In this document: positions 1-64,000 of the stretch, one piece after another
Layout of the letters: every line of letters starts with the position of its first letter
Position numbering within the stretch: the first letter of the stretch is position 1
NCBI GenBank assembly: GCA_964479945.1
Contig: CAYZNS010000001.1
Span: 11,493-75,492, forward strand
DNA: 64,000 nucleotides
Reading direction: 5' to 3'
Source of the DNA: an uncultured Candidatus Saccharibacteria bacterium
Lineage (GTDB): Bacteria > Patescibacteriota > Minisyncoccia > Ryanbacterales > 2-02-FULL-48-12
Notes under the pieces: model-generated
What the model saw: the letters and a program-made list of their open reading frames with translations, nothing else
The model's database searches: none
What the model was told of the DNA's origin: nothing
Position numbers and translations under genes: made by a program

Positions 1-1
1 C

Positions 2-487
2 GCCATAAACCCCGGAAATTCCGGTGGTCCGCTCATTAACTTGGCGGGAGACGTCATCGGCATCAATGTCGCAATCGTCTTCGGCGCGCAAAATATCGGC
101 TTTGCCATCCCCATCGCCAAAGCAAAACGGGACTTGGATGACATTCAACGGCACGGCAGAATCCGCCGGCCGTTTCTGGGCGTGCGGTACGTGCTCCTAA
201 ACAAACAGATTTCCGACCGCTTCGGCCTGCCCGTTGCCCATGGCGCCTATATCTTAAAAGAAGCGTTTCCGGGAGACCATGCCGTCATTCCCGGAAGTGC
301 CGCCGAAAAAGCAGGCCTTAAAGAAGGAGATATTATTATTACTTGTAATAGAAAGCGTATCTCGGACAAAGAAACACTGGAAGATATGCTGGAAGGAATG
401 GAAATAGGAGATGAAGTAAAGTTCGGTGTGCTGCAAGACGGTATCAAGCGCAAAATAACCACCCTGCGGCTGGAAGAGCGGACGTGA
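2..487 (+). CDS. htrA: HtrA/DegP-family serine protease, C-terminal part with PDZ domain (5' partial)
   Basis: Reading frame runs in from the window edge (AINPGNSGGPLINLAGDVIGIN...). GNSGGPL catalytic-Ser motif near position 17-37, PDZ-like C-terminus, stop TGA at 485-487. Confidence 0.8.
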   Translation, partial: AINPGNSGGPLINLAGDVIGINVAIVFGAQNIGFAIPIAKAKRDLDDIQRHGRIRRPFLGVRYVLLNKQISDRFGLPVAHGAYILKEAFPGDHAVIPGSAAEKAGLKEGDIIITCNRKRISDKETLEDMLEGMEIGDEVKFGVLQDGIKRKITTLRLEERT

Positions 488-2562
488 CTCCATTCCGCCT
501 TCTTATTGCGGGTTTACACCCCCGGCTCTTAGAAAAGCCGGCTGTTTGGTTTGAAAAACACGCGCGGGAAATTATAAACGCGCGGCATCTTAATGCATTC
601 TGGCGCAACCATACCAACATAATAGAAGAAGGAATTTCTGTAAAAATATCCGAGCTTGCGCGAATATTCACGGATTTAGGATACGTAAAACTGGCAGGCG
701 AAGAACAACCTGTACGCGGCACATTTCTTCTCCGCGGCGGAGAGTTTATCATATTTCCCATCAACACGAAACAAGCATACCGCATAGAATTTTTGGGAAA
801 CTGCATTGAACACGTTGAACCATTTTCCAAACAAAGCGCAGAAACTGACGAAAACACGGCAAAATTCCTCACGGCAAATGCTCTTGCTTCCCTGTGCCAC
901 GGCGACTTTGTGGTACATATAGATCATGGGATTGGGATTTATCGCGGGGTTGTGAGTTTGCCGGTGATGAACCAAGCTTTACACGATAAACCAAAAACCG
1001 AGCTACCCATCCGCGGTTGCACCGGGATGAAGCTCGATTTGAAACAACACTATCTTGCCATTGAATACGCGAAACCGCGCAAAAACGCGCCTCCCGACAT
1101 GCTGTATGTGCCGGAATATCAGATAAAGCGCGTCTCCCCGTATTTGGGATTTCGCACTCCCGCTGTACATCGCTTGGGAACAATGCTTTGGAACACGACA
1201 AAGCGTAAAGCAAAAGAGGACATTATTGCATTCGCAAAAGAACTGCTCTCTGCATACGCCGCGCGGGAAATTGCCGCGCGTCCGGCGTATGAATCACTGC
1301 CGCTCTTGGAAACGGAACTTGCGAACTCTTTTCCATTTGAAGAGACAGCCGGGCAAAGAAACGCGCTGGAAGAAATATTTTCTGATATGGCGCAATCCAA
1401 GCCCATGGACCGGCTACTTTGTGCGGATGTTGGGTTTGGTAAAACAGAGGTAGCGCTCCGTGCCGCATTTCGCGCCGTATGCAATAAACGGCAGGTGGCG
1501 CTGATTTGCCCCACTACCGTGCTTGCGGCCCAACATTACGCAACATTTGAAGAACGCTTGCGCACGTTGCCCGTAACTACGGCGCGTCTCTCGCGGCTTG
1601 AATCAAAAACACAACAGCGAGAGATATTGCAGCGCGCGGCGGCAGGCGCCATTGATATCATAATCGGCACACACCGCCTGATCTCGCGTGATGTAACATT
1701 CCAAAACTTAGGATTACTTATTATTGATGAAGAACAACGCTTCGGCGTGCGCCAAAAAGAGCATATGCGTACCCTGCGCTCTGCAACAGACACACTCTCA
1801 CTGTCTGCCACACCCATCCCGCGCACCATGCATCTAGCGCTCGCCAACCTCCGCCGATCAAGCATCATCACAACGCCGCCGCCTCTGCGCTTAGCGCCCA
1901 AAACATTCGTATTGCCGTTTAGTAAAAAAACAATACAGCAGGCAATAGAAGCCGAGATTGCGCGCGGCGGACAAGTATATGTGCTCTCCAACCACATCCG
2001 CAAACTGCCGCTTGCCGAAGAGTTCATCCGCAACGCCGTACCCCACGCGCGCATCAGCATCATCCACGGCCGCATGAAAGAAGCGGATATTGTCAAAGTC
2101 ATGCAAAACTTCCGCGCGCGTAAATCCGACGTTCTTTTGGCAACTACTATAATAGAAAACGGGCTTGACATCGCAAACGCAAACACAATCATTGTGGAAG
2201 ACGCTACGCGCATCGGTCTCTCGCAAGCACATCAGCTACGAGGTAGAATCGGCAGAGGCATCGTTCAATCGTATGCGTATTTTCTTTACCCAAGACAGTG
2301 CACCCGCGGAGGAAGTGGACACCTCAAAGAAAAAGCGGCACGACGCCTTACTGTACTACTGCACACCCAACAACTCGGCCAAGGCCATGAGATAGCGCTG
2401 CGCGATATGGAAATTCGCGGCGCGGGCAATATCATCGGCCGCGACCAATCCGGCCGGGTAAATCAAATAGGGCTTAATTTGTATTGTCAGATGCTGGCGG
2501 AAGCAGTAGAACAAATTCAAAATGTAAAAATCAAAATGCAAAATGACAATGTAAAATGTTAA
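484..2562 (+). CDS. mfd: Transcription-repair coupling factor Mfd, minimal architecture (TRCF/CarD-like RID domain plus SF2 translocase)
   Basis: GDFVVHIDHGIGIYRGV (CarD_TRCF motif), Walker A DVGFGKTEVA, DEEQRFGV, helicase motif VI QLRGRIGR. GTG start overlaps the htrA stop (GTGA). Only 692 aa. Confidence 0.8.
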   Translation: MTPFRLLIAGLHPRLLEKPAVWFEKHAREIINARHLNAFWRNHTNIIEEGISVKISELARIFTDLGYVKLAGEEQPVRGTFLLRGGEFIIFPINTKQAYRIEFLGNCIEHVEPFSKQSAETDENTAKFLTANALASLCHGDFVVHIDHGIGIYRGVVSLPVMNQALHDKPKTELPIRGCTGMKLDLKQHYLAIEYAKPRKNAPPDMLYVPEYQIKRVSPYLGFRTPAVHRLGTMLWNTTKRKAKEDIIAFAKELLSAYAAREIAARPAYESLPLLETELANSFPFEETAGQRNALEEIFSDMAQSKPMDRLLCADVGFGKTEVALRAAFRAVCNKRQVALICPTTVLAAQHYATFEERLRTLPVTTARLSRLESKTQQREILQRAAAGAIDIIIGTHRLISRDVTFQNLGLLIIDEEQRFGVRQKEHMRTLRSATDTLSLSATPIPRTMHLALANLRRSSIITTPPPLRLAPKTFVLPFSKKTIQQAIEAEIARGGQVYVLSNHIRKLPLAEEFIRNAVPHARISIIHGRMKEADIVKVMQNFRARKSDVLLATTIIENGLDIANANTIIVEDATRIGLSQAHQLRGRIGRGIVQSYAYFLYPRQCTRGGSGHLKEKAARRLTVLLHTQQLGQGHEIALRDMEIRGAGNIIGRDQSGRVNQIGLNLYCQMLAEAVEQIQNVKIKMQNDNVKC

Positions 2563-2625
2563 AATAATCCCGCTGTAAGCGGGATACCAAAATTTTACAT
2601 TTTGATATTTGCATTTTTCATTTTT
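2522..2625. terminator. low-complexity palindromic element (A-rich arm / GC hairpin ATCCCGC-TGTAA-GCGGGAT / T-rich arm) between convergent mfd and rpsA
   Basis: Arms CAAAATGTAAAAATCAAAATGCAAAATG... and ...CATTTTGATATTTGCATTTTTCATTTTTG are imperfect inverses. Confidence 0.6.
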
Positions 2626-3841
2626 GCTCATCCGGTACATTTGAACCCTTTTCACCACTATCACTTACACCACCTTCTTTTACATAGCTGAGCGACAATT
2701 TCCGTTCATCCGAATTTAAATTCAAAATCTGAAAATGATATATCTTGCCAACCTCCAGCGCTTCACGAAGCTCTTTTTCCGAACCAAACTCCGATACATG
2801 CGCGAGGCCCGAAAGCAGGAACTCTTCTATCTCCACAAACGCGCCGAACCGGTCCACCTTGCGCACCCGGCCTTTCACAATATCGCCTTTTTTAAATTTC
2901 TCCGCAAAATCCTTCCAGGGATCGGGCTTCAATGCCTTTACCGAAAGAGAAATTTTACCTCCTTCCACATTGATAATCTTTGCCGCAACGCGCTTGCCCA
3001 CTTCAAACAAATCGCTTGGATTTTCCACCAATCCCCAATCAAGCTCGGAAATGTGGGCCAGACCTTCCAGACCTTCTTCAATCCGTATAAAAATACCAAA
3101 ATCAACAACGCCCGTAACTTCCCCTTCAACAATGTCACCTACCTTATACTTTGCCAATACTTCTTTCATCTCATCGGATTCCACGTTCTTTTCGGAAAAA
3201 ATAATCTTGCTTTCTTTAGGATCCACATCAAGGATGATAACGTCTAACGTTTCACCTACGAATTTCTGGAGTTCCGAGAGTATTTTTCCTTTGTCTCCTC
3301 CTTCCACCCGCGGATAGTGCTTTGCGGCAAGCTGCGATACCGGCAAAAAGCCCTGCACGCCTTGCCAATAAATGACCAGCCCGCCTTTGTTTGCAGAAAA
3401 TACGCGAAGCGGGAACGGCTCTCGGCTACGCATGCATTCTTCCGCCTCCTGCCACATCTTATCCTGACCCGCCTCGCGAAGCGAGAGCTCCAAATAGCCC
3501 TCTTCATTCTCAAGTTCTACCACCTTCGCCGTAACCGCGGCTCCCTCTTTGAGTTGTTTTATAATATCGCGCGCATTATAAAACTCACGGCCATAGACCA
3601 CGCCGGTGCCATAAGGATCAAGATCCACGTACATGGTAGGTCCTCTGCGCGAAAGCACTGTTCCATGCACAAGATCGCCGACTTTCGGCATAGTAATAGG
3701 CTTTGCTGCCTTAAAAAGCGTCTCCATAAGCCGGCGGTTTTGCGCGCCGGTATCGGACAGTACGCCACGCGGGTCGTCTAACACAGCCACTCCGCCAGCC
3801 GGCAGACCCAACTCCTCCTCGTTATGAGCATTTTGTTCCAT
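2618..3841 (-). CDS. rpsA: 30S ribosomal protein S1 (about four S1 domains)
   Basis: Repeated S1 RNA-binding domain signatures (GDLVHGTV..., GDIVEGEVTGVVDFGIFI, GDIVKGRVRKVDRFGAFVEI). Start uncertain; an internal METLF... is an alternative. Confidence 0.8.
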   Translation of the reverse strand: MEQNAHNEEELGLPAGGVAVLDDPRGVLSDTGAQNRRLMETLFKAAKPITMPKVGDLVHGTVLSRRGPTMYVDLDPYGTGVVYGREFYNARDIIKQLKEGAAVTAKVVELENEEGYLELSLREAGQDKMWQEAEECMRSREPFPLRVFSANKGGLVIYWQGVQGFLPVSQLAAKHYPRVEGGDKGKILSELQKFVGETLDVIILDVDPKESKIIFSEKNVESDEMKEVLAKYKVGDIVEGEVTGVVDFGIFIRIEEGLEGLAHISELDWGLVENPSDLFEVGKRVAAKIINVEGGKISLSVKALKPDPWKDFAEKFKKGDIVKGRVRKVDRFGAFVEIEEFLLSGLAHVSEFGSEKELREALEVGKIYHFQILNLNSDERKLSLSYVKEGGVSDSGEKGSNVPDEQK

Positions 3842-3891
3842 GTACCCCAGTATACGGAAATGCGCCAGAAAGGCAAGAATACTGTAAACAA

Positions 3892-3916
3892 CTGTCAGAC
3901 ACTTAGTGTTTGACAG
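3892..3916. promoter_or_regulatory. 10-3-10 palindromic operator-like motif (CTGTCAGACAC TTA GTGTTTGACAG) overlapping a TTGACA -35-like hexamer
   Basis: Read from the sequence. Lies in the divergent rpsA / MBL-hydrolase intergenic region. A second copy is at 10951-10974. Confidence 0.5.
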
Positions 3917-4000
3917 CTCTGTGATTCAAAGCATAAATCACCAAAGAACGCGTATCATGTCAATATATCCTATACATTTCCCATGTAGTATACTATTAAA

Positions 4001-4621
4001 ATGGTTATCACCTATTATGGTATTTCATGTTTTAAGATTCAGTCGGGGGACACCGTGCTTGCCGTGGACCCGTTTTCCAAAGAATCCGGCTTGACGCCGC
4101 CGCGGTTTCAAGCCGATGTGGTCCTCTCCACGCGGCGTCATCCGCTGCATAATAATGTGGAAGTTCTGACGGGCACCCCTTTCATTGTACGCAACCCGGG
4201 CGAATATGAGACAAAAGGCGTTATGATAGAGGGCGCCGCGGTGGGAGAACACGTGCTGTATATTCTGGAATGGGAGGGTCTGCGGCTGTGCCACATGGGT
4301 TCCCTCTCGGAGAAAAACATACCGGACGACATGCGCGAAAAAATAGATTCGCCCGACATATTATTCCTGCCCGTTGGCGCCGGCGGGGCACTGGATGCCG
4401 AAGAAGCAGTACATGTAATGAATTTAATTGAGCCGCGCATAGTGATACCTATGTATTACGCCATCCCGGGCCTCAAAGCGCTTCCGCTGGAAAAGGCGGA
4501 AAAATTCCTCAAAGAAGTCGGTGTCGCCCCCCGTCCGGAAGAGAAATGCACCATAAAGAAAAAAGATGTGCCGACGGAGGAAACAAAAGTTGTGATGTTG
4601 AGCCCGCTTTCGAGCAAGTAA
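4001..4621 (+). CDS. MBL-fold metallo-hydrolase (UPF0173-like)
   Basis: N-terminus MVITYYGISCFKIQSGDTVLAVDPF typical of the UPF0173/metal-dependent hydrolase family. TATACT -10-like box just upstream. Confidence 0.6.
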   Translation: MVITYYGISCFKIQSGDTVLAVDPFSKESGLTPPRFQADVVLSTRRHPLHNNVEVLTGTPFIVRNPGEYETKGVMIEGAAVGEHVLYILEWEGLRLCHMGSLSEKNIPDDMREKIDSPDILFLPVGAGGALDAEEAVHVMNLIEPRIVIPMYYAIPGLKALPLEKAEKFLKEVGVAPRPEEKCTIKKKDVPTEETKVVMLSPLSSK

Positions 4622-4630
4622 TGTTTTTGT

Positions 4631-4891
4631 ATGGATATCATTCACGCCATTCACAATCTGCAGCGAAAACCCGACCACGTGCGGCGACGTATTTTGATCA
4701 TCAGCGTTGCAGGTACTATGGCGGTTATTATAGGATTCTGGCTTATGGCAACCAGCCGGCGCATTGAATATGCGTCTTCTGCGCCTACTACAAAGACCAC
4801 AACGAAAACCGAGTCTCCATTTGCAATGCTGAAAGCAACAGCAGGAGAGTTTGGTAAGATTATGGGTGAATATAAGGAGGTTTTTAAATAA
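4631..4891 (+). CDS. small single-TM hypothetical protein
   Basis: 86-aa ORF with one hydrophobic helix (ILIISVAGTMAVIIGFWLMA), sitting in the gap between two same-strand genes. Confidence 0.35.
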   Translation: MDIIHAIHNLQRKPDHVRRRILIISVAGTMAVIIGFWLMATSRRIEYASSAPTTKTTTKTESPFAMLKATAGEFGKIMGEYKEVFK

Positions 4892-4998
4892 AGACAAATA
4901 ACCACTGAACAATATAGAACGTAAAACGTGTAACGTAGAACGTTAAAAAAACAATTTTCTTGCGCTCTACGTTCCACGATATACGCTTTGCGAAAAAT

Positions 4999-7461
4999 AT
5001 GTCCAAAGAATCACAACCCAGACAGACCCCGTCTGGCGTCTCCGAGCGCGAAATCACGCAGGAGATGCGCGAATCCTACCTGGATTATGCCATGTCCGTT
5101 ATTGTATCGCGGGCTCTTCCCGATGTGCGGGACGGCATGAAACCCGTGCATCGGCGTATTTTATACGCCATGCATGAGCTGGGGCTTACCCGCGCGGCCA
5201 AGTACAAAAAATCCGCCAACGTGGTAGGAGCCGTGCTGGGGAGTTATCATCCACATGGAGACAGCGCCGTGTATGACGCGCTTGCGCGCATGGCGCAGGA
5301 TTTTTCGCTTCGCTATCCTTTAATTGACGGCCAGGGCAACTGGGGCTCTGTTGACGGCGACAGCCCGGCAGCGATGAGATATACGGAATGCCGTATGGAA
5401 CGAATGGCCGAACTTATGCTCGCGGACATTGAAAAAGACACGGTTAATTTTCTGCCAAACTATGACGGCTCCAAACAGGAGCCGGCGGTACTGCCCGCGC
5501 GCGTGCCGCAACTTCTTCTTAATGGCTCGCTGGGCATTGCGGTCGGCATGGCAACAAACATTCCGTCGCATAACTTCATGGAACTCGCGGAGGCCATTGA
5601 TCATCTTATCAAGAATCCGAAAGCGACAACGGATGATCTTATGCAGTTTGTCAAAGGCCCTGACTTCCCAACCGGCGGTATCATTTTTAATAAAAAAGAT
5701 ATACATCAAGCATACGCCACCGGCAAGGGCGGGGTTTTGACGCGCGGAGAGGCGGAGATAGTGGAAAGCAAACAGGGCAATTTCCAGATAATTATCACGT
5801 CTATTCCCTACCAGGTAAACAAATCCGCGCTCCTGGAACGCATTGCAGATCTTGTACGCGAAAAGAAACTGGAAGGCATCAAAGATCTCCGCGACGAGTC
5901 GGACAAAGACGGCATGCGCATCGCGGTTGACTTGAAATCCGGCGCGTTCCCGCAAAAGATACTCAACAATATCTATAAGCACACGGATCTGGAACGGGTA
6001 TTCCACGTAAATATGCTGGCACTCGTAGACGGCATCCAGCCGCAGGTATTGAGCTTAAAGAACGTGCTAGAGGAATTTATTAAGCACCGGCAGGTCGTTA
6101 TTGAACGAAGAGTGCGGCATGACCTTAAAAAAGCCGAGGAGCGGGCGCATATCCTGGAAGGCCTCAAAAAAGCGCTGGACCACATTGATGCCATCATCAA
6201 AACCATAAAATCGTCCGCCGACAAAGAAACCGCGCATAAAAACCTGGTGGCGAAATTCAAGCTTACGCCAATCCAGGCAACCGCCATTTTGGAAATGCGG
6301 CTGCAGACGCTTGCCGGCCTGGAAAGGAAAAAAATTGAAGACGAACTCAAGGAAAAGCAAAAGCTGATTGCAGAATTAAAAAGCATCCTTGCAAACCCGA
6401 AAAAAATTCTCGGCATTATTACGGAAGAAACCGACGAGATACGGAAACTCTATCCCGAAGGGCGCCGAACGCGCGTAGTGGCAAGCGCCGCAAAATCCAT
6501 ATCCGTGGAGGACTTGGTGCCGGAAGAAGAGGCGGCAGTAATTCTAACGAAAGGCGGCTACATCAAGCGCGTCAATCCGGAAGAATACCGCATGCAGCGG
6601 CGGGGCGGCAAAGGCATTATCGGCATTATGACGAAAGAAGAAGACGTAGTGGATCAGTTTGTCACCGTGCATACACACGACAATCTTCTGTTCTTCACCT
6701 CGCTTGGCAAAGCGTATCAAACCCGCGCGTATGAGCTTCCCGAAGGCAAGCGCGTCTCCAAAGGGAAAGCAGTCGCGAATTTTCTTCCTCTTGCGTCCGA
6801 CGAGCGCGTAACATCCATACTGCCTGTACCGAAAAGCCCACCATCCGGCGAACGCAGCGACCTGTACCTGGTTATGGCGACCGAGCGCGGCGTTATCAAA
6901 AAAACGGAGGCCGCTCAATTTGCCGACGTGCGCAGAAGCGGCATTATTGCCATTAAACTCCAAAAAGGCGACCGATTGGGATGGGTGCGCATGGCGGGCG
7001 CCGATGAAGATATAACGCTGGCGACGCGCCAGGGTTTGAGCATCCGGTTCCGCGAGCGCGATGTGCGTCCGATGGGTCGCGCATCCACTGGCGTGCGCGC
7101 CATGCGTCTCAAAGCCAATGACGCCGTGGTTGGCGCGGATGTCGTGCAGAAAGGGACGCCCGGCGAGCTTTTGGTTATAGCCGAACAAGGCTACGGTAAA
7201 AAAACGAACATAAAAGAATATAAAGTGCAGCAGCGAGGCGGGTCCGGCATTAAAACCATGAACGTAACCACAAAAACAGGCACAATAGTATCCGCGCGCA
7301 TTATTCTCCCCGATGAAGAAGATCTTATCGCCGTCTCCGCCAAAGGACAGATTATTCGCACGCCGCTCAAAGACATTCCATCTCTGGGACGCGCAACACA
7401 GGGAGTGCGCATTATGCGGTTGGAGCAGAAGGATAAAGTCGCTTCTGTGACAACATTATAA
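4999..7461 (+). CDS. gyrA: DNA gyrase subunit A
   Basis: [29 protein letters not shown] and the full GyrA domain order, with a C-terminal beta-pinwheel. ATG at 4999 inside a TTG-initiated track ORF starting at 4960. Confidence 0.95.
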
Positions 7462-7600
7462 AAATTAAAAGTTCAAAGTTTAAAGTTCAAAGTGTTGGTA
7501 TTCCGGCTGCGCCGGAATGAATGTGTATAATCCTTGAGCGAAGCGAACACCAAAATTTTGAACTTTGCACTTTTAACTTTGCATTTATTCATAGTACGCC
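7462..7600. terminator. same class of element downstream of gyrA (AAAGTTCAAAGTTTAAAGTTCAAAG ... GC hairpin ... TTTTGAACTTTGCACTTTTAACTTTGCA)
   Basis: Inverted A-rich/T-rich arms around a TTCCGGC-TGCG-CCGGAA hairpin. Confidence 0.55.
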
Positions 7601-8820
7601 TCTTTCGTATAAATATTCTTTGGATCCCAAGCCATCCACGAATCCAGCCCCGCATCATACACCGCCTGTTTTTGTTTTTGGATCATATCCGCCGTATAAT
7701 CCGCTCCCAGATCAAAATCCTGAATCCAGGGACGCAGTTGCGCGATTTCTTTGCCATACAACGGCGACGTTGAGCTTGCGGTTAAAGAGCGCAGCACGTC
7801 CAGCCGCCGCTCGCCTTCAGACATGGCATAATATATTACTTCATACGGATGCGCGGCGGGATTGGCAATGCCATGCCAGGTCGGCGGATAATGCGAAGGA
7901 TACACCATGGGAGCAATATAGTCGGCGTGGGGTGCGGCTTTCTCCAGAACCTGCCCGATATTCAAATCGTCCGTGTTCGTCATGGTCATACCAAAAAGAT
8001 CCAGCGAGATAGGTACGGGAAGACCGGAAAGTTCTTCATGAAGGTACGCAAAAAAATCTTCCATAACATCCGCGCGCGACTTGATGCCGTCCCACACGGG
8101 AAACTGAATGTTGGCCATATTGCCGTCGGAAGGAAAACGAATATAGTCAAAATTCAATTCGTCAAATCCCGCCGCTTCCGCCGCGCGCGCCACCTGCGCC
8201 GTATATTCCCATACCTCGCGGGAAGCAGGGTCAACCCATGAGAGTCCCTTGCGGTCTTTCCAGACGCTGCCGTCGTTTTTTTGCACGGCAAGATGAGGCC
8301 AATGCTGTGCCAGATGCGGATCCTGAAACACGCTAATGCGCGCAACGGCATAGATATTGCGCGCGTGAAGCTCTTCCACAAACGCGCGCATATCAGGCAC
8401 GCGGTTTTCTTCTGATCCGACCGCTTCTATAAAGGAATTGCCCGTCTGAAACGCAACCTTGCCCGAATAATCCTTGACGTCAATCACAAAAGCATTTATC
8501 TCGGATGCATCGGCAAACGCCACAAGCTCTGCGCGGAACGACGGCGTGCCGGCAACCCAGCTTGTCATATAAATTGCGCGCAAAGGCGACGGAGTGGAGA
8601 GATGCGCGGGAGGAGGCGGAGCCGCAACTTGTGACTTCGCCGCCGGCAGGAAATTAGATTCTTCCGCAGCGGGAAGCGTCTGTTCCTCAGTGCCAGGCGG
8701 ATATGATTCCAGAGGCGATATATGCCCGAATCCCCACAACACCCCAAATGCAAAACCGGCCGCCAAGACGCTCATACCGACCCCTATAATTCCTGTTCTC
8801 ACCTTGCTTTTTATTTGCAC
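7585..8820 (-). CDS. membrane-anchored putative glycoside-hydrolase-like TIM-barrel protein (DUF4015 / GH-like family)
   Basis: N-terminal TM/signal, Pro-rich linker, then FVIDVKDYSGKVAF...ARISVFQD...FDELNFDYIRFP, which is typical of DUF4015 putative glycosyl hydrolases. Confidence 0.55.
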   Translation of the reverse strand: MQIKSKVRTGIIGVGMSVLAAGFAFGVLWGFGHISPLESYPPGTEEQTLPAAEESNFLPAAKSQVAAPPPPAHLSTPSPLRAIYMTSWVAGTPSFRAELVAFADASEINAFVIDVKDYSGKVAFQTGNSFIEAVGSEENRVPDMRAFVEELHARNIYAVARISVFQDPHLAQHWPHLAVQKNDGSVWKDRKGLSWVDPASREVWEYTAQVARAAEAAGFDELNFDYIRFPSDGNMANIQFPVWDGIKSRADVMEDFFAYLHEELSGLPVPISLDLFGMTMTNTDDLNIGQVLEKAAPHADYIAPMVYPSHYPPTWHGIANPAAHPYEVIYYAMSEGERRLDVLRSLTASSTSPLYGKEIAQLRPWIQDFDLGADYTADMIQKQKQAVYDAGLDSWMAWDPKNIYTKEAYYE

Positions 8821-8827
8821 ATTTTTT

Positions 8828-8940
8828 TGATAAAACCTGCAAACTCAAAACTCAAAACTGAAATGCAAAACCATTAAACTTTTTTAGTTTTGAGTTTTAA
8901 GTTGTAGTTTTGACTTTCGCGTTTTAACTTTTAAGTTTAC
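8828..8940. terminator. same class (CAAACTCAAAACTCAAAACTGAAATGCAAAAC ... AGTTTTGAGTTTTAAGTTGTAGTTTTGAC)
   Basis: Lies between two minus-strand genes; inverted low-complexity arms. Confidence 0.55.
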
Positions 8941-10217
8941 TATACAATTTGCTCCGCCAAATCCGCCATACTGTCACTAAATATCGAAAGGTACGGCGCT
9001 ACATCCACCTTTTCCCGAATAAGCCGCTCTACAACGCGGCGGTCTTCAAATTTGTTCATAAGAACGGCGCCGACAAGCCGCCCATCTTCTATACTGAAAC
9101 GCTCATAAAATATATCGTTTTGGAATCGTGCAACATAGGACCGTCCCTGCGCTTCCTCGCCATTTGGAAATACATCGCCAATAAACGCGATATGCAGCCC
9201 GGCAACGTCAATTGCGTACAGAGGAATGGTGGAATGACGCTGCTCGCTGCCGCTTTTCAATTGCCGCATCGCCATATTTATGCCGGCTGTCCGCCCCTGC
9301 AAAAAAGCGTTATTCCAGTTACCAATAAGCATGTGCTTTTGAAAAACCGGATGGAACTGCTCGGCAATGTCACCCGCCACCCATATGTCGTTTACAGCCG
9401 TTTCCAAAAACTCATTCGACTTCAAACCGCGATCTACTTCTATGCCTATGCCGGTAAATGGCTCTATTTCCCGCTGCAACCCCATGCCTACGGCGACCGT
9501 ACCTGCCTCAAACTCATTGCCATGGCTCGTATATACGATACTACCATTGCCTTCCTTCTTAGGCCGTAAAAAAGTAATACTCTCGCCGCGCTGCAAAGAA
9601 ACGCTTTGAGTCCGTTCAAGAAATGTTTCCAAAAACGCGCTCCCTTTCTCATCCAGATATTTCTCCCAATACCGCTGTTCCGGCATTAGAATGCGCGCGG
9701 AAATACGCCGCGGCACTAAAGCACTCAAGAGTTCCAACGTAATGAACCCCGCCCCGACAATAAGCACTTCGCGCGGCGTAATTCCGCCTAACTGCTCTCG
9801 CAGCTTGTCCGCGTCATCGATAGTTTGCAAGCGAGACACTGGTACCGCATCGGAACCTTCCGCGCGCCACGGCCTTACCCGCCCGCCCGCGGATATCAAA
9901 AGCTGCTTATAAAAAAACAGCGTTCCGTTTCGCGTGCGCACTTCCTTGCGCTCACCGTCAACGACTGTTGCCTCTTCTCCGATAAATAAGCTGATATTGC
10001 GCTTGTAGTAATCATCCGGCTTGCGCAGAAATACCTGCTCGCGCGCAATGGCGCCTTCAATATATTTCGGCAGCAATACCCGGGAATACAATTCATACGG
10101 CTCTTTGCTGATAATGGCAATCCGACCGTCCAAATCGTGAGCGCGAATCGCTTCTGCGGCCGTAGTGCCCGCAATGCCCCCGCCGATGATCAGATAGTCT
10201 ACATGATGCTCCGTCAT
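8940..10217 (-). CDS. FAD-dependent pyridine nucleotide-disulfide oxidoreductase
   Basis: Dinucleotide-binding GxGxxG motifs YLIIGGGIAGTTAAEAI and VLIVGAGFITLELLSAL. Confidence 0.75.
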   Translation of the reverse strand: MTEHHVDYLIIGGGIAGTTAAEAIRAHDLDGRIAIISKEPYELYSRVLLPKYIEGAIAREQVFLRKPDDYYKRNISLFIGEEATVVDGERKEVRTRNGTLFFYKQLLISAGGRVRPWRAEGSDAVPVSRLQTIDDADKLREQLGGITPREVLIVGAGFITLELLSALVPRRISARILMPEQRYWEKYLDEKGSAFLETFLERTQSVSLQRGESITFLRPKKEGNGSIVYTSHGNEFEAGTVAVGMGLQREIEPFTGIGIEVDRGLKSNEFLETAVNDIWVAGDIAEQFHPVFQKHMLIGNWNNAFLQGRTAGINMAMRQLKSGSEQRHSTIPLYAIDVAGLHIAFIGDVFPNGEEAQGRSYVARFQNDIFYERFSIEDGRLVGAVLMNKFEDRRVVERLIREKVDVAPYLSIFSDSMADLAEQIV

Positions 10218-10411
10218 GGGCGTATTCTATCACAAAATTTGCTTGGTTTTAATACTATTGACCTTTCACTATTCACTTAACAGGCGCATGCCCCGTAAAA
10301 TGCCTATTTTAAAGCATTTTTGAGAAGACGACCATGTTAAGCTGTTTATGAAAGCTCAATAAAGATATTTTGTAATATGTTTTAAGAAACACGATCGTGA
10401 TTTATAGGAAT

Positions 10412-10463
10412 AATTCTATTCTATCAATTATTCGCATATGCGTATTTTTGATAGAATAGAATT
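10412..10463. promoter_or_regulatory. nested palindrome: perfect 16-nt arms AATTCTATTCTATCAA / TTGATAGAATAGAATT around an inner CGCATATGCG palindrome
   Basis: Read directly. Lies upstream of the FAD oxidoreductase start (10217) and downstream of the atpC-like gene. Confidence 0.55.
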
Positions 10464-10478
10464 TTCTTACAAAGTGTC

Positions 10479-10733
10479 CTACGCGCCAGTGGACTCATCT
10501 ACAAGCATGCGCGCCATATTGGAATCCTCCACTTCGAGAAAGCCGGAGGCAATTTTAAAATAATGGTCTTGATGCTTTGCGTCCGTAACTTTCACCACGC
10601 TGGACACAAGCGTGGAAATAAGCGGCCGATGATGATCCAACACGGTAATCTCACCGGAAGCGGTTTTACAATTGATACTCATCGCATCGCCGTGATAAAG
10701 CACGTGTTTGAGAGAATAGATGTTGAGTTTCAT
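10479..10733 (-). CDS. atpC: F-type ATPase epsilon-subunit-like protein (beta-sandwich domain only), orphan
   Basis: MKLNIYSLKHVLYHGDAMSINCKTASGEITVLDHHRPLISTL resembles the AtpC N-terminal domain. No other atp genes nearby. Confidence 0.4.
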   Translation of the reverse strand: MKLNIYSLKHVLYHGDAMSINCKTASGEITVLDHHRPLISTLVSSVVKVTDAKHQDHYFKIASGFLEVEDSNMARMLVDESTGA

Positions 10734-10950
10734 ATTCTTGATTTTATACTTTCATTATAGTATAGCCGGATAAAAAATCAACTGAAAGGAAGGATATTCC
10801 CGGTTCCGAAACACTGGCTCGCTCTTATGGCCTGTGGGAATAGTTGCATAATTCATCGAATCCCAAATTTAGACAAGAGAGTCGTTTTGATTGCGAGCAG
10901 ATTGCTGATCAAACAGGTTTTTCCGGCGTAAAGTCCGTAACCTCTACGGG

Positions 10951-10974
10951 ACTGTCAAACACTAAGTGTTTGAC
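10951..10974. promoter_or_regulatory. second copy of the palindromic motif (CTGTCAAACAC TAA GTGTTTGACA)
   Basis: 22 of 24 nt identical to the reverse complement of the copy at 3892-3916. Sits between speA and the atpC-like gene. Confidence 0.5.
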
Positions 10975-10995
10975 ATGAGTAAGGTTTTATGAGCA

Positions 10996-12369
10996 TCACC
11001 ATCCGAATAGTTTCCCGATATCTTCGGCCGTCTCACGTTTGCGGGCAACGGTTACAATGCCGTTTTGGATTACTATCTTAAGCGGCGAAGACAGCAGGCA
11101 ATGGTGCGAGGCGAACGCGTCTTGGTAAGCCGCTGTGTCAAAAATAGCGATATATAAATCTTCCCCGTGATCCAGATTCTCCAACCGTGGCAAGAGCACA
11201 TAGCCATCGCGTGCGGTATATTTATCGTCCGAGTCGCACGAGAGGCCGGCAAGCCAGACGCGGTTTTTCTTTTTGGCATCCATAATATTCGCCGGCACGA
11301 TATGCCACTTTTGATGCAGCGCCCACGTGTCTAGTAAATCGTTCATAAAACTCCCATCTATAATGTACCAAAACCGCGCCAACCCCTTAGGAACTTCCTT
11401 GGAAGAGACTATTTTAAACACCGTAATTTGCGCCGGCGCTATCACGTGCCGTCCCCATTCCACTATGATATGCGGATGCGGTATGCCAGCATCATCGGCA
11501 AGCCTTTTTAGGGTCTGCACAATCCGCCCAGAAACGGCATCCGCGCTATAGAGCCGTTTTTTTTCATACGGCACGGCGAAGCCGCCCCCTAGGTCTATGG
11601 TATCCAGCGCCGGATGCACCGCACGCAATTTTTTATACACGTCAAACGCTTCTTTGAGCGCCCGTATAATATCCTCTCCCCGCTCAATCTGCGACCCAAT
11701 ATGATAATGAAGTATCTTAAAATTCCGTATCTTTCCGAGCTCCAACAACTCTTCCGCCGTAAGTCCGAACCGGTCTGCCTTTTTGTCCCAGTGCGATTTT
11801 ACTTTTGTTTCCAGATTGATGCGAATGCCTACATCTCCGCGGAATTCCTTAAACAAATCAAGTTCCTGTAAGTCCTCAATAATGGGCACAATGCGCAGCT
11901 GTTTTTCCCACATGCGGAATATCAAGTCAACATACGCGCGCGTTTTGGGGCCGTTGCAAAGCACGCGGATGTTCTGATGCACAGCATCCCCTTCCCACAG
12001 TTTCCGCACCAGCGTAAGCTCGTTTACCGACCCTACTTCCAGATGCGCCCCTTCCGACACCAGCGGCAGAACCGCCTCTTTATTCTGATTTACTTTCATG
12101 GGATAGTGGTAAAAAAATTTTCCCTTGTAACCCGTGCGTTTGATGTGTCCGTTGAATAGTTCGTAAAGCTTGTTGAGACGCTCCTCTATTACGAATGGCA
12201 TAAATATCTCCAGCGACGAGCCGAATTTGCGCGCCAGATCATGCACGTTGTACTGATAATGCCCTTCACGGATGATAAGATCGCCGTCCTTGTTGACGTC
12301 AAACATATCGGTACCCACTTCGCGGTTACCAAGCTTCCAGGACTGCTTCACCAATTTTGACGCGGTCAT
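10996..12369 (-). CDS. speA: biosynthetic arginine decarboxylase (PLP fold-III decarboxylase)
   Basis: HYHIGSQI motif and N-terminus MFDVNKDGDLIIREGHYQYN typical of SpeA. Track ORF extends to 12429; an ATG at 12369 avoids overlap with the neighbouring gene. Confidence 0.8.
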   Translation of the reverse strand: MTASKLVKQSWKLGNREVGTDMFDVNKDGDLIIREGHYQYNVHDLARKFGSSLEIFMPFVIEERLNKLYELFNGHIKRTGYKGKFFYHYPMKVNQNKEAVLPLVSEGAHLEVGSVNELTLVRKLWEGDAVHQNIRVLCNGPKTRAYVDLIFRMWEKQLRIVPIIEDLQELDLFKEFRGDVGIRINLETKVKSHWDKKADRFGLTAEELLELGKIRNFKILHYHIGSQIERGEDIIRALKEAFDVYKKLRAVHPALDTIDLGGGFAVPYEKKRLYSADAVSGRIVQTLKRLADDAGIPHPHIIVEWGRHVIAPAQITVFKIVSSKEVPKGLARFWYIIDGSFMNDLLDTWALHQKWHIVPANIMDAKKKNRVWLAGLSCDSDDKYTARDGYVLLPRLENLDHGEDLYIAIFDTAAYQDAFASHHCLLSSPLKIVIQNGIVTVARKRETAEDIGKLFGW

Positions 12370-12455
12370 AGATAGTGTTATGGCATATTCGGCTGGTTGA
12401 CGCAATACGCAAACCCGTGCATAATGCAAGAAGTTTATTCTTTGAGGAGGTTACA

Positions 12456-13634
12456 ATGAAAACATATCCGTGCGGCTCCCCCATGCCATCATCCTTTGAC
12501 ACACAAAATTCCGCGACGGAAAAATTAATGGGAAAACCCATTACTGGCAAACCAGTAACAGAGTGCGGCACTCTTGATGATATTTTTCGCCATTGTTTTC
12601 CTGCCTTTGGCGGCGCGCTTCTTCGTAAATTCTATACCATTTCCTCGATGGCAATCCAAAACAACGCGCGGCTCGTGATATCGTTTGCGGGACCTATTAC
12701 CGTATCAGACGCGCACCGAATTTGGCTTAATCCACTTCTTGAGACTGGATGGGTTGCTTACATAGCTGCCGCAGACGCAGTTTGCTACCATGATGCACAC
12801 GACCTTGTACGCAGATTTACAGAGCGTCCTATTCGGGAAGTACATATGCATGGTAATGACAGCGCTCACCGGAACGCAGGAATCATTCGCGTTACTAATA
12901 CCGGTTTCGCCGAAGAACTCCTCTATGAAACAGATGCATTTCTCAATACGATCCTCGAGAAGCCGCAGTTTCAGAAAAGCATGACTACTACGGAACGAAA
13001 CTATGAGTTGGGAGTGGAATTTGGAAAGCGCGAAAAAGAAATTGAAGCGCGACCGGGCCTTCTGAGCACATGTGCCCGGCACGGTATACCTGTATTTATC
13101 GCCGCGCCAGCAGACGGAAGTGTATTTTTGGAACATGTAAAAATGTGGGCGCTCGGCAAGACATCCTTCACCCAACCATATCGTTTTCGCTACAACCTGG
13201 AAGAAGATGTTTTTGAAGCATGCGCATATCATTACTGGGGACTTCACAGTAAAGAAATATCGGGTTTTTGCGCATTCTTAGGAGGAGGTGGCGCAAATAA
13301 AAATTACATTCTTCAGCCGGAACCCGCTCTTTCTCAAATATTTGGGATTCCCGACGTACGCGGGTATGATTACGATGTGCAGATTGTTTCTTCTCCTGAA
13401 ACCGATGGCAGTCTTACTTCTTGCCCTCCTGCTGAAGCGGTAACATGGGGAAAAGTCAATCAAGAAACATATGAAGGAACTACCGTGAGCGTACCAGGAG
13501 ATTACTCTATGTTCATGCCCTTTATTATAAAAGCTCTCATAGACACGTTGACGCCAAAACCACAACTACGACTCTATGATCGGCGAAATCTCCTAAAGGA
13601 AAGTCTGTTAAAAATAGTCGCCAACATTATATAA
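12456..13634 (+). CDS. deoxyhypusine synthase-like protein (DHS family)
   Basis: FLGGGGANKNYI...ETDGSLTSCPPAEAVTWGKV matches the conserved DHS C-terminal motif (..DGS...P.EAVSWGKI). GAGGAGG RBS 6 nt upstream of the ATG at 12456. Confidence 0.75.
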   Translation: MKTYPCGSPMPSSFDTQNSATEKLMGKPITGKPVTECGTLDDIFRHCFPAFGGALLRKFYTISSMAIQNNARLVISFAGPITVSDAHRIWLNPLLETGWVAYIAAADAVCYHDAHDLVRRFTERPIREVHMHGNDSAHRNAGIIRVTNTGFAEELLYETDAFLNTILEKPQFQKSMTTTERNYELGVEFGKREKEIEARPGLLSTCARHGIPVFIAAPADGSVFLEHVKMWALGKTSFTQPYRFRYNLEEDVFEACAYHYWGLHSKEISGFCAFLGGGGANKNYILQPEPALSQIFGIPDVRGYDYDVQIVSSPETDGSLTSCPPAEAVTWGKVNQETYEGTTVSVPGDYSMFMPFIIKALIDTLTPKPQLRLYDRRNLLKESLLKIVANII

Positions 13635-13728
13635 CTCTCCCGAGCCGCACCCATGCGGCTCTTTTCTTTTCAAATACTCGCCGAGATGCTATGAATATAT
13701 CCAGATCATCTTTAAGAAGGAGAATAGT

Positions 13729-14730
13729 ATGGCTACTCGCATGCCCGCAGAATGGGAACCGCACAAAGCAACATGGATGGCATTCCCGCATAATAGGGGG
13801 GACTGGCCCGGAAAATACGAAGCGGCCTTACAAACGTGGGTTGAGATCGTACGTGTTCTTTCAGAACACGAACCGGTAAACATTCTCGTTTCTACAAAAC
13901 ATGAAGATCGGTGTGTCGCGATACTTCGCGAGAATCACGCTTTGGATTATCTCAATATCGCGCTCTATAATTTCCCCACCGACCGTTCGTGGGTACGAGA
14001 TACCGCGCCTATTTTTACCGAAACTGCCGCCATCCTGTTTCAATTCAATGGCTGGTCAAAATATAAAAACCACAAGCAAGACGCGCGCGTAGCGGCAAGA
14101 ATTTGCCATTTTGCGAACACCCTGCCGGTTGTTACAGCAGAGTATTGCGGTAACCGGGTGGTGCTGGAAGGCGGCGCGATTGATGTCAATGGTGCAGGCA
14201 TGCTCATGGCTACCAAAGAATGCCTGCTTTCAAAAGTGCAAGAACGAAACGCCGATATAACACGCGAGGGGTATGAGTATCTCTTTGAACACTATCTGGG
14301 AATTAACCGCGTCATCTGGCTCGAAGGCGGTATAGAAAGCGACGACACGCATGGCCATATTGATGACGTTGCGCGGTTTGTGGGACCGAACACCGTACTT
14401 GCCGCCATAGAACACAATACCGCAGATCCAAACCATGCTGTCCTTGCGAAGAATCTCGAAATTCTCCATGACGCGGGTCTTACGGTGTGCCAAATTCCCA
14501 TGCCGTCGCCTGTGTATTACAATGGAGAGCGGCTTCCTGCAAGTTACTGCAATTTCTATGTCGCGAATGAAGTTGTGCTCGTTTGCGTATTTAACGATAA
14601 CATGGATTCCGTTGTGATATCCATTATCAAAGAATGCTTCCCCGACCGCAAAGTCATCGGTATCTATTGCCGTGACTATGTGCTTGGGCTAGGAACCATT
14701 CATTGCTCAACAATGCAACAGCCAGCATAA
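13729..14730 (+). CDS. aguA: agmatine deiminase
   Basis: MATRMPAEWEPHKATWMAFPHN, WVRDTAP, GGAIDVNG and a C-terminal Cys (IHCSTMQQP) typical of the agmatine/peptidyl-arginine deiminase family. Confidence 0.85.
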   Translation: MATRMPAEWEPHKATWMAFPHNRGDWPGKYEAALQTWVEIVRVLSEHEPVNILVSTKHEDRCVAILRENHALDYLNIALYNFPTDRSWVRDTAPIFTETAAILFQFNGWSKYKNHKQDARVAARICHFANTLPVVTAEYCGNRVVLEGGAIDVNGAGMLMATKECLLSKVQERNADITREGYEYLFEHYLGINRVIWLEGGIESDDTHGHIDDVARFVGPNTVLAAIEHNTADPNHAVLAKNLEILHDAGLTVCQIPMPSPVYYNGERLPASYCNFYVANEVVLVCVFNDNMDSVVISIIKECFPDRKVIGIYCRDYVLGLGTIHCSTMQQPA

Positions 14731-14770
14731 CACCAAAATCATCCTCCGACGAGCATCGGAGGACCTTTTT

Positions 14771-15184
14771 TTATTTCCCTTCTTCGCGGATTCTTCCCTT
14801 TCGGAAAAAACGTGCTGCTTTTGCCACTGTTGCATTCTTTTTTGCCTGCCGCGCGCCTTTTATGATACCGGCGCTTCGTTTTCCCTTTAGTTTTTTAACT
14901 TCCCGCGTTATTTCATTCTGTAGAATATCAACCGCTTCCTGAAACGTCTCGCCGCGCGCCTCCGCCCGCAGCACGTTGCGCCCCATGCGCAGCGTTGCCT
15001 CCGCATCCCATACCAGTCCTTTCCGATGGTGTCGCGACTCTTTCCCCACCTCAATGGCTAAAGCAGAAGCCAGCGTATTTATGTTTCCCAGCACTTTTTG
15101 CAGCGGAAATACAAGCTTCTCCTCTGCATATACTTTCATGGCATCCGAAAACGCAACGTTCTTTGATTTGATTGTTGTTTTCAT
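14771..15184 (-). CDS. hpf: ribosome hibernation promoting factor (RaiA/HPF family) with basic C-terminal tail
   Basis: MKTTIKSKNVAFSDAMKVYAEEKL... matches the S30AE/HPF fold, with a Lys/Arg-rich tail. Confidence 0.8.
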   Translation of the reverse strand: MKTTIKSKNVAFSDAMKVYAEEKLVFPLQKVLGNINTLASALAIEVGKESRHHRKGLVWDAEATLRMGRNVLRAEARGETFQEAVDILQNEITREVKKLKGKRSAGIIKGARQAKKNATVAKAARFFRKGRIREEGK

Positions 15185-15250
15185 ACTGTAATGGTATCAT
15201 CCCCGCCGTAAAATAAAACCCCCCGCTTAGGCAGGAGGTTTCCAAGGAGA

Positions 15251-15316
15251 CTAGCGGCGGCGCTTCTTTGCCGTCTTCTTCGCTGTCTTCTTAGCAGCCT
15301 TTCTTTTCTTTGCCAT
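15251..15316 (-). CDS. candidate 21-aa Lys/Arg-rich peptide (MAKKRKAAKKTAKKTAKKRRR)
   Basis: ATG...TAG ORF between hpf and an AT-rich promoter-like stretch. Not in the ORF track (<60 aa). Composition resembles the HPF tail. Confidence 0.2.
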   Translation of the reverse strand: MAKKRKAAKKTAKKTAKKRRR

Positions 15317-15457
15317 GGTTTGGAAATTCTTATAGAGAACATTGTTTAAATCGACCTTTGTGAAACTTACTAAATTTTTACTGCAAAAATATTTTTTGAA
15401 AATAATTTTCACAGCTTATATGTATTATTACATAAATAAAAATTAAAAAAATTATTT

Positions 15458-16435
15458 TTATGCGAAAGGTGTGGATAAATATTGTATCTCTTCTTCAAGC
15501 ATGATTCCAAATTTTCTGTGCACTCTTTCTTTTAGTAACGCAATAAGCATTGCAACGTGTTCCGCCGTTGCGGCGCCATCGTTCACCAAAAAATTCGCGT
15601 GCTTTAATGAAACAGAAACGCCGCCTATCTTTTTTCCTTTCAAGCCGGCTTGTTCAATAAGAAAACCGGCGGAAAGCATGCGGGCGCGGTTTTCAAACAT
15701 CCAGCACGAAGTATCACCTTTTTGAAACCGCGCATCATGCGATTGCATAAGCGATATGGTTTCATTTGTAATAGGAATACCCTTGAACGTGCTGCCCATC
15801 GTGCGCGCGCCGATTGCCTGCTCGGCAACACGTTCGCGCATCATCTGCTTGATCCATGCCTGTCGCTCCTTCTTTTCTTTATCGGAGATGCGCTTGAGCT
15901 TCAAAGTAGCCCCAAGAATAATGAAGTCCTTATTTCTTTTGAAAATACTTTCACGGTAAGCAAATTTACATTCTGTAACTCGTAACTCGTAACTCGTAAC
16001 TCGAGGAATATCAAATACTTTAACTGATTCAATTACATCTTTTATCTCGCCGCCGAAACAGCCCGCGTTGCCATACACCGAGCCGCCGATTGTTCCGGGA
16101 ATGCCTACAGCCCACTCAAAACCGGAACGATTATGTTCCAATGCAAATAATGCCGCCTGCGCCATGGACACGCCAGCGCCGGCGCGCAGCGCATCGCCTT
16201 CAAGCGAAATGCCATTCAGGCGCATGCGTATAACTAAGCCGCCAAAACCGGCATCGGACACAAGAACATTGGAACCCGCGCCCAGCACCGCAACAGGAAT
16301 CTGCTGCTCCGCCGCCCATGCAACGACTTCTTGCAATTCGCGTTGCGACTTTACTTCAGCAAAAAAACGAGCAGGTCCGCCTACTTTAAGATGGGTATAA
16401 GGCGCCAAGGAAATATTTTCTTGAATAAGCGTCAT
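15458..16435 (-). CDS. murB: UDP-N-acetylenolpyruvoylglucosamine reductase
   Basis: FAD-binding N-domain (HLKVGGPARFFAEV..., AVLGAGSNVLV) and MurB C-domain (GGVSVSLKHANFLVN). Confidence 0.85.
   Translation of the reverse strand: MTLIQENISLAPYTHLKVGGPARFFAEVKSQRELQEVVAWAAEQQIPVAVLGAGSNVLVSDAGFGGLVIRMRLNGISLEGDALRAGAGVSMAQAALFALEHNRSGFEWAVGIPGTIGGSVYGNAGCFGGEIKDVIESVKVFDIPRVTSYELRVTECKFAYRESIFKRNKDFIILGATLKLKRISDKEKKERQAWIKQMMRERVAEQAIGARTMGSTFKGIPITNETISLMQSHDARFQKGDTSCWMFENRARMLSAGFLIEQAGLKGKKIGGVSVSLKHANFLVNDGAATAEHVAMLIALLKERVHRKFGIMLEEEIQYLSTPFA
15975..16002 (-). repeat. (GTAACTC)x4 heptanucleotide tandem repeat inside the murB coding sequence
   Basis: Four perfect heptamers read directly from the sequence. 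They encode ...RVTSYELRVTE... in MurB. Confidence 0.8.
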
Positions 16436-16452
16436 ATTCTTATAATATCAAA

Positions 16453-16471
16453 ATCCCGCAGAAAGCGGGAC
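16453..16471 (-). terminator. GC-stem hairpin (CCCGC-AGAAA-GCGGG) followed by a T-run on the minus strand
   Basis: Stem-loop read from the sequence. Minus-strand sense is AGTCCCGCTTTCTGCGGGATTTTGAT. Confidence 0.5.
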
Positions 16472-16610
16472 TTTGAAGGAACCGGCGGAGTAAGACCCCA
16501 ATCTACATCAATGTGGGTACTGCCGCCGATCCCATAGATATAGTAACAGATAAGATTGGATTAGAGAACAACCATTCAGAACTCTGCGTAAGCAAGCATT
16601 TCAACACAAA

Positions 16611-16629
16611 ATCCCGGTGAAACCGGGAC
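16611..16629 (-). terminator. GC-stem hairpin (CCCGG-TGAAA-CCGGG) followed by a T-run, downstream of the epimerase gene
   Basis: Same hairpin as at 16453-16471, with compensatory stem changes. Minus-strand sense ends ...GGGATTTTGTGTTG. Confidence 0.5.
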
Positions 16630-16701
16630 TATGTGCGATGTAGATATTCCTATTATACGCATTGATACAAAAAAGTCAAGAACAGCCGTGTATACCATGC
16701 T

Positions 16702-17658
16702 CTACACCCTCCGGTTCTCAAACCACGCAACCGTCCGTTTTAATCCTTCTTCAAATGATATATGCGGCTCATAACCAAGCAATTCTTTTGCTCTGGAAAT
16801 ATCCGCATGCGTATGACGTACATCACCCTGCCTCGGCGGGCGCTTCTCTGCGTCAATTTTTCGGCCGGTATACGCCTCTAGCAGTTTTTTTACTTCGTTT
16901 ACGTTTCTGCGCTCGCCGTGCCCAACGTTGCATGCCTCGCCCCGCAGCTTCTTTTTTGACTCCATTGCCAATATGTTAGCAAACACTACATTGTCTACAT
17001 AACAAAAATCCCTTGACTGGTTGCCATCACCCTCAAGAAATGCTTTTTTCTTTTTGGGGAAATACAATGCTTCCAACAAAGCTGAAATAACGGTTGAGTA
17101 GGAAGAATCTCCGTATTGGCCCGGCCCGAAAACATTAAAATAGCGAAGGCATACGGTATCAAGACCGTGTAATTCGCTAAACATGCCGCAAAACGACTCA
17201 CCCGCGTATTTCTGCAGCGCATACGGCGACTTGGGACAAGGATTATTCTCCGACTCCTTCGTCGGCAGTTTTTTAGCGCCACCGTATACGGAAGAGGAAG
17301 AAGAATATATAAATCGTTTAACCTTATGCTTTTTTGAAGCTTCCAATAGAGCCACGGTTCCTACGATATTAACTTCGCTGGTGCGGCGCGGATACTCCAC
17401 TGAATATGATACGCGCGGGATCGCGGCGAAGTGAAACACGTACGCGGGCTTATGCCGCGAGAATATGCGCTCTATGAGTTCCTCGTCCAATATGGACCCT
17501 TCATAAAAACGCGCGGCAGGATCAAGCAGCTCCTTGCGTCCCGTGGAGAAATCGTCAATGCCGATACCATTGATTTTTGGAAATCGTTTCCTAAATTCTT
17601 TGGTAAAATTACTCCCTATGAATCCGGCGCAGCCGGTAACTAAAATGGATCTGGCCAT
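16702..17658 (-). CDS. NAD-dependent nucleotide-sugar epimerase/dehydratase (extended SDR)
   Basis: [14 protein letters not shown] Rossmann motif, YxxxK region, WbpP/GalE-like. Confidence 0.8.
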   Translation of the reverse strand: MARSILVTGCAGFIGSNFTKEFRKRFPKINGIGIDDFSTGRKELLDPAARFYEGSILDEELIERIFSRHKPAYVFHFAAIPRVSYSVEYPRRTSEVNIVGTVALLEASKKHKVKRFIYSSSSSVYGGAKKLPTKESENNPCPKSPYALQKYAGESFCGMFSELHGLDTVCLRYFNVFGPGQYGDSSYSTVISALLEALYFPKKKKAFLEGDGNQSRDFCYVDNVVFANILAMESKKKLRGEACNVGHGERRNVNEVKKLLEAYTGRKIDAEKRPPRQGDVRHTHADISRAKELLGYEPHISFEEGLKRTVAWFENRRV

Positions 17659-17811
17659 ATATCAATAACCGTGAATTACAAAATATCTTTCTTTGAATTA
17701 CGAAATGTATTATTTGACATCTTGAATGTGCCGAGCCGGGCTATCCACAACACCTTTGGTGTGTGTAGAGCCCAACTAGTTACATTCCTTGCCGCATTTC
17801 GTAATTCACTG

Positions 17812-18753
17812 TCAATAAAGCGCATTTTTAAAATATTCTATTGTTTTCTGCAACCCTTCATCCAATGAAACTGACGGCTGCCATTGCAGTTTCTCCTTTG
17901 CGAGCGCAATGTCCGGCTTTCGGCGGCGCGGATCGTCTTCGGGCAATTCCTTAAACATAATGTTTGACTTGGATCCGGTTAGAGAAACGATTTTCTCCGC
18001 AATCTCCACTATAGCAAGCTCTTCCGGATTACCCATATTCACTGGTCCGACATACCTGCTGTTCATGAGACGGCAGAGACCGTCCCTCATATCAGAAACA
18101 TAACAAAACGAGCGCGTTTGCCGGCCATCTCCATAGATCGTTATATCCTCGCCGCGCAGCGCCTGCACAATGAAATTGGATACCACCCGGCCGTCATTTT
18201 GCGCCATCCGCGGTCCGTAGGTGTTAAAAATTCTGGCCACCCGGATGTCCACGCCATGATTCCGGTGATATTCAAAAAACAGCGCTTCCGCAATTCTCTT
18301 CCCCTCATCGTAACACGCCCGCTGTCCGATTGGATTCACGTTACCGTTGTAACTCTCCGTTTGTGGATGGACAAGCGGATCTCCATACACTTCCGAAGTA
18401 GACGCCTGCAAAATCCGCGCCCCGTGCTTTTTTGCAAGCCCGAGCATAGTAATGACGCCGATAGTATTTACTTTGATCGTCCGTATGGGATTTGCCTGAT
18501 AGTGGATCGGGGAGGCGGGACATGCCAGATTATAAACCCGGTCTATTGCTTCTTCTTCAAAGTATACCGGGTCAACAATATCTTTTTGAAGAAACCGGAA
18601 TCTTTCATTCTCTACTAGATGCGCAATATTCTTTTTGCTGCCCGTAAGCAGATTATCTATGCCGATTATACGGCAATCTTCATGCTCCAAAATATAATCG
18701 CACAAATGGCTGCCGATAAAGCCGGCGCAGCCGGTTACCAAAATCGTTCTCAT
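17812..18753 (-). CDS. UDP-glucuronate decarboxylase (UDP-xylose synthase-like)
   Basis: [22 protein letters not shown]...[16 protein letters not shown] typical of UXS. ATG at 18753 forms an ATGA overlap with the ugd stop. Confidence 0.8.
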
Positions 18754-19745
18754 AGTTCTTTTACCTTTTTCCCTTTTCCTTTTATCTTTCGTTCTATCCA
18801 TTCCCGATCATGCACGCTCACATCTTCCACGGTAAGCCCCTGTGTTTGCAATAGCGCTTCATTATATTCCCATAATGCATCCAGAAATTTCACCAGCTTC
18901 TCAAAACGCTTACGCATCGGATCCCTGCGGGGTGTTTGTTTCAATAACGCTTTTGCCTGCGCGCGAAACGCGCTGACATCTTTTGGAAAGCACGCGCCGC
19001 CAAATCCGCGGTAGAGGTTGTGCTCTACGTCCAGCCATGCGTCCCCAATGCGGCTGTCGTGGGCAAGTATGCCGCGCACATTGCGGTAGTCAACGGCAGC
19101 CGCTATACCATCTTTTGCAAGCGGCCGTTGAGCCGCCTCGCATATATCCGCAAGCATATTGGCGTAACTTACCTTCAATGCGCCGAAGACGTTGCTAGCG
19201 TATTTTCCCATCTCGGCTTCCGTGGCAGTAATACGGACGAAATTATACGTGCCGAGCGTGCCGGGCGAAGAAAAAAACGCCTGCGGAAGCATGGTGAGAA
19301 TCGGTAACGCATGGCTTTTGGAAGAAGCGGTAAATCCCACCACCTGCCGGTCCGGCCGGATGGTATCTTCCCACGCGCGGGATTCCGTAAGAAATTCCGG
19401 ATTAAACAACAGCATGTGCTGCGGATATTCTTTCTGCAGGCGTTCGGTCGTCCCCGGCGGCACCGTGGATTTTACCACTATCACCTTGCCGCCCGTAAAT
19501 ATCTTTATCACACTCTCAATGGCCGACGTGTCACACGCGCCATCCTGCTTTGAAGCGGGCGTCGGCAGGCATAGAAACACGACATCCGCCGCATCAAGAT
19601 TATCGCGCATCTTCTTTGCAGGATCTTTGTCGTACACAAACAAATCCCCGCCGCGCGCATACCCGCGCGCTTCTTCGAAATACCGCTTGAGCTGGCTTCC
19701 GACCATGCCGATACCCGCGATACCGATTTTTATTTTGGGTCCCAT
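18750..19745 (-). CDS. ugd: UDP-glucose 6-dehydrogenase-family protein (short form)
   Basis: N-terminal [11 protein letters not shown] Rossmann motif and catalytic-Cys motif [10 protein letters not shown]. Shorter than canonical Ugd (331 aa). Confidence 0.7.
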
Positions 19746-19759
19746 TAAAAATTATTACT

Positions 19760-19917
19760 CAAAAATTATTCTAATTGCTCTAATTATTCTAATTGACCTA
19801 AGGAATGCCAAAATTCCAATACCCAATCATCAACATAATTTCTTTTGTGATTTAAGTCATTCGGTCATTGGGATTTCCTTAGAATAATTAGGTCAATTAG
19901 GGTAATTAGAATAATTT
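19760..19917 (+). mobile_element. MITE-like element, copy A (~160 bp, ~45-nt imperfect terminal inverted repeats)
   Basis: AAATTATTCTAATTGCTCTAATTATTCTAATTGACCTAAGG ... CCTTAGAATAATTAGGTCAATTAGGGTAATTAGAATAATTT. Near-identical copies at 34090-34247 and 47641-47797 (opposite orientation) and 43136-43599 (long form). Confidence 0.7.
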
Positions 19918-19918
19918 G

Positions 19919-22231
19919 TTATAGTGTTTCCAAAAAAGCATCCACTTCACTCTTCCTCCCCGGATCAAGCTGTAACACCTTCCTTGCCGCTTCCCGCGCA
20001 TGTTCCGTCTCTCCCGCTTTTTGATATAACGCCGCCAGATGCGCATAGTATACCGCCCGCTGCCGCGGCGTCAACTCGCTCGGACCCGATTCAATAGCCC
20101 GGACAATTTCCTCCTGTACGCGCACGGCGTCAGAAAACCGCTCCCGCTTATAATACGCATCGCGCAATCCTTCCTGTCGAAGGCCGCCATGCATTTGAAA
20201 CCACTCTTTTTGAATTTTTTCGCGCTCCTCATTGCCGGTTTCTATAGCAAGTACCGCGGCATTGAGATGACCAAATTCAAATTCTGGCAACGTCTGCAAT
20301 ATATAATCAAGATATTCCCAAGCTCCCGCAACATCACCCTGCACCTTGCGCGCTTGGGCAAGCTCCAAGTAAATCTGTGGCCGCCCGGGGGACATTTCTT
20401 TCGCGCGGAGAAAATCCTCTTCCGCTTTGCGGGCAAGCGCGGCGTCAAATTTCTGCGCCATTAAACTGTACAACTGCCCCCGGTACATCACCCATTTTAC
20501 GTTTCGGGGATCGGCCGCGATATTCTCATCCATTTTTTCTATTGCATACGCCATAAGCCGTGTAAGCGATGCATCCGGCCTGCTGCCGCCCTGTTTTAGG
20601 AACTCAAACACATACTCGGCCGCAAACCGCCGCGCATCTATGGAATACTGCGTGCCATGGGAGATGCTTTTTTCAAATTGAGAAATCGCCGCCGCATCGC
20701 CGCCGCCGGTACGCAGCAACTCCCATCCTCTGTGCGCCGCCGTGTTCGCAAGAAGCGGCTTGAGCGCTATCGCATAGAGCAAAATTAGCGTTCCCGCGCA
20801 TGCGGGGATCCAGTATATAAACGCATGTTTCTGTGAATTACGAAATAGGTGCAGGGTTGTGACTAACCGAGCTCTACACGCGCCGAAGGCAGTGTGGATA
20901 GCCCGGTTCGGCATACCCGGAGTATTGTTGTCATTGCGCGTTCCTGTGTAACCAAGACGCGGCGCGTTGTGTTCTTGTGCATCTATATACCCGAACACAA
21001 ATATAATAATCATGAACGATGTGAGCGTATCAAACGTAAACATGTTCTGCGCAAGATGCGCAATCAGCAAAGAGATCAGCAGAGCCATGCTCCAAAACGG
21101 CATACTTCCCCGTTTCCATGATCGCGCTGCCAGAAAGCCGGCTGCGCCGAACATGCCCAGATACGCAAGCAGACCTAAAACGCCGGAGGTCGATCCCACA
21201 TCAAAAACAACATTGTGCGCGCGATCAAACCACGGCTCCACCGTATAGAGCGCGGGGTCATAATGCGCGTCAAAGAGAACATTGAAATTTTCGGGTCCCC
21301 ACCCCACCATCAAGCGTTCACTCCAGCCTTCCCATGCCACGCGCCAGGCCAGAATGCGCCCCGATGCAGTCCGTTCCTCAATAGTAAAATCAAAAAGACT
21401 CTGAAGCCGCCCAGGCAAAATTTTCTGCGAAACTTGCGGGGCCATGAAAAGAACTGCGGCGCCCAGCACACCAATCACCAAAACCGCGCCCGCAATCCGC
21501 TTGAGCTTCACGTTTGAAAATGAAAGCGTGTTTCCCGTCTTTTCTCCGAAAATTAAAAATAAAATAAGACTCGCGAACAATCCCGTTCCCAGCCCCACAA
21601 TACCTGCCCGCGCTTCGGTAAACACAAGAGCAAACAGCATAAGCAACGCAGCCGCGCCATACATCCATGCGCGCGCGGAGAATTTCTGCTCCCGAAACAA
21701 AAGAAAGAGTGCAAGAAAAAATACTGGGACAAGATACGAAGAGAGATACGCCGCATTCCCTATGGTGGCAACTGCTAAATCTGGCGCGGTAAGCCCCTGC
21801 CAGACGGCATGAATTGCAACAAGTAACCCCGTTCCCGCCGCGCAATGAAAGAGGATATCCCATTCCCGCTCGCGGAGAGCCGCGGAGGAAAGTATGAAAA
21901 ACAGCGCGCCGAGATGCAGCCACGTTATCAAGCCAAACATGCGTTCCGTATCCGACCAGATGCTTTTTCCGGTATCCACGCCAGTAAGCGCCGTGATGCC
22001 GAGAATGCCAAGAAATAACACAACAGCGCCGGCAATCCAAGAAACGCGCAGCCGGTACTCCGGCTTTGAGAACGCCAACAAAAACCACGCCAATAGCGCC
22101 GCATCAACAAGTATGTAAAATGCGATTGTTTTTATAAATGTGTACGGAAAAAACACTCCGCGCCACACGAGAAGCGGGATAAGAATAAAAACGGCCGCGA
22201 GAATCCAAAATAGTATATTACGAATCATCAA
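19919..22231 (-). CDS. O-antigen ligase (Wzy_C)-like polytopic membrane protein with C-terminal TPR repeats
   Basis: More than ten TM helices, ligase-type loop RILAWRVAWEGWSERLMVGWGPENF, and C-terminal TPR-like helical repeats. Confidence 0.7.
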   Translation of the reverse strand: MMIRNILFWILAAVFILIPLLVWRGVFFPYTFIKTIAFYILVDAALLAWFLLAFSKPEYRLRVSWIAGAVVLFLGILGITALTGVDTGKSIWSDTERMFGLITWLHLGALFFILSSAALREREWDILFHCAAGTGLLVAIHAVWQGLTAPDLAVATIGNAAYLSSYLVPVFFLALFLLFREQKFSARAWMYGAAALLMLFALVFTEARAGIVGLGTGLFASLILFLIFGEKTGNTLSFSNVKLKRIAGAVLVIGVLGAAVLFMAPQVSQKILPGRLQSLFDFTIEERTASGRILAWRVAWEGWSERLMVGWGPENFNVLFDAHYDPALYTVEPWFDRAHNVVFDVGSTSGVLGLLAYLGMFGAAGFLAARSWKRGSMPFWSMALLISLLIAHLAQNMFTFDTLTSFMIIIFVFGYIDAQEHNAPRLGYTGTRNDNNTPGMPNRAIHTAFGACRARLVTTLHLFRNSQKHAFIYWIPACAGTLILLYAIALKPLLANTAAHRGWELLRTGGGDAAAISQFEKSISHGTQYSIDARRFAAEYVFEFLKQGGSRPDASLTRLMAYAIEKMDENIAADPRNVKWVMYRGQLYSLMAQKFDAALARKAEEDFLRAKEMSPGRPQIYLELAQARKVQGDVAGAWEYLDYILQTLPEFEFGHLNAAVLAIETGNEEREKIQKEWFQMHGGLRQEGLRDAYYKRERFSDAVRVQEEIVRAIESGPSELTPRQRAVYYAHLAALYQKAGETEHAREAARKVLQLDPGRKSEVDAFLETL

Positions 22232-24503
22232 GTGAGCGTAAAAATTCTTCTACTTCTGGCGCGCGCGCCGGGTCTGCCGCAAGAACCCGTTCCGCATAGC
22301 CGCGCGCCCGTTCCTTGCGTCCCAATTCCGCTTCCATATTTGCCGTGGCAAGCAATAAATCAATATTTGTTGCCGCATCCAGCGTTGGCTGCAAGGAATC
22401 CATAAATTGTCTGCGTCCGGCCGCATCTCCATTCACGGCAAGAGCGCGTTGGATAACAAGCGCGAGTTTTTCCTGCTCAAAGGGTGCCGCACCGGGGAAA
22501 TTTGGCGTATTCCCCATACTGATATATTGCGCAACCTGCCGCGTCGCCTTCTCATAATCGCCTGCCAGTATACTCACGGAAAGAAGACTGTAGATAAACG
22601 GCGTAGGCCGCGTCATCTCTCCATAAATACTATCCATTACTTCAGCCGCATTCTTTGGATCCTGCGCCGCCAAATAGGTTTCCGCCGTGCCTATATACAC
22701 CGGCGGGTAATGAGGCGCCAACTTTCGCGCTTCGTTGTACGCGGCAAGCGATGCATCCCTGCTGCGCTCATCTCCCGTAGCAACAAAATGAAGCTGGTAG
22801 AGCTTTCCTAATGTAATAATCTCGCGAACCGCATGCGGACGCCCGTCAGTCTCTTTCTTTAATTCCTCAATACCTTTTGAAACTAGCATGGTAAAATCCT
22901 GCTGACCGATCCCTTTGGTACGGCTTGCCTGAAACACAACATCCACATAACGTTCCCGCGCTTCGGTAACGCCGAACGTGCCTTCCCGGAGAACGGTGTC
23001 AAATTTAGAATTGACGCTCAGTACTGTTGTGCCCGGCCGCGACGTCTCGCCCAGCATTTCTATAATGCCGCGCGCCACGCGCATGGGAGCGGCATTTGCA
23101 ATGTACGCGGCGCCGATTGCGAGAACCATTATCACCATGCCTGCAACAAGCTTTTGATGAATCGGCGCATACGTATGCTGCATATCAGCCGGTGCGCGCA
23201 TACTTTGCAAAAACGCCAGAAACAACACCAGAAAAAGGTACGTTACAATAGTGTCAAACACAAATGTGTTTTGCGCCAAATACGCGGCGAAAAATCCAGC
23301 CGTCAGCGCCGCCTGCGCCGTATCAAACACATGGCGGCGCCACAGTTGCCAGATGACAATAGCGCTTGCTGTCAAAAGCGCCAGATACGCGGCAAACCCC
23401 AACATGCCGCCGGCAATCAGCCATTCAAAATGCATATTATGCACACGGTCAAACCACGGCTCGTTGCCAAACAAATCCGGATTATAGTATTTCGCATACG
23501 GAATAATGAAATTCCCCGGACCCCATCCCAATAGGGGACGCTCTTTAAGTCCATCCCATGCGATGCCCCATATCATAAAGCGCGATTGTGCCGTCCCCGA
23601 TGCGGGACGAATGTCCGCCATCCGAGCCAAAAGCGCGTTTGATTGGATAAATGCGCTTTCACGAAAGAGAAACAAGGCGCCGGCAAGCATGAGTCCACTT
23701 GCAAGTACTGCGCCGCCCGCCAGACGCACGCGCCGGCTTTCAGAAAGAAACACAAAAAGAAGAAGGGTAACACATGCGCCCGCGAAAAACCCCAGAAGCG
23801 CCCCGCGTGTTTCGGTGAATAGAAAGAGATACAATTGGAAAAGAAAAATAACGCTGTATCCCGCGCGAAGCCAGACATTGCGCGTCCAGGAACATAAGAT
23901 GCCAAGGATAAAGAAATGAAAAAGCAGATATGCCCCAAAGTAAATGGGGTTGCCCAGCCTGGAGAAAATACGCTCACCGGTGGAACCCGGCACTTGTACG
24001 GCTCCCGTCTTTTCCAAAAATCCATAGAACGATACAAAGATGCTCACAAAAACTGATGTGTGAAAAAGCAGCGACCAATCCCAACGCGCGCGAAATACCG
24101 ATGATATCATCAAAAACAATGCAAAGAGATGCAAATACGTTATAAGTCCCTCCATCCGCTCGAAGTTAGACCAGAAACTATGATACGGATCCGCGCCGAA
24201 GACAGTGGCTATCGTAAGTACGGCTATAAACGCCGCGAGCGCCCACAGCACGATACCGCGCCGCGGGCGGTAGTAAGGAAATGCCAGCGCCAGCGCCAGC
24301 CATACACCGAATACGATCTCTGTTAGTATGCGAAAGAAGAAATTTTTTCCGGTTATATAGGGGAAAAACATAGTAGGAGCGACAACGAGAGGCGCGGCAA
24401 ACACCAGCAAAACACCGATCCGCACTCCCCATAGCAGCAGCTTTTCCGTTGTGGAATTCATGGAAATAACTATAGCACATTGTAAAGACATGCAAAATAA
24501 CAT
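22218..24503 (-). CDS. paralogous O-antigen ligase-like / TPR membrane protein
   Basis: Same architecture as the downstream neighbour (RFMIWGIAWDGLKERPLLGWGPGNF, EPWFDRVHN shared motif). Overlaps it by 14 nt. Confidence 0.7.
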   Translation of the reverse strand: MLFCMSLQCAIVISMNSTTEKLLLWGVRIGVLLVFAAPLVVAPTMFFPYITGKNFFFRILTEIVFGVWLALALAFPYYRPRRGIVLWALAAFIAVLTIATVFGADPYHSFWSNFERMEGLITYLHLFALFLMISSVFRARWDWSLLFHTSVFVSIFVSFYGFLEKTGAVQVPGSTGERIFSRLGNPIYFGAYLLFHFFILGILCSWTRNVWLRAGYSVIFLFQLYLFLFTETRGALLGFFAGACVTLLLFVFLSESRRVRLAGGAVLASGLMLAGALFLFRESAFIQSNALLARMADIRPASGTAQSRFMIWGIAWDGLKERPLLGWGPGNFIIPYAKYYNPDLFGNEPWFDRVHNMHFEWLIAGGMLGFAAYLALLTASAIVIWQLWRRHVFDTAQAALTAGFFAAYLAQNTFVFDTIVTYLFLVLFLAFLQSMRAPADMQHTYAPIHQKLVAGMVIMVLAIGAAYIANAAPMRVARGIIEMLGETSRPGTTVLSVNSKFDTVLREGTFGVTEARERYVDVVFQASRTKGIGQQDFTMLVSKGIEELKKETDGRPHAVREIITLGKLYQLHFVATGDERSRDASLAAYNEARKLAPHYPPVYIGTAETYLAAQDPKNAAEVMDSIYGEMTRPTPFIYSLLSVSILAGDYEKATRQVAQYISMGNTPNFPGAAPFEQEKLALVIQRALAVNGDAAGRRQFMDSLQPTLDAATNIDLLLATANMEAELGRKERARGYAERVLAADPARAPEVEEFLRSLDDS

Positions 24504-24517
24504 AACGTACGATATAT

Positions 24518-25903
24518 ATGCCTCAAAAACGCCTTATTACCCTTTCCCTTGCCGTCGGTGATCTTTTTTTTCTCTATGCCGCCCTTGCATTTACGCTTTT
24601 AGCTCGTTACGGCATTGACCTTGCCGAGCCGTGGAAAATCCACAAATTTCCTTTTTTGGCGGTATTTGGCATCTGGATACTCCTCTTTTTTATCGCAGGC
24701 CTCTATGAACAAAATGTATGGAGCGCGGACCGTACGGTAAAGGAACGGATTCTGCGTACCATAGCCGCCGCAGGCTTACTAGCCGTGCTTTTGTTTTATC
24801 TCGTCCCCGCGTTCGTTATTACGCCGAAGACAAATCTTCTTATTGTAATCGCCCTTTCCATGGGGCTGCTTATCGGCTGGCGCATGCTCGCGAGCGCCAT
24901 AATCCGCAACACGTCAAAAACGAACATATTATTTTTTGGCGTTTCCGATGAAGTTATTGCCCTCTCCCGCACGCTTAACAACCATCCGCATCTTGGCTAC
25001 CGCGTTGCGGCGTTGGTACATGCTGAGCCGTCGCCTTCGAAAAACCTACCTCCCTCCGGAATACCAATACTGCCATTTGATGCGGAACTGCCCCGCCTCC
25101 TGCAACATGAAAACATATCGCTGGTGGTCGCCTCCGCGGAAGTGCACTCTAACAAGGAATTCGTTCGCATGCTCTACAACGTGCTTCCGCTCAAGATACG
25201 GTTTATGGACTTTCCCACATTCTACGAGCAGATGACGGGCAAAGTACCTGTTTCCCTTATATCAGAAATATGGTTTTTGGAAAACGTGAGCGAGCGGGAA
25301 AAGCGTGTATTTGAAGTAATCAAACGAAGCTACGATGCATTTGTGGCGCTCCTGCTCTGCCTACCCGTCCTTATTATGACTCCCTTCATTGTGCTTGCCA
25401 TCAAGCTGGATTCGCGCGGGCCGGTATTCATCCGCCAGAAAAGAATTGGCAAAAACGACATTCCCTTTACGATTTATAAATTCCGCTCCATGATCGCCTC
25501 AACCCCCGATGGTCTCGCCGAGGACGGCAAGGCGCGATGGGCAGAGCAAGGTGACGGCCGCATAACGCGCGCCGGCAGGTTTCTTCGGAATAGCCGTCTT
25601 GACGAATTGCCGCAGCTTATAAATATTTTAAAAGGCGAGATGAGTTTCGTGGGGCCGCGCCCGGAACGCCCCGAGTTTATAGAGACGCTCAAAGCGCAAA
25701 TTCCGTTTTACGAGATCCGCCACCTGGTGCGCCCGGGGCTTTCCGGCTGGGCGCAAATCAATTTCCCGTACGGCGCATCCGTGGAAGACGCCATGCAGAA
25801 ATTGCAGTTAGATCTCTACTACATAAAAAACAGGTCCGTCGCCCTGGACCTGAATATAGCGCTCAAAACCATCTGGGTCATTCTCTCGCGGGAAGGAAGG
25901 TAA
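24518..25903 (+). CDS. polyprenyl-phosphate sugar phosphotransferase (WbaP/EpsL-type initiating transferase)
   Basis: C-terminal bacterial sugar transferase domain (KFRSM...DELPQLINILKGEMSFVGPRPERPEF) after four N-terminal TM helices. Confidence 0.85.
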   Translation: MPQKRLITLSLAVGDLFFLYAALAFTLLARYGIDLAEPWKIHKFPFLAVFGIWILLFFIAGLYEQNVWSADRTVKERILRTIAAAGLLAVLLFYLVPAFVITPKTNLLIVIALSMGLLIGWRMLASAIIRNTSKTNILFFGVSDEVIALSRTLNNHPHLGYRVAALVHAEPSPSKNLPPSGIPILPFDAELPRLLQHENISLVVASAEVHSNKEFVRMLYNVLPLKIRFMDFPTFYEQMTGKVPVSLISEIWFLENVSEREKRVFEVIKRSYDAFVALLLCLPVLIMTPFIVLAIKLDSRGPVFIRQKRIGKNDIPFTIYKFRSMIASTPDGLAEDGKARWAEQGDGRITRAGRFLRNSRLDELPQLINILKGEMSFVGPRPERPEFIETLKAQIPFYEIRHLVRPGLSGWAQINFPYGASVEDAMQKLQLDLYYIKNRSVALDLNIALKTIWVILSREGR

Positions 25904-25954
25904 CTCAACAAAAGCCCCTCCGAATTGGAAGGGTTTTTGTTTTCCGCGTGCTGT

Positions 25955-27196
25955 TTAGTATTGCACCGATTGAATCTGTTGCTGGAGAGAATTGATGAGC
26001 GATTGCAAATCCTGAACTTGCTGTTGCAGCGCCGCTTCCTGGCTTGTAGTGCCGCCGCCCATTACCTCGTTCAGCTTTGCCCGTGTCTGCGGACCCACGC
26101 GGCCTACTTGCGCAATACCATAGCGCGCCTGGAACCGCTTAACTGCTGCGGTGGTAAGGGAACCGTAGTACCCGGTAACCTTGCCTTCCGGATACAACTC
26201 CGCATCAGCGGCAAGATACACTTGAAGCTGCGTTACATCATTGCCGGAGTCTCCCGGATCAAGGTCACGGGTAAGCGCGGCTTGCGCTGCCGAAACGGAC
26301 GGAGCGGACGTGCCCGCAACAGGCGCGCTCCCAAACACTTCCGCGAGCTTCGCACGCGTCATGGGACCTACATAGCCATATCCCGGATCAGACGACGAAG
26401 AGACAATACCGTACTTCATCTGAAACTTCGCTACCGCGGTTTTGGTAAGCGCGCCGTAGTAACCCGTAACCAACCCTTCCGGATATACATCCTTCATACT
26501 TGCCAACGCTTCCTGCAACGCGCGCACATCATTCCCTTCTGATCCAAAAGTAAGGCCGCGCGAAAGCGTTGTTATTGCTGGGAACAAGGGGCCGGGCGCT
26601 GTAACTATAACAGAGGGCGCTGTCAATGGACCTGGCCGTCTTAACGGAACTGTCGGAGGCGGTGCGCCTTCCAAGTACTGCGAATCCGTTGTTATTTCTG
26701 TTGCAGTGGTAGTGTCCGTTGCAGTAGTATCTTCTGTTGTAGCAGTTGAATCAGTAGTAGTTGTGGTAGTGGTATCTGTTGAAGTTGAAGGCGATGTCGC
26801 ATTGGATCCCCCGCCGCCTCCGCTGGAACATGCAAAGCCCTCCATCGTTACAATAAAGCTCGTGGCTTTTGACGCATCTAGCGTCAACTCGGAGTTCTCG
26901 CTGTTGCAGACGTGTTTAACGCCATCCACATTCGTATTCATCACCTGCGCATCGCTATCGCGCAAATTAACTGTCTGCGTTCCGGAAAGCGTAAAAGTAA
27001 ACGTATTGCCGCCGATGATAAGCTCGTCAAAACTTGAATTTGCAAGCATTGTTACGTCAGCGCCGTTCGTAGTTTTCAAGGTAACATCCTGGCTTACCGG
27101 TATGGCGAACGCAATCCGCGCGGTGAACAACACAAGCATACCAAACAAAGCGAGCAATGAAGCAAACGGAATATTAATTTTCCTGCTCAATATCAT
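25955..27196 (-). CDS. secreted protein with two PG_binding_1 peptidoglycan-binding domains, a Thr-rich linker and a C-terminal Gln-rich coiled coil
   Basis: Signal peptide, TTTTTTTDSTATTEDTTATDTTTATEITT linker, and two copies of the ...GNDV..LQ..L......YPEG.VTGYYG..T..AV..FQ..YGI motif. Confidence 0.65.
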   Translation of the reverse strand: MILSRKINIPFASLLALFGMLVLFTARIAFAIPVSQDVTLKTTNGADVTMLANSSFDELIIGGNTFTFTLSGTQTVNLRDSDAQVMNTNVDGVKHVCNSENSELTLDASKATSFIVTMEGFACSSGGGGGSNATSPSTSTDTTTTTTTDSTATTEDTTATDTTTATEITTDSQYLEGAPPPTVPLRRPGPLTAPSVIVTAPGPLFPAITTLSRGLTFGSEGNDVRALQEALASMKDVYPEGLVTGYYGALTKTAVAKFQMKYGIVSSSSDPGYGYVGPMTRAKLAEVFGSAPVAGTSAPSVSAAQAALTRDLDPGDSGNDVTQLQVYLAADAELYPEGKVTGYYGSLTTAAVKRFQARYGIAQVGRVGPQTRAKLNEVMGGGTTSQEAALQQQVQDLQSLINSLQQQIQSVQY

Positions 27197-27218
27197 ATAA
27201 TGTGCTTTGGGTTAGCTA

Positions 27219-27911
27219 TTAATCACCTGCGCAGGTGCCTGCTTCCACCAGAACATCATTGCCGTCACCGTTGATCATTATTCGATAGATAAGACCATCA
27301 GAACTCATTTCTATGCAAGAGTTAGCTCCGTTGGCAGCTGCTTCATTCAGTATTTGCAGCGTGGAAGTGCTTGTGTCCCCGGTAGAGAATGTAAACTTTT
27401 TGGTTTCTACCACAAAACCATAATCCGTCGTGGTACCGCCTACAAACAAATTACCATTGCCGAACAAGAACAAGTTGGAACCTACCACAAAAGCGCTATC
27501 AGTTGTGGTAGCGTCTCCCACGCCAAGCCCGCCGGAGACATATAAGTCGCTGGTAGCTCCATGGCGGCCGATAACCACATCGCCGACATTCAAGAACAAA
27601 TCAGACGGCGTTGAAGATCCGAATGAAACAACACCCTTTTGGGAAACAAAGATCGCCGGCGTTGCCGTCGCATTGTCTCCCACCACAAACACCGGACGCA
27701 ATTCACTCTTACCTTCAACCTGATCAACCGCCAAATCGCCCCAGGGCGTGCTAGTTGCCGCGCCCAACGTGCCGGTGGCATCAATGTTGGTACCAATAGT
27801 AGTTCCCCATACGGTAAGGCCAATAAATAAAAACGCTGCCGCCAAAAAAACAGCAACCGCGATAGCCGCCTCGCGACGAGCGCGAGAAAGCGAAGAGAAA
27901 ACATTTGTCAT
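27219..27911 (-). CDS. membrane-anchored hypothetical exported protein (Gly/Thr/Val-rich, beta-rich)
   Basis: N-terminal TM anchor AAIAVAVFLAAAFLFIGLTVW. Low-complexity beta-strand-like repeats. No recognisable domain. Confidence 0.4.
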   Translation of the reverse strand: MTNVFSSLSRARREAAIAVAVFLAAAFLFIGLTVWGTTIGTNIDATGTLGAATSTPWGDLAVDQVEGKSELRPVFVVGDNATATPAIFVSQKGVVSFGSSTPSDLFLNVGDVVIGRHGATSDLYVSGGLGVGDATTTDSAFVVGSNLFLFGNGNLFVGGTTTDYGFVVETKKFTFSTGDTSTSTLQILNEAAANGANSCIEMSSDGLIYRIMINGDGNDVLVEAGTCAGD

Positions 27912-28030
27912 ATAGTCTGCGTTATAATTATAACCAATAAATAAAAGAGGTTTTGTTTCGACTCACCTTTTTAGTATAGCTTTTTATAAAACCTAATGTG
28001 AAATACCCCCCCTAAAGCTGTGGATAAGCT

Positions 28031-29029
28031 TTATATCAAATCAACATTGAGCGCCTCTTCTACAATATATTTCGGGCGCTGTTTTGTTTCCTCAAACATA
28101 ATACTCACGGCTTCCCCCAGAAATGACAAGGCGATTGAATGAAATGTGAGCAGGAATAATACGATAATAGACACCAAAGCGGCAAACCATGATAGCGTGC
28201 CGAAAAATGCGAGAATAATGAATGTTATGGCAAAGAACGGAAATAATATGGCAATCCAAAACGCAACACGTGTAATAAACGCAAACGGAGCTTCGGAAAA
28301 TGAAAATATAAACTTTTTCGCCCACCAAAAATTCTTGGCAAAGCCGGGGTTGGACGTAACGCCGCCTTTTCGATCCTCGCGGTTATATACCACGCCCGTA
28401 TGCCGGAACCCCAGCCATGCGCGGATACCCCTCACAAACCGCGAGCGCTCCGGCAACTTGTTAAACACGTCCGCAACCTGCCGGTCAAGCAGCGAGAAAT
28501 CTCCCGCATCAGCCGGAATATTCAGATAAGAAAGCTTATCAAATAGGCGGTAAAACCCCCGCCGGAACAGCCGCGAGAAAAATGAACCCGTTGAACGCGG
28601 GCGCACGCCATAGACTACTTTAAAGCCTTCCTGCCATTTTTTAATAAACTCCGTAATAACTTCCGGCGGATCTTGGAGATCGGCTTCCATCCAGATTATC
28701 GCATCCCCGCGGGCATACTCCGTGCCTGCCGAATAGCCATACTGCGAATTACCGTAATTGCGCGCAAAAAACAACGCTTTTACATGACCGTCGCGGGCTG
28801 CAAAGTCCCGCAGAAGCTCGCGCGTACGGTCGCGGCTGACGTTATCCACAAAAATAATTTCGTACTGCGGCGCGCTTTCCCGAAGAACTTTTGAAAGCCG
28901 CTGGTACAATTCCGGAATGTTGGATTCTTCGTTGTAGCAGGGGATTACAACGGAGAGCATTTTGTCGGTAAGAAAAGACATAAAAGATAACCCAAAACTC
29001 ATAATGCAAAAGTCAAAACTTAAACTCAA
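28031..29029 (-). CDS. GT2 glycosyltransferase, polyprenol-phosphate hexosyltransferase-like (DPM1/GtrB type) with C-terminal TM helices
   Basis: LSVVIPCYNEESNI...YEIIFVDNVSRDRTRELL...MEADLQDPPE, then two C-terminal TM helices. True start is probably an internal Met. Confidence 0.8.
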   Translation of the reverse strand: MSLSFDFCIMSFGLSFMSFLTDKMLSVVIPCYNEESNIPELYQRLSKVLRESAPQYEIIFVDNVSRDRTRELLRDFAARDGHVKALFFARNYGNSQYGYSAGTEYARGDAIIWMEADLQDPPEVITEFIKKWQEGFKVVYGVRPRSTGSFFSRLFRRGFYRLFDKLSYLNIPADAGDFSLLDRQVADVFNKLPERSRFVRGIRAWLGFRHTGVVYNREDRKGGVTSNPGFAKNFWWAKKFIFSFSEAPFAFITRVAFWIAILFPFFAITFIILAFFGTLSWFAALVSIIVLFLLTFHSIALSFLGEAVSIMFEETKQRPKYIVEEALNVDLI

Positions 29030-29103
29030 AAATAAAAACTAAAAGTTTTAAGTTTGAAGTTTCAGTTTTGCGTTTTGATTTTTGAATTTTGAATTTTGAG
29101 TTT
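29030..29103. terminator. same class (AAAGTCAAAACTTAAACTCAAAAATAAAAACT ... AGTTTTAAGTTTGAAGTTTCAGTTTTGCGTTTTGA)
   Basis: Lies between the DegT gene and the GT2 gene. Confidence 0.55.
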
Positions 29104-30302
29104 CATTTGTATTTCTTCAAAAACCTCCTAAAAACTTCTTCCATATACCCAATCTGCTTAGCGTCAAGCCCCTGATGACATCCCACCACGAATCCGCCGC
29201 GCATTACGTGTTCGGTAGCTGGATACTCTTTTACCGCTTTTTTATGCTGGATAGTTTGAAACGCCGGCTGGCGCAGAATATTTCCGGTAAAGATGGGGCG
29301 CGTCTGTATATCGTTTTTTTCAAGATAGGCGCAAATATCCCGCCGCGAAAACGGCGCTTCATCACGGATGGTAAGTGGAAACGCGAGCCAGTTTGTTACA
29401 ACACCGGGCATAGTTTCCGGCAGCAGGAAAAAATTGCGATATTTTTCAAAAAAATCCCGGAGACGCGAAAAGTTTTTCCGGCGCGTTTCAGAAAACTTTG
29501 GCAGGCGGTCCAGTTGTTTGAGCCCGAACGCCGCACTCAATTCAAGCGGCAAAAAATTATATCCCATCTCGCTGAACACAAACTTCGCGTCATACGGAAT
29601 GCCGTCAACCTCCACATCAAACCGCTTTTTTATATTTTCCGATGCGCGCGATTCTCCCAAAAGCGAAGAGGACCGCCCCCAGCCACGCAGTACTTGCGCG
29701 CGACCAGCGAGTGTTCTGTCGTGCGTCATAATCATGCCGCCGCCGCCTGCGCCGTTGATAATATGCGAGCCATAAAAACTTGTTGTTGTAATATCGGAAT
29801 ACGATCCCGTGGGTTTCCCATTTATGCGCGCACCAAGCGTATCGCAAGAATCTTCCACCAAAATTAGCTTATGCGCGTCGGCTATGTTGCGCAAACGCGG
29901 AAGATCGGGGACATTCCCCAGAAGCGAGGGCACCATGAGCGCGCGCGTTTTTTTGGTAATGGCTTTTTCTGCCTGATCAATATTCAAAAGATATGTTCCT
30001 GGCACCACGTCCACAAACATGGGGGTAAGCCGATGCTGCACCAGCGGCCCCACCACCGTGCTGAACGTAAGCGATGGCGTAATTACCTCCGACCCTTCCG
30101 GAAGATTCATGAGTTCCACGACAAGTATGTTTGCCGAGGAGCCGGAGTTTACCATCACGCCGTATTTCTTGCCAAACAGCCGCGCAATGCGCCGTTCAAA
30201 TTCGGCGGTTTTTGCGCCCACGGCCGTATTCCCGCGCAACACGTCGACTACCGCATCTATCTCCGGCTTACCATGGACTGATTGTGCATAAGGCACACGC
30301 AT
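29103..30302 (-). CDS. DegT/DnrJ/EryC1/StrS-family PLP-dependent sugar aminotransferase
   Basis: Family N-terminus KPEIDAVVDVLRGNTAVGAKTAEFERRIARLFGKKYGVMVNSGSSANIL plus a C-terminal extension. Confidence 0.85.
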   Translation of the reverse strand: MRVPYAQSVHGKPEIDAVVDVLRGNTAVGAKTAEFERRIARLFGKKYGVMVNSGSSANILVVELMNLPEGSEVITPSLTFSTVVGPLVQHRLTPMFVDVVPGTYLLNIDQAEKAITKKTRALMVPSLLGNVPDLPRLRNIADAHKLILVEDSCDTLGARINGKPTGSYSDITTTSFYGSHIINGAGGGGMIMTHDRTLAGRAQVLRGWGRSSSLLGESRASENIKKRFDVEVDGIPYDAKFVFSEMGYNFLPLELSAAFGLKQLDRLPKFSETRRKNFSRLRDFFEKYRNFFLLPETMPGVVTNWLAFPLTIRDEAPFSRRDICAYLEKNDIQTRPIFTGNILRQPAFQTIQHKKAVKEYPATEHVMRGGFVVGCHQGLDAKQIGYMEEVFRRFLKKYK

Positions 30303-30420
30303 GCAATAAAACTCTAAATTCCAAACCCTAAACTCTAAACAAGTTCCAAACTCAAAATTTTAAACCCAAAACGCTTTGAACTTTAAGCTTTGAGTTTGTT
30401 TAGAGTTTAGGGTTTATTTC
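30303..30420. terminator. same class (CCCTAAACTCTAAACAAGTTCCAAACTCAAAATTTTAAACCCAAAACGCTTTGAAC ... GCTTTGAGTTTGTTTAGAGTTTAGGG)
   Basis: Lies between the transketolase and DegT genes. Has the longest arms (about 17-nt near-perfect CCCTAAACTCTAAACAA / TTGTTTAGAGTTTAGGG). Confidence 0.55.
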
Positions 30421-30432
30421 AGTTCCTCTACT

Positions 30433-31365
30433 CTACCTTTTTTTAAACGTTTGTAAAATGCGCCCTGCAATCTGTTCCGGTAAAAGGCCGTGCTGTCGTC
30501 TGAGATATTCTTGCGATCCGGCTCGGAACGTAAATACGTCATGGACGCCGAAGCGCATAAAATTCTCAACCGTACCATTGTTCTCGGCCAGCACTTCGGC
30601 GACCGCAGAGCCCAGTCCACCGATAATGGAATGCTCTTCCAACGTTGCCGCAACGCGCGCGCCGTTCGCATAACTCACAATCCCCGCAATGTCCAACGGC
30701 TTTACAGTCGGCACGGAGACAACCGCAGCTTTGACGCCTTTGTTCCGCAATAGCGCCGCGGTATCAACCGCCGTACGCACCATATTCCCTGTGCCAAACA
30801 GCGTACACTCGCTCCCGGCGCCGCCCTCCACCGGAATTATCTTGCCAAGTGAAAACGAAACACGTCCGGTGTGCACCTCCGGCTCACCCTTTTTCCCTAT
30901 CCGCAGATACGCCGGCCCCTTCATGCGCGCAAGCGCTTTTGTTGCCGCGCGGGTCTCTGCCGGATCCCCCGGACACACAACTGTCATACCGGGAATACTC
31001 CGCATGATTGCTATATCCTCTATGGCGTGATGCGTAGGACCCAGCTGCCCAAATCCAAAACCAGCGCCAACCCCCACAATTATGACGCCTGCTTTTTGCA
31101 TGGCAACATCAACACGGATCTGTTCAAAACAACGCATGGTTGCGAAAGGGGCCAACGTATAGAAAAAAACTCGATATCCAGAAAGCGCAAGGCCGGCCGC
31201 AATGCCCACGGAACTTTGTTCCGTAACACCTGTATTCATAAACCTTTCAGAAAATTCATTCTGTAATTCTTCAAAAACAGAAAAGCCCATGTCAGCGGTA
31301 ATAAGCACAACATCATCCCTTCCCCGCATTAATTCAGTTACAGTTTCTACAAAAGCAGTTCTCAT
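30433..31365 (-). CDS. transketolase C-terminal (pyrimidine-binding / C-domain) subunit
   Basis: Split-transketolase B subunit signatures (FVETVTEL...DVVLITADMG, IDVAMQKAGVIIVGVGAGFGFGQLGPTHH). Overlaps the A subunit by 4 nt. Confidence 0.8.
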   Translation of the reverse strand: MRTAFVETVTELMRGRDDVVLITADMGFSVFEELQNEFSERFMNTGVTEQSSVGIAAGLALSGYRVFFYTLAPFATMRCFEQIRVDVAMQKAGVIIVGVGAGFGFGQLGPTHHAIEDIAIMRSIPGMTVVCPGDPAETRAATKALARMKGPAYLRIGKKGEPEVHTGRVSFSLGKIIPVEGGAGSECTLFGTGNMVRTAVDTAALLRNKGVKAAVVSVPTVKPLDIAGIVSYANGARVAATLEEHSIIGGLGSAVAEVLAENNGTVENFMRFGVHDVFTFRAGSQEYLRRQHGLLPEQIAGRILQTFKKR

Positions 31366-32156
31366 AACTCTTTCTCCGCTATGGCGATTTCGGCTTCACC
31401 CGGAGTTTGATAATGCCACTCATTCTTACCTTCCATCACAGAAAGACCTTTCCCTTTTATAGTATGCGCTATAATAACATTCGGTTTTCCCTTTCGTAAT
31501 TTTTTAAAAGCATCGCGTATCTCATTGAAATTGTGCCCATCAATGCTTTGAACACTCCATCGAAACGCCTCCCACTTTTGTGGAAATGGCTCGAGATCAA
31601 GAATATCCTCAACACGACCAAAACTTTGAAATTTATTATAGTCTACAATTGCAATCAAGTTATCCAACTTATAATGGCCTGCCTGAAGAATTGCTTCCCA
31701 AACGGAACCCTCGTCACATTCTCCGTCGCTTAACAATACAACTACTCTGCCAGGATTTTGCTGTAATCGATTTGCAAGCGCCATTCCTACGCCTATGGGC
31801 AATCCGTGACCCATTGAACACGTGGTTGCCTCCACGCCTGGTATGGTGCGCGTGGCAGCTCCCATAAAAGGACTTCCATCCTTACAGTATGTATCGAGCA
31901 ACTCTTTTTTGAAAAATCCCTTACGCGCAAGGACGGCATAGAGCGTAGAAATTCCCCACCCCTTGCTTAAAATAAATTTATCACGATCGGCTTGAAACGA
32001 AAAATCCACACGCAAAAAATCCTCGTATAAATAAACGAGTAACTCAACTATGGAGTATGAAGATGCGATATGCATCGCCCGGGCAGACACAATCATGTCA
32101 AGAACATCTTTCCGAATTTCTCGCGCCTCTGTTTTCAGTTTTTTCACAGATACCAT
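31362..32156 (-). CDS. transketolase N-terminal (TPP-binding) subunit
   Basis: TPP-binding fold, GDGECDEGSVWEA motif (GDG-x-E-G). Confidence 0.8.
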   Translation of the reverse strand: MVSVKKLKTEAREIRKDVLDMIVSARAMHIASSYSIVELLVYLYEDFLRVDFSFQADRDKFILSKGWGISTLYAVLARKGFFKKELLDTYCKDGSPFMGAATRTIPGVEATTCSMGHGLPIGVGMALANRLQQNPGRVVVLLSDGECDEGSVWEAILQAGHYKLDNLIAIVDYNKFQSFGRVEDILDLEPFPQKWEAFRWSVQSIDGHNFNEIRDAFKKLRKGKPNVIIAHTIKGKGLSVMEGKNEWHYQTPGEAEIAIAEKEL

Positions 32157-32171
32157 AAAACGTAAAAAAAC

Positions 32172-33122
32172 TCACCTATTATAAAGATGGATATTCTTGT
32201 CGTACCAAGTGTAAGTTTTCAAAAGGCCTTCTTCAAGGGTATGTGCAGGTTGCCATTTCAATTCTTCTCGCGCTTTAGAGATGTCAGCAATCCAATTTAC
32301 TGCTGCATTATAAGTTCTTTTTTTATCTTCGGACCCCCACTGGAGAGGAACTTTTATGCCCGCCATTGCAGATGCGCGCGTTACCACATCCTCCACCGCG
32401 TAATCTATGCCGCTGCCAACATTAAAAATGGAGCCCGGCACCTGCGGTTGATTTGCAGCGCTCTGTAAAGCTGAAACTACATCCTCAACATAAATAAAGT
32501 CGCGTCGAGAATCTCGGGAGGCAAGCCGGAGCGTTTCTTTTTTAATGAACGCCTGCATTATGTCAGGAATAAGGCGTCCCGACTCCTCGTAGGGACCATA
32601 TACAAGCGTTAATCGTAGAGTGGTAATTGGAAGATTGTGCGCTAACGCATAGTGACACGCAAAAAAAGTTTGCGCGGCTTTTGCAATGCCGTACGGAGTA
32701 TTAGGCTCCAATAAATCAGTTTCTTTCATTGGATGTTTTTTGAAACCATACTCGGAAGTACTGCCTATATTTACAATACTTATTGCAGAATCTGTTTCCC
32801 GAAGCGCCTCAAAGAGCGCAACACTGCCAAGGATATTTGTATGCACAATCGTTTCTATGTCTTTTTGGTACGAATAAGCGCCAAACATAGCAAGATGAAA
32901 AACAACATCAGGCCGAATTTTCAGAATACCCTGGCGTACAGATTCCTTATCCGTTATATCTATATTATATCTCTCAACCGCCTCATCAAATCCTTGAAGG
33001 CGCCACATATCTGATGTTTTGCGCGCAAATATAAAAACGGTATGTTGGCCAGATGCAACAAGCATCCGTATAAGATTCGCTCCTACAAAGCCAGTAGCAC
33101 CAGTTAGAAGTATTTTTTTCAT
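32172..33122 (-). CDS. NAD-dependent epimerase/dehydratase (extended SDR)
   Basis: MKKILLTGATGFVGANLIRML, YGIAKAA (YxxxK). Confidence 0.8.
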   Translation of the reverse strand: MKKILLTGATGFVGANLIRMLVASGQHTVFIFARKTSDMWRLQGFDEAVERYNIDITDKESVRQGILKIRPDVVFHLAMFGAYSYQKDIETIVHTNILGSVALFEALRETDSAISIVNIGSTSEYGFKKHPMKETDLLEPNTPYGIAKAAQTFFACHYALAHNLPITTLRLTLVYGPYEESGRLIPDIMQAFIKKETLRLASRDSRRDFIYVEDVVSALQSAANQPQVPGSIFNVGSGIDYAVEDVVTRASAMAGIKVPLQWGSEDKKRTYNAAVNWIADISKAREELKWQPAHTLEEGLLKTYTWYDKNIHLYNR

Positions 33123-33124
33123 GT

Positions 33125-34072
33125 CTATAAATAAAGATTTCTATTTCTTTTAAACCATTCAACTGTCCGCGCCAGCCCATCATCCAGTGTTGTAGCGGCT
33201 TTCCAGTCCAATATTTTTTTTGCTTTGGACACGTCATAGACGTGTTTTCGCGCAGAGTCCCATCGCCGCTCCTCAACCGCGCCCCATTGCAGCGGCACGG
33301 GAGTGCTCATGCGCCGCTGTACCGTGGTAACAACATCCTTGATAGAATATTCTCTGCCGGCGCCGATATTGATGATTTCTCCCGGCGCGACATCGCATTC
33401 TGCGGCGCGTTCAAACGCATCAAGCGCGTCTTCCACGAATAAAAAATTTTTTCGCGGCTTGGGCGAAGAGAGCTTGAGAGGCGTCTGCTTGAGATGCGCA
33501 AGAATAGACGCCGGCACCAAGCGGCGCGCTTCTTCATACGGCCCGTAAAGCAGCGACGGGCGCACAATGACAATCGGCATTTTATGAAAACGCGCATAGT
33601 ACTGCGCAAACAAGCTCTGCGACGCTTTTGAGGCACCGTACGCATTTGCTGGCCGCAAAAGAGAATACTCCTGCATCCACGCTTCATCGGAATCATACTC
33701 CATAACACTCCCCACATTTACGATACGCTCAACGGAACCACTATAACGAAGCGCCTCCAATAAATATATTGTTCCCAAAATATTGGAAACAACCATCTCT
33801 GTCAATACATTCTGATCAGTAAACAAAGTATGCGGAGGTCCCGCTATATGATACACAATTTCGGGTTGTGCTTTCTTCACGGCGCGCGCAACCGCGCGGG
33901 TATCGGCAAGATTTGCCTTATGCACAGTCAGGCGGGGTAAAATATCACGGATGCGCCAGGCATCCGAACTGGCGCGCATAATTATATGCACATCCGCGCC
34001 GCGCGAAACCAGCCGATGCGCAAGATTGGCGCCGACAAACCCCGTAGCCCCAGTTATAAGAATTTTGGACAT
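33125..34072 (-). CDS. NAD-dependent epimerase/dehydratase (extended SDR)
   Basis: MSKILITGATGFVGANLAHRL, YGASKAS. The longer track ORF (to 34162) runs into the MITE; ATG at 34072 chosen. Confidence 0.8.
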   Translation of the reverse strand: MSKILITGATGFVGANLAHRLVSRGADVHIIMRASSDAWRIRDILPRLTVHKANLADTRAVARAVKKAQPEIVYHIAGPPHTLFTDQNVLTEMVVSNILGTIYLLEALRYSGSVERIVNVGSVMEYDSDEAWMQEYSLLRPANAYGASKASQSLFAQYYARFHKMPIVIVRPSLLYGPYEEARRLVPASILAHLKQTPLKLSSPKPRKNFLFVEDALDAFERAAECDVAPGEIINIGAGREYSIKDVVTTVQRRMSTPVPLQWGAVEERRWDSARKHVYDVSKAKKILDWKAATTLDDGLARTVEWFKRNRNLYL

Positions 34073-34089
34073 ACGAAAAATTAAATTGA

Positions 34090-34247
34090 AAATTATTCTA
34101 ATTACCCTAATTGACCTAATTATTCTAAGGAAATCCCAATGACCGAATGATTTAAATCCCAAAAGAAACTATATATGTTGATGATTGGGTATTGTGATTT
34201 GGGCATTCCTTAGGTCAATTAGAATAATTAGAGCAATTAGAATAATT
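34090..34247 (-). mobile_element. MITE-like element, copy B (reverse orientation relative to copy A)
   Basis: Reverse complement of copy A with about 90% identity. Keeps the internal ATGACC start-codon remnant of the four-helix-bundle gene. Supplies the TAA stop of rfbG. Confidence 0.7.
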
Positions 34248-35228
34248 TTACTTTGCTGTTTCAAAAAATTCCTTGTACCAATCAATAGTGCGACGAAGCC
34301 CCTCCTCCAGCGTAAATTTCGGCTGCCATCCGAGCATTTCCCGCGCCTTTGCGGCGGACAGATATTGGTGCGGTATCTCGTGCGCCGCAGTTGCCAAAAT
34401 TTGCGGCTGCAAGTTACTACCCATAAGCGCGAGAATCTTATTAGCAAGCTCCAATACCGTAATTTGGTTTTCGTTGCTAAAATTAAACGCGTGGCCATGT
34501 ATGCGCTCATCGTCCATGCGCTCCGCAAGCGTAAGATACGCATGCGCGGCATCTTCAATATAAAAATAATCGCGGACCATACTGCCATCCGAGCGCAGAA
34601 CGGGCGGTATTCCATGTACTACAGACCGGATAGTGCCGGGCACAATGCGGTTGAAATTAAGATCTCCCCCGCCGTAAAAATTACCGCAACGCGTAATCGC
34701 TACCGGCAATTTATAGGTATTAAAATACGTATGCGCAATAAGATCCGCGGCACTCTTGGAAACATCGTACGGGTGGCTACCTTGCAGAGGCGCGGCTTCA
34801 CTGTACGGTAGCTCTTTATGCACGCCGTATGCTTTATCGGAAGACGCCACCACCACACGCTTTACCAGCGGGCTCCGGCGCGCGGCTTCCAGAACATTCC
34901 AGGTCCCTTTGATGTTTGATTCAAACGTGGAGAGGGGGTTCCTGTTTGCAATCTCAACAATTGTCTGCGCGCCGAGATGAAACATTGTGTCAATTTCATA
35001 TTCCCCCAATGCGCGTTCAAGTACCGGATAATCCTCCAAAGCGCCCCGCACAATAGTAACTTTGTGAATATAACCGGAACGAAACAGTTGCGCGTTTGGC
35101 ACAATATCACGAACAAGCACGGTAACATTTGCTTCCGCGTTCACAAGCGACTTTGTAAGCCACGAGCCCAACAAGCCGCTTGCCCCTGTAACAAAAACGT
35201 TTTTATGCTTCCAATACGCCGGAATCAT
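34248..35228 (-). CDS. rfbG: CDP-glucose 4,6-dehydratase
   Basis: [23 protein letters not shown] matches the RfbG N-terminus; extended SDR fold. Confidence 0.8.
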
Positions 35229-35308
35229 GCGTAAATTATCATACAACAAGATTTGCAATATCACAACCTTCTTTGGCTATTTTCTCGGGTAGAAAAAAAT
35301 GCTAAAAT

Positions 35309-36079
35309 GTGTGTTATCTTTATAGCATGAATTATATGGAGCAAAAGAAACAAGGAAAAGCGGTGGGAGTCATCTTGACTTACAATTGTGCGCACCTGGT
35401 TGAAGGTCTTATACGAAGAATACCCCGAGACGCGCTTGATGAAATCATCATAGTTGACGACAGCACCCGGGATCAAAATGAAACCGGCGCCATTGCCGCC
35501 AAGTATGACATACCATTTTTCCCCCAGCACTGCGTAGGGTACGGTGGAAATTTGAAATACGGGTTACGCAAAGCGATAGAGAGGGGGGCGGCTTTCGCCA
35601 TTGAAATTCACGGAGACGGGCAATTTGACCCGTCCGGCATTCCTTTAACTGTTGAGAAACTCCGCGGCGGAGCTGATTTTGTTATGGGATCGCGGTTCAC
35701 AAACTGGAAACAGCCATTGCGAGACGGAATGCCGCTTATCCGGTTTATAGCTAATATAATGTTAAGCACGATAGCGCGCACGGTCTTGCGCATACCGTGG
35801 TCAGAGTACCACAGCGGGTTCCGCGCCTACAGCGGGCGGCTTATCAACGCGGTTGGCAATAAAGGAGCGGACAACCACATTTTCAGCTTTCAGATAATTG
35901 CCCTGGCGCGTTTTCATAACATGAAATTCGATGAAATTCCAATACGCGCCAATTACAGAGACGAACACACGTCGGTTGGCCTGCCGGAGGCGGCCGTTTA
36001 CTTTTTTCAGGTTTTCATAGTACTATCCCAATACGTACTGGCACGTCTGGGAGCCAAAAGCGACCTGTTTAAAGAATAA
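35309..36079 (+). CDS. GT2 glycosyltransferase
   Basis: VGVILTYNCAHLV...EIIIVDDSTRD (GT-A fold DxD region). Confidence 0.75.
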   Translation: MCYLYSMNYMEQKKQGKAVGVILTYNCAHLVEGLIRRIPRDALDEIIIVDDSTRDQNETGAIAAKYDIPFFPQHCVGYGGNLKYGLRKAIERGAAFAIEIHGDGQFDPSGIPLTVEKLRGGADFVMGSRFTNWKQPLRDGMPLIRFIANIMLSTIARTVLRIPWSEYHSGFRAYSGRLINAVGNKGADNHIFSFQIIALARFHNMKFDEIPIRANYRDEHTSVGLPEAAVYFFQVFIVLSQYVLARLGAKSDLFKE

Positions 36080-36085
36080 CACCTC

Positions 36086-37378
36086 ATGATAACTTACAAA
36101 ACATGCAGAGTCTGCAGCAATCCCCATCTTGATTTCTCCGGACATTTGGGCAATCTTCCTCAAATCAATTATTGCTCAAAAAGCGAAAACGAGGCGAAAC
36201 AGCTCAAAAAACTACCCATAAACCTGTATTTCTGCGAGCATTGCTATCATTTTCAATTAGGCGAATCATTTGAACCGGAAGAAACGTTCCGGACGTATTC
36301 CTACGCCACGCAATATACGCCGTCCATCAAAAAGCACGGCGAACGTGTTGTCGGTTGGTTCCACCAGAAATATTCCATGGGAGGGAAAGATTTCGTGGTG
36401 GAACTTGCTTCAAGCGACGGAGCAATATTACATTCATTTATAATAAATGGTTTTCAAAACGTGCTTGGCATTGAGCCTGCAAGAAACATAGCGCGCATCG
36501 CGCAAAAAAACGGCATAAAAACAGAAACGGGGTTCTTCTCGCGCGAATATGCGCGTAAAACAATACGCAAACATGGCTACGCCGACTTTGTGCTTGCGCG
36601 TAATGTCTTGGCACACGTACCAGAAACGGTTGATTTCTTGCAGGGGGTGCGCGATCTTCTCAAGCCAGACGGCATTTTTTGCGTAGAGACGCCTTATGGA
36701 CGAAACCTTATAGATTATACGGAATTTGACAGCGTCTATCACGAGCACCTTTCCTACTATCTTGTATCTACCCTCAAATACCTTATGGGAAGAGCAGGTC
36801 TTGAGATCGTAGATATTGAAGAAACAAACATCCATACCGGAAGCATTGCTGTTTTTGCAAAACGAACAGAATCATCACGCCCCGTCTCCCCGCGCATAAA
36901 CAACTTTCTGGAAGAAGAAAGTAAAAACGGATATTTCAAAAAGGACACCTACCGCACGTTTGTCGCAACGGCAAAAAAGCATATAAAAAGCATCCAATTA
37001 TATGTTTCCGCGCTTGCAAAACAAGGTAAACCGCTTATCGGCTATGGTGCAGCCGCAAAAGCAAACGTCATAATAAATCTTGCCGGCATTAATTCTTCCC
37101 TTATGAACGTTATCGTAGACCGCAACCCCATTAAACACAATACATGGGCACCGGGTTCCGGCATACCAATAAAACCATCACAAGAAATACATGAAATAAA
37201 TCCGGAACACATTATTCTTTTTGCGTGGAATTTCGCTGATGAAATACTGCAAGAAAACGGGCACTTACTCCGAGTGGGAAAGAAATTTCACGTCCTTATT
37301 CCAAAACCCATGCGTATCACGCCGGAAATTATACAAAAGAAAGGAAGTTTCAAATTCTATCGGTCTCTTGAGACATAA
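36086..37378 (+). CDS. NDP-hexose C-methyltransferase (Zn-ribbon, class I SAM methyltransferase, C-methyltransferase C-domain)
   Basis: CRVCSN...CEHCYHFQ zinc-ribbon and VVELASSDG SAM motif. Architecture matches TylC3/NovU-type sugar 3-C-methyltransferases. Confidence 0.8.
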   Translation: MITYKTCRVCSNPHLDFSGHLGNLPQINYCSKSENEAKQLKKLPINLYFCEHCYHFQLGESFEPEETFRTYSYATQYTPSIKKHGERVVGWFHQKYSMGGKDFVVELASSDGAILHSFIINGFQNVLGIEPARNIARIAQKNGIKTETGFFSREYARKTIRKHGYADFVLARNVLAHVPETVDFLQGVRDLLKPDGIFCVETPYGRNLIDYTEFDSVYHEHLSYYLVSTLKYLMGRAGLEIVDIEETNIHTGSIAVFAKRTESSRPVSPRINNFLEEESKNGYFKKDTYRTFVATAKKHIKSIQLYVSALAKQGKPLIGYGAAAKANVIINLAGINSSLMNVIVDRNPIKHNTWAPGSGIPIKPSQEIHEINPEHIILFAWNFADEILQENGHLLRVGKKFHVLIPKPMRITPEIIQKKGSFKFYRSLET

Positions 37379-38714
37379 AATATGTTCGAAGCACCAAAAA
37401 TCCGTGCACTGCTGCAATGAATATGAATGGGCTTACACTGAACCGGTATCGGGCATTTGCATTTGGCCCGCCAGCTATCAATACCGTAACAGCAATGATT
37501 AGGAGGCAGAGCACGATAATGTTGGGCCGTGCGAGCGAGGACAAGTGGAAGCCGCCTACACTTACTATCATGCCCGCCGTAATAACAACCCAAGCGCTCC
37601 CGCCAATAAGCATCAAAGCCGATGATAATCCGTTGTGAGCAAACGCGTCGTATATGCCTCTCGCATCGCGCGCAAGCAACAGATTACCGATGTTAGATTG
37701 TTCTTCTGCAACATAACCCATACGCCGCGCTATATCGCGAAGCCCATCTGAAAAGAAAAACGGGAGCGATTTTACGGCATGAAAGTACGCATAACCGAAG
37801 GGGTCTTCAAAAAGAAACTCGCGTACAACCTGTCCCATATAAGGCGTGTTGCGGAGCGTGCCCGCGTCACTTTTATGCGGATTAATTTCTAAAAGCCGCT
37901 TTTGAAATACCTCATATGCCTCTGCATGCGAAATGCTGTGCTTATACGCGTAGTACAGCGGCGCTGATTGTTGAAACCATTGCGTTCCCGCGACAGCAGT
38001 AAGCGACCACGAGTCAAAAAGCAGCTTATTGCGCAGCATCCACGGAAACACGACGAGAGAAAATCCAAAACATATAACAAGCATGCGCGCAGTCACCCAT
38101 CGCGCGCGCCGCGCCGAATATATCCACATACCCAGCATAAAAACCGGAAGTACTACCAGGGCAGTAGGGCGCGCAAGCGTAGTAATGCCCAATATAACCC
38201 CGCTCAGGAAAATCGTACTCACAGAGCCATCGAAAAACTTCGCGTACACATATACGCTGCTAAGCAGCAAAAAAATAAAAAGCGTCTCGGTAAGTATGGT
38301 TGTGGAGTAAAAAATGCCAATCGGGTCCATGGCAAAAAGCAACGCGGCGCCTGTGCCAACTCGCAAGGAAACCATACTGCCGATCTTCCACAATAACACG
38401 CTGGAAAATCCTGCTACTATCGCTTGCAATAATACTGCATATCGCAGATTGTCGGTTAGGGCAATCACACCCGCAAGAAATACCGGATATGCCGGCAAAA
38501 CATAACTTTGAGGCTCCGATGCGCCAGGAGACGCAAATGTGCCATCTTTCAGCAACACCTGCGCGACGCCGACATACCCCCCGGAATCGCCACCGATAAC
38601 AGGATAACGATCCATCACGCCGCGCGACTCCGCAACCTCTGAAAGCGCGCCAAAAGCCAGTACGCGCAACGCGACGGTAATAAGAAAAATAACAATGCCG
38701 AATTTTGAATTCAT
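37350..38714 (-). CDS. GT39/GT83-like polytopic glycosyltransferase (PMT_2 / ArnT-like)
   Basis: About 12 TM helices; N-terminal region with PVIGGDSGGY loop typical of GT-C family 39 enzymes. Confidence 0.65.
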   Translation of the reverse strand: MNSKFGIVIFLITVALRVLAFGALSEVAESRGVMDRYPVIGGDSGGYVGVAQVLLKDGTFASPGASEPQSYVLPAYPVFLAGVIALTDNLRYAVLLQAIVAGFSSVLLWKIGSMVSLRVGTGAALLFAMDPIGIFYSTTILTETLFIFLLLSSVYVYAKFFDGSVSTIFLSGVILGITTLARPTALVVLPVFMLGMWIYSARRARWVTARMLVICFGFSLVVFPWMLRNKLLFDSWSLTAVAGTQWFQQSAPLYYAYKHSISHAEAYEVFQKRLLEINPHKSDAGTLRNTPYMGQVVREFLFEDPFGYAYFHAVKSLPFFFSDGLRDIARRMGYVAEEQSNIGNLLLARDARGIYDAFAHNGLSSALMLIGGSAWVVITAGMIVSVGGFHLSSLARPNIIVLCLLIIAVTVLIAGGPNANARYRFSVSPFIFIAAVHGFLVLRTYFMSQETDRI

Positions 38715-38784
38715 ATTTATAAAACACTATCACAAAAAAAGCGGTTTTTCAATCCTCATAGGACGAACAAACCGCTCCAAATAT

Positions 38785-39378
38785 TTACACCTGCCGAAAG
38801 CCGTACCTGCGCCTGGCATACAGCCAATTGAGAAATGTATACCAAAGGCAAAAGAGTGGCCCATATCCTGCGGCAATGGCCGTTATTGCGTGCAATATGC
38901 GGTACACCCATTTATGCCGCTCTGAACCGAAATACACTCTATAAATCTTCATGTGAAGATTCACGCGTGCCATATAGTGCGCCACCGCGGAATACATGAC
39001 CTGCAAGTACGCCCCCATTTCAGGAGATACAGTAAAAACCTCAATAATGTGATTGGGATGTTTCTCGGCAAGCCGCGCAAATGCCAGCCCGTCGGATGGC
39101 GATCCGGTCGTTTCCGTTCCCTCAATCACAATAGCAGCAGGATTAATGTTCCCGAAAGACACAACATCCGCCATCATAACATTATGAAGCACAAATTGTT
39201 TTGACGGATCGCGCACCACGGAGCGCGGAAAGCTGAATAGGGCCGAATGGCCTTCCTGCTGAAGCGTTTCCATGCGCCAGGCGGCATTCAAAAGCGCCTG
39301 CCGTGACCAAAAATCCGTCCGTGAAGAATCATTCCGATCAAACCCGGACGGAACCCAAAACAATATGTAATCTGCCAA
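38785..39378 (-). CDS. hypothetical protein (TTG start); shares a promoter/RBS module with the gene at 39905-40570
   Basis: Coding-like ORF preceded (minus sense) by TATAAAT ... GGAAAGGAGG then TTG. Confidence 0.4.
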   Translation of the reverse strand: MADYILFWVPSGFDRNDSSRTDFWSRQALLNAAWRMETLQQEGHSALFSFPRSVVRDPSKQFVLHNVMMADVVSFGNINPAAIVIEGTETTGSPSDGLAFARLAEKHPNHIIEVFTVSPEMGAYLQVMYSAVAHYMARVNLHMKIYRVYFGSERHKWVYRILHAITAIAAGYGPLFCLWYTFLNWLYARRRYGFRQV

Positions 39379-39388
39379 AAGAACGTCC

Positions 39389-39428
39389 TCCTTTCCAAAA
39401 TTCTGCCATAATTTATATCACATTCATA
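39389..39428 (-). promoter_or_regulatory. duplicated promoter/RBS module, copy 1 (TGATATAAATTATGGCAGAATTTTGGAAAGGAG)
   Basis: A 40-nt block repeated at 40581-40620 with 2 mismatches, each directly upstream of a minus-strand gene start. Confidence 0.5.
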
Positions 39429-39631
39429 GCCGAATCAGTCGCATAGGAGCCAGGGAGAATGAGAAATTTGAGATCATACTCTTTTCCTACAGCCGCAATA
39501 TTTCGTTGTTGCTGTTCCGTAAGTTTCATGCCTGTATTGTAACACTCACAGCCCCAGAAAACAATGGCCGGCAAAACTATATCTTTCCGCGATAGCAAAA
39601 AGATGTAGAGCCTATCTCAAAAATAATGAGG

Positions 39632-39740
39632 AGCTGAAATGCTTAGATTTCGTAGCGAAAATTGCAAACAAGTGAGGCGGCGTAGCATGCTACGCCAACG
39701 AGCTTTTTGCAATTTGCAGTAGAAATATAAGCATTTCAGC
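39632..39740. repeat. three-level nested palindrome: outer 19-nt arms, middle AAATTGCAAA arms, central perfect 18-nt palindrome GGCGTAGCATGCTACGCC
   Basis: Read directly: GCTGAAATGCTTAGATTTC ... GGCGTAGCATGCTACGCC ... GAAATATAAGCATTTCAGC. Confidence 0.6.
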
Positions 39741-39904
39741 CCTCAAGTGCTATTATGTGGTTATTATAAACGGTTATTTTTAAGATAGGCTCTAGTTTCC
39801 GAAAGTCCACACGATCGCATGTTGTTTCGGAAAGATTGATAAAGGTGAACTCCGAATTTTTTCGGAAAACAAAAAGCGGACCGCTGTAGATCCGCCATGA
39901 CACA

Positions 39905-40570
39905 TCACGCAATACTATCGTCATCTGGCAGTTTTACACCAACGGCCTTTAGACGAAACTTTAAAAGTTCAATATGCTCTTTGGCACCATTAAACACGAC
40001 TCCTTTCATTCCAAGCTGCATAGCCGCTTCTACATACGAAGCAACATCATCAATAACAACGCATTCTGATGGCTTAAGCCCATATCGCTGTTCGAGATCC
40101 ACGGCAACTACGCCATAAAGTTTTGGCTTCAGGCAGCGTGCATTACCAGAAGCATATACATGATCAAACCGTAAGCCATATTCCATAAACAACATCCGCG
40201 GGACATATTCGCTTCCGTAATCACCGTTAGACACAGCAAACATTTTGTACGTTTTTTTAAGCGAACACGCCAATTTCACTGTCGATTCTATAGGACGCAG
40301 ATGACAGACAAACATAGAAACAAAATCGTGAAATTGCATATCCCGCCGACTGATGCCGCCCACTTTGCACACACGCCGCCAAAGATCCTGAAAACTCATC
40401 TCGCCCGTATCCAACCTTTGGTAAACCGCTTCTCCCCACTGACTACCAAAGATAAGCGAAGCAGTTTTACTATTGCCACCGTAGTAGTCCACTATTTTCT
40501 GGATAACATCCTTTCGCTCCCAAAATGTAACGTATACACGACCGAAGTCATTCAGAATTGCTTTTATCAC
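39905..40570 (-). CDS. HAD-superfamily hydrolase-like protein (degenerate motif I)
   Basis: C-terminal VVIDDVASYVEAAMQLGMKGVVFNG (HAD motif III/IV-like). N-terminal LNDFGRV replaces the canonical DxDGTL. GTG start behind an AAGGAG RBS. Confidence 0.5.
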   Translation of the reverse strand: MIKAILNDFGRVYVTFWERKDVIQKIVDYYGGNSKTASLIFGSQWGEAVYQRLDTGEMSFQDLWRRVCKVGGISRRDMQFHDFVSMFVCHLRPIESTVKLACSLKKTYKMFAVSNGDYGSEYVPRMLFMEYGLRFDHVYASGNARCLKPKLYGVVAVDLEQRYGLKPSECVVIDDVASYVEAAMQLGMKGVVFNGAKEHIELLKFRLKAVGVKLPDDDSIA

Positions 40571-40580
40571 TTGGTTCCGC

Positions 40581-40620
40581 TCCTTTCCAAAATTCTGCCA
40601 TAACTTATATCACGTTCATG
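40581..40620 (-). promoter_or_regulatory. duplicated promoter/RBS module, copy 2
   Basis: See copy 1; GATATAAGTTATGGCAGAATTTTGGAAAGGAG. Confidence 0.5.
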
Positions 40621-40815
40621 AAATCAACGCAACAGCATACAAAATCGTTCAAAACCTCCCACGATTACGTGTTGCAAAGATGACATATATAAATGTGATC
40701 GCATTTTAATATGTCATCTTTAGCTCTTTCTAACCTCCGATGTTTTGCTGACAGTTGTACAAAAAAACGGCATCGGTCTGCTGGATGCAAACGGATGCCG
40801 TACAAAATTACTCAG

Positions 40816-41529
40816 TTACATGATTTGCTGACCCTGATCATCATATAAACAAGTAGGGTTCTGCGCAAGCGCTTCATCAAATGATGCAAACTCGCAGAAC
40901 CAATTTTTTCCTCGTAGCTCGTCATATATCTGGGCGAGCCACCTCCATTCAGATGCACGGTGCAAACCATCAAACCGGATAAGGCCTTTCCGCATTCCTT
41001 CCCGTCGAAGTAAGAATGCTCGCAGACAGTCCACATATTTCCTGTGATGGCCGAGCGTATCATCCGGAATCGCGGTGAGTGGGTAAAAAGTCCCGTTTGT
41101 CGGCTCACCTTCCACCTCACAGTACCAAAAGTGATTCATCTGCTGGCCCGGTACCCATCCGGTTTCCGGCCGGGTGCTGAAACGGCGGATAAACTCGAAA
41201 TTCACCAACTTAAGGCCTGTCTCGGAGGCAATTGTCCGTTTAACCCACGCTTCATCATCTTCGCCGCGCAGAATGTATTTCCCCGGCATGTGATGGCCTG
41301 TGTAGTCATCATCCCGAAACCACATGAGTACATGCGGCTCGTGGTTGATGGTGCGGACAATCGCGCATTCGGAGGGCACTGCCGGGAAAATCGCGAACAT
41401 AATTGCCTCAAAAATATCTTTCCCGGTTCTCTGCCATCCAACCTTTTTCAAAAGGCCCAATAACTGCTGCTGTTCTTCCGGCAATAATTGCGTTACCGCC
41501 GGCTGTTCATCCCACATCGGATGCTTCAT
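40816..41529 (-). CDS. Nudix-like protein (degenerate Nudix box), paralog of the adjacent gene
   Basis: GKYILRGEDDEAWVKRTIASETGL region aligns to the Nudix box of the neighbouring protein. Confidence 0.5.
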   Translation of the reverse strand: MKHPMWDEQPAVTQLLPEEQQQLLGLLKKVGWQRTGKDIFEAIMFAIFPAVPSECAIVRTINHEPHVLMWFRDDDYTGHHMPGKYILRGEDDEAWVKRTIASETGLKLVNFEFIRRFSTRPETGWVPGQQMNHFWYCEVEGEPTNGTFYPLTAIPDDTLGHHRKYVDCLRAFLLRREGMRKGLIRFDGLHRASEWRWLAQIYDELRGKNWFCEFASFDEALAQNPTCLYDDQGQQIM

Positions 41530-41552
41530 TCTTCACCTCCGTTCTTTAATCT

Positions 41553-42230
41553 TCAAGCGGTTTGTTGCGGCGTAACCAGATGCCACATGTGGCGAATTGC
41601 CTCATTAATATACGGCGCGTAGTCCTGTTGGATCGGAAGCATATTCGGCGGACACTCTTCAAACCAGGCGCAGTCGCCACCCACAGGTTTCTCCGGGTCG
41701 ACAGCAGGCTGCGCGATAAGCCCACCAACCACCTGGCAGCGGTATAAGATCGGGGCATCCCGAAAGCGCGGGCTACCGATCTGGTCAAAAACCTTAAGCA
41801 CTTCAAAAGGCCGAACCTCTAGCCCGGTCTCATCTCGTGCGCAACGCACCACAGCCTCTATAAATGTCTCGCTTTCCTTAGGATATGTCCCGGGCGTATG
41901 CCATCCTTCGCCAAATACCGGATGCAACCGCCATTCAAGGAGGACTTGCCCTTCATGGATGATAACCGCCTCCACCGCGACAACCGGCCCCGCCTTTCTC
42001 TTGATCGGCTCAAACGCGGCACCATGCCGCTCCGGTAACCAATTCTCAAGTTGGTATGCAAGCAGCTCCTTGCCCCGGTCATTAAACTTCCCTTCATCGA
42101 AGCATTCCAGTCCCTCAAGATATGCTTGGAAGAATTGTACATCCTCCTGTGTCATTTCCGCCATTTCTGGCCTCCTTCTTGGAAAAGATAGATTCTCATA
42201 CTGTATAGCAATATTCTGGAACATTGTCAA
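41553..42230 (-). CDS. Nudix hydrolase family protein
   Basis: PGTYPKESETFIEAVVRCARDETGLEV resembles the Gx5Ex7REUxEExGU Nudix box. Confidence 0.6.
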   Translation of the reverse strand: MTMFQNIAIQYENLSFPRRRPEMAEMTQEDVQFFQAYLEGLECFDEGKFNDRGKELLAYQLENWLPERHGAAFEPIKRKAGPVVAVEAVIIHEGQVLLEWRLHPVFGEGWHTPGTYPKESETFIEAVVRCARDETGLEVRPFEVLKVFDQIGSPRFRDAPILYRCQVVGGLIAQPAVDPEKPVGGDCAWFEECPPNMLPIQQDYAPYINEAIRHMWHLVTPQQTA

Positions 42231-42258
42231 TAATCATCCAATATGCTATTATACTCGC

Positions 42259-43146
42259 ATGGAGAATACGAAAAAACGCGTGCTCATAACTGGTGCCGGC
42301 GGGATGCTCGGAAGCGCTTTTACGACGCATTGTATGGAAAAAAAATACAACACGCGCGCGCTGGACCATGCCGCGCTAGACGTGGAAAACCGCGCGGCAG
42401 TACGCACACAACAGAAATGGAGCCCGGATTGGATTATTCACTGCGCGGGTATTGTGAATGCCGATTTTTGCGAAGAGAATCGCGATGCGTGTTTCAAAAA
42501 CCATGTGGAAGGAACGCAACATATCGTGGAGCTTGCGAAAACAACCGGCGCCAAACTGCTCTATCCGCAATCGTTTCTCATTTTTGACGGCAAAGAAAAT
42601 CCTATCACTGAAGAAACCGTCCCTGACCCCCTTTCGGTGTATGGCGAGGCGAAATGGGAAGCGGAACAACGGGTGCGCAAAGAATTGCCCGACGCGCTCG
42701 TCGTCCGCATGGGCGGGTTTTTCGGCGGCGAAGAAAAAGACAAAAACTTTGTCGGCAAGTTCGCGCGTCATCTGAAAAAATGTCTTGACGAAAGTATCAA
42801 AGAAATATCCATAGGAAAAAGAGTTTGGCAGCCAACCTACACCAAAGACCTGGCGGAAAACTGTGTATTGCTTTTGGAACACGAAAAAATCGGCGTATAC
42901 AATATGGCAAGCCATGGTGAGGCATCGTTTTATGACGTGGCATCTGCAATGGTGGAAATCCTTGGAATTGACGACAAAATCACCATCACGCCGTCAACAG
43001 ACGAATATAAAGAAAACGCAAAACGCCCCGACCGCGCCGTGATGGAAAACAGAAGATTGCAAGAAGAAGGGTTGGATAGAATGAGGGGGTGGAAAGATGC
43101 GTTGGGAGAATATCTTTCGCAAAAATATTTTAAAGAATTATTCTAA
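42259..43146 (+). CDS. RmlD-like NAD(P)H-dependent 4-keto-sugar reductase (dTDP-4-dehydrorhamnose reductase family)
   Basis: RVLITGAGGMLGSAF...DWIIHCAGIVNADFCEENRDACFKNHVEGTQHIVELAK is RmlD substrate-binding-domain-like. ATG at 42259 chosen to avoid overlapping the convergent Nudix gene. Stop TAA lies inside the MITE terminal repeat. Confidence 0.75.
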   Translation: MENTKKRVLITGAGGMLGSAFTTHCMEKKYNTRALDHAALDVENRAAVRTQQKWSPDWIIHCAGIVNADFCEENRDACFKNHVEGTQHIVELAKTTGAKLLYPQSFLIFDGKENPITEETVPDPLSVYGEAKWEAEQRVRKELPDALVVRMGGFFGGEEKDKNFVGKFARHLKKCLDESIKEISIGKRVWQPTYTKDLAENCVLLLEHEKIGVYNMASHGEASFYDVASAMVEILGIDDKITITPSTDEYKENAKRPDRAVMENRRLQEEGLDRMRGWKDALGEYLSQKYFKELF

Positions 43147-43599
43147 TTGCTCTAATTATTCTAATTGACCTAATGAAATCCCAATGACCAATACAGATAT
43201 ACCAAAACGTAAATATGATCTTGAAGAAAGAACCGCAACATTCGGAGAAAATATCATCAAGTTTGCAAAGAAAATTCCTATTAATGATGTGACCAAGCGC
43301 ATTGTTCCTCAACTTGTAGCGGCTGGTACTGCTATTGGTGCTAACTATTGCGAGGCCGATGATGCTGAATCAGGAAAAGATTTTAAACATAAAATAGGGA
43401 TATCTAAGAAAGAGGCATGAGAAACGAAACATTGGCTTCGTATGATAGTGGTGGCTGCGTCAGAACTAAAGGATGAAGCACGCACGTTATGGAAAGAAGC
43501 TAATGAACTAAACCTTATTTTCAATGCCATAACCAGAAAAATCAACGATAAGAAAAAATAATTGGTGCTTTTGGTATTGGGGTTTCCTTAGAATAATTT
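43136..43599 (+). mobile_element. full-length TIR element (copy D, ~465 bp) carrying a four-helix-bundle-protein gene
   Basis: Left terminal repeat AATTATTCTAATTGCTCTAATTATTCTAATTGACCTAATGAAATCCCAATGACC and right end GGTATTGGGGTTTCCTTAGAATAATTT match the ends of the short copies. The interior is the four-helix-bundle ORF. Confidence 0.65.
43184..43561 (+). pseudogene. four-helix-bundle protein (TIGR02436 / 23S rRNA intervening-sequence protein family) interrupted by an in-frame TGA at 43418-43420
   Basis: ...LEERTATFGENIIKFAKKIP...VPQLVAAGTAIGANYCEADDAESGKDFKHKIGISKKEA*ETKHWLRMIVVAASELKDEARTLWKEANELNLIFNAITRKI. The family signature continues in frame across the TGA. Confidence 0.7.
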
Positions 43600-43601
43600 A
43601 T

Positions 43602-44648
43602 ATGCTGCTTCTCTCTCCATTCAACAAAAACGGCTTATCGCTCAAAAACCGCGTGGTAATGTCCGCCATGACGCGGAATTTTGCCGACAAAGACCACAAC
43701 CCTACCGATCTTATGCGCGCATATTACGAACGCCGGGCTGCAAACGATGTCGGGCTTATTTTGACGGAAGGCACTATCATCCACCCCAGCGGCGACGGCT
43801 ACCCCGATGTGCCATATATCTATACCAGCGCGCAAGTAGAAGTATGGAAGCGTATTACCGACGCCGTTCATCAGCACGATACAAAAATTTTCTGCCAGCT
43901 TTGGCACTGCGGGCGCATCTCGCATCCGGACTATCTGGGCGGCGCGCTGCCGGTTTCCTCCTCTGCCGTACTCCCGGAAGGCAATGCCCCGCATATGCAA
44001 GTGCCTATGATCACACCGCGCGCGTTAGAACACGATGAAATCCCCGAAATCGTAGAGATGTTCGCAGAAGCGACAAGAAAGGCCCTTGCAGCCGGGTTTG
44101 ACGGCGTGGAAATACACGGCGGGCATGGCTATATTGTTGACCAATTTTTCGACAGCCGCATCAACCGGCGCACGGACGAATATGGCGGCAGCGTGGAAAA
44201 CCGCTGCCGGTTCGGGCTGGAGGTTGCAAAAGCCGTGCTGGAAGTCGCCGGTCCCGAACGTACGGCGCTGCGCATCTCGCCCTCGCGCGACATGAAAGGC
44301 CTCTACGAATGGCTCAACTTGGAAGAGATGCTTACTTATCTTATCCCGCAACTTGATAAAGCGGGCTTGCACATCCTGGATATTAGCTGCGCCCGCAGCG
44401 ACACCGTAAACATATACGAATCAACATCGGGAAAGATAGTGCGCATGGTACGCGCAATGTGGCCGCATATTATCATGGCGGGTGCAAGTTTGCCGGCCGA
44501 ACGCGCAGATGAAGAAATAGAAAACGGCATGGTTGATCTTATAACCTACGGGCGGTTTATTTTAGCAAACCCCGATTTCGTAAAAAAAATAGCAGCGGGC
44601 GAGCCGCTGGTTCCGTATGATCCTGAGATGAGAAAAACGTTGTATTAA
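43602..44648 (+). CDS. Old Yellow Enzyme-family NADH:flavin oxidoreductase (alkene reductase)
   Basis: LKNRVVMSAMTRN, HGGHGYIVDQFF, and the C-terminal OYE barrel. Confidence 0.85.
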   Translation: MLLLSPFNKNGLSLKNRVVMSAMTRNFADKDHNPTDLMRAYYERRAANDVGLILTEGTIIHPSGDGYPDVPYIYTSAQVEVWKRITDAVHQHDTKIFCQLWHCGRISHPDYLGGALPVSSSAVLPEGNAPHMQVPMITPRALEHDEIPEIVEMFAEATRKALAAGFDGVEIHGGHGYIVDQFFDSRINRRTDEYGGSVENRCRFGLEVAKAVLEVAGPERTALRISPSRDMKGLYEWLNLEEMLTYLIPQLDKAGLHILDISCARSDTVNIYESTSGKIVRMVRAMWPHIIMAGASLPAERADEEIENGMVDLITYGRFILANPDFVKKIAAGEPLVPYDPEMRKTLY

Positions 44649-44865
44649 CTCAAAAACCAAAACTCAAAATGCAAAACTTAAACTCAAAACTGCAAACTGA
44701 CTTAAAATCACGCTGTTATAAATTCGGTCTTGAAGTTATTCGTTTGACCGATACCTTTCCACAATCGTGCCGCAAAAAAGGCCGGATCATGGACAAAGAC
44801 TGTGAAAAAATGCATCCCCCTATTGTCGTCGAACTGATTCAGCGCGCACGTAAAAAATAACCTCC

Positions 44866-46221
44866 ATGCAACTGTATACCACCCGCGCACTGTTTTGTCT
44901 TATACTCATAATTTTTATCACGGGCATGGGTGGATTTTTTATAGGACTGAAATTTTTTAGCGCCCATGTTTCCGACATATCGCATATTGTAACCCGCCTT
45001 GATATTCTTCACGCAAATAATAACGCGCTGTGGCGTAATTTTTCGCCAACGTGGCGTTCTTTAAAACGTGTTGTAGACCTGCCATATGTATTGTATTACG
45101 CATTTTATACAACAAAATTACCTGTCTATGAACTTTCGTTATCTCGATCAGATACAAAAAATCTCCTTGCAAATTTACCTGTGTATCCTGGAAATACACT
45201 GCTCTACGACGAACACAAAGAAGCAGTTAAAGGTTCTTTTCGTACTAGCGCTTACTTCACCGATGAGGCAAAAATTCGTTATCGTGGGCTGACATCAAGC
45301 CATTGGAATGCAAAAAAGAAATCGTGGCATATTATACTTCCCTCATCACAACCGCTTCAGGGAACACACAAACTCCGGTTTGTTTTGCCGGAAGACAGAC
45401 GCTGGGCTACATATTTAGTCAACCAGCATAGAGCGCAAAAACTCAACCTCATAATGCTTACCGCGCATTTTGGGCGACTCACTGTAAATGAAGAAAATGC
45501 GGGCATATATCTTGTGCAAGAGGGATGGACGCCCGCGTTGCTTACAAAAACCGGACGCACGCCTGACGGCATTATATTTTCTGAACGCGACGGAGCACTG
45601 CAGAAAAATCTTTTTATGCCTGAACATATAGACATGTGGGAAAACAAACTGACCGGAGAACCAGCCGCTTCACACAAAGCTCTCCGCGCCCTGCTTGATC
45701 TAATAGCAAACTCGCCGGATGATGAATTTGCCAATACACTGCCGCGTATTCTTAACATGGAAGCAACGTATAACTGGATGCTTCTTATCGCGCTCTCCGG
45801 AAGCGCGCATCAGAATAACTATGAAAACGCAGCTTTCTATTTTGATCCCTCATCAAATATGTTTGAACCGATTCCCTTTGATCTTTCGTTAAACCCTCTC
45901 GGCAGTACATGGAACCATGGAAAAAATAACCTGATACGCAGAATCATGAGCATTCCATCATTTCAAAAAGAATTCAGCGCGCGTATTGCGGCATACGTAC
46001 GCAACCCCCAGACACTGCAAGATGACCTTGCCGTATATGACATGACGGTCGACCAAATAAAACCCGACGTGTTAAGCGACATCAAAAAAATTCAGTCTTC
46101 CGCAGAAGTTCTACAATCGTTTATCGACCAACGGACAATTATAGAAACCAACGCGCATATCCTCGCTGATATGATCCGACAAAATGGAGCTATATACTAC
46201 GACCCCATCCCAAAACTCTGA
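44866..46221 (+). CDS. CotH-family (atypical kinase-like) protein with N-terminal membrane anchor
   Basis: CotH signature AKIRYRGLTSSHWNAKKKSWHIILP. Shares NFSPTWRSLKR and other blocks with the paralogs at 50490 and 52903. Confidence 0.7.
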   Translation: MQLYTTRALFCLILIIFITGMGGFFIGLKFFSAHVSDISHIVTRLDILHANNNALWRNFSPTWRSLKRVVDLPYVLYYAFYTTKLPVYELSLSRSDTKNLLANLPVYPGNTLLYDEHKEAVKGSFRTSAYFTDEAKIRYRGLTSSHWNAKKKSWHIILPSSQPLQGTHKLRFVLPEDRRWATYLVNQHRAQKLNLIMLTAHFGRLTVNEENAGIYLVQEGWTPALLTKTGRTPDGIIFSERDGALQKNLFMPEHIDMWENKLTGEPAASHKALRALLDLIANSPDDEFANTLPRILNMEATYNWMLLIALSGSAHQNNYENAAFYFDPSSNMFEPIPFDLSLNPLGSTWNHGKNNLIRRIMSIPSFQKEFSARIAAYVRNPQTLQDDLAVYDMTVDQIKPDVLSDIKKIQSSAEVLQSFIDQRTIIETNAHILADMIRQNGAIYYDPIPKL

Positions 46222-46296
46222 TTTACCGCTATAATAAAGACATTATCAGGTGAGTAATCATCAATTGCTCACAAAAATAACGATAGTGTCTTTATG

Positions 46297-46717
46297 ATAG
46301 AAGTACATCGACATCCATATAATTCGGATATAACAGGTGCGCAGTGGGAGCGCATTGAACCGTTATTGCCAAAACAGGTCGAAAAAGAAGTAATCCACGC
46401 GAGGTACTAAACGGTATTCTCTATGTGCTTTCAACCGGTTGCCGATGGAAAGACCTGCCACACGATATTAGTGCGTCTCCTTCTACCTGTAATAGGTGGC
46501 TCCTTACCGAAAGAATCATAGAACTATCTATCTTGGAAGACCGCCAAAGGATACGCACGAAAAACGGTATAACCAGCAACGGTGGAAAGTGGAACGAACA
46601 TTTAGCCGGGCGAACAATAATCGGAGAATTGATCGTATGTTGGAACGAACACAGAAATCATATCGGGCATTTATACGAGTATATATCATGAAACATTATT
46701 TAAACCTTTTATATTAA
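46297..46717 (+). mobile_element. IS5/IS1182-family transposase remnant (frameshifted, internally deleted)
   Basis: N-terminal ...ITGAQWERIEPLLP... then a frameshift to ...LNGILYVLSTGCRWKDLPHD... (DUF4096-type). Far C-terminal ...QQRWKVERTFSRANNNRRI..RYE tail. The DDE core is missing. Confidence 0.65.
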
Positions 46718-46857
46718 TGTATTTTGAGTTTTGGGATGACTTCATTGAAAACAAAGAATGAAACCAAATTTTTGCGAGCTAAAAATATTATCATTGATTT
46801 ATAGGCTTTTTATTGAAAAGTTGCACTTGTAAATTGAATTCAGCTTGAATTAATTTT

Positions 46858-47640
46858 CTATTTCTCCCACACCATCCAGGGCCGCTCCCCTTTATTGTAA
46901 TACGCATTCAATCCTTCCACGTGCTTAAACGTGTCCATGCAATGCCAAAACTTGTTGTGTTGGTAAATCGCAAGCTGTCCTTGAGACGCGATCTGCCGGA
47001 GCGGCCCTTGCTCAAAAATCATGGTACCTTCCGGCGAGAGAAACTCAAACACTTTTTTATTGCACACAAAAAATCCGCCGTTTGCCCAATCCTGCGATTG
47101 CGGCTTTTCGGTAAAGGTTGTTACTACGCCATTTGCCGCTTCAATGACCCCAAATGGATTGGGCGGCTGGACACCCGTTACCGTAACCATTTTATTTTTC
47201 TCGCGATGAAAACGGTATAAATCCAAGATATCCACGTCGGTAACGGCATCCCCGTATGTCAGCATAAACTCTTCGTCGTCCCCAATGTATTTTTGAATGC
47301 GCGCGATACGGCTGCCCGTTTCGCACGCCTGCCCCGTATCCGCGAATGTTATCTTCCAATTGGGCGTGCCATTATCGTGATGAAAAACTTCTTTCTTTCC
47401 CGAACCAAGCTTCAACGTAAAGTCATGAGCCAGCTCATCGTAGTTCAGGAAATAATTTTTTATCATATCGCCCTTGTATCCCAGGCACAAAATAAAATCG
47501 TTGTATCCGTAATGAGAATATAACTTCATAATGTGCCACAAAATAGGCCGATCGCCCACCATAACCAGCGGCTTCGGCCGATATTCCGTCTCTTCCCGCA
47601 AGCGGGTCCCCTGTCCCCCGCATAAAATAACTACTTTCAT
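46858..47640 (-). CDS. rfbF: glucose-1-phosphate cytidylyltransferase
   Basis: MKVVILCGGQGTRLREETEYRPKPLVMVGDRPILWHIMK matches the canonical RfbF N-terminus. Confidence 0.9.
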   Translation of the reverse strand: MKVVILCGGQGTRLREETEYRPKPLVMVGDRPILWHIMKLYSHYGYNDFILCLGYKGDMIKNYFLNYDELAHDFTLKLGSGKKEVFHHDNGTPNWKITFADTGQACETGSRIARIQKYIGDDEEFMLTYGDAVTDVDILDLYRFHREKNKMVTVTGVQPPNPFGVIEAANGVVTTFTEKPQSQDWANGGFFVCNKKVFEFLSPEGTMIFEQGPLRQIASQGQLAIYQHNKFWHCMDTFKHVEGLNAYYNKGERPWMVWEK

Positions 47641-47797
47641 AAATTATTCTAATTACCCTAATTGACCTAATTATTCTAAGGAAATCACAATGACCGAATG
47701 ATTTAAATCCCAAAAGAAACTATATATTGATGATTGGGTATTGGAATTTAGGCATTCCTTAGGTCAATTAGAATAATTAGATCAATTAGAATAATTC
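47641..47797 (-). mobile_element. MITE-like element, copy C
   Basis: Near-identical to copy B. Starts immediately after the rfbF ATG and ends about 10 nt before the stop of the next gene. Confidence 0.7.
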
Positions 47798-47806
47798 TCT
47801 ATACTT

Positions 47807-49168
47807 TTATATAATGCGCTTTGTGAATAATTTGTCAATAAAAGAACGCGCGCCCACAACGAAAAACAAAAAATAAAACGGCAGCACCGGAACCAGAAAC
47901 CGTGGCTCGGCGGGAATAATCAATAACGCATGAGCAATATTAAAATACGCAATTAAGAATATCAACAGCCACGCGAAACGCGCATTGCTTTTCACTGCTT
48001 TATAAGCGCCCGTAACTGCCACGGCAAGAAACAAAAACCAGATACCGCGAGTGCCCAGGATTATGCTTACTTTCTGCAATGGCGGAATTGTGTCGCGCGT
48101 GCCCACAAACATGCGCGTTACCGGAAAGCCGCGGCCGTTTTCAGGCGTGTTCAGATCAAAAAGAATAGGAACAGTCCCGGCCAGAAACTTACCGGGGCGC
48201 CGGATTATTTCCGCGATACCCAACCGCATAAGAACATCTTCCGCTTCCGCGCGCGTATATCCTTCTTGCAGCAGGCGGGAAAATAATGCTTTGCGTTCCA
48301 CCCCTAATTGTTGCGCTATGGGATTAGGACCATATCCCTTCATAACTTTATCTGCAACATAATCACCTGACACGGCGGCAAGCGTATGCATACCTATATC
48401 ACGCCACGCGAGCGATCCGTAGAGAGAACGGGTATAGACAATATGGCCAGCACGTTCTATCTGCGCCTCACCAAACAACAAGTAAGTACGTACCATCCAT
48501 CCCCCAACAAAAATAAATATAATAAAAAACGCCGCACCCGCGCGCTTAATTGTTGCGCGTATATTCGTTTTTTCATATGCCATCCATACAAGTACTATCG
48601 GCACTATATAGAGAGCTACCGGTTTTGTGAGAACAAGAATGCTCCCCGCAACGCCTGCCATCACCATATAGCGTGTTTGCGGATCCATACGATAGCGAAA
48701 AAACAGCCACACAAGGAGAAGAATGAGAAAAATTGCAAGCAACTCCGACCCTATCTCAAACACGTAAAAATTAAAACCCCAATATAAACCAGCGGCAAGC
48801 GGTACTAATACCACATAAGAAGGCGGCAACAACACACCGCTTATTCGCCAAAGCAAGAACAGCGAAGCGGAAAATAATAGCACGTGCCCAAGCCATGCCG
48901 CGGCAACCTGCTTACCGAATACGCCATACATGCCCGCTAAAAAAATGGAATACGCGGGCGGGCGGCGAAACAAGGCCTGTTCTTCGCCCAACGATCCCGT
49001 ATGTATCAAGGACAATGCGCGGGCGTTATAGTATTCTGAATCATCGGACAAGTCGGCAAATGAAGTCTCAAACAAATGGCCATTAAACGCCGCGGTACCA
49101 ACGCTCGCAAGAATACCAAGCGCGATAATAAAAATAATACTCGTAAACCCCGTAAAATTTGAAATCAT
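47807..49168 (-). CDS. GT39-like polytopic glycosyltransferase (PMT_2 / ArnT-like)
   Basis: Multi-TM GT-C architecture similar to 37350-38714. Confidence 0.6.
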   Translation of the reverse strand: MISNFTGFTSIIFIIALGILASVGTAAFNGHLFETSFADLSDDSEYYNARALSLIHTGSLGEEQALFRRPPAYSIFLAGMYGVFGKQVAAAWLGHVLLFSASLFLLWRISGVLLPPSYVVLVPLAAGLYWGFNFYVFEIGSELLAIFLILLLVWLFFRYRMDPQTRYMVMAGVAGSILVLTKPVALYIVPIVLVWMAYEKTNIRATIKRAGAAFFIIFIFVGGWMVRTYLLFGEAQIERAGHIVYTRSLYGSLAWRDIGMHTLAAVSGDYVADKVMKGYGPNPIAQQLGVERKALFSRLLQEGYTRAEAEDVLMRLGIAEIIRRPGKFLAGTVPILFDLNTPENGRGFPVTRMFVGTRDTIPPLQKVSIILGTRGIWFLFLAVAVTGAYKAVKSNARFAWLLIFLIAYFNIAHALLIIPAEPRFLVPVLPFYFLFFVVGARSFIDKLFTKRII

Positions 49169-50448
49169 GGTATATTTATCATACAGACCTCATGCTAAAA
49201 ATGATAGGAAAATTTTTAGGGACTGACACCGCATATATTGCGGGCGGCAGTTTTTGGCTCTCCCTCCATAAAATTGCGAGCATCGGCGTCGCTATTCTTC
49301 TCTCTGTCGCATACGCCCGTTATCTTCCAAAGGAAACCTACGGCACCTATCGCTATATTTTAAGTTTTATAGGGATTTTTGGCGTCTTTGCAATATCCGG
49401 CATGGGCACTGCCATTATCCGAAGCGTGGCGCGCGGATATGCCGGCACATTTCGGGCGGGCGCTAAAACAATTTTTCTTTTCTCCTGGGGCATCAGCGTA
49501 TCATGCATTGCCGCCGCGGCGTACTTTTACTATGCAGACAGCTCACTGTCGCTGGCTGTTGGATTTCTAATTGCCGCGCTCTTTGTACCGTTCAGTGAAG
49601 GACTTGGCGCGTGGCGAAGCTACTACACGGCAACAAAACAATTTCGCGCGGGCGCTCTTTTTTCTTCCGGCGTGCAAATAACATACGGCATTGTCATGCT
49701 CGGCGGAATAGCAATCATGGCGGTATATCCTATTCCACAGGTATTGCATGTTCCACTCTTGGCAGGAGCATATCTTGCCGCGCACGCGCTTCCCAACATT
49801 GTTCTTATGCAGCGGCTGTGGCACGAAATTCCCCCCGAAGCGCCGGCAGACGCTTCCGCCCTGCGGTACGGTTTTCAGCTAACCGCAAGCGAGATTCCCA
49901 ATACCATCGCCCATTATCTTGACTCAATCCTACTCTATAGCCTGCTTGGTCCCGCGTCGATCGCCATATTTTCATTTGCCACAGCGCCCGTGGAACAGAT
50001 AAAAGCGCTGTTCGGCACCGCGGCAAGCGTAAGCATGCCCAAGCTCGCAGAAAAAACAAGTGAAGAATCGCTTACGCTTCTGAAGCAGACGCTTCCGGGA
50101 AAACTCTATCGCGCATGCGCGCTATCTGCCGCAATAGTAGCTGCCTATATTATCACCGCTCCGTTCCTTTTTCAGTTCTTGTTTCCCCGCTATATAGAAT
50201 CCGTGCCGCTTACGCAGGTTCTGGCACTATCGCTCGTTTTTTTTCCGTTGGGAGTATTTGGCACCGCGCTGAAGGCAGAAGGAAATATAAAAAAGATATA
50301 TATGTTCAGCATAACAAGCCCTCTTATTCAAATTGCCGCCATTATAGCGCTTATACCTCTCTACGGCCTATGGGGAGCAGTAGCCGCCCGCGTAGCGGGA
50401 AGAACCATTCATCATTTTTTTCTTGCGTATTTATACTATCGCCACTGA
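49159..50448 (+). CDS. Wzx-type oligosaccharide flippase / polysaccharide biosynthesis protein (MOP superfamily)
   Basis: About 12 TM helices with the MOP-flippase layout; TTG start. Confidence 0.75.
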   Translation: MKSWYIYHTDLMLKMIGKFLGTDTAYIAGGSFWLSLHKIASIGVAILLSVAYARYLPKETYGTYRYILSFIGIFGVFAISGMGTAIIRSVARGYAGTFRAGAKTIFLFSWGISVSCIAAAAYFYYADSSLSLAVGFLIAALFVPFSEGLGAWRSYYTATKQFRAGALFSSGVQITYGIVMLGGIAIMAVYPIPQVLHVPLLAGAYLAAHALPNIVLMQRLWHEIPPEAPADASALRYGFQLTASEIPNTIAHYLDSILLYSLLGPASIAIFSFATAPVEQIKALFGTAASVSMPKLAEKTSEESLTLLKQTLPGKLYRACALSAAIVAAYIITAPFLFQFLFPRYIESVPLTQVLALSLVFFPLGVFGTALKAEGNIKKIYMFSITSPLIQIAAIIALIPLYGLWGAVAARVAGRTIHHFFLAYLYYRH

Positions 50449-50489
50449 TCTCGCGTTATATAGGGATATATGGTATTGTGGTTGCGCAG

Positions 50490-52919
50490 ATGAATATCCT
50501 ATTTTCTTCCGGTTTCAAAAAATTCAGCTTGGTACTTGTAGCGCTCATCACGCTTGGTAGCGCCGCTTTTTTAGTGTGGCCGGGGACCATAGAACGGCTG
50601 GATATTATCTCTTCCAACCCCCATCCGCTCATCCGGCATTTTGCGCCGACATGGCGCTCGCTAAAACGCATAACAGATGTGCCTTTTCTTTTTTTGTATG
50701 CGTATCGCGCGCCACAACTTCCATTGTATGAAATAACATTATCACGGGGAGACAAAACGACGCTCTTTGATAACCTGCCGGACTATCCCCGCGTAGACGC
50801 CATGTGGGAAAACTATAAAATATCCGTAAAAGGCGAATTTCGCGCAGGCGATTATTTCACAGAGGATGCTAAAATCCGCCCACGTGGCATAGGACCCAAT
50901 CACTGGAATGCTGTCAAAAAATCGTGGCAAATTAATCTGCCGGAAGATAATCCGCTTGGCGAGCGCACCACCCTGCGGCTTATCCTTCCTGAAGACAAAG
51001 GATGGATCTTCTTCCCGCTCACCGCAATGCGCGCGCGTGAACTGGACCTTTTGAGTCCGCGGGTTTCATTTGTGCGCCTGCGCATCAACAGCGTGGATAT
51101 GGGAACCTATCACCTGCTGGAAGGATGGGAAGAATCATGGCTTGAAGGCCAGCGGCGCGGCTTGGGACCTTTTTTTTCCAACTTAAATCTAGACGTAACC
51201 GATACAGACTTATTCCGTACCGATTCGTTATATCTGTGGGAGAACCGTTTTGCCGCAGAAACGCCCGCAGAATCTCACGATGTTCTCACATACTTTTTGG
51301 ATCTTGTTGCAAACGCGCCTGATGATATATTCGCGCAGGAACTGCCGCGCATAGTTGATATGGACATGTTCAACCGATGGCTTATAATTACTACCCTTTC
51401 CGGCAATTTTCATCAAGGGAATATTGCAAACCAGAACTGGTATCTCAATCCCGCCACGGGAAAGCTGGAACCAGTGTTGTTTGACACCGCATTGAAACCC
51501 ATTGGGACCACGTTTTCTCTTGCAAACAACCGCTTGGTTAGCCGTGCCATGCGCGTTCCGCAATTCAACGCCACATTCACGGAACAGCTTGCAGCATACC
51601 TGGCAGACGGCTCCCGCAAAGAACGCGCACTTGCGTTTTACGACAAAACATATGCTGCCGTACGGAACGATATTTTCAGCGATACAAAAAAAATACAGCC
51701 GTCGCTCTCCGTACTGCGCCACGTACCAAAAGAGCGCGAAACCATCGCGCACAACTACGACGCGCTTTCTCGCATGCTGGCCGAGAACGGAATGATAACC
51801 TTTACATTTGCCGAAGAGTCGTATCCACTGGAGAGAGAATTTAACACAGCCGCATATAAGAATACATTTCTACGCCGCGGGGCCTCCCTGACAGAATTTC
51901 TCCGTTCCCATCGGCAATTTGTATCACGCGGGGGGGACACGCTGGCGCTTCCGCGTGGAACGCACGTAGTTCGCAGCACGATCGTAGTACCAGAGGGATA
52001 CACGCTTGTAATTGATCCGGGGGCACGCCTGCTATTCGCACCCGGCATCTCGCTGTTTTCCTACAGCCGCGTGGAAAGCCGCGGCACGGCAACGCGCCCT
52101 GTTGCCATACAAGCGCTTGATCCTAAAAAACCGTGGGGCGTATTTGCCGTTTTGGAAGCGCCCGGCACGAACACATTTACGCATACTCATATTGCGGATG
52201 GCAGGGAGACAACGTTTGCCGGCAGGTATTTCAGCGGTATGCTCTCCGTCCGGTCAAGCAATCTTAATTTTGAAAACGGATCAATCGCACGATCCTATGC
52301 GGATGACGGCATTCATGTTTTCAACGCGCAGGGAATTATTACGCATACCCTTTTTCAAGATACTCTCGGCGACAGCATAGATATTGATTTTGCATCTGAC
52401 AACACGGTCATTACTCATAATACATTTGTGAATGCCGGCACAGACGATGATGATAATGGAGATGCTATAGATTTGAGTTTTTCTAAAGTTATCATTCGCG
52501 AAAACGTCATTACCGGCTGCGCGGATAAAGGTATCAGCGTGGGAGAAACGTCAACGCCGCTTATAGAAAAAAATACCATCATTGGCTGCGTATATGGCAT
52601 TGCGGTAAAAGATAGATCATCCGCGACTATAACAGACAATATATTGGCTGCAAACAGCATCGGCATCGGACTTTACCGCAAAAAACCGTATTTCATAGAA
52701 GGCGGGCGTGCACATGTCCGAAATACCATAGTATGGGACAATAAAACACAAATTACGGCGGATGCGTATTCATCCGTTGATATCGAACAAAGCGTAATAG
52801 AAAACGGATATGCAGGCACGGGAAATTCTGACGCGCAACCGGATTTAAAATCTCTGCTGACCGCAGATCTTTTTGACGTTCTGCAAACAACTTTAAAACG
52901 CTATGAACAAACGCTCTAA
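50490..52919 (+). CDS. CotH-family domain fused to a C-terminal right-handed parallel beta-helix (pectate-lyase-like repeats), membrane-anchored
   Basis: HFAPTWRSLKR, AKIRPRGIGPNHWNAVKKSWQINLP (CotH), then NGDAIDLSFSKVIIRENVITGCADKGISVGE...NTIIGCVYGIAV...NILAANSIGIGL beta-helix repeats. ATG at 50490 after the upstream stop. Confidence 0.7.
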   Translation: MNILFSSGFKKFSLVLVALITLGSAAFLVWPGTIERLDIISSNPHPLIRHFAPTWRSLKRITDVPFLFLYAYRAPQLPLYEITLSRGDKTTLFDNLPDYPRVDAMWENYKISVKGEFRAGDYFTEDAKIRPRGIGPNHWNAVKKSWQINLPEDNPLGERTTLRLILPEDKGWIFFPLTAMRARELDLLSPRVSFVRLRINSVDMGTYHLLEGWEESWLEGQRRGLGPFFSNLNLDVTDTDLFRTDSLYLWENRFAAETPAESHDVLTYFLDLVANAPDDIFAQELPRIVDMDMFNRWLIITTLSGNFHQGNIANQNWYLNPATGKLEPVLFDTALKPIGTTFSLANNRLVSRAMRVPQFNATFTEQLAAYLADGSRKERALAFYDKTYAAVRNDIFSDTKKIQPSLSVLRHVPKERETIAHNYDALSRMLAENGMITFTFAEESYPLEREFNTAAYKNTFLRRGASLTEFLRSHRQFVSRGGDTLALPRGTHVVRSTIVVPEGYTLVIDPGARLLFAPGISLFSYSRVESRGTATRPVAIQALDPKKPWGVFAVLEAPGTNTFTHTHIADGRETTFAGRYFSGMLSVRSSNLNFENGSIARSYADDGIHVFNAQGIITHTLFQDTLGDSIDIDFASDNTVITHNTFVNAGTDDDDNGDAIDLSFSKVIIRENVITGCADKGISVGETSTPLIEKNTIIGCVYGIAVKDRSSATITDNILAANSIGIGLYRKKPYFIEGGRAHVRNTIVWDNKTQITADAYSSVDIEQSVIENGYAGTGNSDAQPDLKSLLTADLFDVLQTTLKRYEQTL

Positions 52920-54258
52920 AAAACTGCGCCTGATTTTCATTGTTGCAATTATCGCAGCGTCCATCGGCTTTAGCACGGCTACTCTTGCCAACGCTGTTGA
53001 AATTCCCACCTGGGAAAATCTGCACTGGCGGCTTGATATTATGTATCAAAATCCTGATTCGTTCATCCGACATTTTTCTCCTACATGGCGGTCGATCAAA
53101 AAAATCGGGGACTTATATTACTTGCCGCAAACCCTGTTCCACAAATCGGAACTTCCCGTCTATGAGATAACTCTCACGCGCGCGGATCTGCGATTGCTGT
53201 TGGATTCGCTGCCCGCGCTTGCCGGCGGCAAACCGCATCTTACGGAAGAACATAAGGCGTCCGTAAAAGGAACGTTTCGCAACGGTGAAATGGAAACGGA
53301 CGTGCGGGTGCGCTACCGCGGAGTTTTACCGAACCACTGGAGCGCGCGAAAAAAATCATGGAATATTACGCTTCTTGATGAAAACACGGGCGATGAAATT
53401 CGTACCTTGCGCCTTTTTATCCCGGAAGACCGCTCGTGGGCAGCAGAATTGCTGGAAGCATACCGCGCCCGAAAATTCGGTGTGCTAACCCCCTCTATTG
53501 AATTTGTAAAATTAAAACTCAACGGCCATGATCTGGGTGTTTACATGAGCATTGAAGGGTTTGACCAGTCGTTTCTTGAATATAATAACCGCCCCGTTGG
53601 CGACATGTTCTCCGAGCAGGATATTGAAGACCGCCCGGATTACATGCGAGTGGATTCTTTAGAATTTTGGCAGGCACGCATACACAAAGAAACTAATCCT
53701 TACAAAGAAAACATAGCGGAATTTCTCCACGTTATATCGGACACCACTGACGAGGAATTCACGCGCCGCATCCCCACCTTGTTGGATATGGAAAAAATGT
53801 ACGGCTGGATGCTAGAGTCGCTTATAGCACGAAACTATCATCAAAAAAACTCGGGAAATCTAAATTTCTATTACGATCCCGAGCGCCACATTTTTGAGCC
53901 GATCGCGTACGACATGTTCTCTCGCGAACTCGGAGATACATACGAAGTTGCCCATAATAGACTTGTCAATAGAGTTCTACAACAGGAACAATTTCGTGTT
54001 TCGTTTGAAACAAAAGCACGCGCTTATGTATATGATCCGGAAAACCTAAAAAACGATCTCGCGTATTACGATGCCATGGCCGCATCCATAGAAAAAGATA
54101 TAATGGCAGATACCGCAAAACTGCCGCCGACGTATTTATTTTTCTCTTATACGGAACGGCATCGAAATGAAATAATTGCAAATTTTGAGAAGGTGCGACA
54201 GTGGCTGGAAAACGGAGAGCTCCCCATTACGTTTGCAGAAGAAATATACCCGCTATGA
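52903..54258 (+). CDS. CotH-family protein with signal peptide
   Basis: HFSPTWRSIKK, VRVRYRGVLPNHWSARKKSWNITL. Third paralog. Confidence 0.7.
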   Translation: MNKRSKKLRLIFIVAIIAASIGFSTATLANAVEIPTWENLHWRLDIMYQNPDSFIRHFSPTWRSIKKIGDLYYLPQTLFHKSELPVYEITLTRADLRLLLDSLPALAGGKPHLTEEHKASVKGTFRNGEMETDVRVRYRGVLPNHWSARKKSWNITLLDENTGDEIRTLRLFIPEDRSWAAELLEAYRARKFGVLTPSIEFVKLKLNGHDLGVYMSIEGFDQSFLEYNNRPVGDMFSEQDIEDRPDYMRVDSLEFWQARIHKETNPYKENIAEFLHVISDTTDEEFTRRIPTLLDMEKMYGWMLESLIARNYHQKNSGNLNFYYDPERHIFEPIAYDMFSRELGDTYEVAHNRLVNRVLQQEQFRVSFETKARAYVYDPENLKNDLAYYDAMAASIEKDIMADTAKLPPTYLFFSYTERHRNEIIANFEKVRQWLENGELPITFAEEIYPL

Positions 54259-54989
54259 ATAATCAGATATTTAAACGCTATGAATTTAAATACCACGTAC
54301 CGGAGTACTTTGTACCGAACATTGCATCGTTTTTATTGCGCCATGGCATGCAATTGGATCCAGCCGCCAGACAGAAACCGGGTTCTTTTTATACGGTAAC
54401 AAGTTTATATTTTGATTCGCCCACATTAAACGACTACCATGACAAAGCAGGCGGATTTCTTTCACGAAAAAAAATCCGCGTGCGCATTTATGATCCATTC
54501 CTTACTGAAAATACCAAAGAAATATGGCTTGAAAAAAAAGCAAAGTACAATATGTGGGTCGCAAAAAAACGCGCGCTCCTTACCTTTACAGACTACAAGG
54601 AGCTTATGGGTAGATCCCGCGCCGGCCTTCTGCGGCAGTATGGCGCAGACTCCTATGCGGCAGAAACCCTATCACATATTGTCCGCGAACAAATGAAGCC
54701 GCAACTCATAACGCGCTATAGGCGCATTCCATTGCTGATGCCGGGACCGGCGGATTTCCGTATAACGCTGGACAGCCGCATAGAGACTTGCTTTTCGCGG
54801 GATTTGCGCTATACTGCACCCATGAAAACGGTACACCCTGGCACGGCGGTACTGGAAGTAAAATTCGGCACCATCCTCCCCGGCTGGTTCAGGACACTGC
54901 TTCAGCAATATAATTTAAGCAGGGAGTCGTCTTCCAAATACGCGAACGCCATGGAAGGCTTGCGAATCTATAATCCGATACCAAGATAG
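54255..54989 (+). CDS. VTC-domain (CYTH-like, polyphosphate-polymerase-type) protein
   Basis: MNNQIFKRYEFKYHVP N-terminus typical of VTC-domain proteins. ATGA overlap with the upstream CotH gene. Confidence 0.6.
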   Translation: MNNQIFKRYEFKYHVPEYFVPNIASFLLRHGMQLDPAARQKPGSFYTVTSLYFDSPTLNDYHDKAGGFLSRKKIRVRIYDPFLTENTKEIWLEKKAKYNMWVAKKRALLTFTDYKELMGRSRAGLLRQYGADSYAAETLSHIVREQMKPQLITRYRRIPLLMPGPADFRITLDSRIETCFSRDLRYTAPMKTVHPGTAVLEVKFGTILPGWFRTLLQQYNLSRESSSKYANAMEGLRIYNPIPR

Positions 54990-55025
54990 GTAATTTAAAA
55001 TTGCAAATATCAGATTTCAAATTTT

Positions 55026-55694
55026 ATGGAGAATTTTTTATATTTGGCAGAAACAGAAGTGAATGCGGCGGTTGTCGTGTTTAATATATTTTTTGTACTG
55101 GTTTTGGAACTCATCATCGCGTGGGTGTACCGAAAAACGCACCGCGCCCTTTCCTTTTCGCAATCCTTTCTATTCACCATGATCCTGATGGGGCTTATTG
55201 CCACCGTCATCATGATGGTTATTGCCGAAAACATTGTAGGCGCGTTCGCGCTCTTAGGCGCCTTCTCCCTGATCCGTTTCCGCACCATTGTGAAAGAAAC
55301 GCGGGATATCGCCTTCATATTTTTTGCGCTCGCTATTGGCGTTGCCGGAGGAACAAACAATTATGTCGTTGCCGGAATTGGAACTGTTCTTATATCCCTC
55401 ATTATTCTCTTTTTTGATAAGATAAACTTTGGATCCGCCGCGCGCGGCGGGCATCTCCTCCTGGTGGTAGCCAAAGAGCCGTTTGATCCAACTACGCACC
55501 CGGCGCTCCAGGCAGGCACCGTCTCTTCTTACGTACTAAACCTCAAAACGCTTGCGGAAAACATGCGTGAATATACCCTGGGCGTCCGCCTCAAAGACGA
55601 AAACGGCGTAACGCGCCTGATAGACTCCCTCAAAAAAGAGCAGCTCGTAGAGCACGTGGAACTCATGAGCGGAAAAAATGCTGTTGAGTATTAA
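55026..55694 (+). CDS. DUF4956-family membrane protein
   Basis: ...GAFALLGAFSLIRFRTIVKETRDIAFIFFALAIGVAGG matches the DUF4956 core. Confidence 0.6.
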   Translation: MENFLYLAETEVNAAVVVFNIFFVLVLELIIAWVYRKTHRALSFSQSFLFTMILMGLIATVIMMVIAENIVGAFALLGAFSLIRFRTIVKETRDIAFIFFALAIGVAGGTNNYVVAGIGTVLISLIILFFDKINFGSAARGGHLLLVVAKEPFDPTTHPALQAGTVSSYVLNLKTLAENMREYTLGVRLKDENGVTRLIDSLKKEQLVEHVELMSGKNAVEY

Positions 55695-57513
55695 ACAATA
55701 TACAGAATCCCTTGTAGATTGGCGCTTTTTTCCGGCGCTTTTTATAATTTTACTCACTACATTTTCTCTTATTGTAACACCTGGGTACGAAAGCTTTACG
55801 AGTGATCAGGCAATTTTTCTTCCTCCCCTACTGCATAACCTCGACCCTTCTTTTTTCCCAAACACTGATTTGCAACATTCTCACCTCATACACTCGGAAC
55901 GATCCGTTATTCTTGATATTCTCGCTTTCTTCGTACGCAGAGGAACGAATTTATTATTGACTCTTTTTATATTAAGCGCCTTACTACGCGCGCTCCTTTT
56001 CGCGCTTCTCTATGCGCTCATTCTTTATTTCACTGAAAACCGCTTGCGCGCATCTTTTATATTGCTATTTTTCCTCACACCCTTTTTCATCCCGGGAACG
56101 GGCCATGTAACGATAGAAAATATGTTTACCTACCGGACGATTGCCGTGCCTGCCGGGCTTTTGTACCTCGTTCTGTACTTGCATGGAAAACGTTTTGTCT
56201 CTCTTATTCCTCTACTGCTCACATTTAGTGTTCATGCCATTACCGCCCTTCCTTTTTTCTGTTTTCATTTCTTGCATCTCTTACACACAGGGTGGCACAA
56301 ACGAATGGATCGCCTTGAAATCTTGCGCAACCTCTTACTCGGCATTACGCTTATTATTGGCATGATACTGTTTTTGGTTTGGCGAAGCAGTGGTGCTACA
56401 AACGCGTTTTTCCTGCATATGGACGAAGAGTGGAAACAACTTGCCAATCCACGCAATGCGCCGGCGTTTTATGCGTATTGGGACAGTAACTCTTATTTTT
56501 CCATTATCTCCTGGCTCATTCTCGGCAGCATACCTCTTTTGTATATGAAAGAATTCTTGCGCAAAGCGGAAAAGCGCGCTATTTTTCTAATTATTCTACT
56601 GGTTCCCATTGTTATGGGTTTGCTTGCCGCTATAGGCGAGCTATCATCACTACATGGAATTATTAAATTAAACCTACAGCGAGGAATTCTTTTTATATCC
56701 TTGTTCATACCACTTTTGGTAAGTATGTTAACGTTATGGCACGCGGAACAAAAACGCGAAGAGATACTTAAAAATACGTTTCTGATTTCCATCCTTGCTT
56801 GGTTTTTATTTAAAGAAAACTTTGTGTTTCTGCGAGAACAAATGCTCCTCTTCGTTCCTCCTACAGCCTTGCTATTTTACGGATTGCCGCGCGCCGCTCT
56901 CGCAGTGTTTGCTGCTACTGATGCGGCAGTAATATACCGATCCTTGTTTTATGGAGATGTTTTCTCAATCATCTCGTTCCATCTGGCACTGATTGCGGGG
57001 TGGATGCTTTCTGAATTATACGCAAACAGCACTGTATCATCCTCTTCTCTTGCACGCCATGGCGTAATTGCCGCCATACCAATCTTGGTAATTATGATTT
57101 TATTCTCATTAAACTCTTTTACCATTTATCCGGCATATTCTTATAATACGCCGTATATGGAATCATGCGCATGGATACAGCAACATACGCATAAAAGTAA
57201 TATTTTCATCGTAGAGCCGTTTGTTACCGATCCTCCGCCGGCAGATTTCCGTCTTGCCTGCTTACGGCCCATTTTTACTACATATAAGGAAGGTGGCGTT
57301 GTGCCCTACGACGAAAACCGCGCAGTCGGGTTTGAATGGAAAAAACGCTATGATCTGATATATGCGCTTAAAAACGACATCACGCTCATCGGTCAGATCA
57401 AACAAGCGTATCAGGTTGACTATATATTCTCGCAAACACCCCTTGCGCTTCCTCAACGCTATCCATTAGTATTCTCAAACGAAGCATATTTTATATATGA
57501 TATTCGAAACTAA
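55678..57513 (+). CDS. large polytopic membrane protein, hypothetical
   Basis: 611 aa with more than 12 predicted TM helices; no recognisable motif. Confidence 0.5.
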   Translation: MLLSIKQYTESLVDWRFFPALFIILLTTFSLIVTPGYESFTSDQAIFLPPLLHNLDPSFFPNTDLQHSHLIHSERSVILDILAFFVRRGTNLLLTLFILSALLRALLFALLYALILYFTENRLRASFILLFFLTPFFIPGTGHVTIENMFTYRTIAVPAGLLYLVLYLHGKRFVSLIPLLLTFSVHAITALPFFCFHFLHLLHTGWHKRMDRLEILRNLLLGITLIIGMILFLVWRSSGATNAFFLHMDEEWKQLANPRNAPAFYAYWDSNSYFSIISWLILGSIPLLYMKEFLRKAEKRAIFLIILLVPIVMGLLAAIGELSSLHGIIKLNLQRGILFISLFIPLLVSMLTLWHAEQKREEILKNTFLISILAWFLFKENFVFLREQMLLFVPPTALLFYGLPRAALAVFAATDAAVIYRSLFYGDVFSIISFHLALIAGWMLSELYANSTVSSSSLARHGVIAAIPILVIMILFSLNSFTIYPAYSYNTPYMESCAWIQQHTHKSNIFIVEPFVTDPPPADFRLACLRPIFTTYKEGGVVPYDENRAVGFEWKKRYDLIYALKNDITLIGQIKQAYQVDYIFSQTPLALPQRYPLVFSNEAYFIYDIRN

Positions 57514-58402
57514 CCAACCGCTCGTAAGCGTAGTACTGCCCACGTACAACAGGGCATATATTCTGTCGAAGGCCATAGAAAGCGTACTAGCACAAACATA
57601 CACAAACTGGGAACTTATTATAGTAGATGATGGATCAACGGATACTACGCGCGAAATTATTGCCGGTTTTTCCAACCCACGCATTCGCTATATAAAACAC
57701 GAAGCAAACAAGGGCCTGGCCGCCGCGCGCAACACGGGTATCCGAAATGCGCGTGGGAAATATATCGCCAACCTGGATTCTGATGATGTGTGGATGCCCA
57801 AGAAATTGGAAAAAGAGATGCGGCGCTTTACGCCCGGCATTGATGTGGTATATTCCGGCTATGACCGCACGCTTCCCAATGGTCGCACGCTGCACCTCCC
57901 TCATCATCCGAAAGAAGGCAATCTCAAGAATGATTTTCTGGAATCAAACATCATTGGCATGGTTATGTCGACGGTGCGAAAAGAGATCTTTTTCAAATAT
58001 GGCATGTTTGATGAATCCGTCCAGGCGCTACAAGATTGGGAGTTATGGCTTCGCGTTGCTCCCCATTGTCAATTCGTATTTGTACCTGAAGTTTTAGTGA
58101 CCGGCAGCATACTTCAGGACAGTATTGCCAGCGATCATACAAAACGCCTTCGCTCGCGCGAACAAATATTCAGTAAACACGAACAACTGTTCTGTGCGGT
58201 TCCCGCAGTGTACGCAAAACACGCGTATAGCATCGGGCACGCATACGCTCTGCGCGGCAATATACCACACGCCCTGCCATATCTGAAAAAAGCATATCGG
58301 TCGCAACCATTCCGCATGCGCTATCTTGCCGCCTGTATATTGGCATGGATAACCGTGGTACTTCGAAGACCAAACATATACAAACAAATTGCAGCACGGT
58401 AA
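57497..58402 (+). CDS. GT2 glycosyltransferase
   Basis: VSVVLPTYNRAYIL...ELIIVDDGSTDTTREI...DSDDVW. Confidence 0.8.
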   Translation: MIFETNQPLVSVVLPTYNRAYILSKAIESVLAQTYTNWELIIVDDGSTDTTREIIAGFSNPRIRYIKHEANKGLAAARNTGIRNARGKYIANLDSDDVWMPKKLEKEMRRFTPGIDVVYSGYDRTLPNGRTLHLPHHPKEGNLKNDFLESNIIGMVMSTVRKEIFFKYGMFDESVQALQDWELWLRVAPHCQFVFVPEVLVTGSILQDSIASDHTKRLRSREQIFSKHEQLFCAVPAVYAKHAYSIGHAYALRGNIPHALPYLKKAYRSQPFRMRYLAACILAWITVVLRRPNIYKQIAAR

Positions 58403-58424
58403 GCACGCGTGCTAGCATACAACT

Positions 58425-59249
58425 ATGAACATGACCGGGCAGGAACTATTCTTTTTCGATCAAATATCGCTCTCCCACCTTGTCACGGAACATGCGGCCG
58501 GATACAGAGCAGCGATGCCGTTTCCACATGTGGTACTAAATAATTTTCTTCCGCCTGCCACTGCTGATGTTCTTGAAACATCGTTCCCTTACCCTACCGA
58601 GATAACGTGGAAAGACAAAACGCATGAGCACAGTAAAAAACTTGCCTGCCAGAATGATACGCTGTTTCCTCCTGCCATCCGCTATATCCTCAGCCAGTTT
58701 AATTCTTCCGTATTTATACGCTTCTTGGAACAACTTACCGGCATCCAAAACCTCCTACCCGATCCCCATTATGAAGGAGGCGGCATGCATCAAATTGAAC
58801 CGGGAGGTTATCTGGACATTCACGCTGACTTTAATCGGCATCACGTGTTTCAGTTAGAACGGCGACTCAATTTGCTTTTCTACCTTAATAAAAACTGGCC
58901 GGAAGAGTATGGAGGACACTTGGAACTCTGGGGTAATGATATGACACAATGCGAAAAGAAAATTCTTCCTATTTTTAACAGATGTGTTATATTTAGCACG
59001 TCCGATTCCTCTTTTCATGGTCATCCCGCACCATTGGCGTGCCCGCATGGCATGACGCGAAAATCACTCGCAATGTACTACTATACGAACGACCGCCCCA
59101 TAAATGAACTATCTCCCGCCCATTCAACGTTATATAGGAATGGTTATAAGAACGTAAGCCGTAAGAATTCACTACAGTATATAGCAAAGCGTATTATACC
59201 ACCGATTATTTTTGACAGCGCGCGCATTATATGGAAAAACATAAAATAA
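58425..59249 (+). CDS. 2OG-Fe(II) oxygenase superfamily protein (prolyl-4-hydroxylase-like)
   Basis: HADF...H two-His-one-carboxylate pattern (DIHADFNRHH ... SSFHGHP) and RLNLLFYLNKNW. Confidence 0.65.
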   Translation: MNMTGQELFFFDQISLSHLVTEHAAGYRAAMPFPHVVLNNFLPPATADVLETSFPYPTEITWKDKTHEHSKKLACQNDTLFPPAIRYILSQFNSSVFIRFLEQLTGIQNLLPDPHYEGGGMHQIEPGGYLDIHADFNRHHVFQLERRLNLLFYLNKNWPEEYGGHLELWGNDMTQCEKKILPIFNRCVIFSTSDSSFHGHPAPLACPHGMTRKSLAMYYYTNDRPINELSPAHSTLYRNGYKNVSRKNSLQYIAKRIIPPIIFDSARIIWKNIK

Positions 59250-59968
59250 TTTATATAGGTAATGACCGTTGGTCACACCAGCTGGACAATATTCAGCAAA
59301 ATCTTTCTAACAAGTGCGATGTCGTGGCCATATTCACCGAACCAAACACCAAAAATTTCGACAACCGCGGCTGCCCCGTATATCGTGATAATATCAATGA
59401 GAAGTTAGAAACAGTGCAAGAATATAAGCCGGACTTCATGATCGTGTATGGCTGTCCCTATCTTCTCAAGCAACCAGTGCTTAATATCGCGCCTGTGATA
59501 GGCATGCATCCCACCCTCCTACCAATGCGCCGCGGACATGCTCCGCTAAACTGGGCCATAATAGACGGCTTGGAAGAATCAGGAGTGACGCTTATGTTTT
59601 TGGATAAAGGGGCGGATTCGGGAGATATTATTTACCAGAAAAAATTTTCCATAGATCCAAGAGACACCATCAATGACCTCTTAAAAAAAGCAAATGATGT
59701 GCTGATAAAGATGACTACTGATCTTATTGTCAATTATCCAAACGTTCCACGCACGACGCAAAATCACTCCGATGCAACATACAAAAAAAAACGGATGCCA
59801 GCCGACGGTGAAATACGATGGGACACTATGTCAACTGAAGAAATAGATAGGCTAATCCGCGCTACCACCGGTCCACACTATCCCGGAGCATTTTTTGTTG
59901 TTGGGAATAAAAAAATTGTCCTGTGGGATGCAGTATTTACCATTCAAGACTTGCCGGAAAATTTATGA
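59231..59968 (+). CDS. formyltransferase (Formyl_trans_N fold; sugar/amine N-formyltransferase-like)
   Basis: FMIVYGCPYLLKQPVLNIAPVIGMHPTLLPMRRGHAPLNWAIIDGLEESGVTLMFLDKGADSGDII, with the catalytic His/Asp region. Confidence 0.7.
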   Translation: MEKHKIIYIGNDRWSHQLDNIQQNLSNKCDVVAIFTEPNTKNFDNRGCPVYRDNINEKLETVQEYKPDFMIVYGCPYLLKQPVLNIAPVIGMHPTLLPMRRGHAPLNWAIIDGLEESGVTLMFLDKGADSGDIIYQKKFSIDPRDTINDLLKKANDVLIKMTTDLIVNYPNVPRTTQNHSDATYKKKRMPADGEIRWDTMSTEEIDRLIRATTGPHYPGAFFVVGNKKIVLWDAVFTIQDLPENL

Positions 59969-60657
59969 AAATCTTAATTATAGCCGCGCATCCAGATGAT
60001 ATAGAGCCGCAGATGGGCGCAACTATTTATCAATTCACCTCTTCGGGTCACGATGTTACCATGATGACATTGATTCTACCCGAGGATGATAATAAAGGGA
60101 ACAAGATTGACGGATCCAAACAACGGAGGCGTAAAGAAATGGAGAAATCAGCAAAGATATTAAGCGCCCGACCAGTCATCTTTGATGAAGATAGAGAAAC
60201 ATTTTCTATTGATCCGCGAGCCAGAACAAGAATAATCGAAAAAATATATAAAGACTACCGGCCTGATATAGTATTCACCTGCTGCGAAGATGATTCGCAC
60301 TCCGACCATGCCATTGTTTACCGTGCAGTGCTTGGAGCAACCAGGGATAATAGTTCAGACCTTTATTTGTTTCAGCCCGTCATACCGGGGAATCTCTACC
60401 CACAACGTTTCAGAGCAAATGCCTTCTCGCATTTTTCACAACATGTCATGGATAAAAAGTTGGAGAGCATACGCTGCTATGTATCCCAAATGGAAAAAAG
60501 TCCGCGTTACAATGAAGAAAACTGGATTGGCGCTACCATGGCCCGTGACAAAATGTATGGTGGGCAGCTGGGAACTGAATACGCAGAAGCATTCCAGATG
60601 CTACGTGGCAAGTTGCATATTAACGGTAACTACTCACAAAGCGGATACTTTTTATGA
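59965..60657 (+). CDS. PIG-L/LmbE-family de-N-acetylase
   Basis: MKILIIAAHPDDIE and HSDH motifs. ATGA overlap with the formyltransferase stop. Confidence 0.75.
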   Translation: MKILIIAAHPDDIEPQMGATIYQFTSSGHDVTMMTLILPEDDNKGNKIDGSKQRRRKEMEKSAKILSARPVIFDEDRETFSIDPRARTRIIEKIYKDYRPDIVFTCCEDDSHSDHAIVYRAVLGATRDNSSDLYLFQPVIPGNLYPQRFRANAFSHFSQHVMDKKLESIRCYVSQMEKSPRYNEENWIGATMARDKMYGGQLGTEYAEAFQMLRGKLHINGNYSQSGYFL

Positions 60658-61430
60658 GACATTCTCTATCTATTATTCTTCCGATGCTTAATGAGGAAGA
60701 AAATGTTGAACCTGTTACCAAAGAGCTTGCGCAAACCTTAGAGGCAGCTTCTATCCCTTATGAGATTATATGCGTCAGTAATGGATCAACTGACAGGACG
60801 GAGGAATTTATAACTACATGTTCCCAGCAAAATCCACATATTCGGGGCATTTTTTTGCGCGAGAAGGGATATGGCCTTGCCATCACGACTGGCTTTAAAA
60901 CCGCTACTACAGACCTGCTTACCATCGTAAGTGGAGATGGGCAGGTTGATCCGCACGATATCGTGAAAGCCTATGAGATAATGGAACGCACGGATGTGGA
61001 CATTGTAAAACCGCGGCGCACGCACCGCAGCGACGGCTGGCACCGCGCGTTTCTGGCAGCAGCTCATACCATACTCCTAAAAATAGTATTCGGCCTGCCC
61101 GGATGGGACATTGACGCGCCGCCCAAAATCATTAAACGTGCTTTCGCCGAGCGTCTGCATCTGGAAAATAAAGAGTTTTCCATTGACGACGAGATTATGA
61201 TAAAAACGCATCACATAGGCGGCACTATGGCCGAACTTGACGTAGGTTGGCGCACACGCAAACATGGCACACCACATGTGGCCCGCGCGATATTGAAAGT
61301 AAGCTGGTGCATGTTTAAAAATATTATGCGATGGCGCTTGCATTATCGCGCATTGATAACAGATAAAATTTCCCCGCCTTCTCCAAACAAAAAAACCGCA
61401 GGGGAACATATATCTCCGCCTGCGGGATAA
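60654..61430 (+). CDS. GT2 glycosyltransferase (polyprenol-phosphate hexosyltransferase-like)
   Basis: LSIILPMLNEEENV...YEIICVSNGSTDRTEE. Confidence 0.8.
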   Translation: MRHSLSIILPMLNEEENVEPVTKELAQTLEAASIPYEIICVSNGSTDRTEEFITTCSQQNPHIRGIFLREKGYGLAITTGFKTATTDLLTIVSGDGQVDPHDIVKAYEIMERTDVDIVKPRRTHRSDGWHRAFLAAAHTILLKIVFGLPGWDIDAPPKIIKRAFAERLHLENKEFSIDDEIMIKTHHIGGTMAELDVGWRTRKHGTPHVARAILKVSWCMFKNIMRWRLHYRALITDKISPPSPNKKTAGEHISPPAG

Positions 61431-61432
61431 GA

Positions 61433-61684
61433 TTACAATAACTCTTCTAACACAACTTTAGAAATTATTGCATTGAACACGGGGGCCATACCTTTATCGC
61501 CCCCGATTTTTTCTCCGTCATCAAATGGATCGGCATCAACCTGATACCACTCCATGCCGGCACCAACAAATGTCAACAATGCCGGGTCGTTCGCAATGTG
61601 CATATCAATGCGCCACAAGGTTTTTGCCTTGTTATACCCAACATTGACAACTAAATGACCTTCAAATCTAAAAGGAGATATCAT
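61433..61684 (-). CDS. small hypothetical protein
   Basis: 83-aa ORF with a GGGAGG RBS before the internal ATG. Could instead be the frameshifted C-terminus of the DUF218 gene. Confidence 0.3.
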   Translation of the reverse strand: MISPFRFEGHLVVNVGYNKAKTLWRIDMHIANDPALLTFVGAGMEWYQVDADPFDDGEKIGGDKGMAPVFNAIISKVVLEELL

Positions 61685-62375
61685 GGTACATTCCTCCCAT
61701 AAAGTAAAATGCTCGACGATCTCGTTCGTTGAGATACGCAATCCCACGCTCAATGGAAACAAGGGGCATAAGCAATGGGTTTACAGAAACAGGATTTTGA
61801 TACGCCTGAATCCGATTGAGTTCCTCCACAAATAGTTTAAGCCGAGTCCCGGTTAAGACACCTTGTGAATGGATGACGGACTCATTCCATGGAAGAGGCA
61901 TACCTACCCGATTGTACACAAGAAGTTCCGGGTATTCCTTGTCCAAAGCGGTTACCATGGTGAGAAAGGAACGCAGTTGATGAAAGTGAGGAGCAACCAA
62001 ATATATGCTCCTCCAAGAACTTTTCTTCGCCAAGCGTGCCACGCTTATCATCTCGCTTAACGTATTGACACACTTGGCATCTATGAATTCCTGGCAAATA
62101 TACATTGGCACAATCGCCGTGGACGGAACACCTTCTTCTTTTAATTTATGTAATGAGTATTCGTAGCCGCAATACCCATACCCTTCTCCGTTCGCCTGAA
62201 TAGCAATCCGCGGAACAACCCCACCCTTCCAAAGCTCAGATCCTCGCAACAACACAGACAACCCGTTATAAGCCGTTTCTCCCACCAGATATGCGGCATC
62301 AGGCTTTTGGGAAGAAGGTATTTCATCCCCCAAAACGCGAGCCAAAAGTACAAGCCAACTTTCTGAATATGTCAA
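61668..62375 (-). CDS. DUF218 (YdcF/SanA-like) protein
   Basis: ...CVNTLSEMISVARLAKKSSWRSIYLVAPHFHQLRS matches the DUF218 core pattern (nT.eNa ... vilVTs.fHm.Ra). Confidence 0.5.
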   Translation of the reverse strand: MTYSESWLVLLARVLGDEIPSSQKPDAAYLVGETAYNGLSVLLRGSELWKGGVVPRIAIQANGEGYGYCGYEYSLHKLKEEGVPSTAIVPMYICQEFIDAKCVNTLSEMISVARLAKKSSWRSIYLVAPHFHQLRSFLTMVTALDKEYPELLVYNRVGMPLPWNESVIHSQGVLTGTRLKLFVEELNRIQAYQNPVSVNPLLMPLVSIERGIAYLNERDRRAFYFMGGMYHDISF

Positions 62376-62484
62376 AGTGCACCTCCATAAAAAATTACTT
62401 CCAAGACATAGTACCTTTTTTGTTCTCTGATGTCAACATGTTTATTCGTTGACACTTCTTCATAGAGTTCTTTATACTAGGTGT

Positions 62485-63873
62485 ATGTGTTCAGTCGCGG
62501 GAGCTAAAAACCCGGACGACGTGGCGCGGATGCTTCAGATGATGAAACATCGCTCACCAGACGGAATAAACAAAATTTATGACGGCAGGTTTTGCCTGGG
62601 AATGGGGCGGCTTGCCGTTATTGATTTGGTTTCTCCCAATTTGTTTCCATACCAGGAAAACGGTATGGTTCTTTCGTTTAATGGGGAAATTTACAACTAC
62701 GTTGAGCTGCGCGAAGAACTCAAAAAACGTGGGCACGCGTTCCACACAACTTCTGACACGGAAGTATTGATGAAAGCATGGCAAGAATGGGGTACGCAAT
62801 GCCTCAATAAACTCAATGGCATGTTTGCGTTTGCGGTGTACGATGGCGTAATGGTAACGCTTGCCCGCGACATTGCCGGAGAAAAGCCGCTGTATTTCCG
62901 CCGAAAAAACTTCACATTCGCTTCGGAAGCAAAGGCGCTGGCATGGGACTGCGAGGAACTCCCGCCCGGGCACACACTGACATACAACATGGAGACGTAT
63001 GAAATCGCCATACAGCGTTACTGGTCTCCTCAAAAAGTGAATATCCCCACCCATGAAGGCGGAGCGGAAGAAATGCTGGAAAAGTTATTAGAAGACGCCG
63101 TGCGGATTCGCACGCGAAGCGACGTGCCCTACGCATTATATGTATCGGGAGGCGTGGATTCCACGCTGATATCCACGTTTCACACCTTTAAGGAAAACAT
63201 AACCTATACCGATGACGACAAACGGGAAGAATTTTTAAAGAACTTTGAAAACATAGTATGGCATCTGGATTATCCTATAAAAAGCTTCTCCGCATTTGCG
63301 CTGTGGAAACTGGCAGAGGAAGCAAGCAAAAAAGTCCGTGTGGTACTTTCCGGCGAAGGAGCGGACGAGCTCTTCGGCGGGTACGTACGGTATGTACAGC
63401 CCCACTTTAATTATCTGGCGCATACGGCATTTCCCTCATACACGGCCATGTTCCATCCCGCGCGCAGCGTTCATGAAAGCGGCTGGGAAGAATTTAATGG
63501 CAATTTGCAGGAACTCTTGCGCATGGGGGACCGAATGGCAAGCGCGTGGGGACTTGAAAACCGCTGCCCATTTCTGGACCGGCGCATCATAGAATTCGCG
63601 TTTTCCCTGCCGCATTGCCTAAAGATTCAAGGACACCAAACCAAAGTAATCCTTAACAGGATTCTTAAAAAACGCCTACCCGCTTATAAAGATATAGAGA
63701 AGGCAGGTCTGTATGTATCCGTGAATGCATGGCTGGGCATGCCCCAAGAAGGATATGGAAAAGACACCTATCTTAAAAAACAACAGGATATATGGCGCGC
63801 GTTTCAGCAGCAAGCGCAAGTAGAAAATACTTTATTTAACAGAGAATTAATAAGAGAAGAGAAAAATATATGA
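62485..63873 (+). CDS. asparagine synthase (glutamine-hydrolysing)-family amidotransferase
   Basis: N-terminal MCSVAG (class II GATase catalytic Cys2), SGGVDS PP-loop. Confidence 0.85.
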   Translation: MCSVAGAKNPDDVARMLQMMKHRSPDGINKIYDGRFCLGMGRLAVIDLVSPNLFPYQENGMVLSFNGEIYNYVELREELKKRGHAFHTTSDTEVLMKAWQEWGTQCLNKLNGMFAFAVYDGVMVTLARDIAGEKPLYFRRKNFTFASEAKALAWDCEELPPGHTLTYNMETYEIAIQRYWSPQKVNIPTHEGGAEEMLEKLLEDAVRIRTRSDVPYALYVSGGVDSTLISTFHTFKENITYTDDDKREEFLKNFENIVWHLDYPIKSFSAFALWKLAEEASKKVRVVLSGEGADELFGGYVRYVQPHFNYLAHTAFPSYTAMFHPARSVHESGWEEFNGNLQELLRMGDRMASAWGLENRCPFLDRRIIEFAFSLPHCLKIQGHQTKVILNRILKKRLPAYKDIEKAGLYVSVNAWLGMPQEGYGKDTYLKKQQDIWRAFQQQAQVENTLFNRELIREEKNI

Positions 63874-64000
63874 AAAAAATACTTGTTACAGGCGTATCTG
63901 GGTTTCTTGGGCATCATTTTATCCAACATGCGCAGGATAAAGGATACTTTGTACTCGGCGTTGATAAGCGCCCCATCCCTAAAGGACACCATAAGCCAAA
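63870..64000 (+). CDS. NAD-dependent epimerase/dehydratase, N-terminal fragment (3' partial)
   Basis: MKKILVTGVSGFLGHHF Rossmann motif. ATGA overlap with the asnB-like stop. Confidence 0.7.
   Translation, partial: MKKILVTGVSGFLGHHFIQHAQDKGYFVLGVDKRPIPKGHHKP

What the first reader, a model, noticed from the sequence alone, without database searches (positions are those of the whole stretch)
44866..55694. Three CotH-kinase-like paralogs linked to a VTC-domain protein and a DUF4956 membrane protein
CotH-family genes occur at 44866-46221, 50490-52919 and 52903-54258. The last is translationally coupled (ATGA) to a VTC-domain (CYTH/polyphosphate-polymerase-like) gene, followed by a DUF4956 membrane protein. 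This CotH/VTC/DUF4956 linkage recurs in diverse bacteria but its function is unassigned. Here all CotH copies carry signal or TM anchors (extracytoplasmic) and sit inside a glycan-biosynthesis region. That suggests a phosphorylation or polyphosphate-related modification of the cell surface rather than a spore-coat role.
Basis: partly seen in the sequence, partly recalled or inferred. Interest (0 to 1): 0.65.

Follow-up and report, generated by a model that had tools for sequence, protein, structure and literature searches.

The report
Surface CotH kinases with polyphosphate polymerase
A candidate-phyla (Patescibacteria) bacterium carries, inside a large cell-surface sugar-polymer gene cluster, three membrane-anchored CotH-type kinase-like proteins coupled to a yeast-Vtc4-like polyphosphate polymerase and a small membrane protein. 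This three-gene set recurs from Firmicutes to Asgard archaea, its function is still unknown, and it may be how cells deliver phosphoryl groups to the outside of the membrane.

Summary
Pfam assigns CotH to 44866-46221, 50490-52919 and 52903-54258, VTC to 54255-54989 (ATGA overlap verified) and DUF4956 to 55026-55694. All lie in a roughly 50 kb glycan-biosynthesis region of a Patescibacteria genome.

Two corrections. CotH2 also carries a C-terminal right-handed beta-helix domain. In all three paralogs the canonical catalytic Asp (B. subtilis D228) is an invariant His, while the Lys, Asn and metal-binding Asp are kept. This His type defines a large, almost always N-terminally anchored clade.

The VTC protein keeps every Vtc4 catalytic-tunnel residue. 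Among 81 loci from many phyla, VTC and DUF4956 are adjacent in all but two contig-truncated cases. A CotH gene is present in about 80% of loci, and it nearly always has an N-terminal hydrophobic segment.

The linkage itself was already noted in C. perfringens NELoc-2 and in Gram-positive Pel operons, without a mechanism. New here are the non-Pel Wzx/Wzy context, the spread to CPR and Asgard archaea, and the His-type active site.

Best model, which is inferred and not shown: a cytoplasmic polymerase docked on DUF4956 supplies polyphosphate to the outer face, where the CotH enzymes phosphorylate a surface glycan.

The parts
44866..46221 (+). CotH1: 451-aa CotH-family protein with an N-terminal membrane anchor or signal segment (about residues 8-26). 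His-type catalytic loop (SAHQNNYEN...FD). It lies apart from the triad, 4 kb upstream.
   Evidence: Pfam CotH 53.9 bits. Hydrophobic segment. Motif. 35-39% identity to the other two copies.
49159..50448 (+). Wzx-type polysaccharide flippase (Polysacc_synt). First gene of the co-directional gene string that contains the triad.
   Evidence: Pfam PF01943 56.5 bits. 41-nt gap to CotH2.
50490..52919 (+). CotH2: 809-aa protein with an N-terminal anchor, a His-type CotH domain and a C-terminal right-handed beta-helix (NosD/CASH-like) domain.
   Evidence: Pfam CotH 53.6 bits, Beta_helix 64 bits, NosD 36.8 bits. The same architecture is seen in relatives P0132, P0134, P0136 and P0141.
52903..54258 (+). 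CotH3: 451-aa anchored His-type CotH protein. Its start overlaps the CotH2 stop by 17 nt and its stop overlaps the VTC start (ATGA). Predicted active-site residues are K151, H313, N319 and D337.
   Evidence: Pfam 55.8 bits. phmmer to B. cereus CotH 5jd9, E 1.3e-9. AF2 model pLDDT 85; Foldseek to 5jda E 2.8e-18, TM 0.80. Motif conservation.
54255..54989 (+). VTC-domain protein, 244 aa, soluble. It is a Vtc4-like triphosphate-tunnel polyphosphate polymerase domain without SPX or transmembrane parts.
   Evidence: Pfam VTC 127 bits. Profile hit to yeast Vtc4 3g3q, E 1.1e-15. All Vtc4 catalytic equivalents are invariant. No TM segment in 79/82 homologues.
55026..55694 (+). DUF4956 membrane protein, 222 aa. 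It has five predicted helices (probably N-out, C-in) with an invariant cytoplasmic RFRxxxKxxxD loop, followed by a C-terminal ACT/ferredoxin-like domain.
   Evidence: Pfam DUF4956 55.7 bits; MgtC is below cut-off. AF2 model pLDDT 76.7. Foldseek matches ACT domains only. Invariant residues Y35, R84, R86, K90, D94 and G105 across phyla.
55678..57513 (+). 611-aa polytopic membrane protein (DUF6798). Its start overlaps the DUF4956 stop by 17 nt. Probably part of the glycan machinery; its link to the triad is by operon position only.
   Evidence: Pfam DUF6798 31.7 bits. Junction.
57497..61430 (+). Downstream co-directional glycan-tailoring genes with overlapping or short junctions: GT2, 2OG-Fe(II) oxygenase, formyltransferase, PIG-L deacetylase and GT2.
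   Evidence: Pfam. Junctions run from -46 to +22 nt.

Best explanation
The module is an envelope phosphorylation system in three parts.

Step 1 (inferred from residue conservation). The soluble VTC protein is an active Vtc4-type polyphosphate polymerase. It makes polyP from ATP on the cytoplasmic face of the membrane.

Step 2 (inferred from near-obligate adjacency and topology). The polymerase works docked on DUF4956. The conserved basic RFRxxxKxxxD loop and the ACT-like domain of DUF4956 face the cytoplasm. As an oligomer, DUF4956 anchors the polymerase, regulates it, and probably conducts the nascent chain to the outer face. This would be analogous to the coupled synthesis and translocation seen in the eukaryotic VTC complex.

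Step 3 (inferred). The membrane-anchored extracytoplasmic CotH enzymes have no ATP available outside the cell. They use the exported polyP as phosphoryl donor, or attach it, to modify a surface polymer.

In this genome the target is most likely the glycan made by the surrounding Wzx/Wzy cluster, because the triad sits inside that operon-like gene string and CotH2 carries a carbohydrate-type beta-helix domain. The His that replaces the usual catalytic Asp is a conserved, clade-wide feature. It marks altered chemistry rather than a dead enzyme.
For: 1. The domain assignments are well above cut-off. The CotH3 model superposes on B. cereus CotH kinase with TM 0.80.

2. The VTC profile aligns to yeast Vtc4 (E 1e-15). 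The equivalents of Vtc4 K200, R264/R266, K281, Y359/R361, R373, E426 and S457/K458 are present in 79-81 of 81 homologues; the K200 equivalent is 77 of 81, with N-terminally truncated ORFs accounting for some of the misses. The residue roles are from my own knowledge of the Vtc4 structure.

3. Context of 81 loci from Patescibacteria, Peregrinibacteria, Proteobacteria MAGs, Firmicutes, Bacteroidales, Spirochaetes and Asgard archaea:
- VTC and DUF4956 are adjacent in 80/82 sources. The two exceptions end at a contig edge.
- CotH is present in 66/82.
- Stop/start overlaps are frequent.
- Two searches started from CotH proteins instead also found DUF4956 beside them, and VTC too where the contig was long enough.

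4. Topology:
- 70 of 76 linked CotH ORFs have an N-terminal hydrophobic segment, and 3 of the 6 exceptions are cut by contig ends.
- 147 of the best 150 family representatives also have one.
- VTC proteins have no TM segment, whereas DUF4956 proteins score 2-4 (mostly 3) in the same scan.

5. Active site: K151, N319 and D337 are conserved alongside H313. Among the 150 representatives the counts are H 126, N 145, D 125 and K 130. That pattern argues for catalysis.

6. Glycan context:
- In the window, the gene string 49159-61430 has overlapping junctions.
- Elsewhere, glycan genes neighbour the triad. Examples are GT4 and GT2 genes interleaved with it in a Buchananbacteria locus and MBOAT-AlgX-VTC-DUF4956-CotH-GT2/PilZ synthase in Clostridia.
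- Glycan families lead the neighbour Pfam survey.

7. Genetics in S. intermedius: deleting the DUF4956 or the CotH gene changes Pel levels and aggregation (PMC12345266).
Against: - No biochemical activity is known for any bacterial VTC-domain, DUF4956 or secreted CotH protein.
- No kinase-fold enzyme is known to use polyP.
- The DUF4956 membrane domain matches no known channel. Its distant MgtC/SapB likeness and its ACT domain fit a regulator at least as well as a pore.
- No VTC-DUF4956 fusion was seen.
- Five loci with at least 7 kb on both sides have the VTC-DUF4956 pair but no CotH, so the pair can work without an adjacent CotH.
- The S. intermedius authors suggest the polyP stays cytoplasmic, and their VTC deletion had no clear phenotype (PMC12345266).
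- The canonical catalytic Asp is missing in all three copies here.
- Glycan genes are only about a fifth of immediate neighbours across taxa.
Confidence: 0.42

Rival explanations
1. Intracellular polyphosphate module plus an unrelated secreted kinase. VTC makes cytoplasmic polyP as a phosphate or energy reserve, or as a signal. DUF4956 is an MgtC-like membrane regulator or sensor of it through its ACT domain. CotH is a separately acting secreted protein kinase or regulator of polysaccharide synthesis. The genes are co-located only because they are co-regulated.
For: DUF4956 has weak MgtC/SapB similarity and an ACT-like domain, and MgtC proteins are regulators rather than transporters. Five loci have the pair without CotH. 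The authors of PMC12345266 favour cytoplasmic polyP and a link to phosphate metabolism. Many Patescibacteria have reduced metabolism and could use a simple polyP store (my knowledge, not tested).
Against: This model does not explain why the third partner is almost always an exported kinase-fold protein, translationally coupled to the polymerase, across bacteria and archaea. It does not explain why a soluble storage enzyme needs a dedicated membrane partner in 80/82 loci. It also leaves the exported kinase without a phosphoryl donor.
Confidence: 0.22
2. The CotH paralogs are non-catalytic. They would be pseudokinase-type surface adhesins or scaffold proteins, like the fungal CotH invasins, that bind polyP or glycan and organise the envelope. 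VTC-DUF4956 would supply the polyanion they bind.
For: The canonical catalytic Asp is replaced by His in all three copies. 17 of 150 relatives also have Asn at the metal-binding Asp position. Three paralogs and extra binding domains such as the beta-helix suit a structural or adhesive role.
Against: The His is itself strongly conserved (126/150), together with Lys, Asn and Asp of the active-site constellation. Dead enzymes usually lose such sets. The D-type CotH proteins linked to VTC in Firmicutes and Asgard keep the full canonical set.
Confidence: 0.12
3. The VTC-domain protein is not a polymerase. It would be another kind of triphosphate-tunnel enzyme, for example a tripolyphosphatase, an ATP or triphosphate hydrolase, or a cyclase. 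Its product or energy would control a DUF4956 transporter or signal to the glycan machinery.
For: The triphosphate-tunnel superfamily has many activities on a shared scaffold (PMC4641920). No bacterial VTC-domain protein has been assayed.
Against: The match is specifically to the Pfam VTC family and to Vtc4 rather than to CYTH or ThTPase entries. All residues that line the Vtc4 tunnel are kept.
Confidence: 0.1

Closest known systems
Accessory genes of Gram-positive Pel operons (S. intermedius SIR_1594 CotH-FN3, SIR_1593 VTC-like, SIR_1592 DUF4956/MgtC-ACT). Sources: Whitfield et al., bioRxiv 10.1101/768473; mBio 2025, PMC12345266.
   Same: The same three families are adjacent. CotH is predicted to be secreted, VTC cytoplasmic with catalytic residues, and DUF4956 is a four-TM protein with an ACT domain. 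The set sits next to exopolysaccharide genes. The function is undetermined.
   Different: There the gene order is different and the set lies next to pelDEADAFG with a DUF4832 hydrolase. The Firmicute CotH proteins keep the catalytic Asp. Here the context is a Wzx/Wzy-type cluster in Patescibacteria, with three paralogs, one beta-helix fusion and a His-type catalytic loop. The mBio paper states that the arrangement was not found outside Pel loci, which this survey contradicts.
C. perfringens NELoc-2 genes CP4_0460-0465: VTC, 'tubulin/FtsZ' (a 222-226 aa membrane protein), resolvase, VTC, 'tubulin', CotH (PMC2879425).
   Same: VTC, a roughly 225-aa membrane protein and CotH lie in a row. They are followed by a roughly 685-aa hypothetical protein and a chitin-synthase-like glycosyltransferase. 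The same roughly 700-aa anchored family follows CotH in several Clostridia loci here.
   Different: It is a pathogenicity-locus context and was annotated without interpretation. I did not test its sequences, so equating the 'tubulin' genes with DUF4956 is my inference from size and position.
Eukaryotic VTC complex (yeast Vtc4 with Vtc1/2/3; PDB 3g3q, 7ytj, 8i6v; PMC9911596).
   Same: The catalytic tunnel domain is homologous and keeps all key residues. It is a cytoplasmic polymerase associated with a membrane partner. The eukaryotic complex provides the precedent for coupled synthesis and translocation of polyP.
   Different: The protein here has no SPX domain and no fused DUF202-type TM helices. 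The membrane partner, DUF4956, is unrelated in sequence. Translocation is unproven, and the destination would be the cell exterior rather than a vacuole.
Bacillus CotH spore-coat protein kinase (PDB 5jd9/5jda; B. subtilis D228 and D251, PMC7821199).
   Same: Same fold (TM 0.80). The Lys, Asn and metal-binding Asp are conserved.
   Different: Bacillus CotH acts in the mother-cell cytoplasm with ATP, has no signal or anchor segment and is not linked to VTC. Here the D228 equivalent is His, the proteins are anchored outside the membrane, and the organism does not form spores.
Secretory-pathway kinases of animals that phosphorylate glycans or secreted proteins (Fam20B, Fam20C, POMK). This comparison rests on my own knowledge.
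   Same: They are kinase-fold enzymes acting on the non-cytoplasmic side of a membrane, on glycans or secreted proteins.
   Different: Those enzymes use ATP imported into the Golgi or ER lumen. No homology beyond the general kinase fold was tested here.
MgtC/SapB family
   Same: Both have a small polytopic membrane domain followed by a C-terminal ACT-like domain. Weak profile matches were found (Pfam 20.9 bits, NCBIfam 20.4 bits).
   Different: The scores are far below the family cut-offs (31.4 and 214 bits). MgtC is not linked to VTC or CotH genes.

Membership tests
CotH kinase family (Pfam PF08757) | Profile match above the gathering score | tested here: met
   53.9, 53.6 and 55.8 bits against a cut-off of 23.8 for the three paralogs.
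CotH kinase family (Pfam PF08757) | Atypical protein-kinase fold as in B. cereus CotH | tested here: met
   AF2 model of CotH3 has pLDDT 85.1. Foldseek to 5jda gives E 2.8e-18 and TM 0.80 normalised to the target.
CotH kinase family (Pfam PF08757) | Catalytic Asp (B. subtilis D228; B. cereus D224 by my count from the alignment) | tested here: not met
   It aligns with His in all three paralogs (H313 in CotH3), both by phmmer to 5jd9 and by hmmalign with D-type homologues. His is found in 126 of the 150 closest cluster representatives.
CotH kinase family (Pfam PF08757) | Metal-binding Asp (B. subtilis D251), together with the catalytic-loop Asn and the ATP-site Lys | tested here: met
   D337, N319 and K151 are present in all three copies. 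D is found in 73/76 linked CotH proteins, and the other three are gaps. That K151 is the phosphate-binding Lys is inferred from conservation, not from a structure.
CotH kinase family (Pfam PF08757) | Protein Ser/Thr kinase activity with ATP | not testable with these tools
   This needs an enzyme assay.
VTC domain / Vtc4-type polyphosphate polymerase (Pfam PF09359) | Profile match above the gathering score and homology to the Vtc4 catalytic domain | tested here: met
   127 bits against a cut-off of 23. Profile A1 against PDB 3g3q (Vtc4) gives E 1.1e-15.
VTC domain / Vtc4-type polyphosphate polymerase (Pfam PF09359) | Basic and acidic tunnel residues needed for polymerase activity (Vtc4 K200, R264, R266, K281, Y359, R361, R373, E426, S457, K458) | tested here: met
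   The equivalents are K12, R75, R77, K95, Y155, R157, R169, E201, S227 and K228. All but the K200 equivalent are found in 79-81 of 81 homologues across phyla; the K200 equivalent is found in 77 of 81. Their roles in Vtc4 are from my own knowledge.
VTC domain / Vtc4-type polyphosphate polymerase (Pfam PF09359) | Membership of a VTC complex: SPX domain, and DUF202 TM helices with Vtc1/2/3 partners | tested here: not met
   The protein is 244 aa with a single domain and no TM segment. The neighbouring membrane protein is DUF4956, which is not a Vtc1-like protein.
VTC domain / Vtc4-type polyphosphate polymerase (Pfam PF09359) | PolyP synthesis from ATP | not testable with these tools
   This needs an enzyme assay.
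DUF4956 (Pfam PF16316) | Profile match above the gathering score | tested here: met
   55.7 bits against a cut-off of 30.6. 264 homologues were found, all annotated PF16316.
MgtC/SapB family (PF02308; NCBIfam NF007431) | Profile match above the cut-off | tested here: not met
   20.9 bits against 31.4 (Pfam) and 20.4 bits against 214 (NCBIfam). This is distant likeness only.
CotH-VTC-DUF4956 gene module (as described next to Gram-positive Pel operons) | The three families encoded side by side on one strand | tested here: met
   In the window, 50490-55694 has a -17, -4 and +36 nt junction in turn. The same holds in 65 other loci.
CotH-VTC-DUF4956 gene module (as described next to Gram-positive Pel operons) | Location contiguous with pelDEADAFG | tested here: not met
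   No Pel-specific families were found among the window's neighbours, nor among the top 25 families of 138 neighbours in 34 loci.

The most novel reading that the evidence does not exclude
The His-type CotH proteins would be the first kinase-fold enzymes that work outside the cytoplasmic membrane on polyphosphate rather than ATP. PolyP would be threaded out by a VTC-DUF4956 synthase-translocon, a prokaryotic counterpart, and through the Asgard copies possibly a relative, of the eukaryotic VTC complex. The conserved His would take part in phosphoryl transfer, for example as a phospho-His intermediate or as a base suited to this donor, so that surface glycans or proteins become phosphorylated or polyphosphorylated.
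Probability: 0.18. Interest if true: 0.88.

Novelty: new variant of a known kind. Interest (0 to 1): 0.6.

Why it matters
Bacteria and archaea are not known to have a general way to drive phosphorylation outside the membrane, where there is no ATP. A widely distributed three-gene set joins a Vtc4-type polyP polymerase, a dedicated membrane partner and an exported kinase-fold protein. It is a concrete, testable candidate for such a route.

It would also:
- give bacterial VTC-domain proteins and DUF4956 a function;
- explain phenotypes seen in Pel-producing streptococci and perhaps in C. perfringens NELoc-2;
- bear on how ultra-small episymbiotic Patescibacteria decorate their surface;
- bear on where the eukaryotic VTC polymerase came from, since Asgard archaea carry the same module.

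If instead the polyP stays inside the cell, the finding is only a new context for a module that has already been noted.

Tried and rejected
I replaced it with hmmsearch -A / hmmbuild cycles.
- Foldseek against the PDB gave nothing for the DUF4956 membrane domain; only the ACT-like C-terminus matched. A sequence profile against the PDB gave no significant hit. So neither a channel fold nor Vtc1-likeness could be supported.
- I looked for VTC-DUF4956 or CotH-VTC fusions among the listed homologues and found none.
- The promoter and terminator scan of 44-62.5 kb was no better than shuffled sequence, so it says nothing about operon boundaries.
- NCBIfam has no specific model for any of the three families.
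- The original CotH structure paper (PNAS 2016) is not in the library. The nucleotide-pocket residues therefore could not be compared. D228 and D251 were taken from PMC7821199 and mapped onto 5jd9 by spacing.
- Model coordinates are not exposed, so the distances from H313 to D337 and K151 could not be measured.
- A tRNA scan of the window found nothing.
- I rejected the idea that the three CotH genes are recent tandem duplicates: they are only 35-39% identical, and the long-plus-short pair is conserved in other CPR loci.
- I rejected a spore-coat role on taxonomy and topology.

Full report
**1. What is in the sequence**

- CotH1, 44866-46221: CotH, 53.9 bits.
- CotH2: the mechanical ORF is 50115-52919. 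The ATG at 50490 is the credible start, because anything earlier overlaps the Wzx flippase gene 49159-50448. It scores CotH 53.6 bits and also has a C-terminal Beta_helix/NosD domain (64 and 36.8 bits).
- CotH3, 52903-54258: CotH, 55.8 bits.
- VTC, 54255-54989: 127 bits.
- DUF4956, 55026-55694: 55.7 bits. The MgtC match is below its cut-off.

The ATGA overlap at 54255-54258 was read directly. CotH3 also overlaps the end of CotH2 by 17 nt. The gene after DUF4956, a 611-aa DUF6798 membrane protein, overlaps DUF4956 by 17 nt. The whole plus-strand string from wzx (49159) to the second GT2 gene (61430) has junctions of -46 to +41 nt. The three CotH proteins are 35-39% identical to one another. They are therefore old paralogs, not recent copies.

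**2. Organism and setting**

The closest homologues of all three families come from Patescibacteria, specifically the Parcubacteria/Paceibacteria groups (Ryanbacteria, Parcubacteria Gr01-1014_29 and others). The exact proteins also occur on a metagenome contig.

The window from about 15 kb to its end is one large glycan-biosynthesis region. It holds:
- a MurB-like reductase;
- seven NDP-sugar epimerase/dehydratase/reductase-type genes (six between 16.7 and 35.3 kb, plus the RmlD-like gene at 41959-43146);
- a UDP-glucose dehydrogenase;
- two roughly 765-aa Wzy_C proteins;
- a Bac_transf initiating transferase;
- several GT2 genes;
- a DegT aminotransferase;
- a split transketolase pair;
- a sugar C-methyltransferase;
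- a nucleotidyltransferase;
- a PMT_2 GT-C enzyme;
- Wzx;
- a formyltransferase;
- a PIG-L deacetylase;
- a 2OG oxygenase;
- an asparagine-synthase-type amidotransferase.

No Pel-specific family was seen.

**3. The VTC protein**

A profile of 18 homologues hits the yeast Vtc4 catalytic domain (3g3q, E 1.1e-15). In that alignment the Vtc4 residues correspond as follows:
- K200 to K12
- R264 and R266 to R75 and R77
- K281 to K95
- Y359 and R361 to Y155 and R157
- R373 to R169
- E426 to E201
- S457 and K458 to S227 and K228

Their catalytic importance in Vtc4 is from my own knowledge. These positions are invariant in the alignment. In 81 homologues drawn from many phyla they are present in 79-81 sequences, except the K200 equivalent, which is present in 77. 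The protein is the tunnel domain alone. It has no SPX domain and no membrane helices. It is very probably an active Vtc4-type enzyme, but the activity itself is not shown.

**4. DUF4956**

The family is highly conserved in Paceibacteria, at 45-80% identity. The AF2 model has pLDDT 76.7. It shows five helices (2-38, 46-68, 70-81, 92-109, 113-133) followed by a beta-alpha-beta-beta-alpha-beta domain.

Only the C-terminal domain finds structural relatives, which are ACT/ferredoxin-like folds. The membrane part matches nothing by fold or by sequence.

Across phyla the invariant residues are Y35, R84, R86, K90, D94 and G105. Together they form an RFRxxxKxxxD loop between the third and fourth helices. 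By the positive-inside rule this loop and the ACT-like domain face the cytoplasm, the same side as the VTC enzyme. That orientation is an inference.

**5. The CotH proteins**

The CotH3 model (pLDDT 85) superposes on B. cereus CotH kinase with TM 0.80.

The two residues shown to be essential in B. subtilis CotH are D228 and D251 (PMC7821199). By spacing they correspond to D224 and D247 of the B. cereus structure. Two independent alignments, phmmer to 5jd9 and hmmalign with canonical homologues, give the same result:
- The D228 position is His in all three window paralogs (H313 in CotH3, motif H-Q-x-N).
- The catalytic-loop Asn (N319), the metal-binding Asp (D337) and a conserved Lys (K151) are retained.

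Among CotH genes linked to VTC, 38 have Asp and 30 have His at this site. The His type covers all Parcubacteria and Peregrinibacteria copies and a few MAGs labelled Proteobacteria. Firmicutes, Bacteroidales and Asgard copies have Asp.

A profile search of 1.84 billion cluster representatives finds 9322 relatives at E<=1e-3 and 675 at E<=1e-30. Among the best 150:
- 126 have His;
- 145 have the Asn;
- 125 have the Asp;
- 130 have the Lys, and another 17 have Arg;
- 147 have an N-terminal hydrophobic segment.

The His type is therefore a large, conserved, exported clade. It is not a set of decayed copies.

**6. Recurrence of the triad**

A scan of one genome per species found at least 577 VTC relatives. 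The best 80 loci span Patescibacteria, Peregrinibacteria, proteobacterial MAGs, many Firmicutes, Fusobacterium, Bacteroidales, Spirochaetales and Asgard archaea, including two loci in Lokiarchaeum ossiferum.

I used family HMMs built iteratively on six-frame ORFs. Results:
- VTC and DUF4956 are adjacent in 80 of 82 sources. The two exceptions end at a contig edge.
- A CotH gene lies in the same block in 66 sources.
- Of the 16 sources without CotH, 11 are cut short on one side or both.
- Five loci have at least 7 kb on both sides and no CotH.

The order is CotH-VTC-DUF4956 in CPR and most Asgard loci, often with 4- or 8-nt overlaps. In Firmicutes it is VTC-DUF4956-CotH.

Of 76 linked CotH ORFs, 70 have an N-terminal hydrophobic segment ahead of the domain, and 3 of the 6 exceptions are truncated. 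This was a Kyte-Doolittle scan, not a signal-peptide predictor. Starting from CotH proteins instead also recovers DUF4956 next door, and VTC too where the contig is long enough.

**7. What surrounds it elsewhere**

- In a Buchananbacteria locus the three genes are interleaved with GT4, GT2, GT1 and methyltransferase genes.
- Another Patescibacteria locus has PMT_2 and the same split transketolase pair nearby.
- In Lachnospiraceae, Fusobacterium and Ruminiclostridium the order is MBOAT-AlgX-VTC-DUF4956-CotH-GT2/PilZ (cellulose-synthase-like).
- In other Clostridia, CotH is followed by a conserved, anchored, roughly 700-aa protein with no Pfam family.

A Pfam scan of 138 genes within two positions of the triad in 34 loci puts GT2, UDP-glucose dehydrogenase, GT1/GT4, MBOAT, AlgX and Wzx-type flippases among the commonest families. 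These amount to roughly a fifth of neighbours. No Pel family appears in the top 25. Extracellular glycan synthesis is thus the recurring theme, though not a universal one.

**8. What was already known**

The row of VTC, a roughly 225-aa membrane protein and CotH appears in the gene table of C. perfringens NELoc-2 (PMC2879425, 2010). Whitfield and colleagues described cotH, a polyphosphate polymerase gene, DUF4956 and DUF4832 as accessory genes of Gram-positive pel operons (bioRxiv 10.1101/768473).

In S. intermedius, deleting the DUF4956 gene raised Pel levels and deleting the CotH gene lowered them. Both deletions reduced aggregation, and the VTC deletion had little effect. The authors suggest a link to phosphate metabolism, think the polyP may stay cytoplasmic, and state that they did not find the arrangement outside Pel loci (PMC12345266).

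My literature searches found no biochemical study of any of the three bacterial proteins and no mention of the module in Patescibacteria or Asgard archaea. The library is limited to open-access papers and preprints.

**9. Interpretation**

The shown facts are the family memberships, the residue conservation, the predicted topologies, the adjacency statistics and the glycan context. Everything about activity is inferred.

The most economical reading joins four observations:
- The polymerase looks catalytically intact.
- It is almost never found without its own small membrane partner.
- The usual third partner is a kinase-fold protein placed where there is no ATP.
- The only characterised relatives of the polymerase couple polyP synthesis to passage through a membrane (PMC9911596).

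I therefore propose that VTC-DUF4956 delivers polyP to the outer face and that the CotH enzymes use it to phosphorylate, or attach it to, a surface polymer. Here that polymer is most likely the product of the surrounding Wzx/Wzy cluster, with the beta-helix of CotH2 as the probable glycan-binding part. I put this at about 0.4.

The main rival, at about 0.2, keeps the polyP inside the cell and treats DUF4956 as an MgtC-like regulator. It fits the ACT domain and the five CotH-less loci, but it leaves the exported kinase without a donor and the coupling unexplained. Non-catalytic CotH proteins and a non-polymerase tunnel enzyme are less likely, at about 0.1 each.

**10. Verdict**

It is a new variant of a gene module that has already been noticed and never characterised. 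This analysis adds:
- its occurrence in a non-Pel, Wzx/Wzy-type cluster;
- its breadth, including CPR bacteria and Asgard archaea;
- the near-obligate VTC-DUF4956 pairing;
- the almost universal export signal on the linked CotH proteins;
- a large His-for-Asp active-site clade to which all three copies here belong.

The module deserves experimental work because it is a concrete candidate for extracytoplasmic phosphoryl supply.

Noticed in passing
L016, L020, L021, L025, L029, L037, L045, L062, L069 (Asgard archaea; L020 and L069 are both in Lokiarchaeum ossiferum CP104013.1): Asgard archaea carry the same CotH-VTC-DUF4956 block, with anchored, Asp-type CotH proteins of about 880-950 aa. This may bear on the origin of the eukaryotic Vtc4 polymerase. 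No phylogeny was made.
   Followed up: partly
L026:12773-14917, L030:12856-14976, L031, L041, L049, L055, L061: A conserved roughly 700-aa protein with one N-terminal hydrophobic segment and no Pfam family follows CotH in several Clostridia loci. By size and position it matches the 685-aa hypothetical protein after CotH in C. perfringens NELoc-2. It could be a fourth component in Firmicutes and is absent from the window.
   Followed up: partly
L082/L083, L053, L058, L026: Some Firmicutes and Fusobacterium share a conserved operon: MBOAT, AlgX-like (SGNH/DHHW), VTC, DUF4956, CotH, then a GT2-PilZ cellulose-synthase-like gene. In L082 this is followed by an acyl-carrier protein, an AMP-ligase and a GH16. 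It looks like an O-acylated, c-di-GMP-controlled exopolysaccharide locus.
   Followed up: partly
window 30433-32156 (- strand); L084:9043-10802: A split transketolase-like pair (N-terminal and pyrimidine/C-terminal halves as separate genes) sits inside the glycan cluster. It recurs near the VTC-DUF4956 pair in another Patescibacteria genome, which suggests a sugar with an added two-carbon branch.
   Followed up: no
window 19919-24503 (- strand): Two adjacent, overlapping genes encode roughly 765-aa proteins with a Wzy_C (O-antigen ligase/polymerase) domain and long extensions.
   Followed up: no
window 10996-14730: A polyamine-type gene group lies here: an Orn/Arg decarboxylase, a deoxyhypusine-synthase-like protein and a Porphyromonas-type peptidyl-arginine (agmatine) deiminase.
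   Followed up: no
window 55026-55694, last residues; alignment A3: The extreme C-terminus of DUF4956 is invariant (-E-Y) in Paceibacteria and is commonly -V/I-E-(F/I/Y) in other phyla. This hints at a docking tail.
   Followed up: partly
best 150 CotH representatives: 17 of the 150 His-type relatives have Asn instead of the metal-binding Asp. Some members of the paired long-plus-short CotH sets may therefore be inactive partners. All three copies in the window keep the Asp.
   Followed up: no
window 37350-38714, 38785-39378, 39905-40570, 40816-41529 (- strand), 61668-62375 (- strand): Several ORFs of 200-450 aa inside the glycan region have no Pfam family. One (37350-38714) has a weak NCBIfam hit to a Leptospira LA_3751/3752 putative glycosyltransferase family.
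   Followed up: no
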